A stretch of DNA of 57,613 nt, taken from positions 1 to 57,613 of the forward strand of contig NZ_UQYC01000001.1 in NCBI RefSeq assembly GCF_900545205.1, given 5' to 3'. This document shows positions 1-57,613 of the stretch, in pieces. The notes under the pieces were generated by a model. It saw only the letters and a program-made list of their open reading frames with translations, was not told where the DNA came from and did not search any database. Source of the stretch: an uncultured Veillonella sp. GTDB taxonomy: Bacteria > Bacillota > Negativicutes > Veillonellales > Veillonellaceae. Made by a program: the position numbers and the translations under genes. Within the stretch, counting starts at the first letter, position 1, and each line of letters starts with the position of its first letter.

Positions 1-66
1 AACCGGGGAAATCTGTGGATAGGTACCTGCTTTTGGACAGGGGTTCGACTCCCCTCATCTCCACCA
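1..66 (+). ncRNA. ssrA: tmRNA, 3' end (5' part outside window)
   Basis: GGACAGGGGTTCGACTCCCCTCATCTCCACCA: T-arm (GGGG-TTCGACT-CCCC) followed by the tRNA-Ala-like acceptor end CTCCACCA typical of tmRNA. Confidence 0.9.
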
Positions 67-163
67 AATAAAAAGCATGCTTTTATCAAAATAGTCTATG
101 CTTACAAATAAATATGTAACTTTTCGGCTATAATAGATATAGAGTAGTCGATTTAGTGGTTTT

Positions 164-199
164 AAAAACTATCTAGGTGGATTCTTAGGTAGTTTTTTT
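164..199 (+). terminator. intrinsic terminator downstream of tmRNA
   Basis: AAAAACTATCTAGG / CTTAGGTAGTTTTT stem with two G-U pairs and a U-tract. Confidence 0.65.
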
Positions 200-256
200 A
201 TATATAAGATTAAATATAATATTAATTTATATAGAGAATTGCAAAGGTGATAAGTC

Positions 257-877
257 GTGGAAATTTTACTCGTGGCCTATTTGGCAGGAACAAAAAGTAT
301 AACCAAAAAGTATCTTTCAAAAATGGTTTCTAATAAAATAATTTTTATTCCTACGGCTGGAAATGTCGAGCCCTATACAGGATTTATTGATGAAGGAATT
401 GAGATGTTAAAATCTTTAGGGTATGAATTAGAAATTATTGATATTTCTAAATTTGATGAAGATTATTTAAAGGATAGGTTTTTAAAGACAGAATGCATTT
501 GTATATCTGGTGGGAATACTTTTTATTTACTACAAGAGTTAAAAAAGAAAAATCTAGTAGACGTACTTTTCAAGAGAATCAAAGAAGGCTTATTGTATAT
601 TGGAGAGTCTGCTGGAGCGATTATTATGTCTAAAAGTATTGAATACAATCAGATAATGGATGATAAAAGTATAGCTTCTGAATTAGATAATTATGGAGGT
701 TTGAATGTATTTGATCATTATGTTCTTCCTCATATAGGAGAATATCCATTTGAAGAAACTGCTCAGAAAACATTAGATATTTATCAAGATAAGATACCGT
801 TAGTGCCAATAAACAATAAAGAAGCAATCTTAGTGGATAATAATGGTTATACTGTATTAAATGAAAGTAAAAAGTAA
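257..877 (+). CDS. peptidase E / S51 family (class I glutamine amidotransferase-like)
   Basis: FIPTA, ISGGNTFYLL, GESAGA nucleophile elbow and LPH motifs; GTG start with AAGGTG RBS; AT-rich. Confidence 0.85.
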   Translation: MEILLVAYLAGTKSITKKYLSKMVSNKIIFIPTAGNVEPYTGFIDEGIEMLKSLGYELEIIDISKFDEDYLKDRFLKTECICISGGNTFYLLQELKKKNLVDVLFKRIKEGLLYIGESAGAIIMSKSIEYNQIMDDKSIASELDNYGGLNVFDHYVLPHIGEYPFEETAQKTLDIYQDKIPLVPINNKEAILVDNNGYTVLNESKK

Positions 878-1029
878 ATAAGTGTTTATTACTTTATATT
901 TGAAAGTTATAAGTGCTCATATTTTAATATATATAGTCAATAATTTTTATCGCTTTGATTGTGCACAATGAATATGAATTTAATCAGATTTTATCTATGT
1001 TTTATAGAGGTGGAGAGGTATCGAAAAAA

Positions 1030-1058
1030 TTGACTTTGTCTATAGAATCCTGTAAAAT
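1030..1058 (+). promoter_or_regulatory. sigma70-type promoter of the RND operon
   Basis: TTGACT-N17-TAAAAT. Confidence 0.6.
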
Positions 1059-1122
1059 ATATAAAGATATTTATGTAATTATGATACATAGATGATTAGT
1101 TTCGTGTAAAGGAGTACATATA

Positions 1123-2250
1123 ATGAAGTTCCGTTATTCCCGTATGTTAGCGGCTCTCGTTGTATCCGCTGTAATGGTTGCTGGTTGTGGCAGTAATCAA
1201 CAGCAAGCAGGCGACGTGAGTGTCAATGCATACAAAATTACTGCAAGTGATGCACAGGTAAACCAAACCTATGCTGGTACAGTAGTTGCAGAAAACTCTG
1301 TAGCTGTACATGCTCGTGTAACGGGTTACGTAGTTGAAAAATTTGTTAAAGGCGGGGAGCAAGTTGTAGCTGGACAGCCATTATATCGCATCGACTCTCG
1401 TCAATACGAAGCTGCTCTTGCCAATGCTGAAGCACAAGCTGCTCAAGCTAATGCAAACTATAAAAATGCTGAAGTAGACCTTAATCGGTATGAAACATTG
1501 GCTCAACAAGATGCTATTGCGCAACAACGTGTAGATACACAACGCAGTACTGTAGAACAAGCTAAGGCAGCTTATGAAGCATACCAAGCATCCGTAAAAA
1601 TTGCTCAAGATAACTATGGGGATACAATGGTATATGCACCATATTCTGGTACATTACGTATGGATGATATCGATATGGGTACATTTGTACAAGCAGGTTC
1701 TACAACATTAGTAACTATTGATTCTATCGATCCTATCTTTGTTGAATTTAGTATGACTGAACAAGAATATCTTGACTTCATGAAAAATCCAACCGGCGAT
1801 GATTCCAATGGTCCAAATATTCAGTTAAAACTTGCTGATGGCGAAACGTATAATCAACCGGGTTCTATTGTTCAAGCTGCAAAAAGCCTCGACCAGTCTA
1901 CAGGTAAGCTCGTGTTAAAAGCGTCCTTCCCAAATCCTGATCATTTGTTATTGCCAAATATGTTTGCCACAGTAATTTCTCCTGGTCAAAAACTTAAAAA
2001 TGCTATTCTTGTTCCTAGTCGCGCTATTCTTCAAATCATGGATAAAAACTTTATCTTTGTTGTAAATTCTGATGGTGTAGTAGAACAAAAAAGTGTTGAA
2101 GTGGGCGGTACAAGTGGTAGCGATACAATTATTAAAGCCGGTTTGGCACCTGGAGATACAATCATCGTTGATGGCTTAACTAAGGTTAAAAACGGTGCGA
2201 AGGTTAATGCTAAATTGCTTTCAAAAGAACAATTAAAAGCTACAAAATAG
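1123..2250 (+). CDS. RND efflux periplasmic adaptor (AcrA/MexA-like lipoprotein)
   Basis: Lipobox VAGC, lipoyl motifs (ARVTGYV..GEQVVAGQPLYRID; APYSG), alpha-helical hairpin, adjacent to an RND permease. Confidence 0.93.
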   Translation: MKFRYSRMLAALVVSAVMVAGCGSNQQQAGDVSVNAYKITASDAQVNQTYAGTVVAENSVAVHARVTGYVVEKFVKGGEQVVAGQPLYRIDSRQYEAALANAEAQAAQANANYKNAEVDLNRYETLAQQDAIAQQRVDTQRSTVEQAKAAYEAYQASVKIAQDNYGDTMVYAPYSGTLRMDDIDMGTFVQAGSTTLVTIDSIDPIFVEFSMTEQEYLDFMKNPTGDDSNGPNIQLKLADGETYNQPGSIVQAAKSLDQSTGKLVLKASFPNPDHLLLPNMFATVISPGQKLKNAILVPSRAILQIMDKNFIFVVNSDGVVEQKSVEVGGTSGSDTIIKAGLAPGDTIIVDGLTKVKNGAKVNAKLLSKEQLKATK

Positions 2251-2264
2251 AAGGGGGCTAGATC

Positions 2265-5200
2265 GTGTCGAAATTCTTTATTAATCGACCTATCTTTGCC
2301 ATCGTAATAGCCATTGTTATTACCTTGGTAGGTCTCATTTCTATGATGAACCTTCCGATAGCTCGATATCCACAAATTTCTCCACCTACAGTTCGTGTAA
2401 ACACTGCCTATACAGGTGCAACGGCTCAAGTTGTTAATGATACGGTAGCCAGTGTTATTGAAACACAAATCGTAGGCGTACAAGATATGGACTATATGAC
2501 ATCTAGTAGCTCTAGTAACGGTAGCTACTCTTTGACTGTTCAGTTCAATCAAGGCACAGATGCCGATATGGATACGGTTAATACTCAAAACCGTGTTCAA
2601 GCAGCACTTGCACAATTGCCTGCAGAGGTACAAGCAGTTGGTGTTACAACTACTAAATCTTCTGGTGATATGGCTATGGTATTCTCCTTGAATTCACCTG
2701 ATGGTACTTATGATTCTACATTCTTAAAGAACTATGGTACCAACTATATGATGGATGCTATTAAAGCCATTAAGGGTGTCGGTTCTGTACAAGAGTTCGG
2801 TTCCGACTATGCTATGCGCATTTGGTTAGATCCAGCGAAGATGCAAAATCTTGGTGTTACCATTTCTGAAGTGACAGCAGCTATTAAGGGCCAAAACTTA
2901 CAGGCTGCGGCAGGTACAGTTGGTCAAAATCCTACAAACGGTCAACAAGCATTCCAATATCCTATCAAAATTGAAGGTCGTCTTGTGACACCTGAACAAT
3001 TTGGCAATATTGCTATTAAAAGCTCTAATGGTAAAGTATTGCATCTAAAAGATGTTGCTCGTATTCAAATTGGTGCTAAAGGATATGACTTTGTTGCTAA
3101 GTCCGCTCATAAAGAGGTAGCAGGCTTTGCTATTTCTTTACAAAATGATGCCAATGCATTAGAAACTATTGCGAATGTTAAGAAGGTACTAGATGAACAA
3201 TCTAAATCCTTCCCACCAGATATGCAATACAATGTAGTTGTAGATAATACTAAATTCGTAAGTGCATCTATCAATGAGGTAGAGCATACCTTTGTAGAAG
3301 CATTACTACTCGTTCTTTTTGTAGTATATGTGTTCTTACAATCCTGGCGATCTACAATTATTCCTATGATTGCCGTACCAGTATCCTTGCTAGGTACATT
3401 TGGTGCTTTCGTATTACTTGATTTCTCTATCAATACGTTAACATTATTCGCCATGGTATTGGCTATCGGCCTCGTTGTTGACGATGCTATCGTTGTAGTA
3501 GAGGCAGTAGAGTATGAATTAAAATATAATGGCTTATCTCCAAAAGAGGCAGCTATTAGAGCAATGGAAAATGTGCAAGGCCCTGTAATTGGTATCGCCT
3601 TTGTATTGGTAGCGGTATTCGTACCAGTTGCCTTTATGGGTGGCATGACAGGTATTCTTTATAAACAGTTTGCCTTGACGATTGCAGTTTCTGTTGTTAT
3701 TTCTGCGATTATAGCCCTTGTATTAACACCAGCACTTTGTGCTACGATGTTAAAACCTCACACGCCAAAAGAACGCGAAGACTGGGTACATCGTCAGTTA
3801 AACAAATTCAATGCAGGCTTAGAACGTTTCAGTGATTGGTATGGTATCCAATTGGCTCGTTTAAGCCATCGCTTGAGCTTAACTGTTATTGCATTATTAA
3901 TCTTTGCTGGTGGTACTGGTTTAGTATTCCACTTCTTACCTACATCCTTTGTACCTGCAGAGGATAGCGGTTACTACATGATTGCTGTTAATGAGCCACC
4001 TGGTGCTGCATCTGAACGTACTATGGCGACCCTTGAAAAAATAGCATCTTTCTTGGAAGGTAAAAATGATCCTGAAAAACCTAAGAATGAACAATTATTC
4101 CAAGAGGTATTTACTGTAGCAGGCTTTGACCTCTTAGGGGGCGGTCAAAAATCTAGTGCTGGTGTAATCTTTGCGACTATGTCTGATTGGAAGTATCGTA
4201 CAACTCAAGCAACATCTATTAATGCAATGGTTGGCCAAACCTTTGGCTTTGCTGCTCAAGGCGTACCAGAAGCAACTGTAGTTGCTTTGAATCCACCATC
4301 TATTCCAGGTTTAGGTAATACAGGTGGTTTCAGCATGTACCTTATTAACAAAGCTGGTGACAGCCCACAAGTTATGGCAGAACGTGCTAATGAATTCTTA
4401 GCAGAAGCTCGTAAGAGTCCAGCAATTCAATCTATTTACACTACCTTTGATACATCTACACCATCCTTACAATTTGATGTGAATCGTGAAAAAGCGGCTC
4501 AAGATGGTGTGGCATTAGCTGATATCTTTACTACATTGCAAGGTTTCTATGGTAGTATTCAAGTCAATGATTTCACTACATATGGTAAAAACTATAAAGT
4601 AGTAGTTCAAGCTGAAGACGCTTACCGTCAAAATGCGGATCAGCTTAATATGCTAGCTGTTCGTAATAGCAAGGGCCTTATGGTTCCAGTATCTAACTAT
4701 ATTACAAAGGAACAAACTGGCACACCATCTAGTATTACTCGTTTTGATAATGCGATGGCTGTACAAATCGGTGGTTCTCAAGCGAATGGTTACTCCTCTG
4801 GTGATGCCATAAATGCATTGAAAGAGGCGGCAGCTAAAACTTTACCAGCCGGTTATACATATGACTGGGCAGGTCAATCTCGTGAAGAGTTGAAAGCTGG
4901 TTCTCAAACCATCATGATTCTTGGTTTAGGTCTAGTATTTGTATTCTTAATCTTGGCTGCCTTGTATGAATCTTGGAAGGTTCCATTTGCCGTATTGTTC
5001 TCTGTACCATCTGGTATGATTGGTGCTTCTTTAGTTCCATTCTTGTTGAACTTTACAGGTAGATATTCCTTAGCTAATGATATTTACATGCAGATTGGCC
5101 TTTTAACACTTGTTGGTTTGGCCGCAAAAAATGCGATTTTGATCATTGAGTATGCTAAGATTCGTGTTGACGAACGTGGTATGAACGTTGTTGATGCTGC

Positions 5201-5447
5201 TATTGAAGCTGCAAAAATTCGTTTGCGTCCAATCTTGATGACATCCTTTGCGTTCATCCTTGGTGTGTTGCCATTAGCAGTATCTACTGGTGCTGGTTCT
5301 GGTGCTCGTACATCCATGGGTATTACTGTAGTAGCAGGGATGACAACAGCCACATTGTTTGGTATCTTTATCATTCCAATGCTGTTTATTATCATTGAAA
5401 CACTTGGACCTGGTATGTTTACAAACCGCAAAAAAAATCACGACTAA
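2265..5447 (+). CDS. RND efflux permease (AcrB/HAE1 family)
   Basis: MSKFFINRPIFA N-terminus, GLVVDDAIVVVE, AKNAILI and RLRPILMTS proton-relay motifs; 1060 aa. Confidence 0.96.
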   Translation: MSKFFINRPIFAIVIAIVITLVGLISMMNLPIARYPQISPPTVRVNTAYTGATAQVVNDTVASVIETQIVGVQDMDYMTSSSSSNGSYSLTVQFNQGTDADMDTVNTQNRVQAALAQLPAEVQAVGVTTTKSSGDMAMVFSLNSPDGTYDSTFLKNYGTNYMMDAIKAIKGVGSVQEFGSDYAMRIWLDPAKMQNLGVTISEVTAAIKGQNLQAAAGTVGQNPTNGQQAFQYPIKIEGRLVTPEQFGNIAIKSSNGKVLHLKDVARIQIGAKGYDFVAKSAHKEVAGFAISLQNDANALETIANVKKVLDEQSKSFPPDMQYNVVVDNTKFVSASINEVEHTFVEALLLVLFVVYVFLQSWRSTIIPMIAVPVSLLGTFGAFVLLDFSINTLTLFAMVLAIGLVVDDAIVVVEAVEYELKYNGLSPKEAAIRAMENVQGPVIGIAFVLVAVFVPVAFMGGMTGILYKQFALTIAVSVVISAIIALVLTPALCATMLKPHTPKEREDWVHRQLNKFNAGLERFSDWYGIQLARLSHRLSLTVIALLIFAGGTGLVFHFLPTSFVPAEDSGYYMIAVNEPPGAASERTMATLEKIASFLEGKNDPEKPKNEQLFQEVFTVAGFDLLGGGQKSSAGVIFATMSDWKYRTTQATSINAMVGQTFGFAAQGVPEATVVALNPPSIPGLGNTGGFSMYLINKAGDSPQVMAERANEFLAEARKSPAIQSIYTTFDTSTPSLQFDVNREKAAQDGVALADIFTTLQGFYGSIQVNDFTTYGKNYKVVVQAEDAYRQNADQLNMLAVRNSKGLMVPVSNYITKEQTGTPSSITRFDNAMAVQIGGSQANGYSSGDAINALKEAAAKTLPAGYTYDWAGQSREELKAGSQTIMILGLGLVFVFLILAALYESWKVPFAVLFSVPSGMIGASLVPFLLNFTGRYSLANDIYMQIGLLTLVGLAAKNAILIIEYAKIRVDERGMNVVDAAIEAAKIRLRPILMTSFAFILGVLPLAVSTGAGSGARTSMGITVVAGMTTATLFGIFIIPMLFIIIETLGPGMFTNRKKNHD

Positions 5448-5478
5448 TCATTTACATTAGATAATTTTGTAGAATGAC

Positions 5479-5515
5479 AAAAACACGTCACTACTTAGTA
5501 GTGGCGTGTTTTTTT
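5479..5515 (+). terminator. intrinsic terminator
   Basis: AAAAACACGTCACTAC-TTA-GTAGTGGCGTGTTTTT. Confidence 0.85.
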
Positions 5516-5602
5516 ATATAATTTATGATATAATAATATAGTTAAAAATCGGATTGACGTAAGTCGATATTAAGTATGAAATTTATATAAAAGAGGTATA
5601 TT

Positions 5603-6544
5603 ATGAGTGATGTAAAAACATATGTAGCAGGTCATAAAAGCCCTGATACAGATTCTATTTGTTCTGCTATTTCCTTTGCTAATTTCTTAACACAAATGGG
5701 TACACCAGCTACTCCAGTATGTGCAGGTGAAGCAAACAAAGAAACAACATATATTTTGAACCATTTTGGTTTTGAACATCCACAAATCGTTAAGAACTGG
5801 GAAGAGTTTGCTCCAGAAGGTGGCAACTTATACCTAACTGATCACAATGAATCTAAGCAAATCATCGATGGTTATAAATCCATGAATATGTGTGGTGTAG
5901 TTGATCATCACCGCATCGGTGACTTTGAAACTGATGGTCCTGTATTTATGCGTTTAGAACCAGTAGGTTGCTCCAATACAATCATTACTAAATTGTACAT
6001 TGAAAACAATCAAGCAATCCCTAAAGCTATTGCAGGCTTGATGTTGTCCGCTATCATTTCTGATACTGTGTTATTCCGTTCTCCAACATGTACAGAAACA
6101 GATAAAGAAATGGCTCATAAATTGGCAGAAATCGCTGGTGTAGATATCGAGTCCTATGGCCTTGATATGTTAAAAGCCGGTGCAGATATTTCTGATTTGA
6201 CTAATGACGATATCGTTCGTACAGACATGAAAGAATTCTCCGAAGCAGGTAAAACAATTTCTATCGGTCAAATTTCTGTTATGGATACTACAGATGTATT
6301 GGCTAAACAAGCTGAACTTGTAGCTGCATTAGAGGCTCTTCGCAGCGCTAATAACTATGATGCATCTTACATCATGGTTACAAATATTCTTGATGAAAGC
6401 ACTACATTGTTATTCAGTGGTGATGTGGAAGCAGTAGTAACAAAAGCATTTGAAAAAGAAGTTAAAGACAATGGCGTATTCTTGCCAAATACTATGTCTC
6501 GTAAAAAACAAATCGTACCACCAATTCTTGGTGCTATGAAATAG
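5603..6544 (+). CDS. ppaC: manganese-dependent inorganic pyrophosphatase (family II, no CBS insert)
   Basis: GHKSPDTDS, DHNE, VDHH, IISDT and C-terminal SRKKQIVP motifs. Confidence 0.95.
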   Translation: MSDVKTYVAGHKSPDTDSICSAISFANFLTQMGTPATPVCAGEANKETTYILNHFGFEHPQIVKNWEEFAPEGGNLYLTDHNESKQIIDGYKSMNMCGVVDHHRIGDFETDGPVFMRLEPVGCSNTIITKLYIENNQAIPKAIAGLMLSAIISDTVLFRSPTCTETDKEMAHKLAEIAGVDIESYGLDMLKAGADISDLTNDDIVRTDMKEFSEAGKTISIGQISVMDTTDVLAKQAELVAALEALRSANNYDASYIMVTNILDESTTLLFSGDVEAVVTKAFEKEVKDNGVFLPNTMSRKKQIVPPILGAMK

Positions 6545-6565
6545 TATAGTAGTATACAAAGGAAA

Positions 6566-6600
6566 AAGAACGTTGCTTGCAACGTTCTTCTTCTCTATTT
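6566..6600 (+). terminator. probable intrinsic terminator
   Basis: AAGAACGTTGC-TT-GCAACGTTCTT followed by a pyrimidine-rich tail. Confidence 0.6.
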
Positions 6601-6648
6601 ATATGATTATCAAATTATAGTATATGTAAGGGTGATAGGGGTGATCCG

Positions 6649-10868
<4,220 letters not shown>

Positions 10869-10888
10869 ATATACATTCTTACAATGTT

Positions 10889-10917
10889 TTGAAAATATAT
10901 ATTATTTGCTTTATAAT
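10889..10917 (+). promoter_or_regulatory. sigma70-type promoter of gatCAB
   Basis: TTGAAA-N17-TATAAT. Confidence 0.55.
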
Positions 10918-10943
10918 AAGTAATTATGAAAGGATGTGTTCCG

Positions 10944-11234
10944 ATGAAAATCAGCCAAGAGGAAATTAAAAAGATCGCCTTACTTTCACGATTGGAAGTT
11001 AAGGAAGAACATATGGCACATGTAGAAAAAGAGTTATCTGACATCTTGACTTATGTTGCTGAACTAGATGCATTAGAACTTGATGGTGTGGAGCCTATGG
11101 CTCATGCAGTACCATTGCACAATGTATTTAGAGAGGATGAAACAAAACCATCCTTAGATCATGATTTAGCTTTGTCCAATGCTCCAGAAGCAGAGGATGG
11201 GTACTTTAAAGTACCTCGCGTTGTACAAGAATAG
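10944..11234 (+). CDS. gatC: Asp/Glu-tRNA amidotransferase subunit C
   Basis: IALLSRL..., NVFRED, NAPEAEDGYFKVPRV; start moved to ATG 10944 after AAAGGA. Confidence 0.95.
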   Translation: MKISQEEIKKIALLSRLEVKEEHMAHVEKELSDILTYVAELDALELDGVEPMAHAVPLHNVFREDETKPSLDHDLALSNAPEAEDGYFKVPRVVQE

Positions 11235-11245
11235 GAGGTTTCGCT

Positions 11246-12706
11246 GTGGCAACAATTCATGAATTACACAAGAAACTAGTGAATAAAGAAATCAGCGCCG
11301 TTGAATTGACGAATGCTGTTATTGCACATAAAGCGAAAGTGGAACCGACTGTACATGCGTACTTATCCGATTCTCATGATCGTGCTTTGGCTACAGCTAA
11401 GCTTGTAGATGAAGCAATTGCTAAAGGTGAAGCTATTTCCCCATTGGCAGGTATTCCTGGTGCCATTAAAGATAATATTTGTATTAAAGATGAACCTGCA
11501 ACATGTGCATCTAAAATGTTAGAAAACTTTGTGCCTCCATACAATGCGTCTGTTATTGAACGTTTACAAGACAATCATTATATTAGCCTTGGTAAACTTA
11601 ACATGGACGAATTTGCTATGGGTGGATCTACAGAGAATTCTGCATTAGCTAAAACATCTAATCCTTGGAATGCTGATTGCGTACCAGGCGGTTCTTCTGG
11701 TGGTAGTGCAGCAGCTGTATCCAGCGGTTCTGCTATTTGGGCTCTTGGCTCTGATACAGGTGGGTCTATTCGTCAACCAGCATCCTTCTGTGGCGTTGTA
11801 GGTTTAAAACCAACATATGGTAATGTATCTCGTTACGGTTTAATTGCTTTCGCATCTTCTTTGGATCAAATTGGCCCTGTTACTCGAGATGTAACTGATG
11901 CTGCTTTAGTATTAAATGCTATTTCTGGCCACGATGCTAAAGATTCCACATCCATTCCAGGTACTCGTGTAGACTACACTACTGCTCTTGTAAATGATGT
12001 AAAAAATCTAAAAATTGGTGTACCAAAAGAATTCTTTGGTGAAGGTCTCAATAGAGAAGTTCGTAAAGCTATTGAAGAAGCTATCGAAACATACAAAAAA
12101 TTAGGTGCTGAAATCGTTGAGGTTTCCTTGCCTAATTCTAAATATGCATTATCTGCGTACTATATCATTGCATTGGCAGAGGCAAGCTCTAACTTGGCTC
12201 GTTATGACGGTGTAAGCTATGGTATGCGCGTACCTGCAGATAATTTAGTAGAAATGTCTACTAAAACTCGTACAGAAGGTTTTGGTCCTGAAGTACAACG
12301 CCGTATCTTGTTAGGCACCTATGTATTGAGCGCTGGTTACTATGATGCTTATTATTTGAAAGCATTAAAAGTACGCCGCCTCATTAAAAACGAATTTGAT
12401 GAAGCTTTCTCTAAAGTGGATTTAATCTTAACACCAACTGCACCTAATACGTCTTATAAATTTGGTGAAAAAGCAAATGATCCATTAGCAATGTACTTAG
12501 AAGATATCTGTACAGTACCAGCTAACCTTGCAGGTATCCCAGGTATCAGCATTCCAGCAGGTATGAGTAGTAGCAATTTACCAATCGGTATGCAATTGCT
12601 TGGTCCTGCTATGGGTGAAGAAACATTGTTACGTGCGGCTTTCACATTTGAACAAGCACGTCCAGACTGTCAATTAGTAGCACCAACTGGGGAGGTTTCT
12701 CTATGA
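11246..12706 (+). CDS. gatA: Asp/Glu-tRNA amidotransferase subunit A
   Basis: Amidase signature [33 protein letters not shown]. Confidence 0.98.
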
Positions 12707-14151
12707 GTAGTAAATACGAAACAGTCGTTGGTTTAGAGGTTCATACAGAGCTTAAGACTAAGTCTAAAATCTTCTGTGGTTGTACCACTGAATTCGGCGG
12801 CGATCAAAATACACATGTGTGCCCAGTATGCCTTGGCTTGCCTGGTGCTATGCCTGTGTTAAATAAACAAGTAGTAGAATTTGCTATCAAAGTTGGTTTA
12901 GCATTGAACTGTGAAATTCTAAACTTTAACAAATTTGACCGTAAAAACTATTACTATCCAGATTTGCCTAAAAACTATCAAACATCTCAATATGATTTGC
13001 CAATTTGCTTAAATGGTCATTTGGACATTGAAGTAAATGGTGAAACTAAACGCATTGGTATTACGCGTATTCACATGGAAGAAGATGCAGGTAAACTTGT
13101 TCACAGTGGTAACACTATTTCCGATTCTAAATCTTCTAATGTTGACTACAACCGTACAGGTGTTCCTCTTCTTGAAATCGTATCTGAACCAGATATTCGC
13201 TCCGGTGCAGAAGCAAGAGCCTATGTTGAAAAACTACGTTCTATTTTGCAATATTTAGAAGTATCTGATGGCCGTATGGAAGAAGGTTCCTTACGTGGTG
13301 ACTGTAACGTATCCGTACGTTTGCGCGGTACTAAAGAGTTCGGTACGCGTACAGAAACTAAGAATGTAAACTCCTTAACAGCTATTCAAAAGGTTGTTGA
13401 ATATGAAGCATTACGTCAAGCTAAGTTGATTGAAGCTGGCGGTAAAGTAGATCAAGAAACACGTACATGGGATGATGCTCAAGGCATTACTATTGGTATG
13501 CGTAAGAAAGATGAAGAAAACGATTACCGTTACTTCCCTGAACCAGATTTGGTACCAATTGTAATTACTGACGAAAAAATCGAAGAAGTACGTCGTGCGT
13601 TACCTGAATTACAAGATGCTAAGATTGATCGCTTTGTATCTGAATATGGTTTGTCTCGTGAAGATGCAACAATCCTTACTGTATCTCGTAAAACTGCAGA
13701 TTTCTTAGATGCCACTGTAAAAGCAGGTGCAGATGCTAAGACTGTGGCTAACTGGATGCTTGGTGACTTGTCCAAGATGATTAATGAAAGTGGTTTAACA
13801 TTCGCTGAATCTAAAGTAAGCCCAGAAAACTTGGCTGGTATGATTGCCCTAATCGACAAAGGTACAATTTCCGGTAAAATCGCGAAAAAAGTTATCGTAT
13901 CCATGTGGGAATCCGGCAAGGATGCAGATACTATCGTAAAAGAAGAAGGCCTTGTTCAAATCACTGATACTGGTGCTATCGAAGAAATCGTTAAACAAGT
14001 TATTGCTAACAATCCACAACCAGTGGCAGACTTCAAAGGTGGCAATGGTAAGGCTATTGGCTTCTTAGTAGGCCAAGTTATGAAGGAATCTAAAGGCCGT
14101 GCTAACCCTGGTATGGTAAATGAATTGCTTCAAAAATACTTGAAAGACTAA
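12703..14151 (+). CDS. gatB: Asp/Glu-tRNA amidotransferase subunit B
   Basis: [40 protein letters not shown]-terminal YqeY domain. Confidence 0.98.
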
Positions 14152-14196
14152 TTTGTCCGTTAGCCTATAGTCGCATAGGCAATACAAATAAAATCA

Positions 14197-14240
14197 ATCC
14201 CCTATAGATATATGAACTTATATCTGTAGGGGATATTTAT
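14197..14240 (+). terminator. intrinsic terminator after gatB
   Basis: ATCCCCTATAGATAT...ATATCTGTAGGGGAT. Confidence 0.7.
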
Positions 14241-14316
14241 TTGCATTTTTTATGGTAAAGTATGGTATAATAGGTTGTATAAAATTAATTATTATTTTGG
14301 TCATATAAAGGACTTA

Positions 14317-14736
14317 ATGATGAATGATCAACAGAATATAAATAACAATCAAAATACATATAGAAGTAGTGAGCGTAGCGATAGCTACAGTAGTAATACA
14401 CGTGCTGCAGAACCTAATACACGCGTATTATCTGATGATGAACGCCGTGATTTTGACGGTGTAACCATTGAAGAGGTAGGCGATTCTGTTCATGTGGACT
14501 CTACACCTAGCAATATGAACGAAGATTATCAACGCGGTGAAGAGTATAATCAATATGGTCCACATGTGAAGGTATATAGCTTTAATAGTACAAGCTGGCT
14601 GAGCCGTATTATTTTAATTATAATCCTAGCAGTCGTGTTAGCAGCTGTAGTTTTCTTTGGTGGCATCATCCTATCGATTGTAGGCGTTGTCATTTTAGTG
14701 GGGGCCGTTGTTTCCTTTATCTTTGGGCTCTTTTAA
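14317..14736 (+). CDS. hypothetical protein, polar N-terminus with C-terminal membrane hairpin
   Basis: ATG after AAAGGA RBS; N/S/D-rich N-terminus, ~45-aa hydrophobic C-terminus. Confidence 0.75.
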   Translation: MMNDQQNINNNQNTYRSSERSDSYSSNTRAAEPNTRVLSDDERRDFDGVTIEEVGDSVHVDSTPSNMNEDYQRGEEYNQYGPHVKVYSFNSTSWLSRIILIIILAVVLAAVVFFGGIILSIVGVVILVGAVVSFIFGLF

Positions 14737-14799
14737 TGGTATAATATATATATTATGACTAGACGGTGGCTGAGCCATTCGATGATGTAAAGGGGACCT

Positions 14800-16638
14800 A
14801 TGAACGTAGTTTTATCCACATTAAACTCAAAATTTATACATTCCTCCCTGGCTTTGCGTTATCTCAAAGCCTATGGGCAGGCTCACGGACAGGCATACGA
14901 TATAGTAGAATATACTATTAATATGCCTGTTTTACATATTCTTAGCGATATTACAGAGCGCAATATAGATGTATTGGGCTTTGCTTGCTATATTTGGAAT
15001 ATCGAAATGACATTGCATGTGGTGGACCTGGTGAAAGCTGTTCGACCAGATATTAAGATCATTTTAGGTGGACCAGAGGTTTCTTTCACAGCCGATGAAA
15101 TCCTAAATCGATGCCATGCCGTAGATTATGTTGTACAAGGGGAAGGGGAAGAAGCTTTCTACCAACTTATTAGTGCATTACAAAATGGTAAGGATGGTTT
15201 ACAAGAAGAAATCCCTGGGGTACGAGGACGTCATATTTCAGGCGAACTTATGGGCTCTACAGAAGCTGTAGAGGTTAAAGATCTTAGTACTATACCATTC
15301 CCATATGTAGAAGAGGATATGGAGGATTTAGAACATAAAATCATCTACTATGAATCCTCTCGCGGATGTCCATTCTCTTGTCAGTACTGTTTATCTGGCA
15401 ATAAGAATACAGTGCGGTTCTTCCCACAGGAGAGAACCTTCAAAGAACTACAATGGTTTATCAATCATAAGGTAAAACAAGTTAAATTTGTAGATAGAAC
15501 ATTTAACTGTGCACCACATCATCATCGCCCTATGATGGAATTCATGCGAGATGCTAATACAGAGACGAACTTCCATTTGGAAATGGAACCAGAGCTCATG
15601 ACAGAGTGGGAAACAAATATTCTCTGTGAAACACCACCAGGCCGCATCCAAATCGAGGTGGGCGTACAAAGTACACATAAGAAAACCTTGGACGCTATTA
15701 ACCGTTACAATGATTGGCCTTATATTCAAAAGGCTATCCGTCCTATTATTGAGGCCGGCCGTACACATGTACATATGGATTTAATTGTAGGCTTACCTTA
15801 CGAAAATAAAGCACGATTTGGATTATCCTTCAACGATTTATTTAGCTTACAACCTCATGCGCTACAAATAGGGTTCTTGAAACTATTAAAAGGCTCTGGT
15901 GTACGCCGCATGGAGGAATACCAATATATTAGTGATCCATTAGCTCCTTATGAGGTTTTAAGTACACATGTATTGCCATATAAAGACGTTCGGTTCTTGA
16001 AACACTTTGAAGATGTATTTGAACGCTTCTATAATAGTGAGCGTTTTAGAACTGTCTTTGCCTATATTGGTAGCAAGCTTATTAAGGAACATACTGATAC
16101 ATCCATAATTGGTGAAGATATAGTAACAAATCATGTACCACCAATGAAAAAGTATGATCCATCTAAAGTGGAGCCTAAAAAAGACGCTTTTTCTTATTTC
16201 TGTGAAATGACACAAGCTTGGCTCGATGCAGGTAATCATAAGGTTAATTTAAAAGACATTGACCAAATCGAGTTCTTATATAATTTCTTCTTGTCTAAAG
16301 GCGACAAAGTAGCAGCTGAATTATTACAGTACGATACACTTGTTAGCTATCGTGGTAAGGTTCGAAGCGAAGCCGTTGGTTTGCCGAAGCAGACAAAGGA
16401 ACTTTTACAAGAAGGGGAAGCATTCTGGCGCAACGAAGAGATTGCATCTCAGTATATTCCAAACTATACATTTAAAGAATGGCGCAAAATTCGCCAACAG
16501 TACGTAGAAATGCCTATGTCGAAAGACACAGCCCGTGTCTTAAACATAGACAATATTCCTGATACAACATTTACAGTTGTGATAGACGTTAATAAAGATG
16601 TTAAACCATTTATACGTCCTGACATAGAGGCTTGTTAG
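14800..16638 (+). CDS. B12-binding-domain radical SAM protein (DUF4080-type)
   Basis: HSSLALRYL, CYIWNIE, GGPEVS, GEGE cobalamin-binding domain; SRGCPFSCQYC; FVDRTFN. Confidence 0.9.
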   Translation: MNVVLSTLNSKFIHSSLALRYLKAYGQAHGQAYDIVEYTINMPVLHILSDITERNIDVLGFACYIWNIEMTLHVVDLVKAVRPDIKIILGGPEVSFTADEILNRCHAVDYVVQGEGEEAFYQLISALQNGKDGLQEEIPGVRGRHISGELMGSTEAVEVKDLSTIPFPYVEEDMEDLEHKIIYYESSRGCPFSCQYCLSGNKNTVRFFPQERTFKELQWFINHKVKQVKFVDRTFNCAPHHHRPMMEFMRDANTETNFHLEMEPELMTEWETNILCETPPGRIQIEVGVQSTHKKTLDAINRYNDWPYIQKAIRPIIEAGRTHVHMDLIVGLPYENKARFGLSFNDLFSLQPHALQIGFLKLLKGSGVRRMEEYQYISDPLAPYEVLSTHVLPYKDVRFLKHFEDVFERFYNSERFRTVFAYIGSKLIKEHTDTSIIGEDIVTNHVPPMKKYDPSKVEPKKDAFSYFCEMTQAWLDAGNHKVNLKDIDQIEFLYNFFLSKGDKVAAELLQYDTLVSYRGKVRSEAVGLPKQTKELLQEGEAFWRNEEIASQYIPNYTFKEWRKIRQQYVEMPMSKDTARVLNIDNIPDTTFTVVIDVNKDVKPFIRPDIEAC

Positions 16639-16719
16639 TAATACAAAAATAATTTATCTAATTTTGATAGTCGAAATATTACATAACAAGTGATGATTGG
16701 TTAGTTAAATAGGAGTGTT

Positions 16720-17685
16720 ATGACCGATACAACGAGACCAAAACGATACCGCATGGTATCTAAATACTATAAAGAAACCTATGGGGAAAAGGTTTATAAA
16801 TTGCCTGTTGCCTTACCGCTAACATGTCCAAATCGAGACGGTTCAGCCGGCGTAGGAGGCTGTACCTTCTGCGGTGAAATTGGTGCGGGCTATGAAAATC
16901 GTCCTGCTTGGATGACAGTGCGTATGCAATTAGAGGAAAACATTGCTCACATAGGTCCTAAATATAAGGCGAAAAAATTTATACCTTATTATCAAAACTT
17001 TAGTAATACCTATTTGGGACTTGATGATTTTAAAAGCTATATGGAACAAGGCTGTATCGATGAAGCTGTAGGCATTGCTATTGCGACGCGACCGGACTGT
17101 ATTGCCGATGAATATTTAGACATATTAGCTGATATTAGAGATCGTTTTCAAAAGGATATTTATATTGAATTAGGATTGCAAACGGTCAATTATGATACCC
17201 TTGAGAAGATTAATCGTGGCCATGATTTAGCTCAGTTTATTGATGCTGTATTGCGCATTAAGAGATACGGATTTAATGTTACAACCCATATGATTGTCAA
17301 TTTACCTTGGGATACAATGCAGGATACCATCGAAGGGGCCCGTATTTTGTCAGCCCTTGGCGTAGATCAAGTAAAATTGCATGCTTTATATATCGTTAAA
17401 AATACATTGATGGCTAAATGGTATCAAGAGGGGCAATTCACCTTAATTAGTGCCGAAGAATATGCTGATCGGGTTGTGAATTTTGTTCGTCATTTGCATC
17501 CTGACATTGTATTACAACGTCTTGTCGGGAGAGCACCTAAAGATAACACGTTATTTACGAACTGGTCCATGGGATGGTGGCGCGTCCAAGATTTAATTGA
17601 TGATAAGTTAGACGAACTAGATGCTCATCAAGGTGATTTATGTGATTATTTAAACGGCAAAGCCGTTCGTAAGTTTATAGATTAG
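16720..17685 (+). CDS. TIGR01212 (YhcC/YtqA-like) radical SAM protein
   Basis: TCPNRDGSAGVGGCTFC (CX11CX2C), ATRPDC, IELGLQT, INRGH, VKLHAL. Confidence 0.92.
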   Translation: MTDTTRPKRYRMVSKYYKETYGEKVYKLPVALPLTCPNRDGSAGVGGCTFCGEIGAGYENRPAWMTVRMQLEENIAHIGPKYKAKKFIPYYQNFSNTYLGLDDFKSYMEQGCIDEAVGIAIATRPDCIADEYLDILADIRDRFQKDIYIELGLQTVNYDTLEKINRGHDLAQFIDAVLRIKRYGFNVTTHMIVNLPWDTMQDTIEGARILSALGVDQVKLHALYIVKNTLMAKWYQEGQFTLISAEEYADRVVNFVRHLHPDIVLQRLVGRAPKDNTLFTNWSMGWWRVQDLIDDKLDELDAHQGDLCDYLNGKAVRKFID

Positions 17686-17693
17686 GAGGTTAT

Positions 17694-18707
17694 ATGAGCG
17701 AACAAGTTTTTACATTTCCTACATATGACCTAGCACAATCCATACTAGGTCAACATAATCGATATCTGCATATGATGCTTGAAGTCATCTCTGCAGATGT
17801 AGTAGCTCGCGGTGATACTGTTGTTATCAAGGGCGATGAAAAACAAGTAGAGGCATTGTATCGCACATTAGAAGAACTTGTGTTCTTATACCGTGAAGGC
17901 AGTACTATAACTGAGTCTCAAGTTCGTATTGCGGCAAAACTCGTAGCTAATGGCAAAGCTGATGCTGTACATACTATGTTTGAAGATACTTTATCCGTTA
18001 ACATGCGCGGTAAAAATATTACGCCTAAAACGGAAGGCCAAAAATACTATGTAGATAGTATTCGTAAAAATACCATTACCTTTGGTATTGGCCCTGCTGG
18101 TACAGGTAAAACTTTCCTAGCCGTAGCGTTAGCTGCATTCTATTTGAAAAACCGCAATGTAGATAAAATTATTTTGACTCGCCCTGCTGTAGAGGCTGGT
18201 GAACGATTAGGCTTCTTACCTGGTGAATTACAAGACAAGGTAGATCCATATTTGAGACCTCTGTATGATGCATTACATGAAATGTTTGGCATTGAGCAAG
18301 TACAACGCTTTATGGAACGCGGTACTATCGAGGTAGCACCACTAGCGTATATGCGTGGTCGTACCTTAGAAAATGCGTTCGTTATTCTAGATGAAGCTCA
18401 AAATACGACGGCCGAACAGATGAAGATGTTCTTAACCCGTCTAGGTAATAACTCTAAAATGGTTGTGAACGGTGATAAGACACAAATTGACTTGCCACCA
18501 CGTGTTGTGTCTGGTCTCGGCGAGGCTGAAAAGGTATTGCGTCATGTACCTGGTATTAATATGGTTTACTTTAGCGATCAAGACGTTGTCCGTCATGATT
18601 TAGTAGGTCGCATTGTAAAAGCTTACGATGCATATCACGAACGTAAGTTAGCTGGTGAGACTGCAGAATCTAATGCAGTATCCAAAGAGAATGTAGCGAA
18701 AGGATAA
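17694..18707 (+). CDS. phoH: PhoH-family ATPase
   Basis: [43 protein letters not shown]. Confidence 0.95.
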
Positions 18708-18709
18708 GC

Positions 18710-19186
18710 ATGTATATACATATTAGCTATGATGAAGGAATTCAAGAGGATTCCAATATTGAGGCCGTTATACGTAAAGTTTGTGATGAAGTAAGTCGCG
18801 TATATGGCCTTGAAGAAGATGAAATGAGTATTTTACTCTGCGATAATGCAAAAATTCACGAGCTTAATAAGGAATATCGCGGCATTGACAGACCAACTGA
18901 TGTATTGTCCTTTGCTCTAAATGAAGGGGATGATTACGAAGGCAGTGAAGAGGAACATCACTTACTCGGCGATATGATTATTTCCTTAGAGCGTACTCGT
19001 GAACAAGCTATTGAATATGGACACAGTTTTGAACGAGAATTAGCATATTTAACGACTCATAGCTGCTTACATATTTTAGGCTATGACCATATGAACGACG
19101 AAGATAAAAAAGAGATGCGTACTGAAGAGGAGTTTATCTTAGGTAACCTCGGTTATGTGCGGGAGGATGCACCATACAATGAATAA
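18710..19186 (+). CDS. ybeY: rRNA maturation endoribonuclease YbeY
   Basis: [33 protein letters not shown] (H3xH5xH). Confidence 0.95.
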
Positions 19187-20078
19187 GAACGAACATTTTA
19201 AATCTGGCTTTGTTGCCGTTGTAGGACGCCCAAATGTTGGTAAATCTACATTAATTAATGCCCTTATTGGCGACAAAATCGCTATCGTATCCGATAAGGC
19301 TCAAACAACGCGTAACCGCATTATCTGTGTATATACAGATGAAGCGAAACAAATTGTTTTCATGGATACGCCAGGTGTACATAAGCCAAAACATAAATTA
19401 GGTGAATTCATGGTAGACGCTGCCATTGAGTCCTTAAAAGAAACAGAAGCTGTTTTATTTGTAGTAGCAGGTAATGAAAAGCGCGGTCCTGGGGACAACT
19501 TCATTATTGAACAATTGAAACGTGTAAAGGTTCCTGTATTCTTAGTAGTTAATAAGATTGATACCCTCAAAAAAGAAGAGCTCTTAGAAGCCATTGTTTC
19601 TTATCAAGATGCATATCCATTTGCAGGGGTCATTCCTATTTCTGCAAAGGATAAAGAGAACTTAACTGAAGTTCTCAAGGTATTAGAGGAAACATTACCT
19701 GAAGGTCCGCAATACTTCCCAGAAGATATGATTACGGATCAACCAGAACGTTTAATTATTTCCGATATCGTACGCGAAAAAATCTTATTGTCTACACGGG
19801 ATGAAATTCCTCATGCTATCGCTGTAGATGTAGATGAAATGAAAACTCGTGATGATGGCACAACCTATATTCGCGCTACTATCTACTGTGAACGAGATTC
19901 CCAAAAGGGCATCATCATCGGTAAAAAAGGGGCCTTGTTAAAACAACTCGGTGCTGAAGCGCGTGCAGATATTCAAAAACTATTGGCTACAAAGGTGTAC
20001 TTAGACCTTTGGGTTAAGGTTAAAAAGGATTGGCGTAATAAATCTGGCATGTTATCTGAACTTGGTTATAGAAAATAA
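19179..20078 (+). CDS. era: GTPase Era
   Basis: [24 protein letters not shown] domain GIIIGKKG; start 19179 after GGGAGG. Confidence 0.97.
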
Positions 20079-20132
20079 ATTTTGTTATAATAAAGACTAA
20101 CTTGTTTTCTCAATTGTATGAAAGGAATTAAG

Positions 20133-21464
20133 ATGGATAGTGTAGATGGCCTGTTACCCATAGGGTTTGGTCTTGTATGTATATTTTTAATTAACTTTTT
20201 TGTGGTTGCAAAGTTCTCCTTTGCTCGTCTTCGTAAAGAGCATGTAGAGGATATGGATATCCTCTTGGAAAAGGATCGAGAGTTTTTATTAAGGCTCTAT
20301 CAAAACCCTGAGTATTTCTTGAATACGACTCAGTTTTTGATTTTATTCTTTATCTTAGCCCTTGCAGGAACAGGTACCTATGTATTTGATAATATCGTAG
20401 ATCAACTTGTGGCGGTATTTAATCTACATAGCACATGGATGCACTTTGTACTAGATATACTTTTATTGCTATTTATTAGCTTAATTGTTCTTATCTTTGG
20501 TGAAATCGTACCTAAAGCATTAGGCTTATCCTTCCCAACAAAGTACGTAAATACATATTGCCGTATCGTAGTAGCAGCTGGTCGCTTGGTATATCCGTTC
20601 ATTTGGATTGCAAGCAAAATCTCCACTGTTATTTTGGGCTTTTACAAAACAAAATATTTAACAGAGCTAGACCTAGTATACTCTGAAGAAGAAATCCGTA
20701 TGATGATTTCTCGAAGTCATGAAGAAGGTCAACTAGACCAAGTGGAATCTGAGTTGATCGACAATGTATTTAACTTTGTAGACCGTAGAGCCAAAGAGGT
20801 TATGGTACCTCGTCAAGATGTGGACTGTATTTTCGTTGAAGACGGTTACGATGAAGCGATGAAATTTATTCGTTCTAAAGCACATACCCGTTATCCTCTA
20901 TGTGTAGAGGATAAGGATCATATAATCGGTCTTGTTCATATTAAGGACCTCATGGAACGTCCTAATCAAGCGCGTAAGGATTTGCGTAATGTAAAACGAG
21001 ATATTTTAACTGTGCCAGAGGTAATGAAATTATCTACATTGCTACAATACATGAGAACTCGTCGTATTTATCAAGCTGTTGTTGTAGATGAGTACGGTGG
21101 TATGGTTGGTCTCGTAGGGCTTGAAGATATTATTGAAGAGCTCGTTGGCGATATTCAAGACGAACATGAACCACACTTACCAGCTAAAATTGCTTATGCA
21201 GATGGATCCTTCGAGTTTGATGGTAAGGTCCTCGTAGATGAAGTGGAAGAAATGATGGATGTTGAAATCGACGATTCTGACTCTGATACAATCGGGGGCT
21301 ATGTATTTGGTCTCTTAGAACGGACGCCAATCGTTGGTGATACTGTGGATGCATTGGGATATACCTTTGAAGTAACACAAATGCAAGGGTATCGCGTTTC
21401 TCGTATTAAAGTAACACCTTTACCTGTAGAGGAAGTAGCGGAAGAAGAACATGAAGAAGCTTAA
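20133..21464 (+). CDS. hemolysin-family CNNM/CBS/CorC protein (Mg2+ homeostasis-like)
   Basis: DUF21 TM region (FGEIVPK), EVMVPR, HTRYP, VVDEYGG, EDIIEELVGDIQDEH, CorC domain DTIGG. Confidence 0.92.
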   Translation: MDSVDGLLPIGFGLVCIFLINFFVVAKFSFARLRKEHVEDMDILLEKDREFLLRLYQNPEYFLNTTQFLILFFILALAGTGTYVFDNIVDQLVAVFNLHSTWMHFVLDILLLLFISLIVLIFGEIVPKALGLSFPTKYVNTYCRIVVAAGRLVYPFIWIASKISTVILGFYKTKYLTELDLVYSEEEIRMMISRSHEEGQLDQVESELIDNVFNFVDRRAKEVMVPRQDVDCIFVEDGYDEAMKFIRSKAHTRYPLCVEDKDHIIGLVHIKDLMERPNQARKDLRNVKRDILTVPEVMKLSTLLQYMRTRRIYQAVVVDEYGGMVGLVGLEDIIEELVGDIQDEHEPHLPAKIAYADGSFEFDGKVLVDEVEEMMDVEIDDSDSDTIGGYVFGLLERTPIVGDTVDALGYTFEVTQMQGYRVSRIKVTPLPVEEVAEEEHEEA

Positions 21465-22155
21465 TGGTGGTTTTAACACACCTGCCATCGTCATCAGTCG
21501 AAAAAAATATAAGCTATACTCCGTATTTACTTTTATCACACCTAGCTTAGGGCTTATTCGTGCATCCATACCGCATAAGCGTATGATGACCATGCGTAAC
21601 AGTTCCTATTTACGTCCCTTTAGTGCCATGTATATCACAGTGGTACCTGATGGTGAATATGTAAATGTGACGCAAATTGATGGTTCCTATGTGGTAGAAT
21701 CGTTAGACCTAAATTTAGATAATATTGCTTACGCTGCAGTAGCGAGTGAGCTCATCCAAGAACTATTTGCTATGTATGATGTAGATCGCAAGGTGTTTGA
21801 TACTGTTGTAAACTATTCTAAGCAAATTCGTCGCCGCAATGTACAGCTCGGAACGATAATGCTTGGGTGGCAATTGCTGTCCTTAGCGGGGGTTGTGCCA
21901 AGTGCTAATGCTTTTTCACATCAAGATGGTATTGAACCATTCTGGATGCAGGTTAAAGAAACAACAAATCTTAGCATTTCTCGTTCTGTGAAAGCTGGAT
22001 TACCTCAAATTCTCGCTTATCAGTGGGGCGAAGACACGCCTATAGAACTTCCAAAAATAATTTGGAAGGAACTTGAAAAGCTACTATTTGCATACTGCGA
22101 GCAAGAAATCGGTAAACCATTACAAAGCGTTAAGTTTTTAAATTCCATAATTTAA
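21451..22155 (+). CDS. recO: DNA repair protein RecO (divergent, no zinc-finger cysteine cluster)
   Basis: N-terminal OB-like AIVISRKKY..FITPSLGLIRA..LRPF, C-terminal KPLQSVKFL; position downstream of era. Confidence 0.75.
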   Translation: MKKLNGGFNTPAIVISRKKYKLYSVFTFITPSLGLIRASIPHKRMMTMRNSSYLRPFSAMYITVVPDGEYVNVTQIDGSYVVESLDLNLDNIAYAAVASELIQELFAMYDVDRKVFDTVVNYSKQIRRRNVQLGTIMLGWQLLSLAGVVPSANAFSHQDGIEPFWMQVKETTNLSISRSVKAGLPQILAYQWGEDTPIELPKIIWKELEKLLFAYCEQEIGKPLQSVKFLNSII

Positions 22156-22162
22156 TAATAGT

Positions 22163-22197
22163 AAAAGGCAGTTTGAGAAATCAAACTGCCTTTTATT
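22163..22197 (+). terminator. intrinsic terminator after recO
   Basis: AAAAGGCAGTTTGA-GAAA-TCAAACTGCCTTTT. Confidence 0.9.
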
Positions 22198-22221
22198 GGA
22201 ATATATATTATGAGGTACTAT

Positions 22222-22743
22222 ATGGATAAAATATTTTCTTCGTTACCTGTAGAAAAAATAAATGAAGATAAAACTTTAGATTTACAAGAAATTCAACAAA
22301 TATACGATTTCCTTTTAACTAATGACTATTATATATTTTCTGATTATGGGTTAGTAAATAAGTTATTTCAAACTATGGTCTTGAACAATCGTTGGGATCC
22401 TAAGATAGCACTTAGATACTTTGAATACTTATGTTTTCTAAGTTGGGAATATGAAGCTATCATTCTTAGAGATCTTTTATTAGATAATCATATTAGCCTA
22501 GCTGGGGAATTTTGTTTAGATACAGAATTAGTAAAAGATGGACTAAGTTATTTTAGAGATGATGCTATTTGGAGGGGTAAAGATTATTATAGTGACACTA
22601 TTCCGGCATGTATGTCTAAATGGGCCATTTATTATGATGAACAAGATCAAAGGTTTCATAAAGTGAAACCGTCAATGATAGAAAATATTGTTATTGAGGT
22701 AATTGACGCTGAAAAAGGTATTTATATGATTGAAAAAAGATAA
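22222..22743 (+). CDS. hypothetical soluble acidic protein
   Basis: AT-rich ORF, ATG after GAGG; no family recognised. Confidence 0.7.
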   Translation: MDKIFSSLPVEKINEDKTLDLQEIQQIYDFLLTNDYYIFSDYGLVNKLFQTMVLNNRWDPKIALRYFEYLCFLSWEYEAIILRDLLLDNHISLAGEFCLDTELVKDGLSYFRDDAIWRGKDYYSDTIPACMSKWAIYYDEQDQRFHKVKPSMIENIVIEVIDAEKGIYMIEKR

Positions 22744-22770
22744 TGCAAATAGACAAATGTACATCTGTAA

Positions 22771-22819
22771 TTGACACTTTTGATAACAATTATTTATAAT
22801 ATAACAATGTTATATTATA
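22771..22819 (+). promoter_or_regulatory. sigma70 promoter with overlapping palindromic operator
   Basis: TTGACA-N18-TATAAT; perfect inverted repeat TATAATATAACA-A-TGTTATATTATA at 22795-22819. Confidence 0.65.
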
Positions 22820-22839
22820 TGTTTTTATAGGAGGTCATT

Positions 22840-23643
22840 ATGCAGCTTTTGGGAAATCTCAAAATACATTTTCTAGCGCTCGTACTAACCGTAGTCGCTG
22901 AATTTATAGGCATAAAAAAACTAGGTCCTGTTGTATTATTGCCATTATTGTACACATTGATTCTAGGTTTATTAATTTCTATTCCTAAATTTAAAATTCT
23001 TACTATTAAACAGATGGAAAAATCTGCAGATTATATCGGTATTGCCGTTATGATCTTGATGGTAAAAGTAGGTTTAGGTATTGGTCCAAATCTTGGTATT
23101 CTTACAAGTGCAGGCTGGGCATTGTTATTACAAGAGCTTGGTCATTTCTTTGGTACTATTGTATTCGGTTTACCTGTAGCTTTGTTAGTAGGTATGCGTC
23201 GCGAAGCAGTAGGTGCATGTTACTCTGTAGACCGTGAACCGAATGTAGCGATTATTATCGACAAATTCGGTTTTAGCTCTCCAGAGGGCCGTGGTGTTAT
23301 GGGCATGTACATCTGTGGCGTTCTTATTGGCGCAATGTGGTCCTCCGTATTGGCAGGTATGCTGGCACAATCTGGTTGGTTCCATCCATTGGCATTGGCT
23401 ATGGGTGCTGGTGTAGGTAGTGCTAGTATGATGGCTGCCGCTACAGCTCCAATCATTGCAGTATATCCAGATTATGAACAACAAATTATGGCTCTTGCTG
23501 GGGCAGCAAACTTATTAACTACTGTTCTAGGCGTATACTTTGGTCTATTTGTTTCTTTACCTGTTATGGAAAAAACATACAATTTCTTTACAGGTCGTAC
23601 CCGTGAACAAGATTTAGCAGAGGAGGCAGCACATCATGAGTAA
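22840..23643 (+). CDS. DUF3100-family membrane protein
   Basis: AEFIG, LLPLLY, LLLQELGH, GMRREAVGACYSVDREP, ALAMGAGVGSASMMAA motifs; multi-TM. Confidence 0.85.
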   Translation: MQLLGNLKIHFLALVLTVVAEFIGIKKLGPVVLLPLLYTLILGLLISIPKFKILTIKQMEKSADYIGIAVMILMVKVGLGIGPNLGILTSAGWALLLQELGHFFGTIVFGLPVALLVGMRREAVGACYSVDREPNVAIIIDKFGFSSPEGRGVMGMYICGVLIGAMWSSVLAGMLAQSGWFHPLALAMGAGVGSASMMAAATAPIIAVYPDYEQQIMALAGAANLLTTVLGVYFGLFVSLPVMEKTYNFFTGRTREQDLAEEAAHHE

Positions 23644-24097
23644 AAGCGAAAAATTAACACAATTTGTCATCGTTATCTGTATTGCTGCTATCATCACTGC
23701 AGTAGGTAATGTAATGGATGGCAAACATCTATTTAGCGATAGTTTAGTTGGCGTAGCTATCTTGGCAGTCCTTGCTACAATTGGCGCTTTGATTTCTAAC
23801 TTGCCATATGCTAATAAATTGCCTATGGTATTCTGGGTATCTTTAGTTGGTGTTATTGCATCCTTACCAGGTATGCCTGGCCAAGAATGGATTATTGCTA
23901 AAACTAGTCAAGTTACATTCCTTGCTACAACAACACCTGTACTTGCTTATGCAGGTTTATCCTTAGGTAAAGACCTAGGTGCATTCCGCCGCTTATCTTG
24001 GCGTATTATTCCTGTTGCACTAGCTGTAACAGCAGGTACTTTCATCTGTGCAACAGCATTAGCACAAGTAGTACTTCATTTAGAAGGTTTAATTTAA
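23636..24097 (+). CDS. small membrane protein, partner of DUF3100
   Basis: Overlaps the DUF3100 stop; FLATTTPVLAYAGLSLGKD, GTFICATALAQ; ~5 TM. Confidence 0.85.
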   Translation: MSKSEKLTQFVIVICIAAIITAVGNVMDGKHLFSDSLVGVAILAVLATIGALISNLPYANKLPMVFWVSLVGVIASLPGMPGQEWIIAKTSQVTFLATTTPVLAYAGLSLGKDLGAFRRLSWRIIPVALAVTAGTFICATALAQVVLHLEGLI

Positions 24098-24230
24098 TAC
24101 TAAATCATAATGTTAGATGTCTTAATTATGTTAAGATATACATATAGATTTATATTTTCATAAGATATCTATACATTAGGATTCAATGATCGACCGTATT
24201 TTATACGGTCGATTTTATAAAGGAGATATT

Positions 24231-25550
24231 ATGAGCCGTATGACAAAGGAAGAAGTTAAAGAACGTGTTTGTAAAGCAATTGTTGATGCACAACCACGTT
24301 TACGAGAATTAGCAGAATCTATTATGGCTGAACCTGAATTAGGTTTTAAAGAGGTAAAAACATCTAAAAAGGTTCAAGCTATGTTTGATGAACTTGGCAT
24401 TTTTTATACTACAGGCCATGCACTGACAGGTGTAAAAGGTAGAATGAAAGGCCGAGATAGTAAATATACGGTTGCCATGGTTGGGGAATTAGATGCCATT
24501 CTGTGTCCTCGCCATCCTCGTGCTGATGATTTAACAGGGGCTGCCCATTGCTGTGGTCATAATGTACAAATTACTAATATGTTTGCTGTAGCTATAGGCT
24601 TACAAGCGGTGATGGACGAATTAGCAGGCGATGTTGTACTATTTGCCGTTCCGGCAGAGGAAATGATTGAAATTGATTACCGCAATAAATTGCGTGAACA
24701 AGGAAAACTCAAGTATATGGGCGGTAAACAACAGCTCATCTATGAAGGTGCTTTCGACGATATCGATATGGCTATGCAAATGCATGTGGAGACTGCCAAA
24801 ACTCCAGCTGGTGAAATGGGGCTAGGTAGCACCTCTAATGGTTTTGTATCTAAGCTGATTGAATATCACGGCAAGGTAGCTCATGCGGCTCAAGCACCTC
24901 ATGAAGGCATCAATGCTCTTAATGCTGCTTTGATGGGTGTTATGGGGGTTAACTCCATTCGTGAAACTTTCAAAGAAAGCGATTATTTCAGATTCCATCC
25001 CATCATTAATCAAGGGGGTACATTGGTAAATTGTGTGCCTGATTATGTTCAAGTTGAAAGCTATGTGCGTGCCTCTAATATTGAAGCTATTGTAGATGGT
25101 AACCATCGTGTTAACAGGGCATTAAAAGCCGGTGGTGATGCAGTAGGGGCTACATGTATTATCAATGACCTACCAGGCTATTTACCGATGCGTAATGATG
25201 AACGTATGAATGCTCTATTACGAGAAAATTCAAACCCTATCTTTGGTGAAGCCAATGTATACCAAGGCCCACATATTACAGCTAGTACAGACATGGGGGA
25301 CGTATCTCACTTGATGCCGGTTATCCATCCATGGGTTGGCTGTATCAGTGGTGTACTACACAGCGCAGAATACGAAATCTCTGTACCTGATGTAGCTTAC
25401 ATTAAAACAGCACAAGCCTTGGCTATGACAATCGTAGACTTATTATATGATGATGCAGCAGGCGCTAAAGATGTATTAGACAACTTTACACCAGTATTAA
25501 ATAAAGAAACTTATATTGAACTCTTAGATCGTATTGCTAAGGGGGAATAA
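24231..25550 (+). CDS. M20D-family amidohydrolase
   Basis: PELGFKE, GELDA, HCCGH, PAEE, MQMH, GKVAHAA..PHEGINAL, STDMGDVS, LHS metal-ligand motifs; start after AAGGAG. Confidence 0.92.
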   Translation: MSRMTKEEVKERVCKAIVDAQPRLRELAESIMAEPELGFKEVKTSKKVQAMFDELGIFYTTGHALTGVKGRMKGRDSKYTVAMVGELDAILCPRHPRADDLTGAAHCCGHNVQITNMFAVAIGLQAVMDELAGDVVLFAVPAEEMIEIDYRNKLREQGKLKYMGGKQQLIYEGAFDDIDMAMQMHVETAKTPAGEMGLGSTSNGFVSKLIEYHGKVAHAAQAPHEGINALNAALMGVMGVNSIRETFKESDYFRFHPIINQGGTLVNCVPDYVQVESYVRASNIEAIVDGNHRVNRALKAGGDAVGATCIINDLPGYLPMRNDERMNALLRENSNPIFGEANVYQGPHITASTDMGDVSHLMPVIHPWVGCISGVLHSAEYEISVPDVAYIKTAQALAMTIVDLLYDDAAGAKDVLDNFTPVLNKETYIELLDRIAKGE

Positions 25551-25553
25551 AAT

Positions 25554-25599
25554 AAACCACCTATCGAAGATGAATTGATTATCTTTGGTAGGTGGTTTA
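25554..25599 (+). terminator. intrinsic terminator after the amidohydrolase
   Basis: AAACCACCTATCGAAGAT...ATCTTTGGTAGGTGGTTT. Confidence 0.75.
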
Positions 25600-25661
25600 A
25601 AATTTTATTAAACAGTTTTTGAAAAAGTCACTAATTGTTAACTAATAGAAAGTATAGCTTT

Positions 25662-26039
25662 ATGTATAGCAATTTATTCCATTCAGATGCGACACTGTAT
25701 ATAGTTATTGGTTTACTACTATCTAACTATATGTTAATTAAAAATCAACGTAATAATCTCAAAAAATTTATCATTGTTTTTTTATTTAGTAATATATGGG
25801 GAGGAGTAAATCTTTATTCTATGTATGAGCATATTAATGGTATTGAAAAAATCAATACATTATGCACATTACTCCTTATTTTGGCTGGTGAATATATATT
25901 TTATTATCGTTATAAGAAAGGAACATTGGAAGGAGTATCTAAAATATATTTTGATATAAATAATTCTTTATCTATTATTATAATTGTTTCTTTTAGTATT
26001 ATTGGAATAGTTTTTCTACTCTGGGAACTATTGAAGTGA
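25662..26039 (+). CDS. small ~4-TM membrane protein (array family A, copy 1)
   Basis: Hydrophobic ORF, AGAAAG RBS; shares IE..N.L..L.....G.YI.....K.GTL motif with 27946-28311. Confidence 0.75.
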   Translation: MYSNLFHSDATLYIVIGLLLSNYMLIKNQRNNLKKFIIVFLFSNIWGGVNLYSMYEHINGIEKINTLCTLLLILAGEYIFYYRYKKGTLEGVSKIYFDINNSLSIIIIVSFSIIGIVFLLWELLK

Positions 26040-26044
26040 ATATT

Positions 26045-26215
26045 ATGAAAAAATTATTTTTCTATGCATTTGCATTATTTTCATTGACTTCAATTATATA
26101 TGGAATGGCGTATGATTATATGAACGGTGCTGAAATTCACTATGATTTTTTTGGTGCTGGATTTGTTAGTTGGTTAATATTCTTTGGTATATTGAAAGCA
26201 ATTTTAAATATATAA
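26045..26215 (+). CDS. 56-aa 2-TM microprotein (array family B, copy 1; not in ORF track)
   Basis: Hand translation MKKLFFYAFALFSLTSIIYGMAYDYMNGAEIHYDFFGAGFVSWLIFFGILKAILNI*; supported by an ungapped paralog immediately downstream. Confidence 0.75.
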   Translation: MKKLFFYAFALFSLTSIIYGMAYDYMNGAEIHYDFFGAGFVSWLIFFGILKAILNI

Positions 26216-26248
26216 ATAATATTAATTCAAAATTTGAGGTTTGGTTAA

Positions 26249-26419
26249 ATGATATAGCTAGTATTTAATTTGATCTTTTTGATTCTATTATTCTCTATTA
26301 TGGGAAAAATAATATATGACTATATTAAAGGCCATAATATAGAATATAAATCTTATAGCCTTACTTTTGTATGCTGGCTTGTTATTTTTGCTTTATTAAA
26401 ATTAGTTTTTGAGCTGTAA
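26249..26419 (+). pseudogene. 56-codon paralog of 26045-26215 with TAG at codon 3 (family B, copy 2)
   Basis: GAGGT RBS + ATG ATA TAG...; MI*LVFNLIFLILLFSIMGKIIYDYIKGHNIEYKSYSLTFVCWLVIFALLKLVFEL*. Confidence 0.7.
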
Positions 26420-26476
26420 GCCTTGAAAAAAATATTTCAACAGGTGAAGAAGTAAAAATGAGGTGTAATAGAATCA

Positions 26477-26806
26477 ATGAAATTAATATATTATTTTGCT
26501 ACTATATCCTTGTTTTTAGCATTTGCCTATAGTGTAACTCAATATATCCGAAGATCCAATAAGGACATAAATGAAAAATATAGACTGATTAGTTTGGGTA
26601 TATTTTTATTTGTGCTTTTTACAGATTTAAAGTTCTTAGATACCTTAAATAAAGAATTTAAGTACCTAATTGAGTTTTTATTGTTATCATTTAGTACATA
26701 CATGTTTTCACTAATTTTTAAAAATAGTGATAATAAATGGACTTATTATTTATTTTCTCTATTTACTATATTGTTATTTTTAATGGCTATTTTATTCTCA
26801 ATCTAA
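26477..26806 (+). CDS. small 4-TM membrane protein
   Basis: GAGGTG RBS; four hydrophobic segments; very AT-rich. Confidence 0.75.
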   Translation: MKLIYYFATISLFLAFAYSVTQYIRRSNKDINEKYRLISLGIFLFVLFTDLKFLDTLNKEFKYLIEFLLLSFSTYMFSLIFKNSDNKWTYYLFSLFTILLFLMAILFSI

Positions 26807-26934
26807 CTTTATATTAATCAAACATGGGTTATTAGTGTATTTATATATTGTGTATATTAAAAATATAATAAGATTGATTGTATGATGAGGACATTAGTAT
26901 GACTTTTATAATTAAAGAAATTGGATAATCATAT

Positions 26935-27387
26935 ATGAATGTAAAAATTGTTAAGTTATTAAATTTAATAAGGTTTAGAATAATTGGAACAATTTTTTTA
27001 GCAATTACTATAACAGGTAATGCTATTGAGGCGACTGCACCGAATGTAGACTATAGGTTTATTATCCCTATATTAGTTATGGGTGGCGTGTTATTAACAC
27101 CATTAATTCGTGGACGTCGTATTGTTAAGCGTATATATAGAAGAGGGATAAATCAGTATAATTCGAGATTAATTGTATATATATTATTTATTTTAGGGTT
27201 TCACAATAAATTAGTTGGTATACCTATAGCGAAAAAGAGTATTTATGGTTGGTTATTTTTGGGATTTTGGGTTATAGGTTCTATTATTACTTTTGTATGG
27301 ATGTATTCAAATAATGTTCCTATATGGATATTATGCATTTCTATGATTATAGCTATTTATAAAATACTAAAGTCATTATATAGTTAG
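26935..27387 (+). CDS. small multi-TM basic membrane protein
   Basis: Hydrophobic segments with an Arg-rich loop; an in-frame upstream ATG (26899) is separated by a TAA. Confidence 0.7.
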   Translation: MNVKIVKLLNLIRFRIIGTIFLAITITGNAIEATAPNVDYRFIIPILVMGGVLLTPLIRGRRIVKRIYRRGINQYNSRLIVYILFILGFHNKLVGIPIAKKSIYGWLFLGFWVIGSIITFVWMYSNNVPIWILCISMIIAIYKILKSLYS

Positions 27388-27496
27388 GGTTTTGTCAATT
27401 TATTTGAATAGAACATTCTATATTTTAATATGATTTAACATGACTGTTATTTTATAAAAGAGTTATTTAAAGCTAGTTAGGAGATAAGTCTGCTAA

Positions 27497-27880
27497 ATGA
27501 TAAATAAGTTTGATTATACTTTTGGAGTAGTATTATTTATTTTGGTTTGGGATCTTCGTGCGTATTATAAAAATGTATTACAACGGAATTTAACTCGTAA
27601 GCAGCAAGAATGGGTAAATAAAATGCGATACCCACATTTATATAAATTTACAAATTTAGTAAGTATAGTGGCTGGAATTGTTTTTTTAATATTCTATATG
27701 TTCTTTAATTTTGGATATGCTTATTTTTATCCATTAGGTGCAGTCCTAGTAATTCATTTTTTTAAAGATTTCATTAGAAATATCCAGAAAAAGGAATCTA
27801 GTACATATAAAGATGGACGTAATGAAAATTATATATACATAGTTGGAATTATTTTTATCTTATGGATAATATTTCATTAA
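27497..27880 (+). CDS. small ~4-TM membrane protein
   Basis: AGGAG RBS; hydrophobic segments separated by basic loops. Confidence 0.75.
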   Translation: MINKFDYTFGVVLFILVWDLRAYYKNVLQRNLTRKQQEWVNKMRYPHLYKFTNLVSIVAGIVFLIFYMFFNFGYAYFYPLGAVLVIHFFKDFIRNIQKKESSTYKDGRNENYIYIVGIIFILWIIFH

Positions 27881-27945
27881 TTTAATAATGCTATTAAATT
27901 AAACTTTTATTCTATGGTTGTAATATCTCCTTAGAAAGCAGACGA

Positions 27946-28311
27946 ATGGAAAAACAAATAGTAAATATATTTTTACTTTTAGGTTTTAATTATTATATGA
28001 TTAAATCTTGGGGTACACGGAAGGTTACAATTTTAACACTAATTGGCAACTATTTCTTAATCAGTATTTTAATAGAATCGTATTTTGGGTTACCTAAATT
28101 CATTGAGGACTTTAATGCACTATTTATGCTTGGAATAGGTATGGTAGGTACTTATATCTTATGGCGTAAAAATAAAGCTGGAACACTAACTGAGTATGAA
28201 AAAAGAGGATGGATTCTGACTCGTACTTTCTTAGCATTATTTGTCTTATCTGTATTAGTAGGTGTATTAGTTTTTTTGTTTATGAAGTATATTTATGGGA
28301 TATATATCTAG
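27946..28311 (+). CDS. small ~4-TM membrane protein (array family A, copy 2)
   Basis: AGAAAG RBS; paralog of 25662-26039. Confidence 0.78.
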   Translation: MEKQIVNIFLLLGFNYYMIKSWGTRKVTILTLIGNYFLISILIESYFGLPKFIEDFNALFMLGIGMVGTYILWRKNKAGTLTEYEKRGWILTRTFLALFVLSVLVGVLVFLFMKYIYGIYI

Positions 28312-28366
28312 AACTAGGTTTATTGCTTTTAATAGTTCTAGTCAGACAATTATATATTCTGAAAGA

Positions 28367-28396
28367 TTGACATTCTTCCCCCTGTATTGCTACAAT
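28367..28396 (+). promoter_or_regulatory. promoter of the glyQS leader
   Basis: TTGACA-N18-TACAAT with TG extension. Confidence 0.6.
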
Positions 28397-28412
28397 ATTG
28401 TGTATAATATAT

Positions 28413-28613
28413 GCGATGAAGCAGAGTAGTAAACCTCTCTAGCGAGTGAGGATGGTGCAAGCTCACATTTGGTTGAAGGCGCTGTAGAGCATTGGCAGGA
28501 ACGCAGGCATCTGTTAGTAAAGGCCAACATAGAAAAAAGAGGGCGCAAGCCAAATAGGGTGGAACCGCGGGTATACTCGTCCCTGTAACGTTTTTCGTTA
28601 CAGGGACTTTTTT
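28413..28613 (+). ncRNA. glycine T-box riboswitch
   Basis: GCGATGAAG..AGTAG stem I start, GGTGCAAG distal motif, GAA-GGC specifier (Gly, 28478-28480), T-box AGGGTGGAACCGCG (28556-28569), terminator GTCCCTGTAACG/CGTTACAGGGAC + U6; precedes glyQ. Confidence 0.95.
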
Positions 28614-28665
28614 GTTTGTAACGAAATGGTTGATTTTATGTCGGTTGTGTAAAGTGGAGGCAGCA

Positions 28666-29541
28666 ATGACATTTCAAGAGATTATTTTAAATCTACAAAA
28701 ATTCTGGAGCGATCAAGGTTGTATCGTTCAAAATCCATATGACATCGAAAAGGGTGCAGGTACAATGAATCCTGCAACATTCTTGCATGCTATTGGTCCT
28801 GAACCATGGGCGGTATGTTATGTAGAGCCTTCTCGTCGTCCAGCAGACGGTCGTTATGGTGATAACCCTAATCGTTTGTTCCAACATCATCAGTTCCAAG
28901 TTATCGTGAAACCATCTCCAGATAATATCCAAGAATTATATTTACAATCCTTGGCAACTCTTGGTATTCACGCTGAAGATCACGACATTCGTTTCGTAGA
29001 GGATAACTGGGAATCTCCAACATTGGGCGCTTGGGGCCTTGGTTGGGAAGTATGGCTTGACGGTATGGAAGTAACGCAGTTTACATATTTCCAACAAGTT
29101 GGTTCCATCGACTGTAAACCAGTGTCTGTAGAGATTACATACGGTTTAGAACGTTTGGCTATGTACATTCAAGGCGTAGAAAACGTATATGATCTTAAAT
29201 GGAATGAAAACGTTACATACGGTGACGTTTGGCATGCTAACGAAGTTGAACAATCTGTATATAACTTTGAATTAGCAGATACAGATATGCTCTTCAAATT
29301 ATTTGATATGTATGAAGCAGAGGCAAAACGCGTTTGCGAAGCAGGTTATGTATTACCAGCTTACGACTATGTATTGAAATGTTCCCACACATTCAACTTG
29401 CTTGATTCCCGTGGTGCTATTTCTATCAGTGAACGTACTGCTTTCATCGGTCGCGTACGTGCATTAGCTCGTATTTGTGCACAACAATACCTTGCTAAAC
29501 GCGAAGAATTAGGTTTCCCACTTTTGAAAGGAGATAAATAA
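28666..29541 (+). CDS. glyQ: glycine--tRNA ligase alpha subunit
   Basis: [47 protein letters not shown]; start after GGAGG. Confidence 0.98.
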
Positions 29542-29542
29542 G

Positions 29543-31594
29543 ATGGCAAAGGATTTATTATTTGAAATCGGTGCAGAAGAAATTCCTGCCGGCTTTATGC
29601 CAAATATCTTAGGTCAATTGAAAACATTGGCTGAAACAAAATTAAATGATGCCCATCTTCCTTTTGAAAGCATCGCAACCTACGGTACACCACGTCGTTT
29701 GGCTCTTATCGTGAAAGGTCTTGCTGATGCATCTGCTGAGATCAGCGAACGTCATAAAGGTCCTTCTGCATCCATCGCCTATGATGCTGACGGCAATGCT
29801 ACAAAAGCAGCTATCGGCTTTGCTCGTGGTAAAGGTCTTGATGTAGCCGATCTCGTTGTAGAAGACGGTTATATCTATGCTGAAACTAAAACTGCCGGCG
29901 TACCTGCAAAAGATATCATTACCGACATGTTGCCACAATTGATTACAGGTCTTAACTTCCCTAAATCCATGCATTGGGGCAATTTAGATGCTAAGTTTGT
30001 ACGTCCAGTACGTTGGCTTGTAGCATTACTTGATGAAGAAGTAATTCCTGTAGAATTTGCTACTGTAAAATCTGGTAATGTAACACGTGGTCATCGCTTC
30101 TTAGGGGCTGATGAAATCACTATCAAAAATGCAGCATCTTATGTAGATACATTAAAAGAAAACTTTGTTATGGTTGATCAAGACGCACGTCGTGAATTAA
30201 TCTCCAAACAATTACATGATATTGCAGCTTCTAAAAACGCATCCATCGTTTGGGATGATGATTTGTTAGAAGAAATTAACTATCTTGTTGAATGGCCTAC
30301 AGCATTGTGTGGTGGTTTTGAAGAGTCCTACTTGGCACTTCCTGATGCAGCCATCATTACACCAATGAAAGACCATCAACGTTACTTCCCATTGATTGAC
30401 CAAGACGGCAAATTGTTGCCAATGTTCTTAACAGTGCGCAATGGTTCTGACCATTCCATCGAAGTAGTTCAAGCTGGTAATGAACGCGTATTGCGCGCTC
30501 GTCTTGATGATGCTAAATTCTTCTTTAACGAAGATCGCAAGAAACCTCTTATCGACCGTCAAGATGGTTTGACTAAAATCGTATTCCAAGAAGGTCTTGG
30601 TAACTTAGCAGATAAAACTGAACGTTTACTTAAATTGGGCCGTGTATTTGGCGAAGAATGTGGCTTGCACGAAGATGCAGCTGTTGTATTGGAACGTGCT
30701 ACAGAGCTTGCTAAAACTGACCTTACTACAGGTATGGTTACAGAGTTCACAGAATTACAAGGTGTAATGGGTAAAGAGTACGCTTTACTTGATGGTGAAT
30801 CTCCTGAGGTAGCAGAAGCTATTTTCGAACAATATTTACCACGTTTTGCAGGTGATGTATTGCCTCAAACTGAAGCAGGTAAAGTATTGTCCATCATCGA
30901 TAAAGTAGATAATATCGTAGCTACTTTCAGCCGTGGATTAATTCCTACAGGCTCTCAAGATCCATATGCATTGCGCCGTCAAACAATTGGTATCTTGAAC
31001 ATCTTGCTTGGTAGCGAATGGAATATTAGCTTGCGCCCAATCTTCAAAGCATCTATGGAATTACTTAATGTACCAGCTGAAAAACAAGAGGAATTGCTTG
31101 GCCAAGTAGAAGAGTTCTTCACACTTCGTTTGAAAAATATCTTCCTTGATCGCGAAGTTCCTCATCATGTAATCGACTTGTTGTTGTCCAACAATGAATT
31201 GTCCGTTGCTGATGCAGAAGGTCTTGTAAACGCATTGTTAGCAAATCGCATCGATGAAAATGTTGAGCTTGTTCAAGCTTATACTCGTATGTACAATCTT
31301 GTAAAAGATGTAGAATATACAGGCGTTAATAGCGACTTGTTGAAAGAAGATGCTGAAAAAGCATTATTCGAAGCTGCTTCTAAAGCATCTGAAGCAAGTC
31401 TTGCTGCATGGGAAGCTAATGATTATGCTGCAGTTGTAGCAGTTCCAGCTACTTTGGTTCCAGCCATCAACAAATTCTTTGAAGATGTAATGGTTATGGA
31501 TAAAGATGAAGCTATTAAAGCTAACCGTTTACAACTTGTTCGCTTAGCGTACAACGTAATGGCTATTATCGGCGATATTAGTGCATTAAAATAA
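29543..31594 (+). CDS. glyS: glycine--tRNA ligase beta subunit
   Basis: LLFEIGAEEIPA, TPRRL, FVRPVRW, EFTELQGVMG, PTGSQDPYALRR, NRL. Confidence 0.98.
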   Translation: MAKDLLFEIGAEEIPAGFMPNILGQLKTLAETKLNDAHLPFESIATYGTPRRLALIVKGLADASAEISERHKGPSASIAYDADGNATKAAIGFARGKGLDVADLVVEDGYIYAETKTAGVPAKDIITDMLPQLITGLNFPKSMHWGNLDAKFVRPVRWLVALLDEEVIPVEFATVKSGNVTRGHRFLGADEITIKNAASYVDTLKENFVMVDQDARRELISKQLHDIAASKNASIVWDDDLLEEINYLVEWPTALCGGFEESYLALPDAAIITPMKDHQRYFPLIDQDGKLLPMFLTVRNGSDHSIEVVQAGNERVLRARLDDAKFFFNEDRKKPLIDRQDGLTKIVFQEGLGNLADKTERLLKLGRVFGEECGLHEDAAVVLERATELAKTDLTTGMVTEFTELQGVMGKEYALLDGESPEVAEAIFEQYLPRFAGDVLPQTEAGKVLSIIDKVDNIVATFSRGLIPTGSQDPYALRRQTIGILNILLGSEWNISLRPIFKASMELLNVPAEKQEELLGQVEEFFTLRLKNIFLDREVPHHVIDLLLSNNELSVADAEGLVNALLANRIDENVELVQAYTRMYNLVKDVEYTGVNSDLLKEDAEKALFEAASKASEASLAAWEANDYAAVVAVPATLVPAINKFFEDVMVMDKDEAIKANRLQLVRLAYNVMAIIGDISALK

Positions 31595-31641
31595 TATATT
31601 TTGTATTAGATACATTAAACTTTTACAGAAATATATGAAAG

Positions 31642-31668
31642 AAGAGGTACCATTTGGTACCTCTTTTT
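31642..31668 (+). terminator. intrinsic terminator after glyS
   Basis: AAGAGGTACCA-TT-TGGTACCTCTTTTT. Confidence 0.85.
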
Positions 31669-31762
31669 GCTTTTACGAAGAATATACATATTTTATGCAG
31701 GAATTTTTGAGATCATGGCGAATATCTTATAATATACAAAGTTGTATGAGGAGATAAATGTC

Positions 31763-32149
31763 ATGAATCATGATGAATTATATAAAGCCTTATGTAAGGT
31801 GCCAAACGGCAAAGAAAAGTCTCGTGATAAAATAATTATAGAATTATATATGCGATCTCAAGGAGCATCTCAAAAACAATTAGTAGATGCTCTTAATATG
31901 CGTCCCGCTACAGTATCGGAGCAGACGGATATACTCATTGAATTAGGGTATGTCACAAAGCATATTGATTATATGGATAAACGAATTTCTGTAGTAGGAC
32001 TTACTGAAGAGGGGAAACGACTAGGTAAATCATTACTACATTCGTATGATCAATTTCTTAATGTACTATTTTCTGATTTTTCTGATGATGAAAAAGATGA
32101 TTTATACCGCTTGTTAGGTAAGTTAAAGCGCCCAATCTTAAGTAAATAA
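31763..32149 (+). CDS. MarR-family transcriptional regulator
   Basis: wHTH SQKQLVDALNMRPATVS..LIELGYV..DKR..LTEEG; C-terminal FSDDEKDDLYRLL. Confidence 0.85.
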   Translation: MNHDELYKALCKVPNGKEKSRDKIIIELYMRSQGASQKQLVDALNMRPATVSEQTDILIELGYVTKHIDYMDKRISVVGLTEEGKRLGKSLLHSYDQFLNVLFSDFSDDEKDDLYRLLGKLKRPILSK

Positions 32150-32223
32150 TTAGTTTCTCAAAATTATATAGAAAATACTTGCGAACAGTACGTGATTTAT
32201 GATACTATATTGCTGTTAATTTG

Positions 32224-32263
32224 AGACAGTCCGCTGCCTATAAGGTGTAGGTATTGAATGTCT
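32224..32263 (+). promoter_or_regulatory. putative L19 leader (autoregulatory RNA hairpin)
   Basis: AGACA..TGTCT outer stem with GTCCGC internal loop and TGCCTATA/TGTAGGTA inner stem just upstream of the rplS RBS. Confidence 0.65.
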
Positions 32264-32280
32264 GCAAACAGGAGGAAACA

Positions 32281-32622
32281 ATGAACATTATTAACGTACT
32301 TGAACAAGAACAACTTCGTACAGACATCCCTACTTTCCGCGCTGGTGACACAGTTCGCGTACACGTAAAAGTAGTGGAAGGTTCTCGTGAACGTATCCAA
32401 GTATTCGAAGGTTTGGTAATTAAACGTCAAAACGGTGGCGTACGTGAAACTTTCACAGTTCGTCGTATTGCATCCGGTGTAGGTGTAGAACGTACATTCC
32501 CACTTCACAGCCCACGCTTAGCTAAAATCGAAGTTATGCGCCGTGGTGTTGTTCGTCGTGCTAAATTGTACTACTTACGTAACCTTACTGGTAAAGCTGC
32601 TCGTATTCGCGAAAAACGCTAA
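32281..32622 (+). CDS. rplS: 50S ribosomal protein L19
   Basis: [48 protein letters not shown]. Confidence 0.99.
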
Positions 32623-32627
32623 TGTTC

Positions 32628-32660
32628 ATAAAAGGCTGCCGTCGGCAGCCTTTTATTTTT
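32628..32660 (+). terminator. intrinsic terminator after rplS
   Basis: ATAAAAGGCTGCC-GTC-GGCAGCCTTTTAT. Confidence 0.88.
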
Positions 32661-32690
32661 GCTAAAATTTAGATGTAGAAAGGAAATACT

Positions 32691-33596
32691 ATGGCAGATT
32701 CACCTATCGTACATTGGTTCCCTGGACATATGGCGAAAGCCACACGTATGATTACGGAGTATATCAAAAAGGTAGACGTAGTTATCGAGTTACTCGATGC
32801 GCGTATTCCTCGTTCTAGTGCCAATCCTGTAATCACTGAACTGGTTGGTCAGAAACCGCATATCGTATTGTTAAATAAAGTTGATTTAGCAGATCCTAAA
32901 GCCACAAAGGAATGGACTGAATTCTTTACTAAACAAGGTATCACTGTATTGGCTATCGATTCTAAGTCTGGCAAGGGTAATAAGAAATTAATATCTACTG
33001 TAGAACGTTTGAGCAAGCCTATCATTGATCGTTGGGTAGCTAAAGGCATTCGTAGTCGTTCTGTACGTACTATTATTTTAGGTATTCCTAATGTGGGTAA
33101 ATCTACGTTGATTAACTCCTTAGCTGGTTCTGCAGCAACGCGTACAGCTAATAAGGCTGGTCATACCCGTGGTCAACAATGGGTTAAAATCGGTAAAAAT
33201 CTTGAATTGCTTGATACACCAGGTGTATTATGGCCTAAACTAGAAGACCAACGCGCAGCGGCTCGTCTTGCTATGACTGGTGCCGTTTCTGATGATGTGT
33301 ATGATTTAGAGCATGTCATTAAACAATTAATTAATCACTTATTGATGAATACACCAAAGATTTTGGTGGAACGATATAAATTAAAAGAAGAAGAGATGAC
33401 GGATGTAGATACGATTCTTGAAAGTATCGGCCGTCGTCGTGGTTGTCTCGTAAGTGGTGGCATAGTAGATTTTGATAAAGCACGCCGCATCATCTTGCAA
33501 GATTATCGTAATACTAAACTTGGTACAATTACACTCGACAAAGTAGATGAAGAACCATATTATCCTGAAGATGGTGAGGAAACACAAAATGGATAA
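32691..33596 (+). CDS. rbgA: ribosome biogenesis GTPase RbgA/YlqF
   Basis: [42 protein letters not shown]. Confidence 0.96.
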   Translation: MADSPIVHWFPGHMAKATRMITEYIKKVDVVIELLDARIPRSSANPVITELVGQKPHIVLLNKVDLADPKATKEWTEFFTKQGITVLAIDSKSGKGNKKLISTVERLSKPIIDRWVAKGIRSRSVRTIILGIPNVGKSTLINSLAGSAATRTANKAGHTRGQQWVKIGKNLELLDTPGVLWPKLEDQRAAARLAMTGAVSDDVYDLEHVIKQLINHLLMNTPKILVERYKLKEEEMTDVDTILESIGRRRGCLVSGGIVDFDKARRIILQDYRNTKLGTITLDKVDEEPYYPEDGEETQNG

Positions 33597-34386
33597 GGAT
33601 GTTTTTTCTAAATTAAAGGTTGCAGAAATAAAGGCTCTCTTTGAAACTGAACAAGCCTTAGAAATTTTGCCATTGGCTCAAGAGGACGATCGTAGCTCTG
33701 TACAAAAATTGGCCGCTTCTTATATTAAACGTCAAGAAAAAGAGTTAAAAGAACAGCAACGTCTCATGGGTATGTATGACTATGAAGGCATGTTCTATGA
33801 TCAAGGGATATATCATGTGGCTGGTGTTGATGAGGTAGGCCGTGGTCCTATTGCAGGGCCTGTGACGGTAGCTGCCGTTATTTTGCCGCCTATGACATTA
33901 ATTCCAGGCCTTAATGACTCTAAAAAGCTAACAGAAGAAAAGCGTGAGGCCCTCTATAATATCATTATGGACGAAGCTGTAGCCGTAAGCTGCATTTCCT
34001 ACGGCCCAGAAAAGATTGATGAGCTAAATATCTATGAAGCAACGCGACAAGCGATGTATGAGGCGATTCGTACGCTCAGCGTTCCAGCAGAAGCAGTAGT
34101 GGCTGATGCTATGAAATTGCCTGATTTGACGATTCCCGTTGAATCTATTATTAAGGGCGATAGTAAAAGCGCCAATATTGCTGCCGCATCAATCATTGCA
34201 AAGGTTACGCGAGATCGATATATGAAGAGCCTCGATGAAGAATACCCTGGTTATGGATTCGGCATTCATAAAGGCTATTATACGGAGTTACACAAAGAAG
34301 CTGTTGAACAACAAGGTGTAACACCACTTCATCGTAAGAGCTTTGAACCCATTAAATCTATCGTACGTTGGGTTAAACCTGAGTAA
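33589..34386 (+). CDS. rnhB: ribonuclease HII
   Basis: AGVDEVGRGPIAGPV, LNDSKKL, IKGD..IAAASIIAKVTRD, HKGY, HRKSF. Confidence 0.96.
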   Translation: MDKDVFSKLKVAEIKALFETEQALEILPLAQEDDRSSVQKLAASYIKRQEKELKEQQRLMGMYDYEGMFYDQGIYHVAGVDEVGRGPIAGPVTVAAVILPPMTLIPGLNDSKKLTEEKREALYNIIMDEAVAVSCISYGPEKIDELNIYEATRQAMYEAIRTLSVPAEAVVADAMKLPDLTIPVESIIKGDSKSANIAAASIIAKVTRDRYMKSLDEEYPGYGFGIHKGYYTELHKEAVEQQGVTPLHRKSFEPIKSIVRWVKPE

Positions 34387-34435
34387 TTATATTAACGTAA
34401 ATTTATCATACAAATTGTATATAGTTTATAACCGT

Positions 34436-34482
34436 AAAGAGGTTCCTATTGGTCACCGATGTGACTATTAGGAACCTCTTTT
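34436..34482 (+). terminator. intrinsic terminator after rnhB
   Basis: AAAGAGGTTCCTA..GGTCAC/GTGACT..TAGGAACCTCTTTT. Confidence 0.85.
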
Positions 34483-34610
34483 GTATTTACTTTTATAGTC
34501 TCCATATTCTACGCTACAAGTAAGTGTTACCTGTTGAAAGTTTAGATGTAGATTGAGTAATAAATATTCTATAAGTTATTGTGGTTACTACACTTAAATA
34601 GGAGGTATAT

Positions 34611-35009
34611 ATGAAAACGATTAGTACAGGTAAAGCATTTAATGAACTAGATTCAAAGGAGCTTGGAAAATGGGGCGAACGGGTGGCCATTAAATATATT
34701 GAAAAAATAGGCCTTACAGTTGTAGATACGAATTATAGAACCCGGTTAGGAGAAATTGATATCATTGCCAAACGCGATTTAATCTATCATTTTATTGAGA
34801 TTAAAGCCCGCCGTGGTATGCAGCATGGATTAGCTCGAGAGGCGGTGACAAAGAAGAAACAAAAGCATATAAAACGAGCTGCTATGTTGTTTCTATATGA
34901 TCTTCATCAGAAAAGACGGCGCTGGAAAGAGTTATCCTTTGATGTAATTGAAGTGTACTTACATGAAGACTTTCAAAGTTCTATTCATTATTTGCCGCAG
35001 TGCTTTTAG
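34611..35009 (+). CDS. yraN: YraN family PD-(D/E)xK nuclease
   Basis: GKWGERVA, NYRTRLGEIDII, FIEIKAR, EAVT.KKQ, FDVI. Confidence 0.93.
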   Translation: MKTISTGKAFNELDSKELGKWGERVAIKYIEKIGLTVVDTNYRTRLGEIDIIAKRDLIYHFIEIKARRGMQHGLAREAVTKKKQKHIKRAAMLFLYDLHQKRRRWKELSFDVIEVYLHEDFQSSIHYLPQCF

Positions 35010-35020
35010 AGAGGTTGCCT

Positions 35021-36658
35021 ATGTATGCAAAACTATATGGAGCCACTTTACATGGCATAGATGGATGCATTATTACAGTTGAAGTTGATATATCTCAAGG
35101 CTTGCCGGTCTTTGACATTGTAGGTTTACCTAATCAATCGGTTAAGGAAGCTCGCGAACGCGTGAGGGCCGCCATCAAAAATAGTGGCTATGAATTCCCT
35201 ATGAGACGTATTGTAGTGAATCTAGCACCTGCTACGATTCGTAAAAGTAGTGCAGGACTCGATTTAGCTATTGCATTGGGTGTTCTCATTGCATCGGGAC
35301 AGATAAAGGGGCGCAAAGCTAGTATTTCAGCTTTATTAAAAAACAGTTTATTTATGGGGGAGCTAGCTTTAGATGGATCACTATTACCAACCTTTGGAAC
35401 CTTGGCTATGTCCCTTGCAGGCTTGGTTTCTAATTATTCAACTATATTTACAAGTGTTGAAAATGGTCATAATTTAAAAGCCATACCAAAGCTTTCCATT
35501 TATGGGGAATCTTCATTACTACATATTATTTCTATTTTAGAGAAACTAGTTAAATCAAAGACCGTTAAAGGAAATAAAGGGACTATCAACAAATCTACAA
35601 GTTCGGCAAATCAAATCCATAATCAATCAACGGAATTGTTAGAGTCATATGATCCTGTAGATTATATTGATAAAAATAATTGTGCAGATACAGAATCTAA
35701 TCAAACATATACAGTTGATTTTAGTGATGTACAGGGGCAAGAGCTTGGTAAAAGGGCTATGCTCATCAGTGCTGCAGGTCATCATCATTGTATTATGATA
35801 GGTCCACCAGGTGGTGGTAAAACGATGATGGCTGAGAGATTGCCGACCATATTACCACCTATGACATGGAATGAAATCATTGAAGTGAGTCGTATACAAG
35901 ATGTAATAGGATTATTAGGAGATACAGGATTGGTTACAACTCGTCCTTTTAGATATCCTCATCATACTGCAACTTTAGCGAGTATGGTAGGCGGCGGTAT
36001 TCAAGGTCGACCTGGTGAGGTAACCCTTGCTCACGGAGGTGTGCTGTTTATGGATGAGGCACCTGAATTTCAACGTCAAGTTATCGATGCGCTTAGGCAA
36101 CCTTTAGAATCACGTACAATTACCATCAATCGCTCTCAAGGTAATTACATATATCCTGCCGATTTTATTTGTATCTTAGCGGCTAATCCATGTCCTTGTG
36201 GCTATTATCATGATCCGTATAAAGAGTGCGTATGTACGGAAACAATGGTTAAAAATTATCAGCAACGATTATCTGGGCCTATTATGGATCGCATCGATTT
36301 GCACATACCTGTTGAAAGGCCCACATTAGAGCAATTATTAGATACTTCGTCGTCAACGATGACTAGTGAAAGTATGAGAGAACAAGTTGTTATGGCGACC
36401 TCGATGCAACAGAAACGGTATGAAGGCCTAGATTTTAGCTCTAATGGTGCCGTACCGCATAAGGCCATAAGTGAGCTTTGCCATATTACCGATAAGGCTT
36501 GGAGTGTACTCGGTAATATATTTGACCATTTCCATTTAAGTGGACGTGCTTTTGATCGCATAGTAAAGGTCAGTCGTACCATAGCAGACCTTGAGGGAAA
36601 CCCAAAAGTGGAACCACATCATATTTCCGAAGCAATGTTATTTAGAACTGGTAAATAG
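35021..36658 (+). CDS. comM: YifB/ComM family Mg-chelatase-like AAA+ ATPase
   Basis: IVGLP..VKEARERVRAA, VNLAPA, GPPGGGKT, PHHTA, LFMDE, ANPCPCGY, LSGPIMDRID, SRTIADL. Confidence 0.93.
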   Translation: MYAKLYGATLHGIDGCIITVEVDISQGLPVFDIVGLPNQSVKEARERVRAAIKNSGYEFPMRRIVVNLAPATIRKSSAGLDLAIALGVLIASGQIKGRKASISALLKNSLFMGELALDGSLLPTFGTLAMSLAGLVSNYSTIFTSVENGHNLKAIPKLSIYGESSLLHIISILEKLVKSKTVKGNKGTINKSTSSANQIHNQSTELLESYDPVDYIDKNNCADTESNQTYTVDFSDVQGQELGKRAMLISAAGHHHCIMIGPPGGGKTMMAERLPTILPPMTWNEIIEVSRIQDVIGLLGDTGLVTTRPFRYPHHTATLASMVGGGIQGRPGEVTLAHGGVLFMDEAPEFQRQVIDALRQPLESRTITINRSQGNYIYPADFICILAANPCPCGYYHDPYKECVCTETMVKNYQQRLSGPIMDRIDLHIPVERPTLEQLLDTSSSTMTSESMREQVVMATSMQQKRYEGLDFSSNGAVPHKAISELCHITDKAWSVLGNIFDHFHLSGRAFDRIVKVSRTIADLEGNPKVEPHHISEAMLFRTGK

Positions 36659-36666
36659 GTAATGAT

Positions 36667-37914
36667 ATGACAAGATATGACGACAATATTTATATTGCAG
36701 GCCTACAGAGTCTATATAATGTAGGAGCTACGTATGTAAGACGATTTATAGAAGACTTTGGTTCTCCTTACGAAGCGTGGAAAGCTGTTAAAAATGTAGA
36801 GAATTTAAAAGGGTATACATATATTTCTGTAGCTGATAAACGCGCTATTGCAGCATCGGCTAAGGATGAAAAACTAGATTATATAATTCAAAAATTAGAT
36901 GAATATCAGATGGATGTTACTACCTTTCTAGATAAAGATTTTCCATCTATGTTAAACCAAATCTATAATCCACCAGCCATATTATTTATGCGAGGCAACC
37001 GAGCTTTATTAGATAAAAGATTGAACCGTATTGCTATTGTAGGGGCTCGACGATGTTCCTTATATGGGCGGAATGTGGCGAGAGTGTTAGGGAAAGAATT
37101 GGGTAAATACAGTACTATAATTGTGAGTGGCGGAGCTCGCGGTATCGATTCACATGGTCATGAAGGACTACTAGCAAGTCAGGGGTACGGCATTGTTGTT
37201 ATGGGATGTGGTTTAGACATTGTATATCCTAGAGAAAATTCAAAATTATTTGACCGGATACTGGCAAGTAATGGCTTACTCCTATCCGAATATCCTCCAG
37301 GCACACCGCCATCAGCTAAACATTTTCCTGCGCGAAATCGTATTATTAGTGGACTTAGTCGAGGTGTAATCGTAGTGGAGGCTAAGGCTAGTAGTGGTTC
37401 TTTAATTACTGCAGATATGGCGGTCAGTGAAGGGCGCGATGTATTTGTAGTACCATGTAACCTATTAGACCATATAGCGGATGGTAATAAGTTTCTTATG
37501 CGCAATGGGGCTTATGTACTGACTGGATATAAGGATATAGTGGAACAATATCATTTAACTTTACGAGATTTTTTTGCTACAGAAGAGAAACTTTCACCGG
37601 CAAAAAAGAAACTTTCAACGTCAAAGAAAGAGGAACATAGTCATGTAAATGAGGGGGATTTATGGAGTAATACATGTAAGGGTGTTGATAGTCATGGGCC
37701 GTCTATGTTAAGCTTTAGTTTGGATAAGAGTTTAATCTTGAGTGAAATACCTCATGATCGATGTATTACTGTTAGTGATATTTTGAAAGTAACTCACATT
37801 CCATTGCAACAATTGCAGCCCTTATTACTAGAGTTAGAGCTAGAAGGGGCTATAGAGCATCAACCGCCGAGAGGCTATATTAATATGACTAGGAGTGATA
37901 TACTTGTCCATTAA
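36667..37914 (+). CDS. dprA: DNA-processing protein DprA
   Basis: IAIVGAR, IVSGGARGID, LSEYPPG, FPARNRIISGL, SGSLITA; C-terminal LLELELEG wHTH. Confidence 0.95.
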   Translation: MTRYDDNIYIAGLQSLYNVGATYVRRFIEDFGSPYEAWKAVKNVENLKGYTYISVADKRAIAASAKDEKLDYIIQKLDEYQMDVTTFLDKDFPSMLNQIYNPPAILFMRGNRALLDKRLNRIAIVGARRCSLYGRNVARVLGKELGKYSTIIVSGGARGIDSHGHEGLLASQGYGIVVMGCGLDIVYPRENSKLFDRILASNGLLLSEYPPGTPPSAKHFPARNRIISGLSRGVIVVEAKASSGSLITADMAVSEGRDVFVVPCNLLDHIADGNKFLMRNGAYVLTGYKDIVEQYHLTLRDFFATEEKLSPAKKKLSTSKKEEHSHVNEGDLWSNTCKGVDSHGPSMLSFSLDKSLILSEIPHDRCITVSDILKVTHIPLQQLQPLLLELELEGAIEHQPPRGYINMTRSDILVH

Positions 37915-40321
37915 ACGATCTATCGTTATTGGCGAGCCAAAAGCAGCTAGTACTAGTAAAGAAACAAAAAAGAAAAGTACTACAAAAGAGAGTACTACGA
38001 TAAAACGTAAGGTTGCCAAAGAGGCTCTTACTCCTATGGGGATTGTACGGGACAAGTCTGTATTACAAACCTCTGTGCCACCTGAACAACGTGAACCTCG
38101 CGTATATAATCCAGATGGCAAAGTATTGGTTATCGTAGAATCTCCTGCTAAATCTAAAACAATTGAAAAATTCTTAGGTCCAAACTATGTGGTAAAAGCA
38201 AGTATGGGCCATTTACGAGATTTGCCTAAATCTCAAATGGGTATCGATATTGAGCATGGCTTTACACCGCGCTATAGCAATCTAGTAACTCGTAAAAAGG
38301 TTATTGATGAACTCGTTTCCTATGCCGATGAAAGTAGTGCCGTATTGCTCGCAACTGACCCTGACCGCGAAGGGGAAGCTATTTCATGGCATTTGGCGTA
38401 CATTCTTAATGTAGATCCTACGTCTACATGCCGTATTACCTTTAACGAGATTACTAAAAATGCCGTTGCAGAGGCCTTAGAATCTCCACGGACTATCGAT
38501 ATGAACATGGTAGATGCTCAACAAGCACGCCGTGTGTTAGACCGTATCGTAGGTTATAAATTGAGTCCACTATTATGGAAAAAGGTTTGTAAGGGCCTTA
38601 GTGCAGGTCGTGTACAGTCCGTTGCTGTTCGTCTCATCTGTGAACGCGAACGAGAAATACAAGCCTTTGTGCCACAAGAGTTCTGGACTATTGAAGGTAA
38701 TTTTGAAACGCCTAAAAAAGAGGCTTTCACAGCAGAATTAACTCATATTAAAGGCGAGAAAATCGATATTACTACTGAAAAAGATGCACAAGCCGTTGTC
38801 GATGCCATAGGCGGTGCCGATGCAGTAGTAACGAATGTAGAAAAACGTAAGCGCTCTCGTAAAGCGGCACCACCATTTACAACCTCTACGTTGCAACAGG
38901 ATGGTGTTCGTAAGTTGAACTTTGGTGCAAAGCGTACCATGATGATTGCTCAACATTTGTATGAAGGTTTAGAAATCGGTTCCTATGGTCATGTAGGTTT
39001 GATTACTTATATGCGTACAGACTCTACGCGTATTTCTAAAGAAATGCAAGCTATGGCTAAGGACTATATTATTCGTAACTATGGTGAAGATTATTATCCA
39101 TCTAAACCTAACATGTATGGTGCAAAAGGTTCCGCTCAAGACGCCCATGAAGCGATTCGTCCTACATCATTAGAGTTAACACCAAAAATGGTAGAACCAT
39201 TCTTGAGTCGTGATGAGCTAAAATTATATACGTTGATTTGGAATCGTTTTATGGCGAGCCAAATGGCACCACAACAAAATGAATCCACTACCATTGAATT
39301 GACTGTTCATGACGACTACACATTTAAAGCGACAGGTTCTCGTGTAATCTTCCCAGGTTTTAGTGCTGTTTATGAAGATGCTAAAAAAGAGGATGTTCCT
39401 CAATTGCCAGCGCTTAAAAAGAATGATGCTGCTCATACGGTAGAGGTATTGCCTGAACAACATTTCACGCAACCACCTCCACGTTATTCTGAGGCGAGCC
39501 TCATCAAAACATTGGAAGAGCTCGGTATTGGTCGTCCAAGTACATATGCTCCAATTCTTGATACAATCGTAAGCCGTAACTATGTAGAAAATACGAATAA
39601 ACAATTCGTTCCTACAGAGTTAGGCTTTGTAGTGGTAGATTTCTTGATTGCGTACTTTGAAAAAGTCATCAATACAGGTTTTACTCGTGATCTAGAAGAA
39701 GAACTCGATGCTATTGCATCTGGTAAGGATACATATCTAAAGGTATTGTCTGATTTCTATGAAGTATTCGCTAAAGAGCTAGAAGATGCGAGCGATGTAG
39801 ATCGTATTGAAATTGTATCTATGGAAAGTGATGAAACGTGCGAACTCTGTCATAGTCCAATGGTATATAAATTTGGTCGCTATGGTAAGTTCCTTGCATG
39901 TTCTAACTTCCCAGAATGTAAAAATACAAAACCTATTACGGTAGGGACAGGTGTAACTTGCCCTAAATGTAAAGAAGGAGAAATCGTAGAACGAAAGTCT
40001 CGTCGAGGACGTTTGTTCTATGGTTGTAACCGTTATCCACAATGTGATTTCACATTATGGGATAAACCAACCCATGAATTCTGTGATACATGTGGTTCTA
40101 TTATGGTTGAAAAGACATATAAAAATGGAACGACTAAGAAATTCTGTTCCAATGAAGCATGTCCAACTCGACCTCCAAAGAAAACTAGAAAGAAAAAGAG
40201 CGAAGCTAGTGAAGAAACTGTAAAGGATTCTAAAGAGTCTAAAGAGTCTAAAAAATCTAAAGCATCTAAAGGGTCTAAAAAGTCTAGCAAAGCTAAAAAA
40301 GAGGAAACAACAGTTGAATAA
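37904..40321 (+). CDS. topA: DNA topoisomerase I with N-terminal extension
   Basis: [43 protein letters not shown], three C4 zinc ribbons; TTG start after AGGAG. Confidence 0.96.
40229..40296 (+). repeat. degenerate 9-bp tandem repeat encoding (S-K-x)n tail of TopA
   Basis: TCTAAAGAG TCTAAAGAG TCTAAAAAA TCTAAAGCA TCTAAAGGG TCTAAAAAG. Confidence 0.8.
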
Positions 40322-41630
40322 TAAAAATGTTATTGTTATTGGCGCAGGTCTAGCTGGCTCTGAGGCGGCTTGGCAACTCGCTAACCGTGGCATTCATGTT
40401 GACTTATATGAAATGCGCCCTGTTAAGAGTTCCCCTGCACATCAAACAGATCAATTTGCAGAACTCGTATGTAGTAACTCTTTACGAGCTGGCAATATTG
40501 AAAATGCAGTAGGTCTTTTAAAAGAAGAGATGCGTCGTTTAGGCTCTATTATTATGGAATGTGCTGATGCGACTGCTGTACCTGCTGGAGGTGCATTAGC
40601 TGTTGATCGTCATCTATTTAGTGAAATGGTGACTGAAAAGGTAAAAGGCCATCCTAATATTACAGTTCATCACGAAGAGGTAACCGAGATTCCTGCTGAA
40701 GGTACTGTTATTTTTGCTTCTGGTCCCCTTACATCTGAAGCATTAGGGGATAAGATTAAAGAATTAACTGGTGAAACAGGCTTTTACTTCTACGATGCAG
40801 CAGCACCTATTGTGACAGCAGAATCTTTGAATTACGATAAAGTATTTGCCGCTTCCCGTTACGATAAGGGCGACGCAGATTATCTTAACTGTCCTATGAC
40901 AGAGGAAGAGTACAAAGCATTTTGGCATGAGCTTACAACGGCTGAAGCAGTACAACCAAAGGATTTTGAAAAAGAAATCTATTTCGAAGGTTGTATGCCT
41001 GTAGAAATTATGGCTAGCCGTGGTGAAGATACATTGCGCTATGGACCATTAAAACCTGTAGGTTTGGTGGATAAGCGTACCAATGAGGAGTCTTATGCAG
41101 TTGTTCAATTGCGTAAGGAAAATAAAGAAGGCACTATGTTTAATTTGGTAGGCTTCCAAACTCACTTAAAGTGGGGCGAACAAAAACGTGTATTTGGTAT
41201 GATCCCAGGCCTTGAAAACGCAGAATTCGTTCGTTATGGCGTTATGCATCGTAATACGTATATCAATTCCCCTGAGTTGTTGAACCATGCATTCCAACTA
41301 AAAAAAGAACCGCGTTTATTCTTTGCGGGCCAAATGACCGGCGTAGAAGGGTATTTAGAATCTGCTGCTAGTGGTCTTATGGTTGGTTTACAAGTGGACC
41401 GTTATTTAGGAGAACGTTCATTTATAGACTTCCCTAAAACTACAGCTATTGGATCCCTTAGTCACTATATTTCTAACTATGAAGGGTCTAACTTCCAACC
41501 TATGAATGTCAACTTTGGTATCATGGATCCATGGCCGCAAAAAATCCGTAAGAAAAAAGAGAAAAATGCACTCATTGCTAATCGTGCATTAGAAGAGCTA
41601 GATGCTTTAAAGGCTAAAGAAAAACTATAA
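40314..41630 (+). CDS. trmFO: folate/FAD-dependent tRNA U54 methyltransferase
   Basis: [65 protein letters not shown]. Confidence 0.97.
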
Positions 41631-41688
41631 ATTTTGGACATATAAAATAAATTGCTCCATACTATATGAGTTTTTAAGACTTATAAAG

Positions 41689-41732
41689 AAAAATCCTTCA
41701 TTCAATGGGACACCCATGAATGAAGGATTTTT
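41689..41732. terminator. bidirectional terminator between convergent trmFO and lgt
   Basis: AAAAATCCTTCATTCA..TGGG/CCCA..TGAATGAAGGATTTTTT. Confidence 0.85.
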
Positions 41733-41764
41733 TATTCTCAATATATGTTGCTTATTATATGAAG

Positions 41765-42589
41765 TTATTTACGTTTTTTTGTTTTAGGCGCTGTTTCTGT
41801 AGTTTCAAGTACAGGTTGGTTTTTCTTTTCTAAGTAGCCTAAATAAATGAATAAGCAAATACCTACAATGATGACAATAAGACTAGTCATTTGAGCAGAT
41901 TTTAAGCCTAGTGTTAAGTCTACATAGTCGCCGCGCAAGAATTCAAGGAAGAATCTAGCTGTAGAGTAGAGAATAGCATATAGTACGAATACTTGACCTT
42001 TAGCATGTTTAAAGGAGCTAAACAATAGAAGGGCCACAAAAATAAGAATGTCGATTTGACCTTCCCAGATTTCGGCAGGCCATAATGGTTGATTGCCGTA
42101 AGTGCGATGTGCTAACGTGCTTTCAGGATAGAGAATACCAAAGTTACCACCCGTAGGATGACCAAAGGCATCGCCATTTAAGAGGTTTGCCATACGCCCT
42201 ACAGATTGAGCCAAAATTAAGGCAGGGGCAAATAAATCAGCAAAGGCCCAGAAATCGATATTGTTTTTACGTAAGTACCAGTAGCCTGCAATGGTGCCTA
42301 ATACAACGCCACCTTGAATGGCCATACCACCTTGCCATACAAAGGGAATTTCTAATAAATGATTGCCATAATAGTGCCAATCAAAGAAGAATACATCCCA
42401 TAGTCGGGCCCCGATGAGACCAGCTACGGCAACCGTAATGGAAAAGTCGATAATATGTTCATGCCATCCTCGACCATCTTTTTTTAATAAAACATAGGCA
42501 ACAGAGGCACCACAGATGATAGCTAAAGCTAACATGGCACCATAGGCCCTGATAGGGAAGTCACCTATAAAAAATAGATATTGATGCAT
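41765..42589 (-). CDS. lgt: prolipoprotein diacylglyceryl transferase
   Basis: IRAYG, GLIGARL, WQGGMAIQGG, GRMANLLNGDAFG, PAEIWE, RFFLEFLR. Confidence 0.94.
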   Translation of the reverse strand: MHQYLFFIGDFPIRAYGAMLALAIICGASVAYVLLKKDGRGWHEHIIDFSITVAVAGLIGARLWDVFFFDWHYYGNHLLEIPFVWQGGMAIQGGVVLGTIAGYWYLRKNNIDFWAFADLFAPALILAQSVGRMANLLNGDAFGHPTGGNFGILYPESTLAHRTYGNQPLWPAEIWEGQIDILIFVALLLFSSFKHAKGQVFVLYAILYSTARFFLEFLRGDYVDLTLGLKSAQMTSLIVIIVGICLFIYLGYLEKKNQPVLETTETAPKTKKRK

Positions 42590-42742
42590 ATAAAACTCCT
42601 TATGTAATAACTTGTATTGTATAAGGTAAATTATAAATTACATGTACTCTTCATGCAACAACTGAGAGGAATTCTATATAATATGGTATAATATAGAGAT
42701 TGAAATTATATCCCCTTTAGGGGACTAGAGTTAGGAGAGTTC

Positions 42743-44458
42743 ATGATTCGCAAATCTACAATTTTAAAATCTTTAACAGCTTTGGTGATGTCTGCATTAT
42801 CTAGTACAGCCGTACAAGCAGAAGTATTAGTGCCGCTCGATCAATTCTTGGCGAATACTACGCGTCATTATGAAGCTAATCAATATAAAACATCCTATAT
42901 GGTATATGTACCTCAAACAGTATTACAAGGAAATACTATCGTTTTAGATCCTGCTGCTGTTGGTGAACCTGTAAAATTGCCCACAACTAGCAAAAATGGC
43001 ACGACCTATGTCGATATTGAGTCTGATCCAGCTATGCTTGGTGTGAGCTATACCAAGACGAATGGACAATTAACCTTAGGTCCTGCTCCACAAGCTTCCA
43101 CGGTAAAAGCTCCGTATACAATGCAAACACCATTGTCTTGGGCTTTTGATCCATGGCCAACACAGGGAACTCCATATCAAGCAAAACTTAATGCTAGCGG
43201 CGATAATATCATTTCTCCAAGCTGGTTTAAATTGCATAGCCTCGGCCTCGAAGCAAGTCCTAATGTAAGTATTGATTATGTTAACGATTATAAGAGTAAA
43301 GGTTACCACGTATGGCCTTTGATTACGAATCGATTTGACCCTGGTTTTACTAGCGGCATCCTAGCAGACCAATCTGTATGGAAGAAATATGCTCATAACC
43401 TCGTTCAATATGCTTATATTTATGGATTTGATGGTTATAACTTTGACTTTGAAAACATTGATTATGCCGACCGTGATCGTTTAACAGCCTTTGTAGCATA
43501 TCTATCAAATCATTTACATCAATACAATATTAAAACATCCATTGATGTAACCGGTTATTCCGATAGCCCTGAATGGTCCTTAGTATATAATCGTAGTGCC
43601 TTTGCTAATTCCGTAGATTATGTAGTTCTCATGGCTTATGATGAAACATGGGCTAAGAGTACTACAGCAGGTCCTGTAGCAAGTTATCCATGGGTTCGCA
43701 ATCATGCAGAAAAAATGCTTTCTGAAGTGCCATCCCAAAAACTAGTACTTGGTGTGCCATTCTATATGCGCTTATGGCATGATACAAATGGCTATGCTAA
43801 AGGCGAAACATTGGCTATGAAAAATATAGGTAGTTACTTTGCAAACTACAAGGATAAAATGACATGGGATGATAGATTAAAATTATATTATTTATCTATC
43901 CCAACTAGCTCTGGTTCCGATCGTATTTGGTTTGAAGATAATACGTCCTTAGGTTTGAAATTAGACCTTGTAAAAGAATTACAGCTCGGCGGTTTTGCTG
44001 CATGGCGTAAAGGCTTTGAAGACGAATCTACTATTGCTATGATTCAAGGTAAAGACTTAGGCCGTGGAATTCCTAAATCTCCTACAGCGGTTGTTCCTGA
44101 ACCAGTAGTAGAAGAAACTAAACCATTAACTAAGCTTGAACAATATAAATTGCGTTTAGAAGAAAAAGAAAAGGCCAAAGCTGCTAAAGCGGAAGCAAAA
44201 CGTAAGGCAAAAGAAGAAAAAGAATTAGCTAAACGCAAAGCTAAAGAAGAAGCGGAGCAAGCTAAAGCCGAGAAAAAACGTCAAGTTGAGGAAGCCAAGG
44301 CAGAGAAAAAGCGTTTAGAAGAAGAGGCTAAGGCTCAAAAGGAACGTGCTTCACAAGAGGCAAAGGATAAAATTGCTTCTTATAAGAGCCATGGATCTGT
44401 TCAAAATACAACTACTAAAAATGAATTAACTAAATCTGTACAAGTAGTAAAACGCTAG
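42743..44458 (+). CDS. secreted glycoside hydrolase family 18 protein with charged coiled-coil tail
   Basis: Signal peptide (AVQA), ISPSWF, DGYNFDFE catalytic motif, LMAYDE, KLVLGVPFY, IWFED, GGFAAW; K/E/A-rich C-terminus. Confidence 0.88.
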   Translation: MIRKSTILKSLTALVMSALSSTAVQAEVLVPLDQFLANTTRHYEANQYKTSYMVYVPQTVLQGNTIVLDPAAVGEPVKLPTTSKNGTTYVDIESDPAMLGVSYTKTNGQLTLGPAPQASTVKAPYTMQTPLSWAFDPWPTQGTPYQAKLNASGDNIISPSWFKLHSLGLEASPNVSIDYVNDYKSKGYHVWPLITNRFDPGFTSGILADQSVWKKYAHNLVQYAYIYGFDGYNFDFENIDYADRDRLTAFVAYLSNHLHQYNIKTSIDVTGYSDSPEWSLVYNRSAFANSVDYVVLMAYDETWAKSTTAGPVASYPWVRNHAEKMLSEVPSQKLVLGVPFYMRLWHDTNGYAKGETLAMKNIGSYFANYKDKMTWDDRLKLYYLSIPTSSGSDRIWFEDNTSLGLKLDLVKELQLGGFAAWRKGFEDESTIAMIQGKDLGRGIPKSPTAVVPEPVVEETKPLTKLEQYKLRLEEKEKAKAAKAEAKRKAKEEKELAKRKAKEEAEQAKAEKKRQVEEAKAEKKRLEEEAKAQKERASQEAKDKIASYKSHGSVQNTTTKNELTKSVQVVKR

Positions 44459-44461
44459 AGT

Positions 44462-44490
44462 TTGACTGCTTTCATAGTACGTAGTAAAAT
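44462..44490 (+). promoter_or_regulatory. sigma70-type promoter of leuS
   Basis: TTGACT-N17-TAAAAT. Confidence 0.6.
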
Positions 44491-44548
44491 AAAAATATTG
44501 ATTATAAAACGGCAACTAATGAGGTTGACTATATGAGGAGGCCCCTAC

Positions 44549-47017
44549 ATGAATGAAAAATATGTAGCCCAAGATATTGAGAAAAAGTGGCAAAAGTATT
44601 GGGATGATAACCATACATTTAAAACAGAATATGATGAATCCAAAGAAAAATACTATGTATTAGAAATGTTCCCGTACCCATCTGGTAACTTACACATGGG
44701 TCACGTGCGTAACTATTCCATCGGTGACGTAGTAGCTCGTTTCAAAAAAATGAAGGGCTTTAACGTGTTACATCCAATGGGCTGGGACTCCTTTGGTATG
44801 CCTGCAGAAAATGCAGCTATCAAACATGGTATTGCCCCTAAAACATGGACTCTTGATAACATCGAGAACATGAAATTGCAACAAAAAGCACTTGGCTTGT
44901 CCTATGATTGGGACCGTGAAGTTGCAACATGTAAAGAAGATTACTACAAATGGACTCAATGGTTCTTCGAGCAATTCTATAAAAAAGGCTTAGCTTATAA
45001 AAAAGAAGCAAAAGTAAACTGGTGCGAAACTTGCCATACTGTATTGGCTAACGAACAAGTTATCGATGGTGCCTGCTGGCGCTGTGACAACCCAGTTGAG
45101 AAAAAAGACTTGTCTCAATGGTTCTTGCGCATTACAGAATATGCAGATCGCTTGTTAACTGATTTGGACACTCTTGATCATTGGCCACAACGCGTTAAAT
45201 TGATGCAAAAGAACTGGATTGGCCGTTCTGAAGGTACAGAATTCTCCTTTGAAGTTCCATCCATCAATGAACGCGTATCTGTTTATACTACACGAGTTGA
45301 TACTATTTATGGCGTAAGCTATGTAGTATTGGCTCCTGAACATCCATATGTGGAACGCCTTATTGAAAATGCGCCTAATAAAGCTGAATTGGAAGCTTTC
45401 ATTACACGTATGCGTAATATGAGCGATATTGATCGTACATCTACAGAAGCGCCTAAAGAAGGTATGTTCACTGGTTCCTATGCAGTAAACCCAATGTCTG
45501 GCGAACAAGTTCCTGTATGGATTGCAAACTATGTATTGGTAGACTATGGTACTGGTGCCGTAATGGGTTCCCCTGCGCATGATGAACGTGACTGGGAATT
45601 TGCTCATAAATACGATTTGCCTATTAAACAAGTCGTAGCTCGTGAAGGTGAAGAATATAGCCTTGATAAATGGCAAGAATGGTACCATGAAGATGGTATC
45701 CTAGTTAACTCTGGTGAATATAATGGCCAAACATCTGAAGAGGCTCGTAAAACTATTACAGCTGCTCTTAACGAACGTGGCATTGGTGAAGGTAAGGTAA
45801 ACTTCCGTCTTCGTGACTGGTTGATTTCTCGTCAACGTTACTGGGGCGTGCCAATTCCTGTAGTATATTGTGAAAAATGCGGTGAACAACTTGTTCCTGA
45901 AGAAGAGTTGCCAGTACGCTTGCCAGAGGATGTTAAATTTGAGTCTGGTGCCGTATCTCCATTGGCTACTTCTGAAAGCTTCCTAAATACTACATGTCCT
46001 AAATGTGGTGGTCCTGCACGTCGTGAAACAGACACAATGGACACATTTATCGATTCCTCTTGGTACTTCTTGCGCTATACAGACGCTAAAAACGACCAAG
46101 CTCCATTCGATAAAAAAATCGCTAACTACTGGATGAATGTTGACCAATATATCGGTGGTATTGAACATGCTATCTTGCACTTGTTGTACTCTCGATTCTT
46201 TGTGAAAGTTATTCATGATTTAGGCCTTATTGAGTGTAATGAACCATTCCGTGGCTTGTTGACACAAGGTATGGTTCTTAAAGAAGGCAGCAAAATGTCT
46301 AAATCCAAAGGTAATGTAGTTTCTCCAGAAGAAATTATCAATACTTATGGTGCAGATACTGCCCGTTTGTTCATACTCTTTGCAGCTCCTGTAGATCGTG
46401 ACCTTGATTGGTCTGACCAAGGCGTTGAAGGTTCTTACCGTTTCTTGGGTCGTGTATGGCGTATTGTTGATGCGTACAACGAAGAAGCTAAGAAAAATGT
46501 AACTGGTGAACTTACAAAAGACGAATTTGCATTGCGTCGTGAATTACACCGTGTTATCAAAAAGGTAACAGAAGACCTCGATAACAACTTCAACTTCAAC
46601 ACTGCTATTTCTGCTATCATGGAACTAGTAAATGCTATGTACGCTCATAAGGACAAAGCTGAAACGATCAATAGTGCTTTAGCTAATGAATTAACTCATT
46701 CCTTATTACTTCTTTTAGCACCATTCGTTCCTCATATGACAGAAGAGTTGTGGCATGAATTGGGTGAAACTACATCCATCCACACTGAAAAATGGCCTGT
46801 ATACGAAGAGGCAGCTCTCGTTGTAGATGAAGTAGAAGTAGTATTACAAGTAAATGGTAAAGTTCGTGATAAACTTACTGTTTCTGTAAATATTACAAAA
46901 GAAGAATTAGAAACATTGGCTAAAGAATCTAGTCGTGTTCAAGAGTTTACAGAAGGTAAAAATATCGTAAAAGTTATTTATGTACCTGGTAAACTTGTAA
47001 ATATCGTAGTTAAATAA
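44549..47017 (+). CDS. leuS: leucine--tRNA ligase
   Basis: [19 protein letters not shown] editing domain, [23 protein letters not shown]. Confidence 0.99.
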
Positions 47018-47041
47018 CGATATTCTATTCGTTTAATACAG

Positions 47042-47081
47042 TAAGCCCCCAACTACATAAGTAGAAGGGGGCTTATTTTTT
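47042..47081 (+). terminator. intrinsic terminator after leuS
   Basis: TAAGCCCCC..CTAC/GTAG..GGGGGCTTA + U-tract. Confidence 0.75.
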
Positions 47082-47093
47082 AGTGAGGTAATT

Positions 47094-47573
47094 ATGGCAA
47101 AACGTAGCGATTATATTTCCTGGGATGAATACTTCATGGGGGTTGCCATCTTAGCAGCGCAACGCTCTAAGGATCCTAATACACAAGTTGGTGCATGTAT
47201 CGTTAGCAATGATAATAAAATCTTATCTATTGGCTATAATGGCATGCCTTTGAATTGTAGTGATGATGACTTTACTTGGGAACGCGATTCAGCAGACGAT
47301 AACAAATATTTCTATACTGTACATAGTGAACTCAATGCTATTCTGAATTATCGCGGTGGTTCTCTAGAGGGTTCCAAGATTTATGTTACATTATTCCCTT
47401 GTAATGAATGTGCTAAGGCAATCATTCAAAGTGGTATTAAGGCCGTTATCTACCGCGATGACCTTTATAAAGATACTAAAGAGGTTAAAGCATCTAAGCG
47501 GATGTTAAAAACTGCAGGTGTAGAGATTATTGAATATAAACCTACAGGCCGTACTTTAAATATCACATTGTAA
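47094..47573 (+). CDS. dCMP deaminase (ComEB-like)
   Basis: SWDEYFM, RSKDPNTQVGA, GYNG, HSELNAI, FPCNECAK. Confidence 0.93.
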   Translation: MAKRSDYISWDEYFMGVAILAAQRSKDPNTQVGACIVSNDNKILSIGYNGMPLNCSDDDFTWERDSADDNKYFYTVHSELNAILNYRGGSLEGSKIYVTLFPCNECAKAIIQSGIKAVIYRDDLYKDTKEVKASKRMLKTAGVEIIEYKPTGRTLNITL

Positions 47574-47599
47574 TAGAATAAATTTTTACTATTATCAAA

Positions 47600-47634
47600 A
47601 GACCCTATATACAAGCGTATATAGGGTCTGTTTC
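47600..47634. terminator. terminator between convergent deaminase and aminopeptidase genes
   Basis: AGACCCTATATAC-AAGC-GTATATAGGGTCT. Confidence 0.75.
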
Positions 47635-47718
47635 ATATGTAGTTTTCCAATATAAATTGATATCTACTAGAGACGTTAGACTAGACATATAGTTCTTTGC
47701 TGTCATCCAATTTATGAT

Positions 47719-47748
47719 TGTTTTGTAGTTATGTTTTGTAGTTATGTT
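47719..47748. repeat. 13-bp tandem duplication
   Basis: TGTTTTGTAGTTA x2 + TGTT next to the aminopeptidase stop. Confidence 0.8.
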
Positions 47749-48977
47749 TATACTTGTAAACGACCATCAATCATAATGTCTACTTCTTGACCGTCACGAG
47801 TATAGCCTTTGATGTTCATACGTTCATGGCCAATCATAAAGTCTACATGTGTTAAGGAGTGGTTAAGGCCGCGTTCTTTTAATTCTTCTTCAGATAAACC
47901 ATTGCTATCTTTGAGGCATGTTGGATAAGAGGCACCAATTGCTAAATGGCAGGATGCATTTTCATCAAACAATGTTTCGAAGAAGATTTGGTTAGATTGA
48001 CTAATTGGGCTGAAGTGATCAACTAAAGCAACTTCGCCGAGGTAGTGGGAACCTTCATCAGTTTCTACTAATTCTTTCAATACTTCATAACCTTCTTTGG
48101 CTGTATATTCAACGATTTTACCTTCTTTAAACGTAAAGGAGAAATCAGAAATAGTATTACCGTGGTAAATTAAAGGTTTTGTACTGTACACAATACCATT
48201 AACGCCATTGTATTGTGGAGCAGAGAAAACTTCTTCTGTAGGTATATTGGCATTGAAAATAGTACCATCTTTAGAGGATTCTTCACCACCTAGCCAAATA
48301 TGACCTTCTGGCAATTCTAATAGGAGGTCAGTACCATTTTCACAAGTATAACGCAATGCCTTTAAGTCTAATTTATTCAATGCTTCACAGCGGTGACGTA
48401 ATTTTGCCATATGATGACGATACGTATCTTTTGGTTCTACACCTTCAATGCGGCAAAGTTTCAATAATGTATCCCATAACTGGTTAATTTTTTCTTCGTC
48501 TGTACCTTTATAGCCTAATAAATCTGCCCAAAGAACTGTTGGTACAGAAGCAACACACCATGTAACAGAAGAGTTCATGATGGCTGTATGATAGAAGGAT
48601 AACGCTTTATTTAAGTTACGAGATTGTAAGGAAATACGATCTGTTGGAATACCTTCTAAGGCTTTTGGATTAGCACTGATTAACGATAAGAAGGCAGCCT
48701 TTTCATCGATGTACTGCTTGTAGAATTCAGGAATCCAGTTAGCTGGTTTTTCTAAAACAGATTCGTTAGCATGCAATAAACGTTGACGGGCAATTGGGGA
48801 GCATCTCCAGTTCAGAACAACCTCCTTAGCACCAAGTTCATAAGCTTCTTCAGTAACAATCACTGCAAAGTCTTTGTTTTCTACATCTACAGAAATAACT
48901 AATGTTTGGTCTTGCTGCAAGTTTACACCGTATTGTAATAATGTACGGGCATATTTTCTTAATGTATCTTGATTCAT
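47748..48977 (-). CDS. M29-family aminopeptidase (PepS/AmpS)
   Basis: GVNLQ, ANIPTEEVFSAP, LGEVALV, LFDENASCHLAIG, NHSLTHVDFMIG. Confidence 0.94.
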   Translation of the reverse strand: MNQDTLRKYARTLLQYGVNLQQDQTLVISVDVENKDFAVIVTEEAYELGAKEVVLNWRCSPIARQRLLHANESVLEKPANWIPEFYKQYIDEKAAFLSLISANPKALEGIPTDRISLQSRNLNKALSFYHTAIMNSSVTWCVASVPTVLWADLLGYKGTDEEKINQLWDTLLKLCRIEGVEPKDTYRHHMAKLRHRCEALNKLDLKALRYTCENGTDLLLELPEGHIWLGGEESSKDGTIFNANIPTEEVFSAPQYNGVNGIVYSTKPLIYHGNTISDFSFTFKEGKIVEYTAKEGYEVLKELVETDEGSHYLGEVALVDHFSPISQSNQIFFETLFDENASCHLAIGASYPTCLKDSNGLSEEELKERGLNHSLTHVDFMIGHERMNIKGYTRDGQEVDIMIDGRLQV

Positions 48978-49088
48978 AATTTCTCCTTTAATTCGTCATC
49001 AATTGTTAAACTCCTGCTAGTGTGACCAATAGAGTCATCGGTAGGAGTTTTGTTTTTCATAGGGAAATCCTTCAGTAGGAGGTGCACT

Positions 49089-49658
49089 ATGAAAGTTAAA
49101 TTGAAGCCCTATATGATAATTGTATTAATCCTATGTATTTTAGTAGGAATTTATTTCCTATGGCCTATTATAACAGATGAAAGCGATTCTGTCCTAGCTG
49201 AAGGGGGTATAGATGGAAATTCTTCTATATCTACTGTAGAACAACAGCCTAATAAACAAATCGCTTATATAACAGGTGCAGTCGCTTCACCTGGTTTATA
49301 TGAGCTTGAAAGCTCAGCTACTGTAGGTGATATTGTTAAGCTAGCAGGAGGACTATTACCGTATGCAGATGTAGAGTCGGTAAATATGGCTAAGCCAGTT
49401 ACTGCAGGTGATCATATCCATGTAGTATTTAACTTTCACGGTAATCCTGAAGTGTTATTGCGTGGTAATAAGATAAACATAAACTCTGCCACTGCAAAAG
49501 AATTAGACTCTCTGCCAGGTATAGGCCCTGCCATGGCTAAAAGAATTGAGGAATATCGTTCACAAAAAGGCCCCTTTACTTCCGTTGAAGGTATCAAGGG
49601 GGTGAAGGGCATTGGTGACGGCGTATTTAAGAAAATTAAAGACAAAATTACAATTTAA
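49089..49658 (+). CDS. comEA: competence DNA receptor ComEA
   Basis: N-terminal TM, SLBB (ITGAVASPGLY..AGG), HhH (ININSAT..LPGIGP..I.EYR..GPF..VKGIG); start after AGGAGG. Confidence 0.92.
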   Translation: MKVKLKPYMIIVLILCILVGIYFLWPIITDESDSVLAEGGIDGNSSISTVEQQPNKQIAYITGAVASPGLYELESSATVGDIVKLAGGLLPYADVESVNMAKPVTAGDHIHVVFNFHGNPEVLLRGNKININSATAKELDSLPGIGPAMAKRIEEYRSQKGPFTSVEGIKGVKGIGDGVFKKIKDKITI

Positions 49659-49683
49659 CAATCAAAATTGTAATCACGAAGGT

Positions 49684-51837
49684 ATGCCACTACATACAAA
49701 TATTATTGATCGTACAAAAGTGGTGTTAACTCATAGTCAATGGGCACATGTTATATTAGGATCTATCATTATAGGAACAATACTAGGGTATGGAAATTAT
49801 TTTCCTGTACTCAATCAAATGTACTACATCTTTGCGATAGGGATAGCCATTATAGGTGTCGGTGTTTTTAAAGTCTTACAATCGTCTAATTGGTGGCGAT
49901 CACTTGGTAAGTTAATAGTTTTAGTGTCCGTTTTTGTAGGACTGTCGTATTATCAAACAGATTTACGGATTATACATTTTAATAGCTATACTTCATATTA
50001 TTTGCAGCAAGAAGGAGAATATCTTGGTACGGTTGTAACTGCTCCTGAAAGAGTAAATTTGAACGGACAGGAGTGCTACAAATATACAATTGAAACTCAT
50101 GGCTTACATCCTTATAAAGATACTGCCAAAAATGATTATATTAATGCACAGGGAAGGTTACAGGTATATTCAAAGGTGTCTACCACCAAACATCCCATAC
50201 GACTAGGGGAATACGCAGTTGTAGAAGGTACACCAAAGTCCTTATTTCTTATCGAAGAGGAAGGTCGTATTAATCTTCGCGGTCGATATATGAGTTCCAA
50301 TTCTCGAGGGCGAATCTACGATGGTGTATATAGAACTGCTACAAATAAAGACTTACAAGCATTCAACTATAAAGAGCCCTTTTCTGAAAAACTGTATAGG
50401 AAACTCTTATTTATTTGTGGATCAATACGTGAGTCTATAGATAAAACTATTTCTAATTATCTAGAGGGTCCACAACATGTATTAGCACAATCATTAGCTT
50501 TAGGTGGCCATTATAGTGAGCTAGGGGAAGATACAATGAAGGATTTTTCCTACACAGGACTTATCCATATTTTATCCATATCAGGTTCACATATTGCTCT
50601 CTTGTTAGCATTGGTATATGGACTGGGACGACTTATTAAATTAAGAAAACGAACCAGTTTGATTATGGGAATTTTAGTGGCCTGTATGTATTGTGGTGTC
50701 GTTGGTGGTGATGCTCCTGTTGTACGGGCAACGATAATGAGCATACTCATGTGTATGGCTTACATAAAAGGTCGATTATATCAAGCTAAGCAAGCATTAT
50801 GCATATGTGCCATACTATGTTTAGTATATGATCCTTTTTCTATATTTGATGTAAGTTTTCAGCTATCGTTTGGTGCAACCTATGGTTTGCTCATATGGGG
50901 AAAAGTATTATATGAACGTATTCAATGGTTACCTAAATGGATTAAAACACCTCTTGTATTATGTGTATCAGCACAGTTGCTCATCTTGCCTCTACAGCTA
51001 TATTACTTTCATTATATTAGTATTGCTAGTTTGTTAGCAGCTTGTATAGTGGCACCTTTATTAGATTTATCTATCGTTTTAATTTTTATAAGTACTGTTA
51101 TTAGCTATGTATTGCCGATATCATTTCTATGGTCATTGATAGATGTACTATTACGTATATCCTTATATTTAAATCATGTGTTAGGTCGTAGTGGCAGTTT
51201 ACTTTGGTTCGGCATGATGAATCCTTATTGTGCTTATATGTATTTTGTCCTATTAGGTTTATTTACGTACTTTTTGACACATGGAAAACAGTATACTATT
51301 TATATAGTTATGTCCTTGTTTTTTATGATTATCAGCTTTGGGGCATCATTTTATGTTACACATTATCATAAGGATGTATTGGTTCACTATATTCCTATGA
51401 AGCAGTGTAATGTGTTACTTTGTATAGAACCTAATCACGAAGGGGCCTATGTATTAATTGATGCGCCAGACCATATTAAAACTACACCTAATGAAAGGCT
51501 TATCAATCAAGCTATACGGGCATATGGTGTCAATCCAAAAGTTGTAAAAGTAGACTACTTTCATAGTAACGGATCTGCAAAAACAATATATAAAAATAGT
51601 ATGAAAGAAATCGATGTATATAATGGACAAAGAGGAGAAAAAAATCTAAAATTAAATGATAAGACTAATACATTATTTATTACGAGTCGATCTAGTATAA
51701 TGAACGAAATTGGTCGCATATTACCGGATAATACTGTTTTATTTAGTAGTCCTCATGGTGCATTACGCGATGTGGACCCATCATCAAAACACATGTATAT
51801 AATGGGGTACAGTTACATTAAAGATATCTATCTGTGA
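49684..51837 (+). CDS. comEC: competence channel ComEC (start uncertain)
   Basis: GLIHILSISGSHI, PVVRA, FQLSFGA competence-domain motifs; between comEA and holA. Confidence 0.9.
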   Translation: MPLHTNIIDRTKVVLTHSQWAHVILGSIIIGTILGYGNYFPVLNQMYYIFAIGIAIIGVGVFKVLQSSNWWRSLGKLIVLVSVFVGLSYYQTDLRIIHFNSYTSYYLQQEGEYLGTVVTAPERVNLNGQECYKYTIETHGLHPYKDTAKNDYINAQGRLQVYSKVSTTKHPIRLGEYAVVEGTPKSLFLIEEEGRINLRGRYMSSNSRGRIYDGVYRTATNKDLQAFNYKEPFSEKLYRKLLFICGSIRESIDKTISNYLEGPQHVLAQSLALGGHYSELGEDTMKDFSYTGLIHILSISGSHIALLLALVYGLGRLIKLRKRTSLIMGILVACMYCGVVGGDAPVVRATIMSILMCMAYIKGRLYQAKQALCICAILCLVYDPFSIFDVSFQLSFGATYGLLIWGKVLYERIQWLPKWIKTPLVLCVSAQLLILPLQLYYFHYISIASLLAACIVAPLLDLSIVLIFISTVISYVLPISFLWSLIDVLLRISLYLNHVLGRSGSLLWFGMMNPYCAYMYFVLLGLFTYFLTHGKQYTIYIVMSLFFMIISFGASFYVTHYHKDVLVHYIPMKQCNVLLCIEPNHEGAYVLIDAPDHIKTTPNERLINQAIRAYGVNPKVVKVDYFHSNGSAKTIYKNSMKEIDVYNGQRGEKNLKLNDKTNTLFITSRSSIMNEIGRILPDNTVLFSSPHGALRDVDPSSKHMYIMGYSYIKDIYL

Positions 51838-51848
51838 AAGGAGGAACT

Positions 51849-52826
51849 ATGGCACATATTCAACTCATTTATGGCGATGAGCCACAATTAATTGAAGAAG
51901 AAAAACGTAAATTTTTAAGTGCCTATCCTGACCTTCCAGTAACTGTATTAGATGATGAAGCTGGGCCACAGAAAATAAGTGAAAAGCTATGTGAAGATTC
52001 GCTCTTTGGCGATCAAAAGGTATTTTGTTTAGTGAATTTACCTATTATTCGTAAAAGCGGTAAAAATAGCGATGCTTGGGTTCCATTATATGAACTCATT
52101 ATGGAATATAATGGGAATAATCCCATCCTTTTGATTTATCATGATATGATTGATAAACGCATCAAGCAGAATAAAGCGATTTTAGATAAAATTCCCAATC
52201 ATCAATGTAAGCGCCTTGAAGGGGCAGACCTTGTGATGTGGATACGTCAGTATTGCACTTCTAATGGTTTTAAAATGACACCTGATGCACAGGAATATGT
52301 AGCTCATCTCATCGATTTGTGGCAAGATGTACCGGTTTCTTTTATGAGAACCGAATTTGACCGGTATTTTCTACAAATTACAGGTGATAAAGTCATTACT
52401 AAAGAGTTTCTCGAAGAAAATGGTAGCGATTATGGGGCTAAAAACATTTTCACCTTTAAAGAGGCTCTGTTAAAACGAGATATTGATACATTGCTTGAAC
52501 TATTTCCGTTTATGTTCGGCTATAAAGAATTAGACCGTGCAATGAGCTATATTGAGGGGCAATTACGTTTACAGTTACTGGTTAGCGAATGCCGTCAAGC
52601 GGGAATGTCTGTTCAAGCTATTCAAAACTTATGTAAGGATTATGATTCGTCATTTAAACCATATCCAATTAAGCTAGCTTATGAGGCGAGTCCTAGAATT
52701 TCAATTAAGGCGCTACGAGCTTTATTAAAAGGGCTCTATGAGATTATATTGGATAGCCGTAGTAGCAAGGGCGATATTTGGCGATTTAGAGATTTATGTA
52801 TTACCTATTGTGGGTATAAGGGATAA
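51849..52826 (+). CDS. holA: DNA polymerase III delta subunit
   Basis: LIYGDE, SLFGDQK, IDKR, WI, NIF motifs; conserved position after comEC. Confidence 0.85.
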   Translation: MAHIQLIYGDEPQLIEEEKRKFLSAYPDLPVTVLDDEAGPQKISEKLCEDSLFGDQKVFCLVNLPIIRKSGKNSDAWVPLYELIMEYNGNNPILLIYHDMIDKRIKQNKAILDKIPNHQCKRLEGADLVMWIRQYCTSNGFKMTPDAQEYVAHLIDLWQDVPVSFMRTEFDRYFLQITGDKVITKEFLEENGSDYGAKNIFTFKEALLKRDIDTLLELFPFMFGYKELDRAMSYIEGQLRLQLLVSECRQAGMSVQAIQNLCKDYDSSFKPYPIKLAYEASPRISIKALRALLKGLYEIILDSRSSKGDIWRFRDLCITYCGYKG

Positions 52827-52828
52827 AA

Positions 52829-55800
52829 ATGAAAGTACGTTATCGTGTTGTACCAAAACAGAATAAGAAATCATCCTTCTATGTAAACTGTCATAGCCAA
52901 CATGTGACGATTCAAGCAGCAGATTCGGCCTTTTCTACATTACTTAGTTTGCGTGAAAGATTGTCTGCATGGTATAAGGAAAAAAATATCTCTTTTGATG
53001 ATATTCCAACTAATACAGATACAGCTTGTTGCTTCGCCTGGAAGGTAGATACTGAAACTGGGGAAGGTTTAGATACCTATTATTATGGTGGCGGCTGCGG
53101 CGCTGGTGAATGGATTGAAGCTGCTGAGGCGCAACGTGAGGCTGAAGAAGCTAAAAATCAAGCCCCTAGAGGCAAGTCTTTTGCAGGTTATGATCAACAA
53201 GATGAATATGATGATGTTGACGAAGATGATTTTGCTCCATTCGTAGAGGCTGTTGAGTTAGGTTATTTCAACAATAGTCCAGTTGTTGTATCTCGTTCTA
53301 ATCAAACGGCTGCCGCATCTAGCAATAGTGATACTGTCGCAGCTGTGAGCAGTACACCTAAAACAAGTAAAGGTTTTGCACATAAAAGTACTACAAAATC
53401 TACTGCTAAAGGTAGTGAAGGAGATAGTAAATACCCTCGTCGTGCCCCAAAGGATGCTCCTACTGATGAAGGCATGATTTTAGGACCTAAAATTGAGGGA
53501 GTTACCTCTAAAATTATGGGTACTTTAGATACGCCTAGTGTTATTTTTGAAGGTGTATTTGTTGGTCTAGATAAACGTGATACTAAGACTGGTAAAAGTA
53601 TCGTTAACGGCAGCATCGTAGACGATACGAATAGTATCAAATTCATCAAGTTTACGAACAGCCCTGAAGAAGGGGATGCGTTACTTAAACAGTTAAAAGG
53701 TTTGCAACGTGTACGCGTACAAGGTAGCGTCAGCTTTGATGATCGATTTGATAAGGATTATATCTTATCTATTCGAAGCATTGAAGCTATGGAGACTACT
53801 AGTGTAGAACGTACTGAAAACCGTCCAGACTCCCGTGTAGAGCTTCACTTACATACTAAGATGAGTGATAAGGATGCCCTTATATCTGTTAAAGACCTAT
53901 TTAAAACAGTAAAAAAATGGGGCCATCCTGCGGTAGCTATTACAGATCACGGCGTTGTACAAGCCTTTCCAGAAGCTCAAGCTCTTGGTAAAGAGTTGGG
54001 CGTTAAGGTTATCTACGGTGTAGAAGGCTATCTCATTGATGATGAAATTGTTGCTCGTGATGAAGAGCCTGTAGTAGATAAGAAGAAGAAAAAAGAAAAA
54101 GATAAACGTTACCATATTATCTTATTAGCTAAAAATATGGTAGGTTTGCGCAATCTGTACAAGATGATATCTATTTCTCACCTTGAACACTATAAGGTAC
54201 GTCCTCGTTTGCCTCGTTCTGTTATTGAAGAACATCGTGAAGGCATTATTATCGGTTCTGCTTGTGAAGCTGGTGAACTTATGCAATCCATTGTTCGCGG
54301 CGCTACAAAGGAAGAACTATTAGGGATTGCATCTTTCTATGACTATCTTGAAATTCAGCCACATACAAATAATATGTTCTTGGTTCGTAAAGGACTTATG
54401 CCAGATGAGCAAGCCCTTATCGATATGAACAAAACGGTTATTGAATTAGGGGATGCATTAAATAAGCCTGTTTGTGCAACGTGTGACGTTCACTATTTAA
54501 CACCAGAAGAAAAGATTTACCGTGAAATCATGTTGACTGCCTGTGGTTATCCAGATGCAGATGAACAACCAGATTTACATTTACGTACCACCGATGAAAT
54601 GTTGGCATCCTTCCCTTACTTAAGTGAAGAAAAGGCCTATGAAGTAGTTGTTACTAATACTCGTGCAATTAATGATAGCATTGAAGATATTAAACCAGTT
54701 CCAGATGGCACATATTCACCAAAGATCGAAGGTGCTGATGAAGCTTTCACAGAAATGTGTTATAGAAATGCGAAAGCCATTTATGGTGATCCATTGCCTC
54801 GCGTAGTACAAGAGCGACTTGATTATGAACTAGATTGTATTATCTCCAATGGTTACGGTGTATTGTATTACATCGCGCATAAGCTAGTAAAAAAATCACT
54901 TGATGATGGTTATCTTGTAGGTTCCCGTGGTTCTGTAGGTTCTTCCTTTGCAGCAACCATGTCTGAAATTACAGAGGTGAATCCATTACCGCCGCATTAT
55001 GTATGTCCTAACTGTAAATATTCAGAATTCTTTGAAAAGGGCGAATACGCAGGTGGCTTTGACTTACCACGTAAAGATTGTCCTGAATGCGGTCAAGCTT
55101 TACAAACAAATGGCCATGATATTCCGTTTGCCATCTTCCTTGGTTTCGAAGGTGATAAGGTTCCAGATATTGACCTTAACTTCTCCGGTGATTACCAAGC
55201 AAAGGCTCACAAATATACGGAAGAACTATTTGGACGTGACAATGTATTTAAAGCGGGTACCATCGGTACAATAGCTGATAAAACTGCCTTTGGTTATGTT
55301 AAAAAGTATGCAGAAATTCGAGATATACAAGCTCGTAGTGGTTTCTTTGAACATTTAGCAAAAGGCTTTACAAACGTAAAGAATACAACAGGCCAGCATC
55401 CTGGCGGTATCATGGTATGTCCTCGCGATATGGATGTGCATCACTTTACACCTATACAACATCCAGCGAATAAGAAGGAAAGTGGTGTATTAACAACACA
55501 CTTTGACTATCACTCTATCGAAGGCCGTATGACTAAGCTTGATATCTTGGGGCATGATGATCCGACTATCATTCGTATGCTAGAGGATTTGACCGGTATA
55601 GATGCTAAGACAATCCCATTTGATGATCCAAAGACATTGAGCTTATTCTCTTCGACAGAGGGGATTGGCTTAACACCTGAGCAATTACAAGGTGACCAGG
55701 TAGCAAGTTTAGCAGTGCCAGAATGTGGTACGAAATTTGTACGGGGCATGCTTGAAGACTCTCGTCCTCAAACATTCTCTGACTTGGTTCGTATCTCTGG

Positions 55801-56620
55801 TTTCTCTCATGGTACTAACGTATGGCTCGATAATGCACAAGACCTCATTAAAAATGGTACTTGTAAATTGAACGAAGCCATTTCTACCCGTGACGACGTA
55901 ATGAACTTCTTGATTCATCGCGGTATGGATCGAAAGCATAGTTTCTTCGTAATGGAAAACGTACGTAAAGGGAAGGGCATAGAAAAACGGAATAAACAAG
56001 GTCAAGCTACGACGGAATTTGAAGCTGAAATGCGGGAAAATAATATTCCAGAATGGTTCATTGAATCTTGTAAAAAGATTTCCTATCTATTCCCACGGGC
56101 CCATGCGGTAGCTTATGTAATGATGGCATTCCGTATAGCCTGGTTTAAGGTATACCATCCATTGGCATTCTATGCTGCCTACTTCTCCATTCGTGCCAAG
56201 GCCTTTGATTTGCGCATTATGACGGGAGACCTTAAAACGCAAATGACTGAGTTCAATCGTATTAAAGCTCTTGATCGTGGTGCCAGTCCTAAAGATAAGG
56301 ACCTTATGAGTGCCTTAGAAGTATCTATGGAAATGTACCAACGGGGTTATCGTTTTGTTAATGTAGATATTCAACACTCTGAAGCAAGACGTTTTAGCAT
56401 TAAAGATGGTGCTTTATTGCCGCCATTCTTGGCTATTGACTCTTTAGGTGAAACAGTAGCAGATGCTATCGTAGCTGAACGAGAAGAACGTCCGTTTACA
56501 TCTTTAAAAGACTTGCAACGTCGTTGTAAAGTATCTAACACCATCATTGATCTTATGAAAGAACTCAAATGCTGTGGTGAACTACCTGAAGACGAACAAA
56601 TGTCACTCTTTGGAGCATAA
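52829..56620 (+). CDS. polC: DNA polymerase III PolC-type, exonuclease domain absent
   Basis: OB fold, PHP (RVELHLHTKMS, AITDHG, GSACEAGE, TCDVH), VGSRGSVGSS, C4 Zn finger, PDIDLNFSG, TTGQHPGG, KLDILGHDDPT, C-terminal QMSLF clamp motif. Confidence 0.96.
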   Translation: MKVRYRVVPKQNKKSSFYVNCHSQHVTIQAADSAFSTLLSLRERLSAWYKEKNISFDDIPTNTDTACCFAWKVDTETGEGLDTYYYGGGCGAGEWIEAAEAQREAEEAKNQAPRGKSFAGYDQQDEYDDVDEDDFAPFVEAVELGYFNNSPVVVSRSNQTAAASSNSDTVAAVSSTPKTSKGFAHKSTTKSTAKGSEGDSKYPRRAPKDAPTDEGMILGPKIEGVTSKIMGTLDTPSVIFEGVFVGLDKRDTKTGKSIVNGSIVDDTNSIKFIKFTNSPEEGDALLKQLKGLQRVRVQGSVSFDDRFDKDYILSIRSIEAMETTSVERTENRPDSRVELHLHTKMSDKDALISVKDLFKTVKKWGHPAVAITDHGVVQAFPEAQALGKELGVKVIYGVEGYLIDDEIVARDEEPVVDKKKKKEKDKRYHIILLAKNMVGLRNLYKMISISHLEHYKVRPRLPRSVIEEHREGIIIGSACEAGELMQSIVRGATKEELLGIASFYDYLEIQPHTNNMFLVRKGLMPDEQALIDMNKTVIELGDALNKPVCATCDVHYLTPEEKIYREIMLTACGYPDADEQPDLHLRTTDEMLASFPYLSEEKAYEVVVTNTRAINDSIEDIKPVPDGTYSPKIEGADEAFTEMCYRNAKAIYGDPLPRVVQERLDYELDCIISNGYGVLYYIAHKLVKKSLDDGYLVGSRGSVGSSFAATMSEITEVNPLPPHYVCPNCKYSEFFEKGEYAGGFDLPRKDCPECGQALQTNGHDIPFAIFLGFEGDKVPDIDLNFSGDYQAKAHKYTEELFGRDNVFKAGTIGTIADKTAFGYVKKYAEIRDIQARSGFFEHLAKGFTNVKNTTGQHPGGIMVCPRDMDVHHFTPIQHPANKKESGVLTTHFDYHSIEGRMTKLDILGHDDPTIIRMLEDLTGIDAKTIPFDDPKTLSLFSSTEGIGLTPEQLQGDQVASLAVPECGTKFVRGMLEDSRPQTFSDLVRISGFSHGTNVWLDNAQDLIKNGTCKLNEAISTRDDVMNFLIHRGMDRKHSFFVMENVRKGKGIEKRNKQGQATTEFEAEMRENNIPEWFIESCKKISYLFPRAHAVAYVMMAFRIAWFKVYHPLAFYAAYFSIRAKAFDLRIMTGDLKTQMTEFNRIKALDRGASPKDKDLMSALEVSMEMYQRGYRFVNVDIQHSEARRFSIKDGALLPPFLAIDSLGETVADAIVAEREERPFTSLKDLQRRCKVSNTIIDLMKELKCCGELPEDEQMSLFGA

Positions 56621-56646
56621 TAAAATATAAGTTAAAACTTAAATAC

Positions 56647-56691
56647 AAAATAAGCACTATATACCCAAAAGGTGATATAGTGCTTATTTTT
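56647..56691 (+). terminator. intrinsic terminator after polC
   Basis: AAAATAAGCACTATAT...ATATAGTGCTTATTTT. Confidence 0.85.
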
Positions 56692-56799
56692 ATATATTTT
56701 GCTAAAATAAAGTTACAATTTAAAAATAAATGATTTATATGTGTTGCTGTGTTTAATTAATAATATTATTGCTTGTCAAAAAGACAGTAAGAGGATAAC

Positions 56800-57180
56800 A
56801 TGATTTTTCTTTTTATAACATTAATGACTGTTATTACAATAGTATTTCTAGTTAAATCAAAAGAAATATATTTTGTATCTGTTTCCTTTAAAAGAAATAA
56901 ATCCTTTCTATTTATACAAATCTTTCAAATATTAGTAATTTATTTAGGTTTAATTTTTGCTGATTATAGTAATAAGATATTTTCTATTGTTTTATTCTTA
57001 GTATCTATATCTGAAATGATTAAATTGGTTTATTTGAAGAAAATTGTAAATCAAGTGATTAATAAAGAAACGAATTTGCCTTATAAATTAACTGATGTTA
57101 TTAGTCGATTTAGTATATATAGTAGAATCATTTTTTTGATAGTACTTAACATTATAGGAAGTTTGTTTGTCTTTAAATAG
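56800..57180 (+). CDS. small ~4-TM membrane protein, very AT-rich
   Basis: AGAGGA RBS; hydrophobic segments. Confidence 0.7.
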   Translation: MIFLFITLMTVITIVFLVKSKEIYFVSVSFKRNKSFLFIQIFQILVIYLGLIFADYSNKIFSIVLFLVSISEMIKLVYLKKIVNQVINKETNLPYKLTDVISRFSIYSRIIFLIVLNIIGSLFVFK

Positions 57181-57208
57181 AGTGCTCTAATAAAGGGAGT
57201 GTTATGTA

Positions 57209-57520
57209 ATGATAAGTGGATTATTGAAGTTTCTAGGAATTAAGTCATCGGATAGCAATATTTCTAAAGAACCTAAAATAAAATTAGAAGATAATAGATG
57301 TGAATCGAATATTGCTAAGGAGCATCAAAATCAACCTATAGAGATTGAATTTTGGGATATTGAGCCCGAGGATGTGCCTGAGTTAGAAGAATCCGATATT
57401 CCAGGTGTATATTTTAACGAATTCCGAGAATATGTTGATGAAGAGGGGAATAGACTATCTCCATCAGATCTAGATGCAATACGGTATAAAGACGATTACG
57501 AGGACGATTATTATAGATAA
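57209..57520 (+). CDS. small acidic hypothetical protein
   Basis: AGGGAG RBS; D/E/Y-rich C-terminal half. Confidence 0.75.
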   Translation: MISGLLKFLGIKSSDSNISKEPKIKLEDNRCESNIAKEHQNQPIEIEFWDIEPEDVPELEESDIPGVYFNEFREYVDEEGNRLSPSDLDAIRYKDDYEDDYYR

Positions 57521-57553
57521 AAGAGGAGTCATCAAATGATGACTCCTCTTTTT
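57520..57553. terminator. bidirectional intrinsic terminator
   Basis: AAAAGAGGAGTCATC-AAAT-GATGACTCCTCTTTT. Confidence 0.88.
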
Positions 57554-57613
57554 GAAAGTGGGTTATAGGACAAAACGTGTTGGTTTTGTAGGCGATGGAG
57601 CCAGTAAATTACT

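Follow-up and report, generated by a model that had tools for sequence, protein, structure and literature searches.

What does an array of seven small membrane-protein genes do in a cell that has no toxin gene beside them? The array forms an AT-rich island at positions 25608-28363 (plus strand) of the window, i.e., the whole 57,613-nucleotide stretch analysed here (contig NZ_UQYC01000001.1 of an uncultured Veillonella sp., assembly GCF_900545205.1), between the terminator of an M20 peptidase gene and the T-box leader of glyQS (Table 1). In 400-nt windows the GC content is 0.185-0.30 across 25600-28399, whereas both flanks lie at 0.39-0.43. The seven ORFs (g1 to g7) are small, share one orientation and all encode hydrophobic multi-pass proteins by hydropathy, with 2-5 hydrophobic segments per protein in a Kyte-Doolittle scan, which is a crude measure and not a trained topology predictor. 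The original prediction, made from the letters alone, had described such a gene set, AT-richer than its flanks and bounded by a terminator on the left and a hairpin on the right, and this description was confirmed. The right-edge hairpin is a real fold, since only 3 of 200 shuffled sequences fold as well, though no U tract (T run) comes after it; its left arm and the g7 stop codon overlap, and it is possibly a weak transcript end. The T-box leader appears only at the E-value threshold, and Rfam at the gathering threshold gave no match in 20000-34000.

Table 1. Coordinates of the features in and around the AT-rich island (window numbering).
Feature	Position	Strand	Details
Solitary AT-rich gene, 177 aa, soluble	22210-22743	+	No Pfam match
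M20/M25/M40 peptidase-like gene, 454 aa	24186-25550	+	Pfam Peptidase_M20 1.2e-8, M20_dimer 7.8e-6
Intrinsic terminator of M20 gene	25553-25599	+	20-pair stem, then T run
g1, 134 aa, 4 hydrophobic segments	25635-26039	+	Alternative start ATG 25662
g2, 59 aa, 2 hydrophobic segments	26036-26215	+	56 aa from ATG 26045
g3, damaged g2 paralog	26249-26419	+	Restart ORF 26270-26419, 49 aa
cdiA 3'-end scar upstream of g4, about 49 nt	26429-26476	+	blastn
g4, 109 aa, 4 hydrophobic segments	26477-26806	+	
g5, 150 aa, 5 hydrophobic segments	26935-27387	+	
cdiA 3'-end scar upstream of g6, about 41 nt	27456-27496	+	blastn
g6, 127 aa, 3 hydrophobic segments	27497-27880	+	
cdiA-CT last-codon scar overlapping g7 start, 13 nt	27933-27945	+	blastn
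g7, 121 aa, 3 hydrophobic segments	27946-28311	+	
Right-edge hairpin	28297-28360	+	Core arms 28308-28316 and 28333-28341; MFE -16.7 kcal/mol, z -2.45
glyQS promoter-like site	28367-28396	+	11/12 positions match
T-box leader	28407-28587	+	RF00230 76.5 bits, E 4.7e-17; gathering score 93 not reached
glyQS terminator	28579-28607	+	
glyQ	28612-29541	+	93-99.7% identity in congeners

The first answer comes from the position of the island. The M20 gene is a conserved left anchor of a variable site, with 79-98% identity in the 15 fetched congener loci that have it, and the homology common to all states of this site stops at 25607, just past the M20 terminator. Alignment by blastn with four congener loci (L014, L015, L016 and L024) placed the left border at 25607 and the right border at 28364-28367, or at 28327 against L014, and both borders are identical to those of the congener loci that carry cdiBA. 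The island and the cdiBA loci are therefore alternative states of one site. In L014, a 621-aa ORF adjoining cdiA (ShlB 3.8e-84, POTRA_3 2.7e-17, POTRA_2 1e-13) is a TpsB-type transporter, and a 2394-aa ORF (TPS 1.3e-41, Fil_haemagg_2 1.1e-30) is the large TpsA exoprotein. Because homology with the cdiBA-bearing loci ends at 25607, the cdiB-proximal DNA has been lost from the island. The claimed absence of a toxin, a transporter and an integrase also held: none of these, nor a recombinase, is encoded by an ORF in the island, and tblastn of CdiB, five CdiA proteins and eight C-terminal toxin (CT) regions against it gave nothing below E 0.3.

Among 43 Veillonella genomes in which a single contig spans both flanks, the M20-glyQS site has cdiA together with immunity genes in 17, arrays of immunity genes only in 24 and nothing in two (G015 and G019). 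Sixteen of the 17 cdiA-bearing sites hold cdiB and cdiA within 9-12.3 kb and one holds a 5'-truncated cdiA; the array-only sites span 1.5-5.8 kb. Across the genus, a TPS match was obtained in 56/81 genomes, and 13 of the 24 array-only genomes, ten of them at least 99% complete, have no TPS/ShlB match. About 11 cassette families recur in the 17 loci compared, combined into mosaics whose content and order vary between genomes, so that the array is not fixed across strains. For example, among 72 metagenome loci, the position upstream of g5 is taken by a g4-type gene in 18, by a member of a 146-152-aa family that does not occur in the window in 25, and by a CdiA tail in six. Integron-like or repeat-bounded cassettes were considered and ruled out, because no junction repeat recurs between cassettes and only short chance matches in AT-rich DNA were seen.

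The present genome, which is 92% complete, gave no TPS or ShlB match in searches in which three congeners (G010, G004 and G007) scored, although a cdiA may lie on an unassembled piece. At least four further cdiI-like genes without a toxin occur at two other sites, one being the solitary gene at 22210-22743 of the window and three lying on contig C40. The product of the solitary gene shows 59% identity over 129 aa to an ORF located 17 nt past a CdiA-like gene in another genome (G042, locus L150), which makes it probably another orphan cdiI. Searching the genome with a 260-aa cdiA-adjacent protein (G010:C6) gave no match, and a 327-aa protein gave weak partial matches only (E 8.7e-6 to 5.5e-4).

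The second answer comes from the genes themselves. Each of the seven families has a homolog elsewhere directly 3' of CdiA, starting at the cdiA stop or no more than about 40 nt from it. The g1 product is 90% identical over 112 aa to an ORF overlapping the cdiA stop in G020 (L016 10123-10488), and that of g2 is 73% identical to an ORF starting 15 nt past the cdiA stop in G093 (L148 1306-1476), where g3 also has a cdiA-adjacent homolog (43% identity). The g4 family is cognate to a 2227-aa CdiA in six genomes (G004, G006, G023, G058, G060 and G071), in which an ORF of 84% identity overlaps the cdiA stop by 4 nt. Copies of g5 with 63-69% identity lie 32-38 nt past a hemagglutinin-repeat ORF of at least 973 aa in 6/72 metagenome loci, and homologs of 28-29% identity follow CdiA in L134 and L055 (G043 and G070). 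For g6, the counterpart (68% identity; L014 10588-10971) overlaps the 3' end of the 2394-aa CdiA gene in G010, and for g7 (66% identity) it overlaps the terminus of an open CdiA tail of 505 aa in L088 (G063).

Three cassettes still carry short scars of the cdiA 3' end upstream of, or overlapping, their start. By blastn, the g4 cassette (window 26429-26812) matches L024 10031-10415, a stretch in which cdiI begins at 10080, before cdiA has ended at 10083; the g6 cassette (window 27456-27880) likewise matches L014 10547-10971, with a cdiI start at 10588 inside a cdiA that runs to 10598. For g7, window 27933-28450 matches L088 1488-2007 (read from M20 to glyQ), with cdiI beginning at 1501 and cdiA running to 1519, and another locus (L080) has a CT remnant at the same place as the g7 scar. 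In contrast to these scars, fragments of cdiA-CT are kept in other Veillonella arrays, e.g., L018, L055, L177, L198 and L199.

Both of the diverged paralog pairs that had been proposed were recovered. The g2/g3 pair shows 37% identity over 46 aa (E 7e-10). BLASTP links g1 and g7 weakly (38% over 34 aa, E 7e-4), and hhalign supports distant paralogy (probability 85.5%, E 5.7e-6, 70 columns). The CTs cognate to g1 and g7 are themselves paralogous, with 53% identity over 228 aa.

On the toxin side, the Veillonella CdiA proteins agree to 92-100% in the first 1200 columns of their alignment, whereas their C-terminal stretches are unrelated, and in pairs of CTs the N-terminal part is common and the C-terminal part diverged. 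An ORF starts between -70 and +120 nt from the cdiA 3' end in 50 of 57 cases, differing CTs have differing ORFs, and 41/50 of these cdiA-adjacent ORFs in the genus encode at least one hydrophobic segment. A VENN-like motif, S-A-[VIT]-[DE]-N-N-[WY]-L-T-H, is present in some CdiAs, among them those cognate to g4 and g2, while the majority of the 66 tails have no motif or are too short to reach it; Pfam PT-VENN gave no match in the CdiAs examined, and four CdiA C-terminal regions scanned with Pfam gave none either. At its end the g4-cognate CT has a Gly-, Ala- and Ser-rich stretch, and its model, built from a 6-row alignment, has five helices over residues 49-146 (pLDDT 71-83). A Foldseek search of this model against the PDB returned nothing at E <= 0.001. 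The sub-threshold PDB rows were mostly integral membrane proteins and alpha-pore-forming toxins and were not counted as evidence. The Atlas leads for the CT, 'glycine zipper' (0.90) and 'colicin-like pore-forming' (0.89), stand at or below the level at which that tool is reliable. A complex prediction of g4 with the C-terminal 126 residues of the CdiA of G004 type, run without controls, scored 0.30 against a mark of 0.32 and speaks neither for nor against their pairing.

Taken together, the site, the cdiA-adjacent homologs and the scars indicate that the island is very probably an orphan cdiI array at the M20-glyQS site, from which cdiB and cdiA have been lost and in which immunity cassettes have been kept or collected. 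The original prediction of a toxin-less orphan immunity array is thus upheld and narrowed to CDI by the cdiBAI loci at the same site and by the cdiA-adjacent homologs of all seven genes. Since the island sits at the exact cdiBAI site of its relatives, the genome appears to be shielded from the toxins of its neighbours rather than armed.

The alternative that survives best is that the array is a relic, left behind by deletion of cdiBA and slowly decaying with no present benefit. Decay is visible in the island: the early in-frame stop that had been noted is real in g3, whose orthologous start, ATG 26249, runs into a TAG at 26255-26257 (CAG in G003), leaving a TTG restart at 26270 as the sole remaining start. 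In addition, the native 5' end that the G020 homolog retains is missing from g1, whose homology begins only at 25707; the replacement N-terminus is also present in other genomes. Internal stops occur in between 1/12 and 13/72 full-length homologs, depending on the family (g7 13/72, g6 8/70, g3 5/30), and in 0/66 for g2; some cassettes therefore decay. The promoter signal is also not above background, with 31 promoter-like sites against 26.6 +/- 4.2 expected in shuffles and none convincing for the array. However, six of the seven ORFs are intact, and over 20 to 1666 pairs per family the median dN/dS is 0.25 for g1, 0.19 for g2, 0.15 for g4, 0.28 for g5, 0.22 for g6 and 0.35 for g7 (0.59 for g3), i.e., the six families other than g3 are under purifying selection. 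The earlier suggestion of a diversifying repertoire accordingly stands for gene content and for the co-diverged paralog pairs, but not within families. Furthermore, the array-only state occurs in more than half of the contiguous loci with differing cassette sets, which needs gain as well as loss, and cdiI-like genes persist at two further sites in this genome. A mere relic is therefore unlikely.

A maintained immunity array could also be directed against a non-CDI agent, e.g., secreted bacteriocins or toxins of another secretion system, in which case the link to cdiA would be merely positional. Bacteriocin immunity, too, typically relies on small membrane proteins of the multi-pass type, and the seven proteins match no curated family, as Pfam and NCBIfam scans returned only sub-threshold noise. 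Nevertheless, homologs of all seven families start at or close to a cdiA stop, several overlapping it, cdiA 3' scars remain in the window, g1 and g7, which are paralogs, have cognate CdiA C-termini that are paralogous as well, and no bacteriocin or other toxin gene was found in the arrays examined, all of which renders this explanation very improbable. That the seven products are subunits of one membrane complex or housekeeping operon, as co-oriented, closely spaced genes for membrane proteins might suggest, can be dismissed as next to impossible, given that content and order vary between genomes, that the site is empty in two of them, that single families are found alone after cdiA and that no more than 25 representatives of the g5 superfamily turn up at E <= 0.001 among 1.84 billion.

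How the orphan cdiI array would work can be outlined as follows. The ancestral locus would have held cdiB, a cdiA of 2200-2400 aa with a polymorphic C-terminal toxin, and cdiI; cdiB and cdiA would since have been lost, and cassettes from at least six toxin types kept or collected. Neighbouring Veillonella would display CdiA and deliver its C-terminal toxin on contact, and the toxins that match the cassettes would act in the cytoplasmic membrane, as the multi-pass immunity proteins and the composition and five-helix model of the g4-cognate CT suggest. Each small protein would sit in the same membrane and neutralise the toxin type that it matches, presumably by binding the cognate CdiA-CT directly, so that a weapon-less cell would survive among armed kin. 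On this model, the array genes would be expressed and would protect against the membrane-acting CdiA toxins of neighbours, with each allele still matching a circulating toxin. No RNA run covering 25500-28450 was listed; three runs of presumed kind have small shares of 0.11-0.15. In the E. coli ionophore systems, as far as the accessible text of Halvorsen et al. 2024 (PMC11630599) describes them, immunity proteins of about 60% identity give only partial cross-protection. Since g5, g6 and g7 have matches of only 63-69% identity, the toxins matching these alleles may be unsampled or extinct. A literature search found no report of CDI co-culture competition for Veillonella.

Orphan immunity genes are known from several systems. 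In the accessible portion of Poole et al. 2011 (PMC3150448), orphan cdiA-CT/cdiI modules lie downstream of an intact cdiBAI; as in the window, cdiI genes of several toxin types are stacked at the cdi locus, strain-to-strain exchange occurs, and the proposed role is likewise an immunity repertoire against the CdiA of neighbours. However, those modules, as excerpted, have a cdiA-CT fragment, usually with VENN, before the orphan cdiI, whereas the window keeps only 13-49 nt per cassette; the locus has lost cdiB and cdiA, and neither was detected in the 92%-complete genome; the carrier is a diderm Firmicute; and, by hydropathy, each of the seven products is a membrane protein of an unnamed family. 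With no cdiBA in the locus and no protein-level CdiA remnant at E < 0.3, the island differs from the classic orphan module. The AID clusters of Bacteroidales, in the part of Ross et al. (bioRxiv 10.1101/471110) that was available, are also orphan immunity arrays in cells without the matching toxins, and protect against contact-dependent antagonism in a human-associated community. They counter T6SS effectors and lie on mobile elements or beside a recombinase; in contrast, the window array would face T5b toxins (CdiA) from a fixed chromosomal site between housekeeping genes, where no recombinase gene or recurring junction repeat was found, and it is therefore not an AID cluster.

On the toxin side, the E. 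coli CDI ionophore CTs of Halvorsen et al. act in the membrane, with highly polymorphic specific CdiI, and according to the accessible text consist of an N-terminal entry part and a C-terminal five-helix part; the g4-cognate CT is modelled as five helices, although the four Veillonella CTs scanned show no Pfam match and the g4-cognate model no PDB fold match at E <= 0.001. In Pseudomonas aeruginosa, an orphan cdiI protects a strain from the CdiA of another isolate, which the authors, in the accessible part of their preprint (bioRxiv 10.64898/2026.09.30.755834), call the first demonstration with natural strains. Those orphans, as described there, sit in the cdi locus of a CDI-competent strain, unlike the window carrier, which seemingly has no CDI weapon. 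For Veillonella and Selenomonas, CdiB-linked filamentous-hemagglutinin toxins are recorded by Zhang et al. 2012 (PMC3482391), whose accessible text gives no account of immunity-only arrays, the M20-glyQS locus or the immunity families of the window.

The array is not the novel system for which the original prediction had made it a candidate: its kind is already known from CDI orphan modules and T6SS immunity arrays, and the novelty lies in the protein families, in the lineage and in a form that has neither toxin nor weapon. A broader reading, on which we are evenly divided, is that about half of the sampled Veillonella lineages are 'shield-only', having discarded the CDI weapon at M20-glyQS and built up in its place, through recombination with kin DNA, a changing repertoire of membrane immunity proteins against undescribed, Veillonella-specific, membrane-acting CdiA toxins, i.e., a T5b counterpart of AID without a mobile element or recombinase. 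Since orphan immunity as a defence has already been documented in proteobacteria (CDI) and in Bacteroidales (T6SS), the array adds breadth and a clean natural example, not a new principle. About a dozen unnamed membrane immunity families are supplied, several toxin C-termini are already paired with them, and genetic tools exist for Veillonella. The M20-glyQS site offers a simple three-state picture, in which a strain is armed (cdiBAI), shielded only (array) or neither, and, as Veillonella colonises the human mouth and gut early and in abundance, the locus may bear on the coexistence of its strains.

The AT-rich island between an M20-family peptidase gene and glyQ is very probably an array of orphan cdiI genes that lies at a contact-dependent inhibition (CDI) locus and descends from it, CDI being a two-partner secretion (TPS) system with the transporter gene cdiB, the exoprotein/toxin gene cdiA and the immunity gene cdiI. 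The original prediction of an orphan, toxin-less immunity array agrees with three results: members of all seven gene families (g1-g7) are found in other loci where a cdiA gene ends, overlapping its stop or shortly behind it, the island lies exactly at a CDI site, and no cdiA or cdiB was found in the assembled genome. The predicted features of the island itself were also recovered. It consists of seven co-oriented small AT-rich genes (49-150 codons each, by ORF reading), the products of which all contain 2-5 hydrophobic segments in a hydropathy scan, and it is bounded by a terminator on the left and a hairpin on the right. No Pfam or NCBIfam model matched any of the seven island proteins above cut-off. 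Two diverged paralog pairs were confirmed, namely g2/g3 (37% identity, E 7e-10) and the more distant g1/g7 (BLASTP E 7e-4; hhalign probability 85.5%, E 5.7e-6), as was an early in-frame stop, a TAG at codon 3 of g3 where the Veillonella genome G003 has CAG. The window's g1 has lost its native 5′ end and has an alternative N-terminus common to other genomes. The T-box leader upstream of glyQ is not reported at the default Rfam threshold because its bit score is below the gathering score.

Features of the island, its flanks and related loci in the same genome (window coordinates unless stated)
Feature	Position	Strand	Details
Solitary AT-rich ORF	22210-22743	+	177 aa, soluble; GC about 0.28; between recO-like and DUF3100 genes
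M20-family peptidase gene	24186-25550		Left of island
Strong terminator	25553-25599		After M20 gene
AT-rich island g1-g7	25608-28363	+	GC 0.185-0.30 in 400-nt windows; both flanks 0.39-0.43
Hairpin	28297-28360		Right edge of island
Promoter-like site	28367-28396		Right flank
T-box leader of glyQS	28407-28587	+	76.5 bits, E 4.7e-17; Rfam gathering score 93
Terminator	28579-28607		Between T-box leader and glyQ; then glyQ, glyS
Second toxin-less array	L261 1501-2989 = contig G000:C40, about 11858-13350		Three co-oriented AT-rich membrane-protein genes

The relatives that follow cdiA in other genomes are listed below for each gene. The relatives of g5, g6 and g7 at 63-69% establish family membership and not the exact toxin of each window allele. 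Hemagglutinin repeats were found in 2/2 scanned metagenome ORFs upstream of g5 homologs. The families are narrow, as a search of 1.84 billion entries gave just 25 representatives of the g5 superfamily at E <= 0.001. At the DNA level, homology of the cassettes (immunity gene units) in the window extends beyond the start codons into the cdiA 3′ end by 49 nt for g4, 41 nt for g6 and 13 nt for g7, and these stretches are deletion or recombination scars. The CdiA C-terminal regions (CTs) paired with g1 and g7 are 53% identical over 228 aa overall; within the stretch compared, their N-terminal parts are the same, and they have diverged over approximately the final 160 residues. The g1/g7 paralogs are thus paired with paralogous CTs, and therefore toxin and immunity diverged together. 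The g4 gene also occurs in G061 and G062, there behind an interrupted cdiA. In both of these loci (L147 and L140, respectively), cdiA is broken about 100 codons short of its normal end, and the Gly-rich end of the toxin is covered by a separate 98-aa ORF, behind which lies the immunity gene of the g4 type.

Homologs of the island genes at cdiA ends, and selection within each family
Gene	Homolog after cdiA	Match	Median dN/dS	Internal stops, full-length hits
g1	G020; ORF overlaps cdiA end	90% over 112 aa	0.25	1/12
g2	G093; ORF starts 15 nt past cdiA stop	73%	0.19	0/66
g3	G093; same ORF as for g2 (paralog family)	43%	0.59	5/30
g4	G004, G006, G023, G058, G060, G071; 4-nt overlap with cdiA stop	84%	0.15	2/100
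g5	6/72 metagenome loci; 32-38 nt past open-ended 973-1322-aa ORF	63-69%	0.28	4/92
g5, distant	G043, G070	28-29%		
g6	G010; overlaps cdiA 3′ end	68%	0.22	8/70
g7	G063; overlaps end of 505-aa open CdiA tail	66%	0.35	13/72

The state of the site across the genus was examined using the M20-gene-to-glyQ DNA as a query against all 81 species-level genomes. Among the matches listed, both flanks lie on a single contig in 43 genomes, from which the interval classes were drawn: the site is empty in two (G015 and G019; about 0-40 bp after normalising), holds an array only, i.e., cdiI-type genes without cdiA, in 24 (1.5-5.8 kb), and contains cdiA in 17 (6-12.3 kb). At minimum, the cdiA 3′ end was inspected in all 17 long loci. 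The long form begins with a 621-aa ShlB/FhaC-type transporter bearing two POTRA domains, continues with a 2227-2394-aa exoprotein that contains hemagglutinin repeats as well as a TPS domain, and ends with one or two small AT-rich ORFs before glyQ. These CdiA proteins are 92-100% alike across the first 1200 alignment columns with unrelated C-terminal stretches, which is the signature expected of a polymorphic toxin. Compared with the loci that carry cdiBA, the window shows homology up to 25607 on the left and again from 28364-28367 on the right (28327 for locus L014); therefore, the island occupies the CDI site exactly. All g4 loci found in the named genome collection (33/33) are labelled as Veillonella. 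One of the 17 long loci, L017 in G009, has a 5′-truncated cdiA (1670 aa) with an Endonuclease_NS_2 C-terminus, two YezG-like immunity genes and no cdiB, which means that toxins of the nuclease type, paired with soluble immunity proteins, are found at the M20-glyQ site as well. Further TPS/CdiA loci, up to three or more per Veillonella genome, lie at other conserved sites, e.g., beside a trpE-like gene (L031-L034, L095-L151). Each is adjoined by AT-rich ORFs particular to it, and in some cases orphans and cdiA fragments follow downstream.

In the window's own genome (92% complete, 126 contigs), no match was obtained for TPS, ShlB or the first 1195 CdiA residues. The same searches returned three loci in G010, two in G004 and one in G007. 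A TPS match is present in 56/81 genomes of the genus and was not found in 13 of the 24 array-only genomes; 10 of these 13 are at least 99% complete. Over 129 aa, the product of the solitary AT-rich ORF shares 59% identity with an ORF located 17 nt past a CdiA-like gene in G042 (L150); the gene is probably a lone orphan cdiI that belongs to a non-membrane type. In the second array, the genes of 131 and 130 aa share 59-64% identity with the cdiI that follows CdiA in G007:C8, and that of 142 aa shares 85% with an ORF behind CdiA in G021:C18; no cdiA was found beside them. The solitary gene and the genes of the second array are further cdiI-like genes with no toxin adjoining.

The Veillonella arrays at the M20-glyQ site are mosaics. 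The array of G007 reads X-g2-g3-g4-g5-g6-g7′-166aa-remnant-g1-g2′-g2″, that of G016 contains X, a 152-aa gene, g4, g7 and a 149-aa gene, and that of G003 reads X-g2-g3-g4 with a 163-aa g5 relative. G067, the window's closest relative among the matches listed (95% DNA identity from M20 to g7), has one more cassette (166 aa) ahead of glyQ. When the small ORFs from 17 loci were clustered, about 11 recurrent families emerged, six of them present in the window. Across 72 metagenome loci, g5 is preceded by a g4-type gene 18 times, by a member of a 146-152-aa family not represented in the window 25 times, by a CdiA tail 6 times and by a 61-aa cdiA fragment 3 times. Where cassettes join, no recurring repeat was found, and the island ORFs include no recombinase gene; exchange by homologous recombination via the conserved flanks and common cassettes would be the simplest engine. 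Median dN/dS values (Nei-Gojobori, distinct intact copies of each family) show that the genes are conserved within families. Transposase-like ORF fragments lie within the array of L045 (G096), the M20 and glyQ flanks of L029 (G021) are on different contigs, and some arrays are disrupted or rearranged.

Toxin delivery on contact and neutralisation by CdiI are described for characterised CDI systems in parts of PMC3150448 and PMC11630599. By analogy, a neighbour's CdiA would deliver its C-terminal toxin on contact, and the matching CdiI in the recipient would neutralise it. The toxins may enter the cytoplasmic membrane or exert their effect there, and the immunity proteins would block them at this site. 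The membrane is proposed as the target because of indirect leads, among them the multi-pass CdiI proteins, the Gly/Ala/Ser-rich CT ends and a five-helix CT model. At least one hydrophobic segment is present in 41/50 cdiA-adjacent ORFs of the genus, and the paired CTs have ends rich in Gly, Ala and Ser, then charged tails. The five-helix model (pLDDT 71-83), built on a shallow 6-row alignment, is that of the g4-cognate CT, for which Pfam gave no match and a fold search no significant one. This domain was found solely on hemagglutinin-repeat proteins (15 hits), the named ones all from Veillonella. Some CdiA CTs are modular: within a set they share an identical N-terminal part but differ over the final 130-160 residues, and each is accompanied by an immunity gene of its own (L016 in G020 and L088 in G063; L014 in G010, L055 in G043 and L134 in G070), a layout that resembles the entry domain plus toxin domain of E. 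coli CDI. Ionophore immunity proteins of E. coli that are about 60% identical give partial cross-protection only, according to a portion of PMC11630599. Provided that the island is an orphan cdiI array, a present-day protective function is likely.

It is well known that orphan cdiA-CT/cdiI modules can follow cdiBAI (PMC3150448, in part), and a 2026 preprint reports that orphan cdiI genes are protective in Pseudomonas aeruginosa (10.64898/2026.09.30.755834, in part). For T6SS, orphan immunity arrays in toxin-less cells are known as AID clusters (10.1101/471110, in part). In Veillonella, polymorphic toxins linked to TPS had been noted by 2012 (PMC3482391, in part). No account of immunity-only arrays at a Veillonella cdi site, or of the g1-g7 families, was found in the full-text literature searched, which covers few subscription journals. 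The logic of the array is familiar. Its architecture is new, as it sits at a fixed site and lacks a toxin fragment, a weapon and a mobile element; new, too, are the lineage and the protein families.
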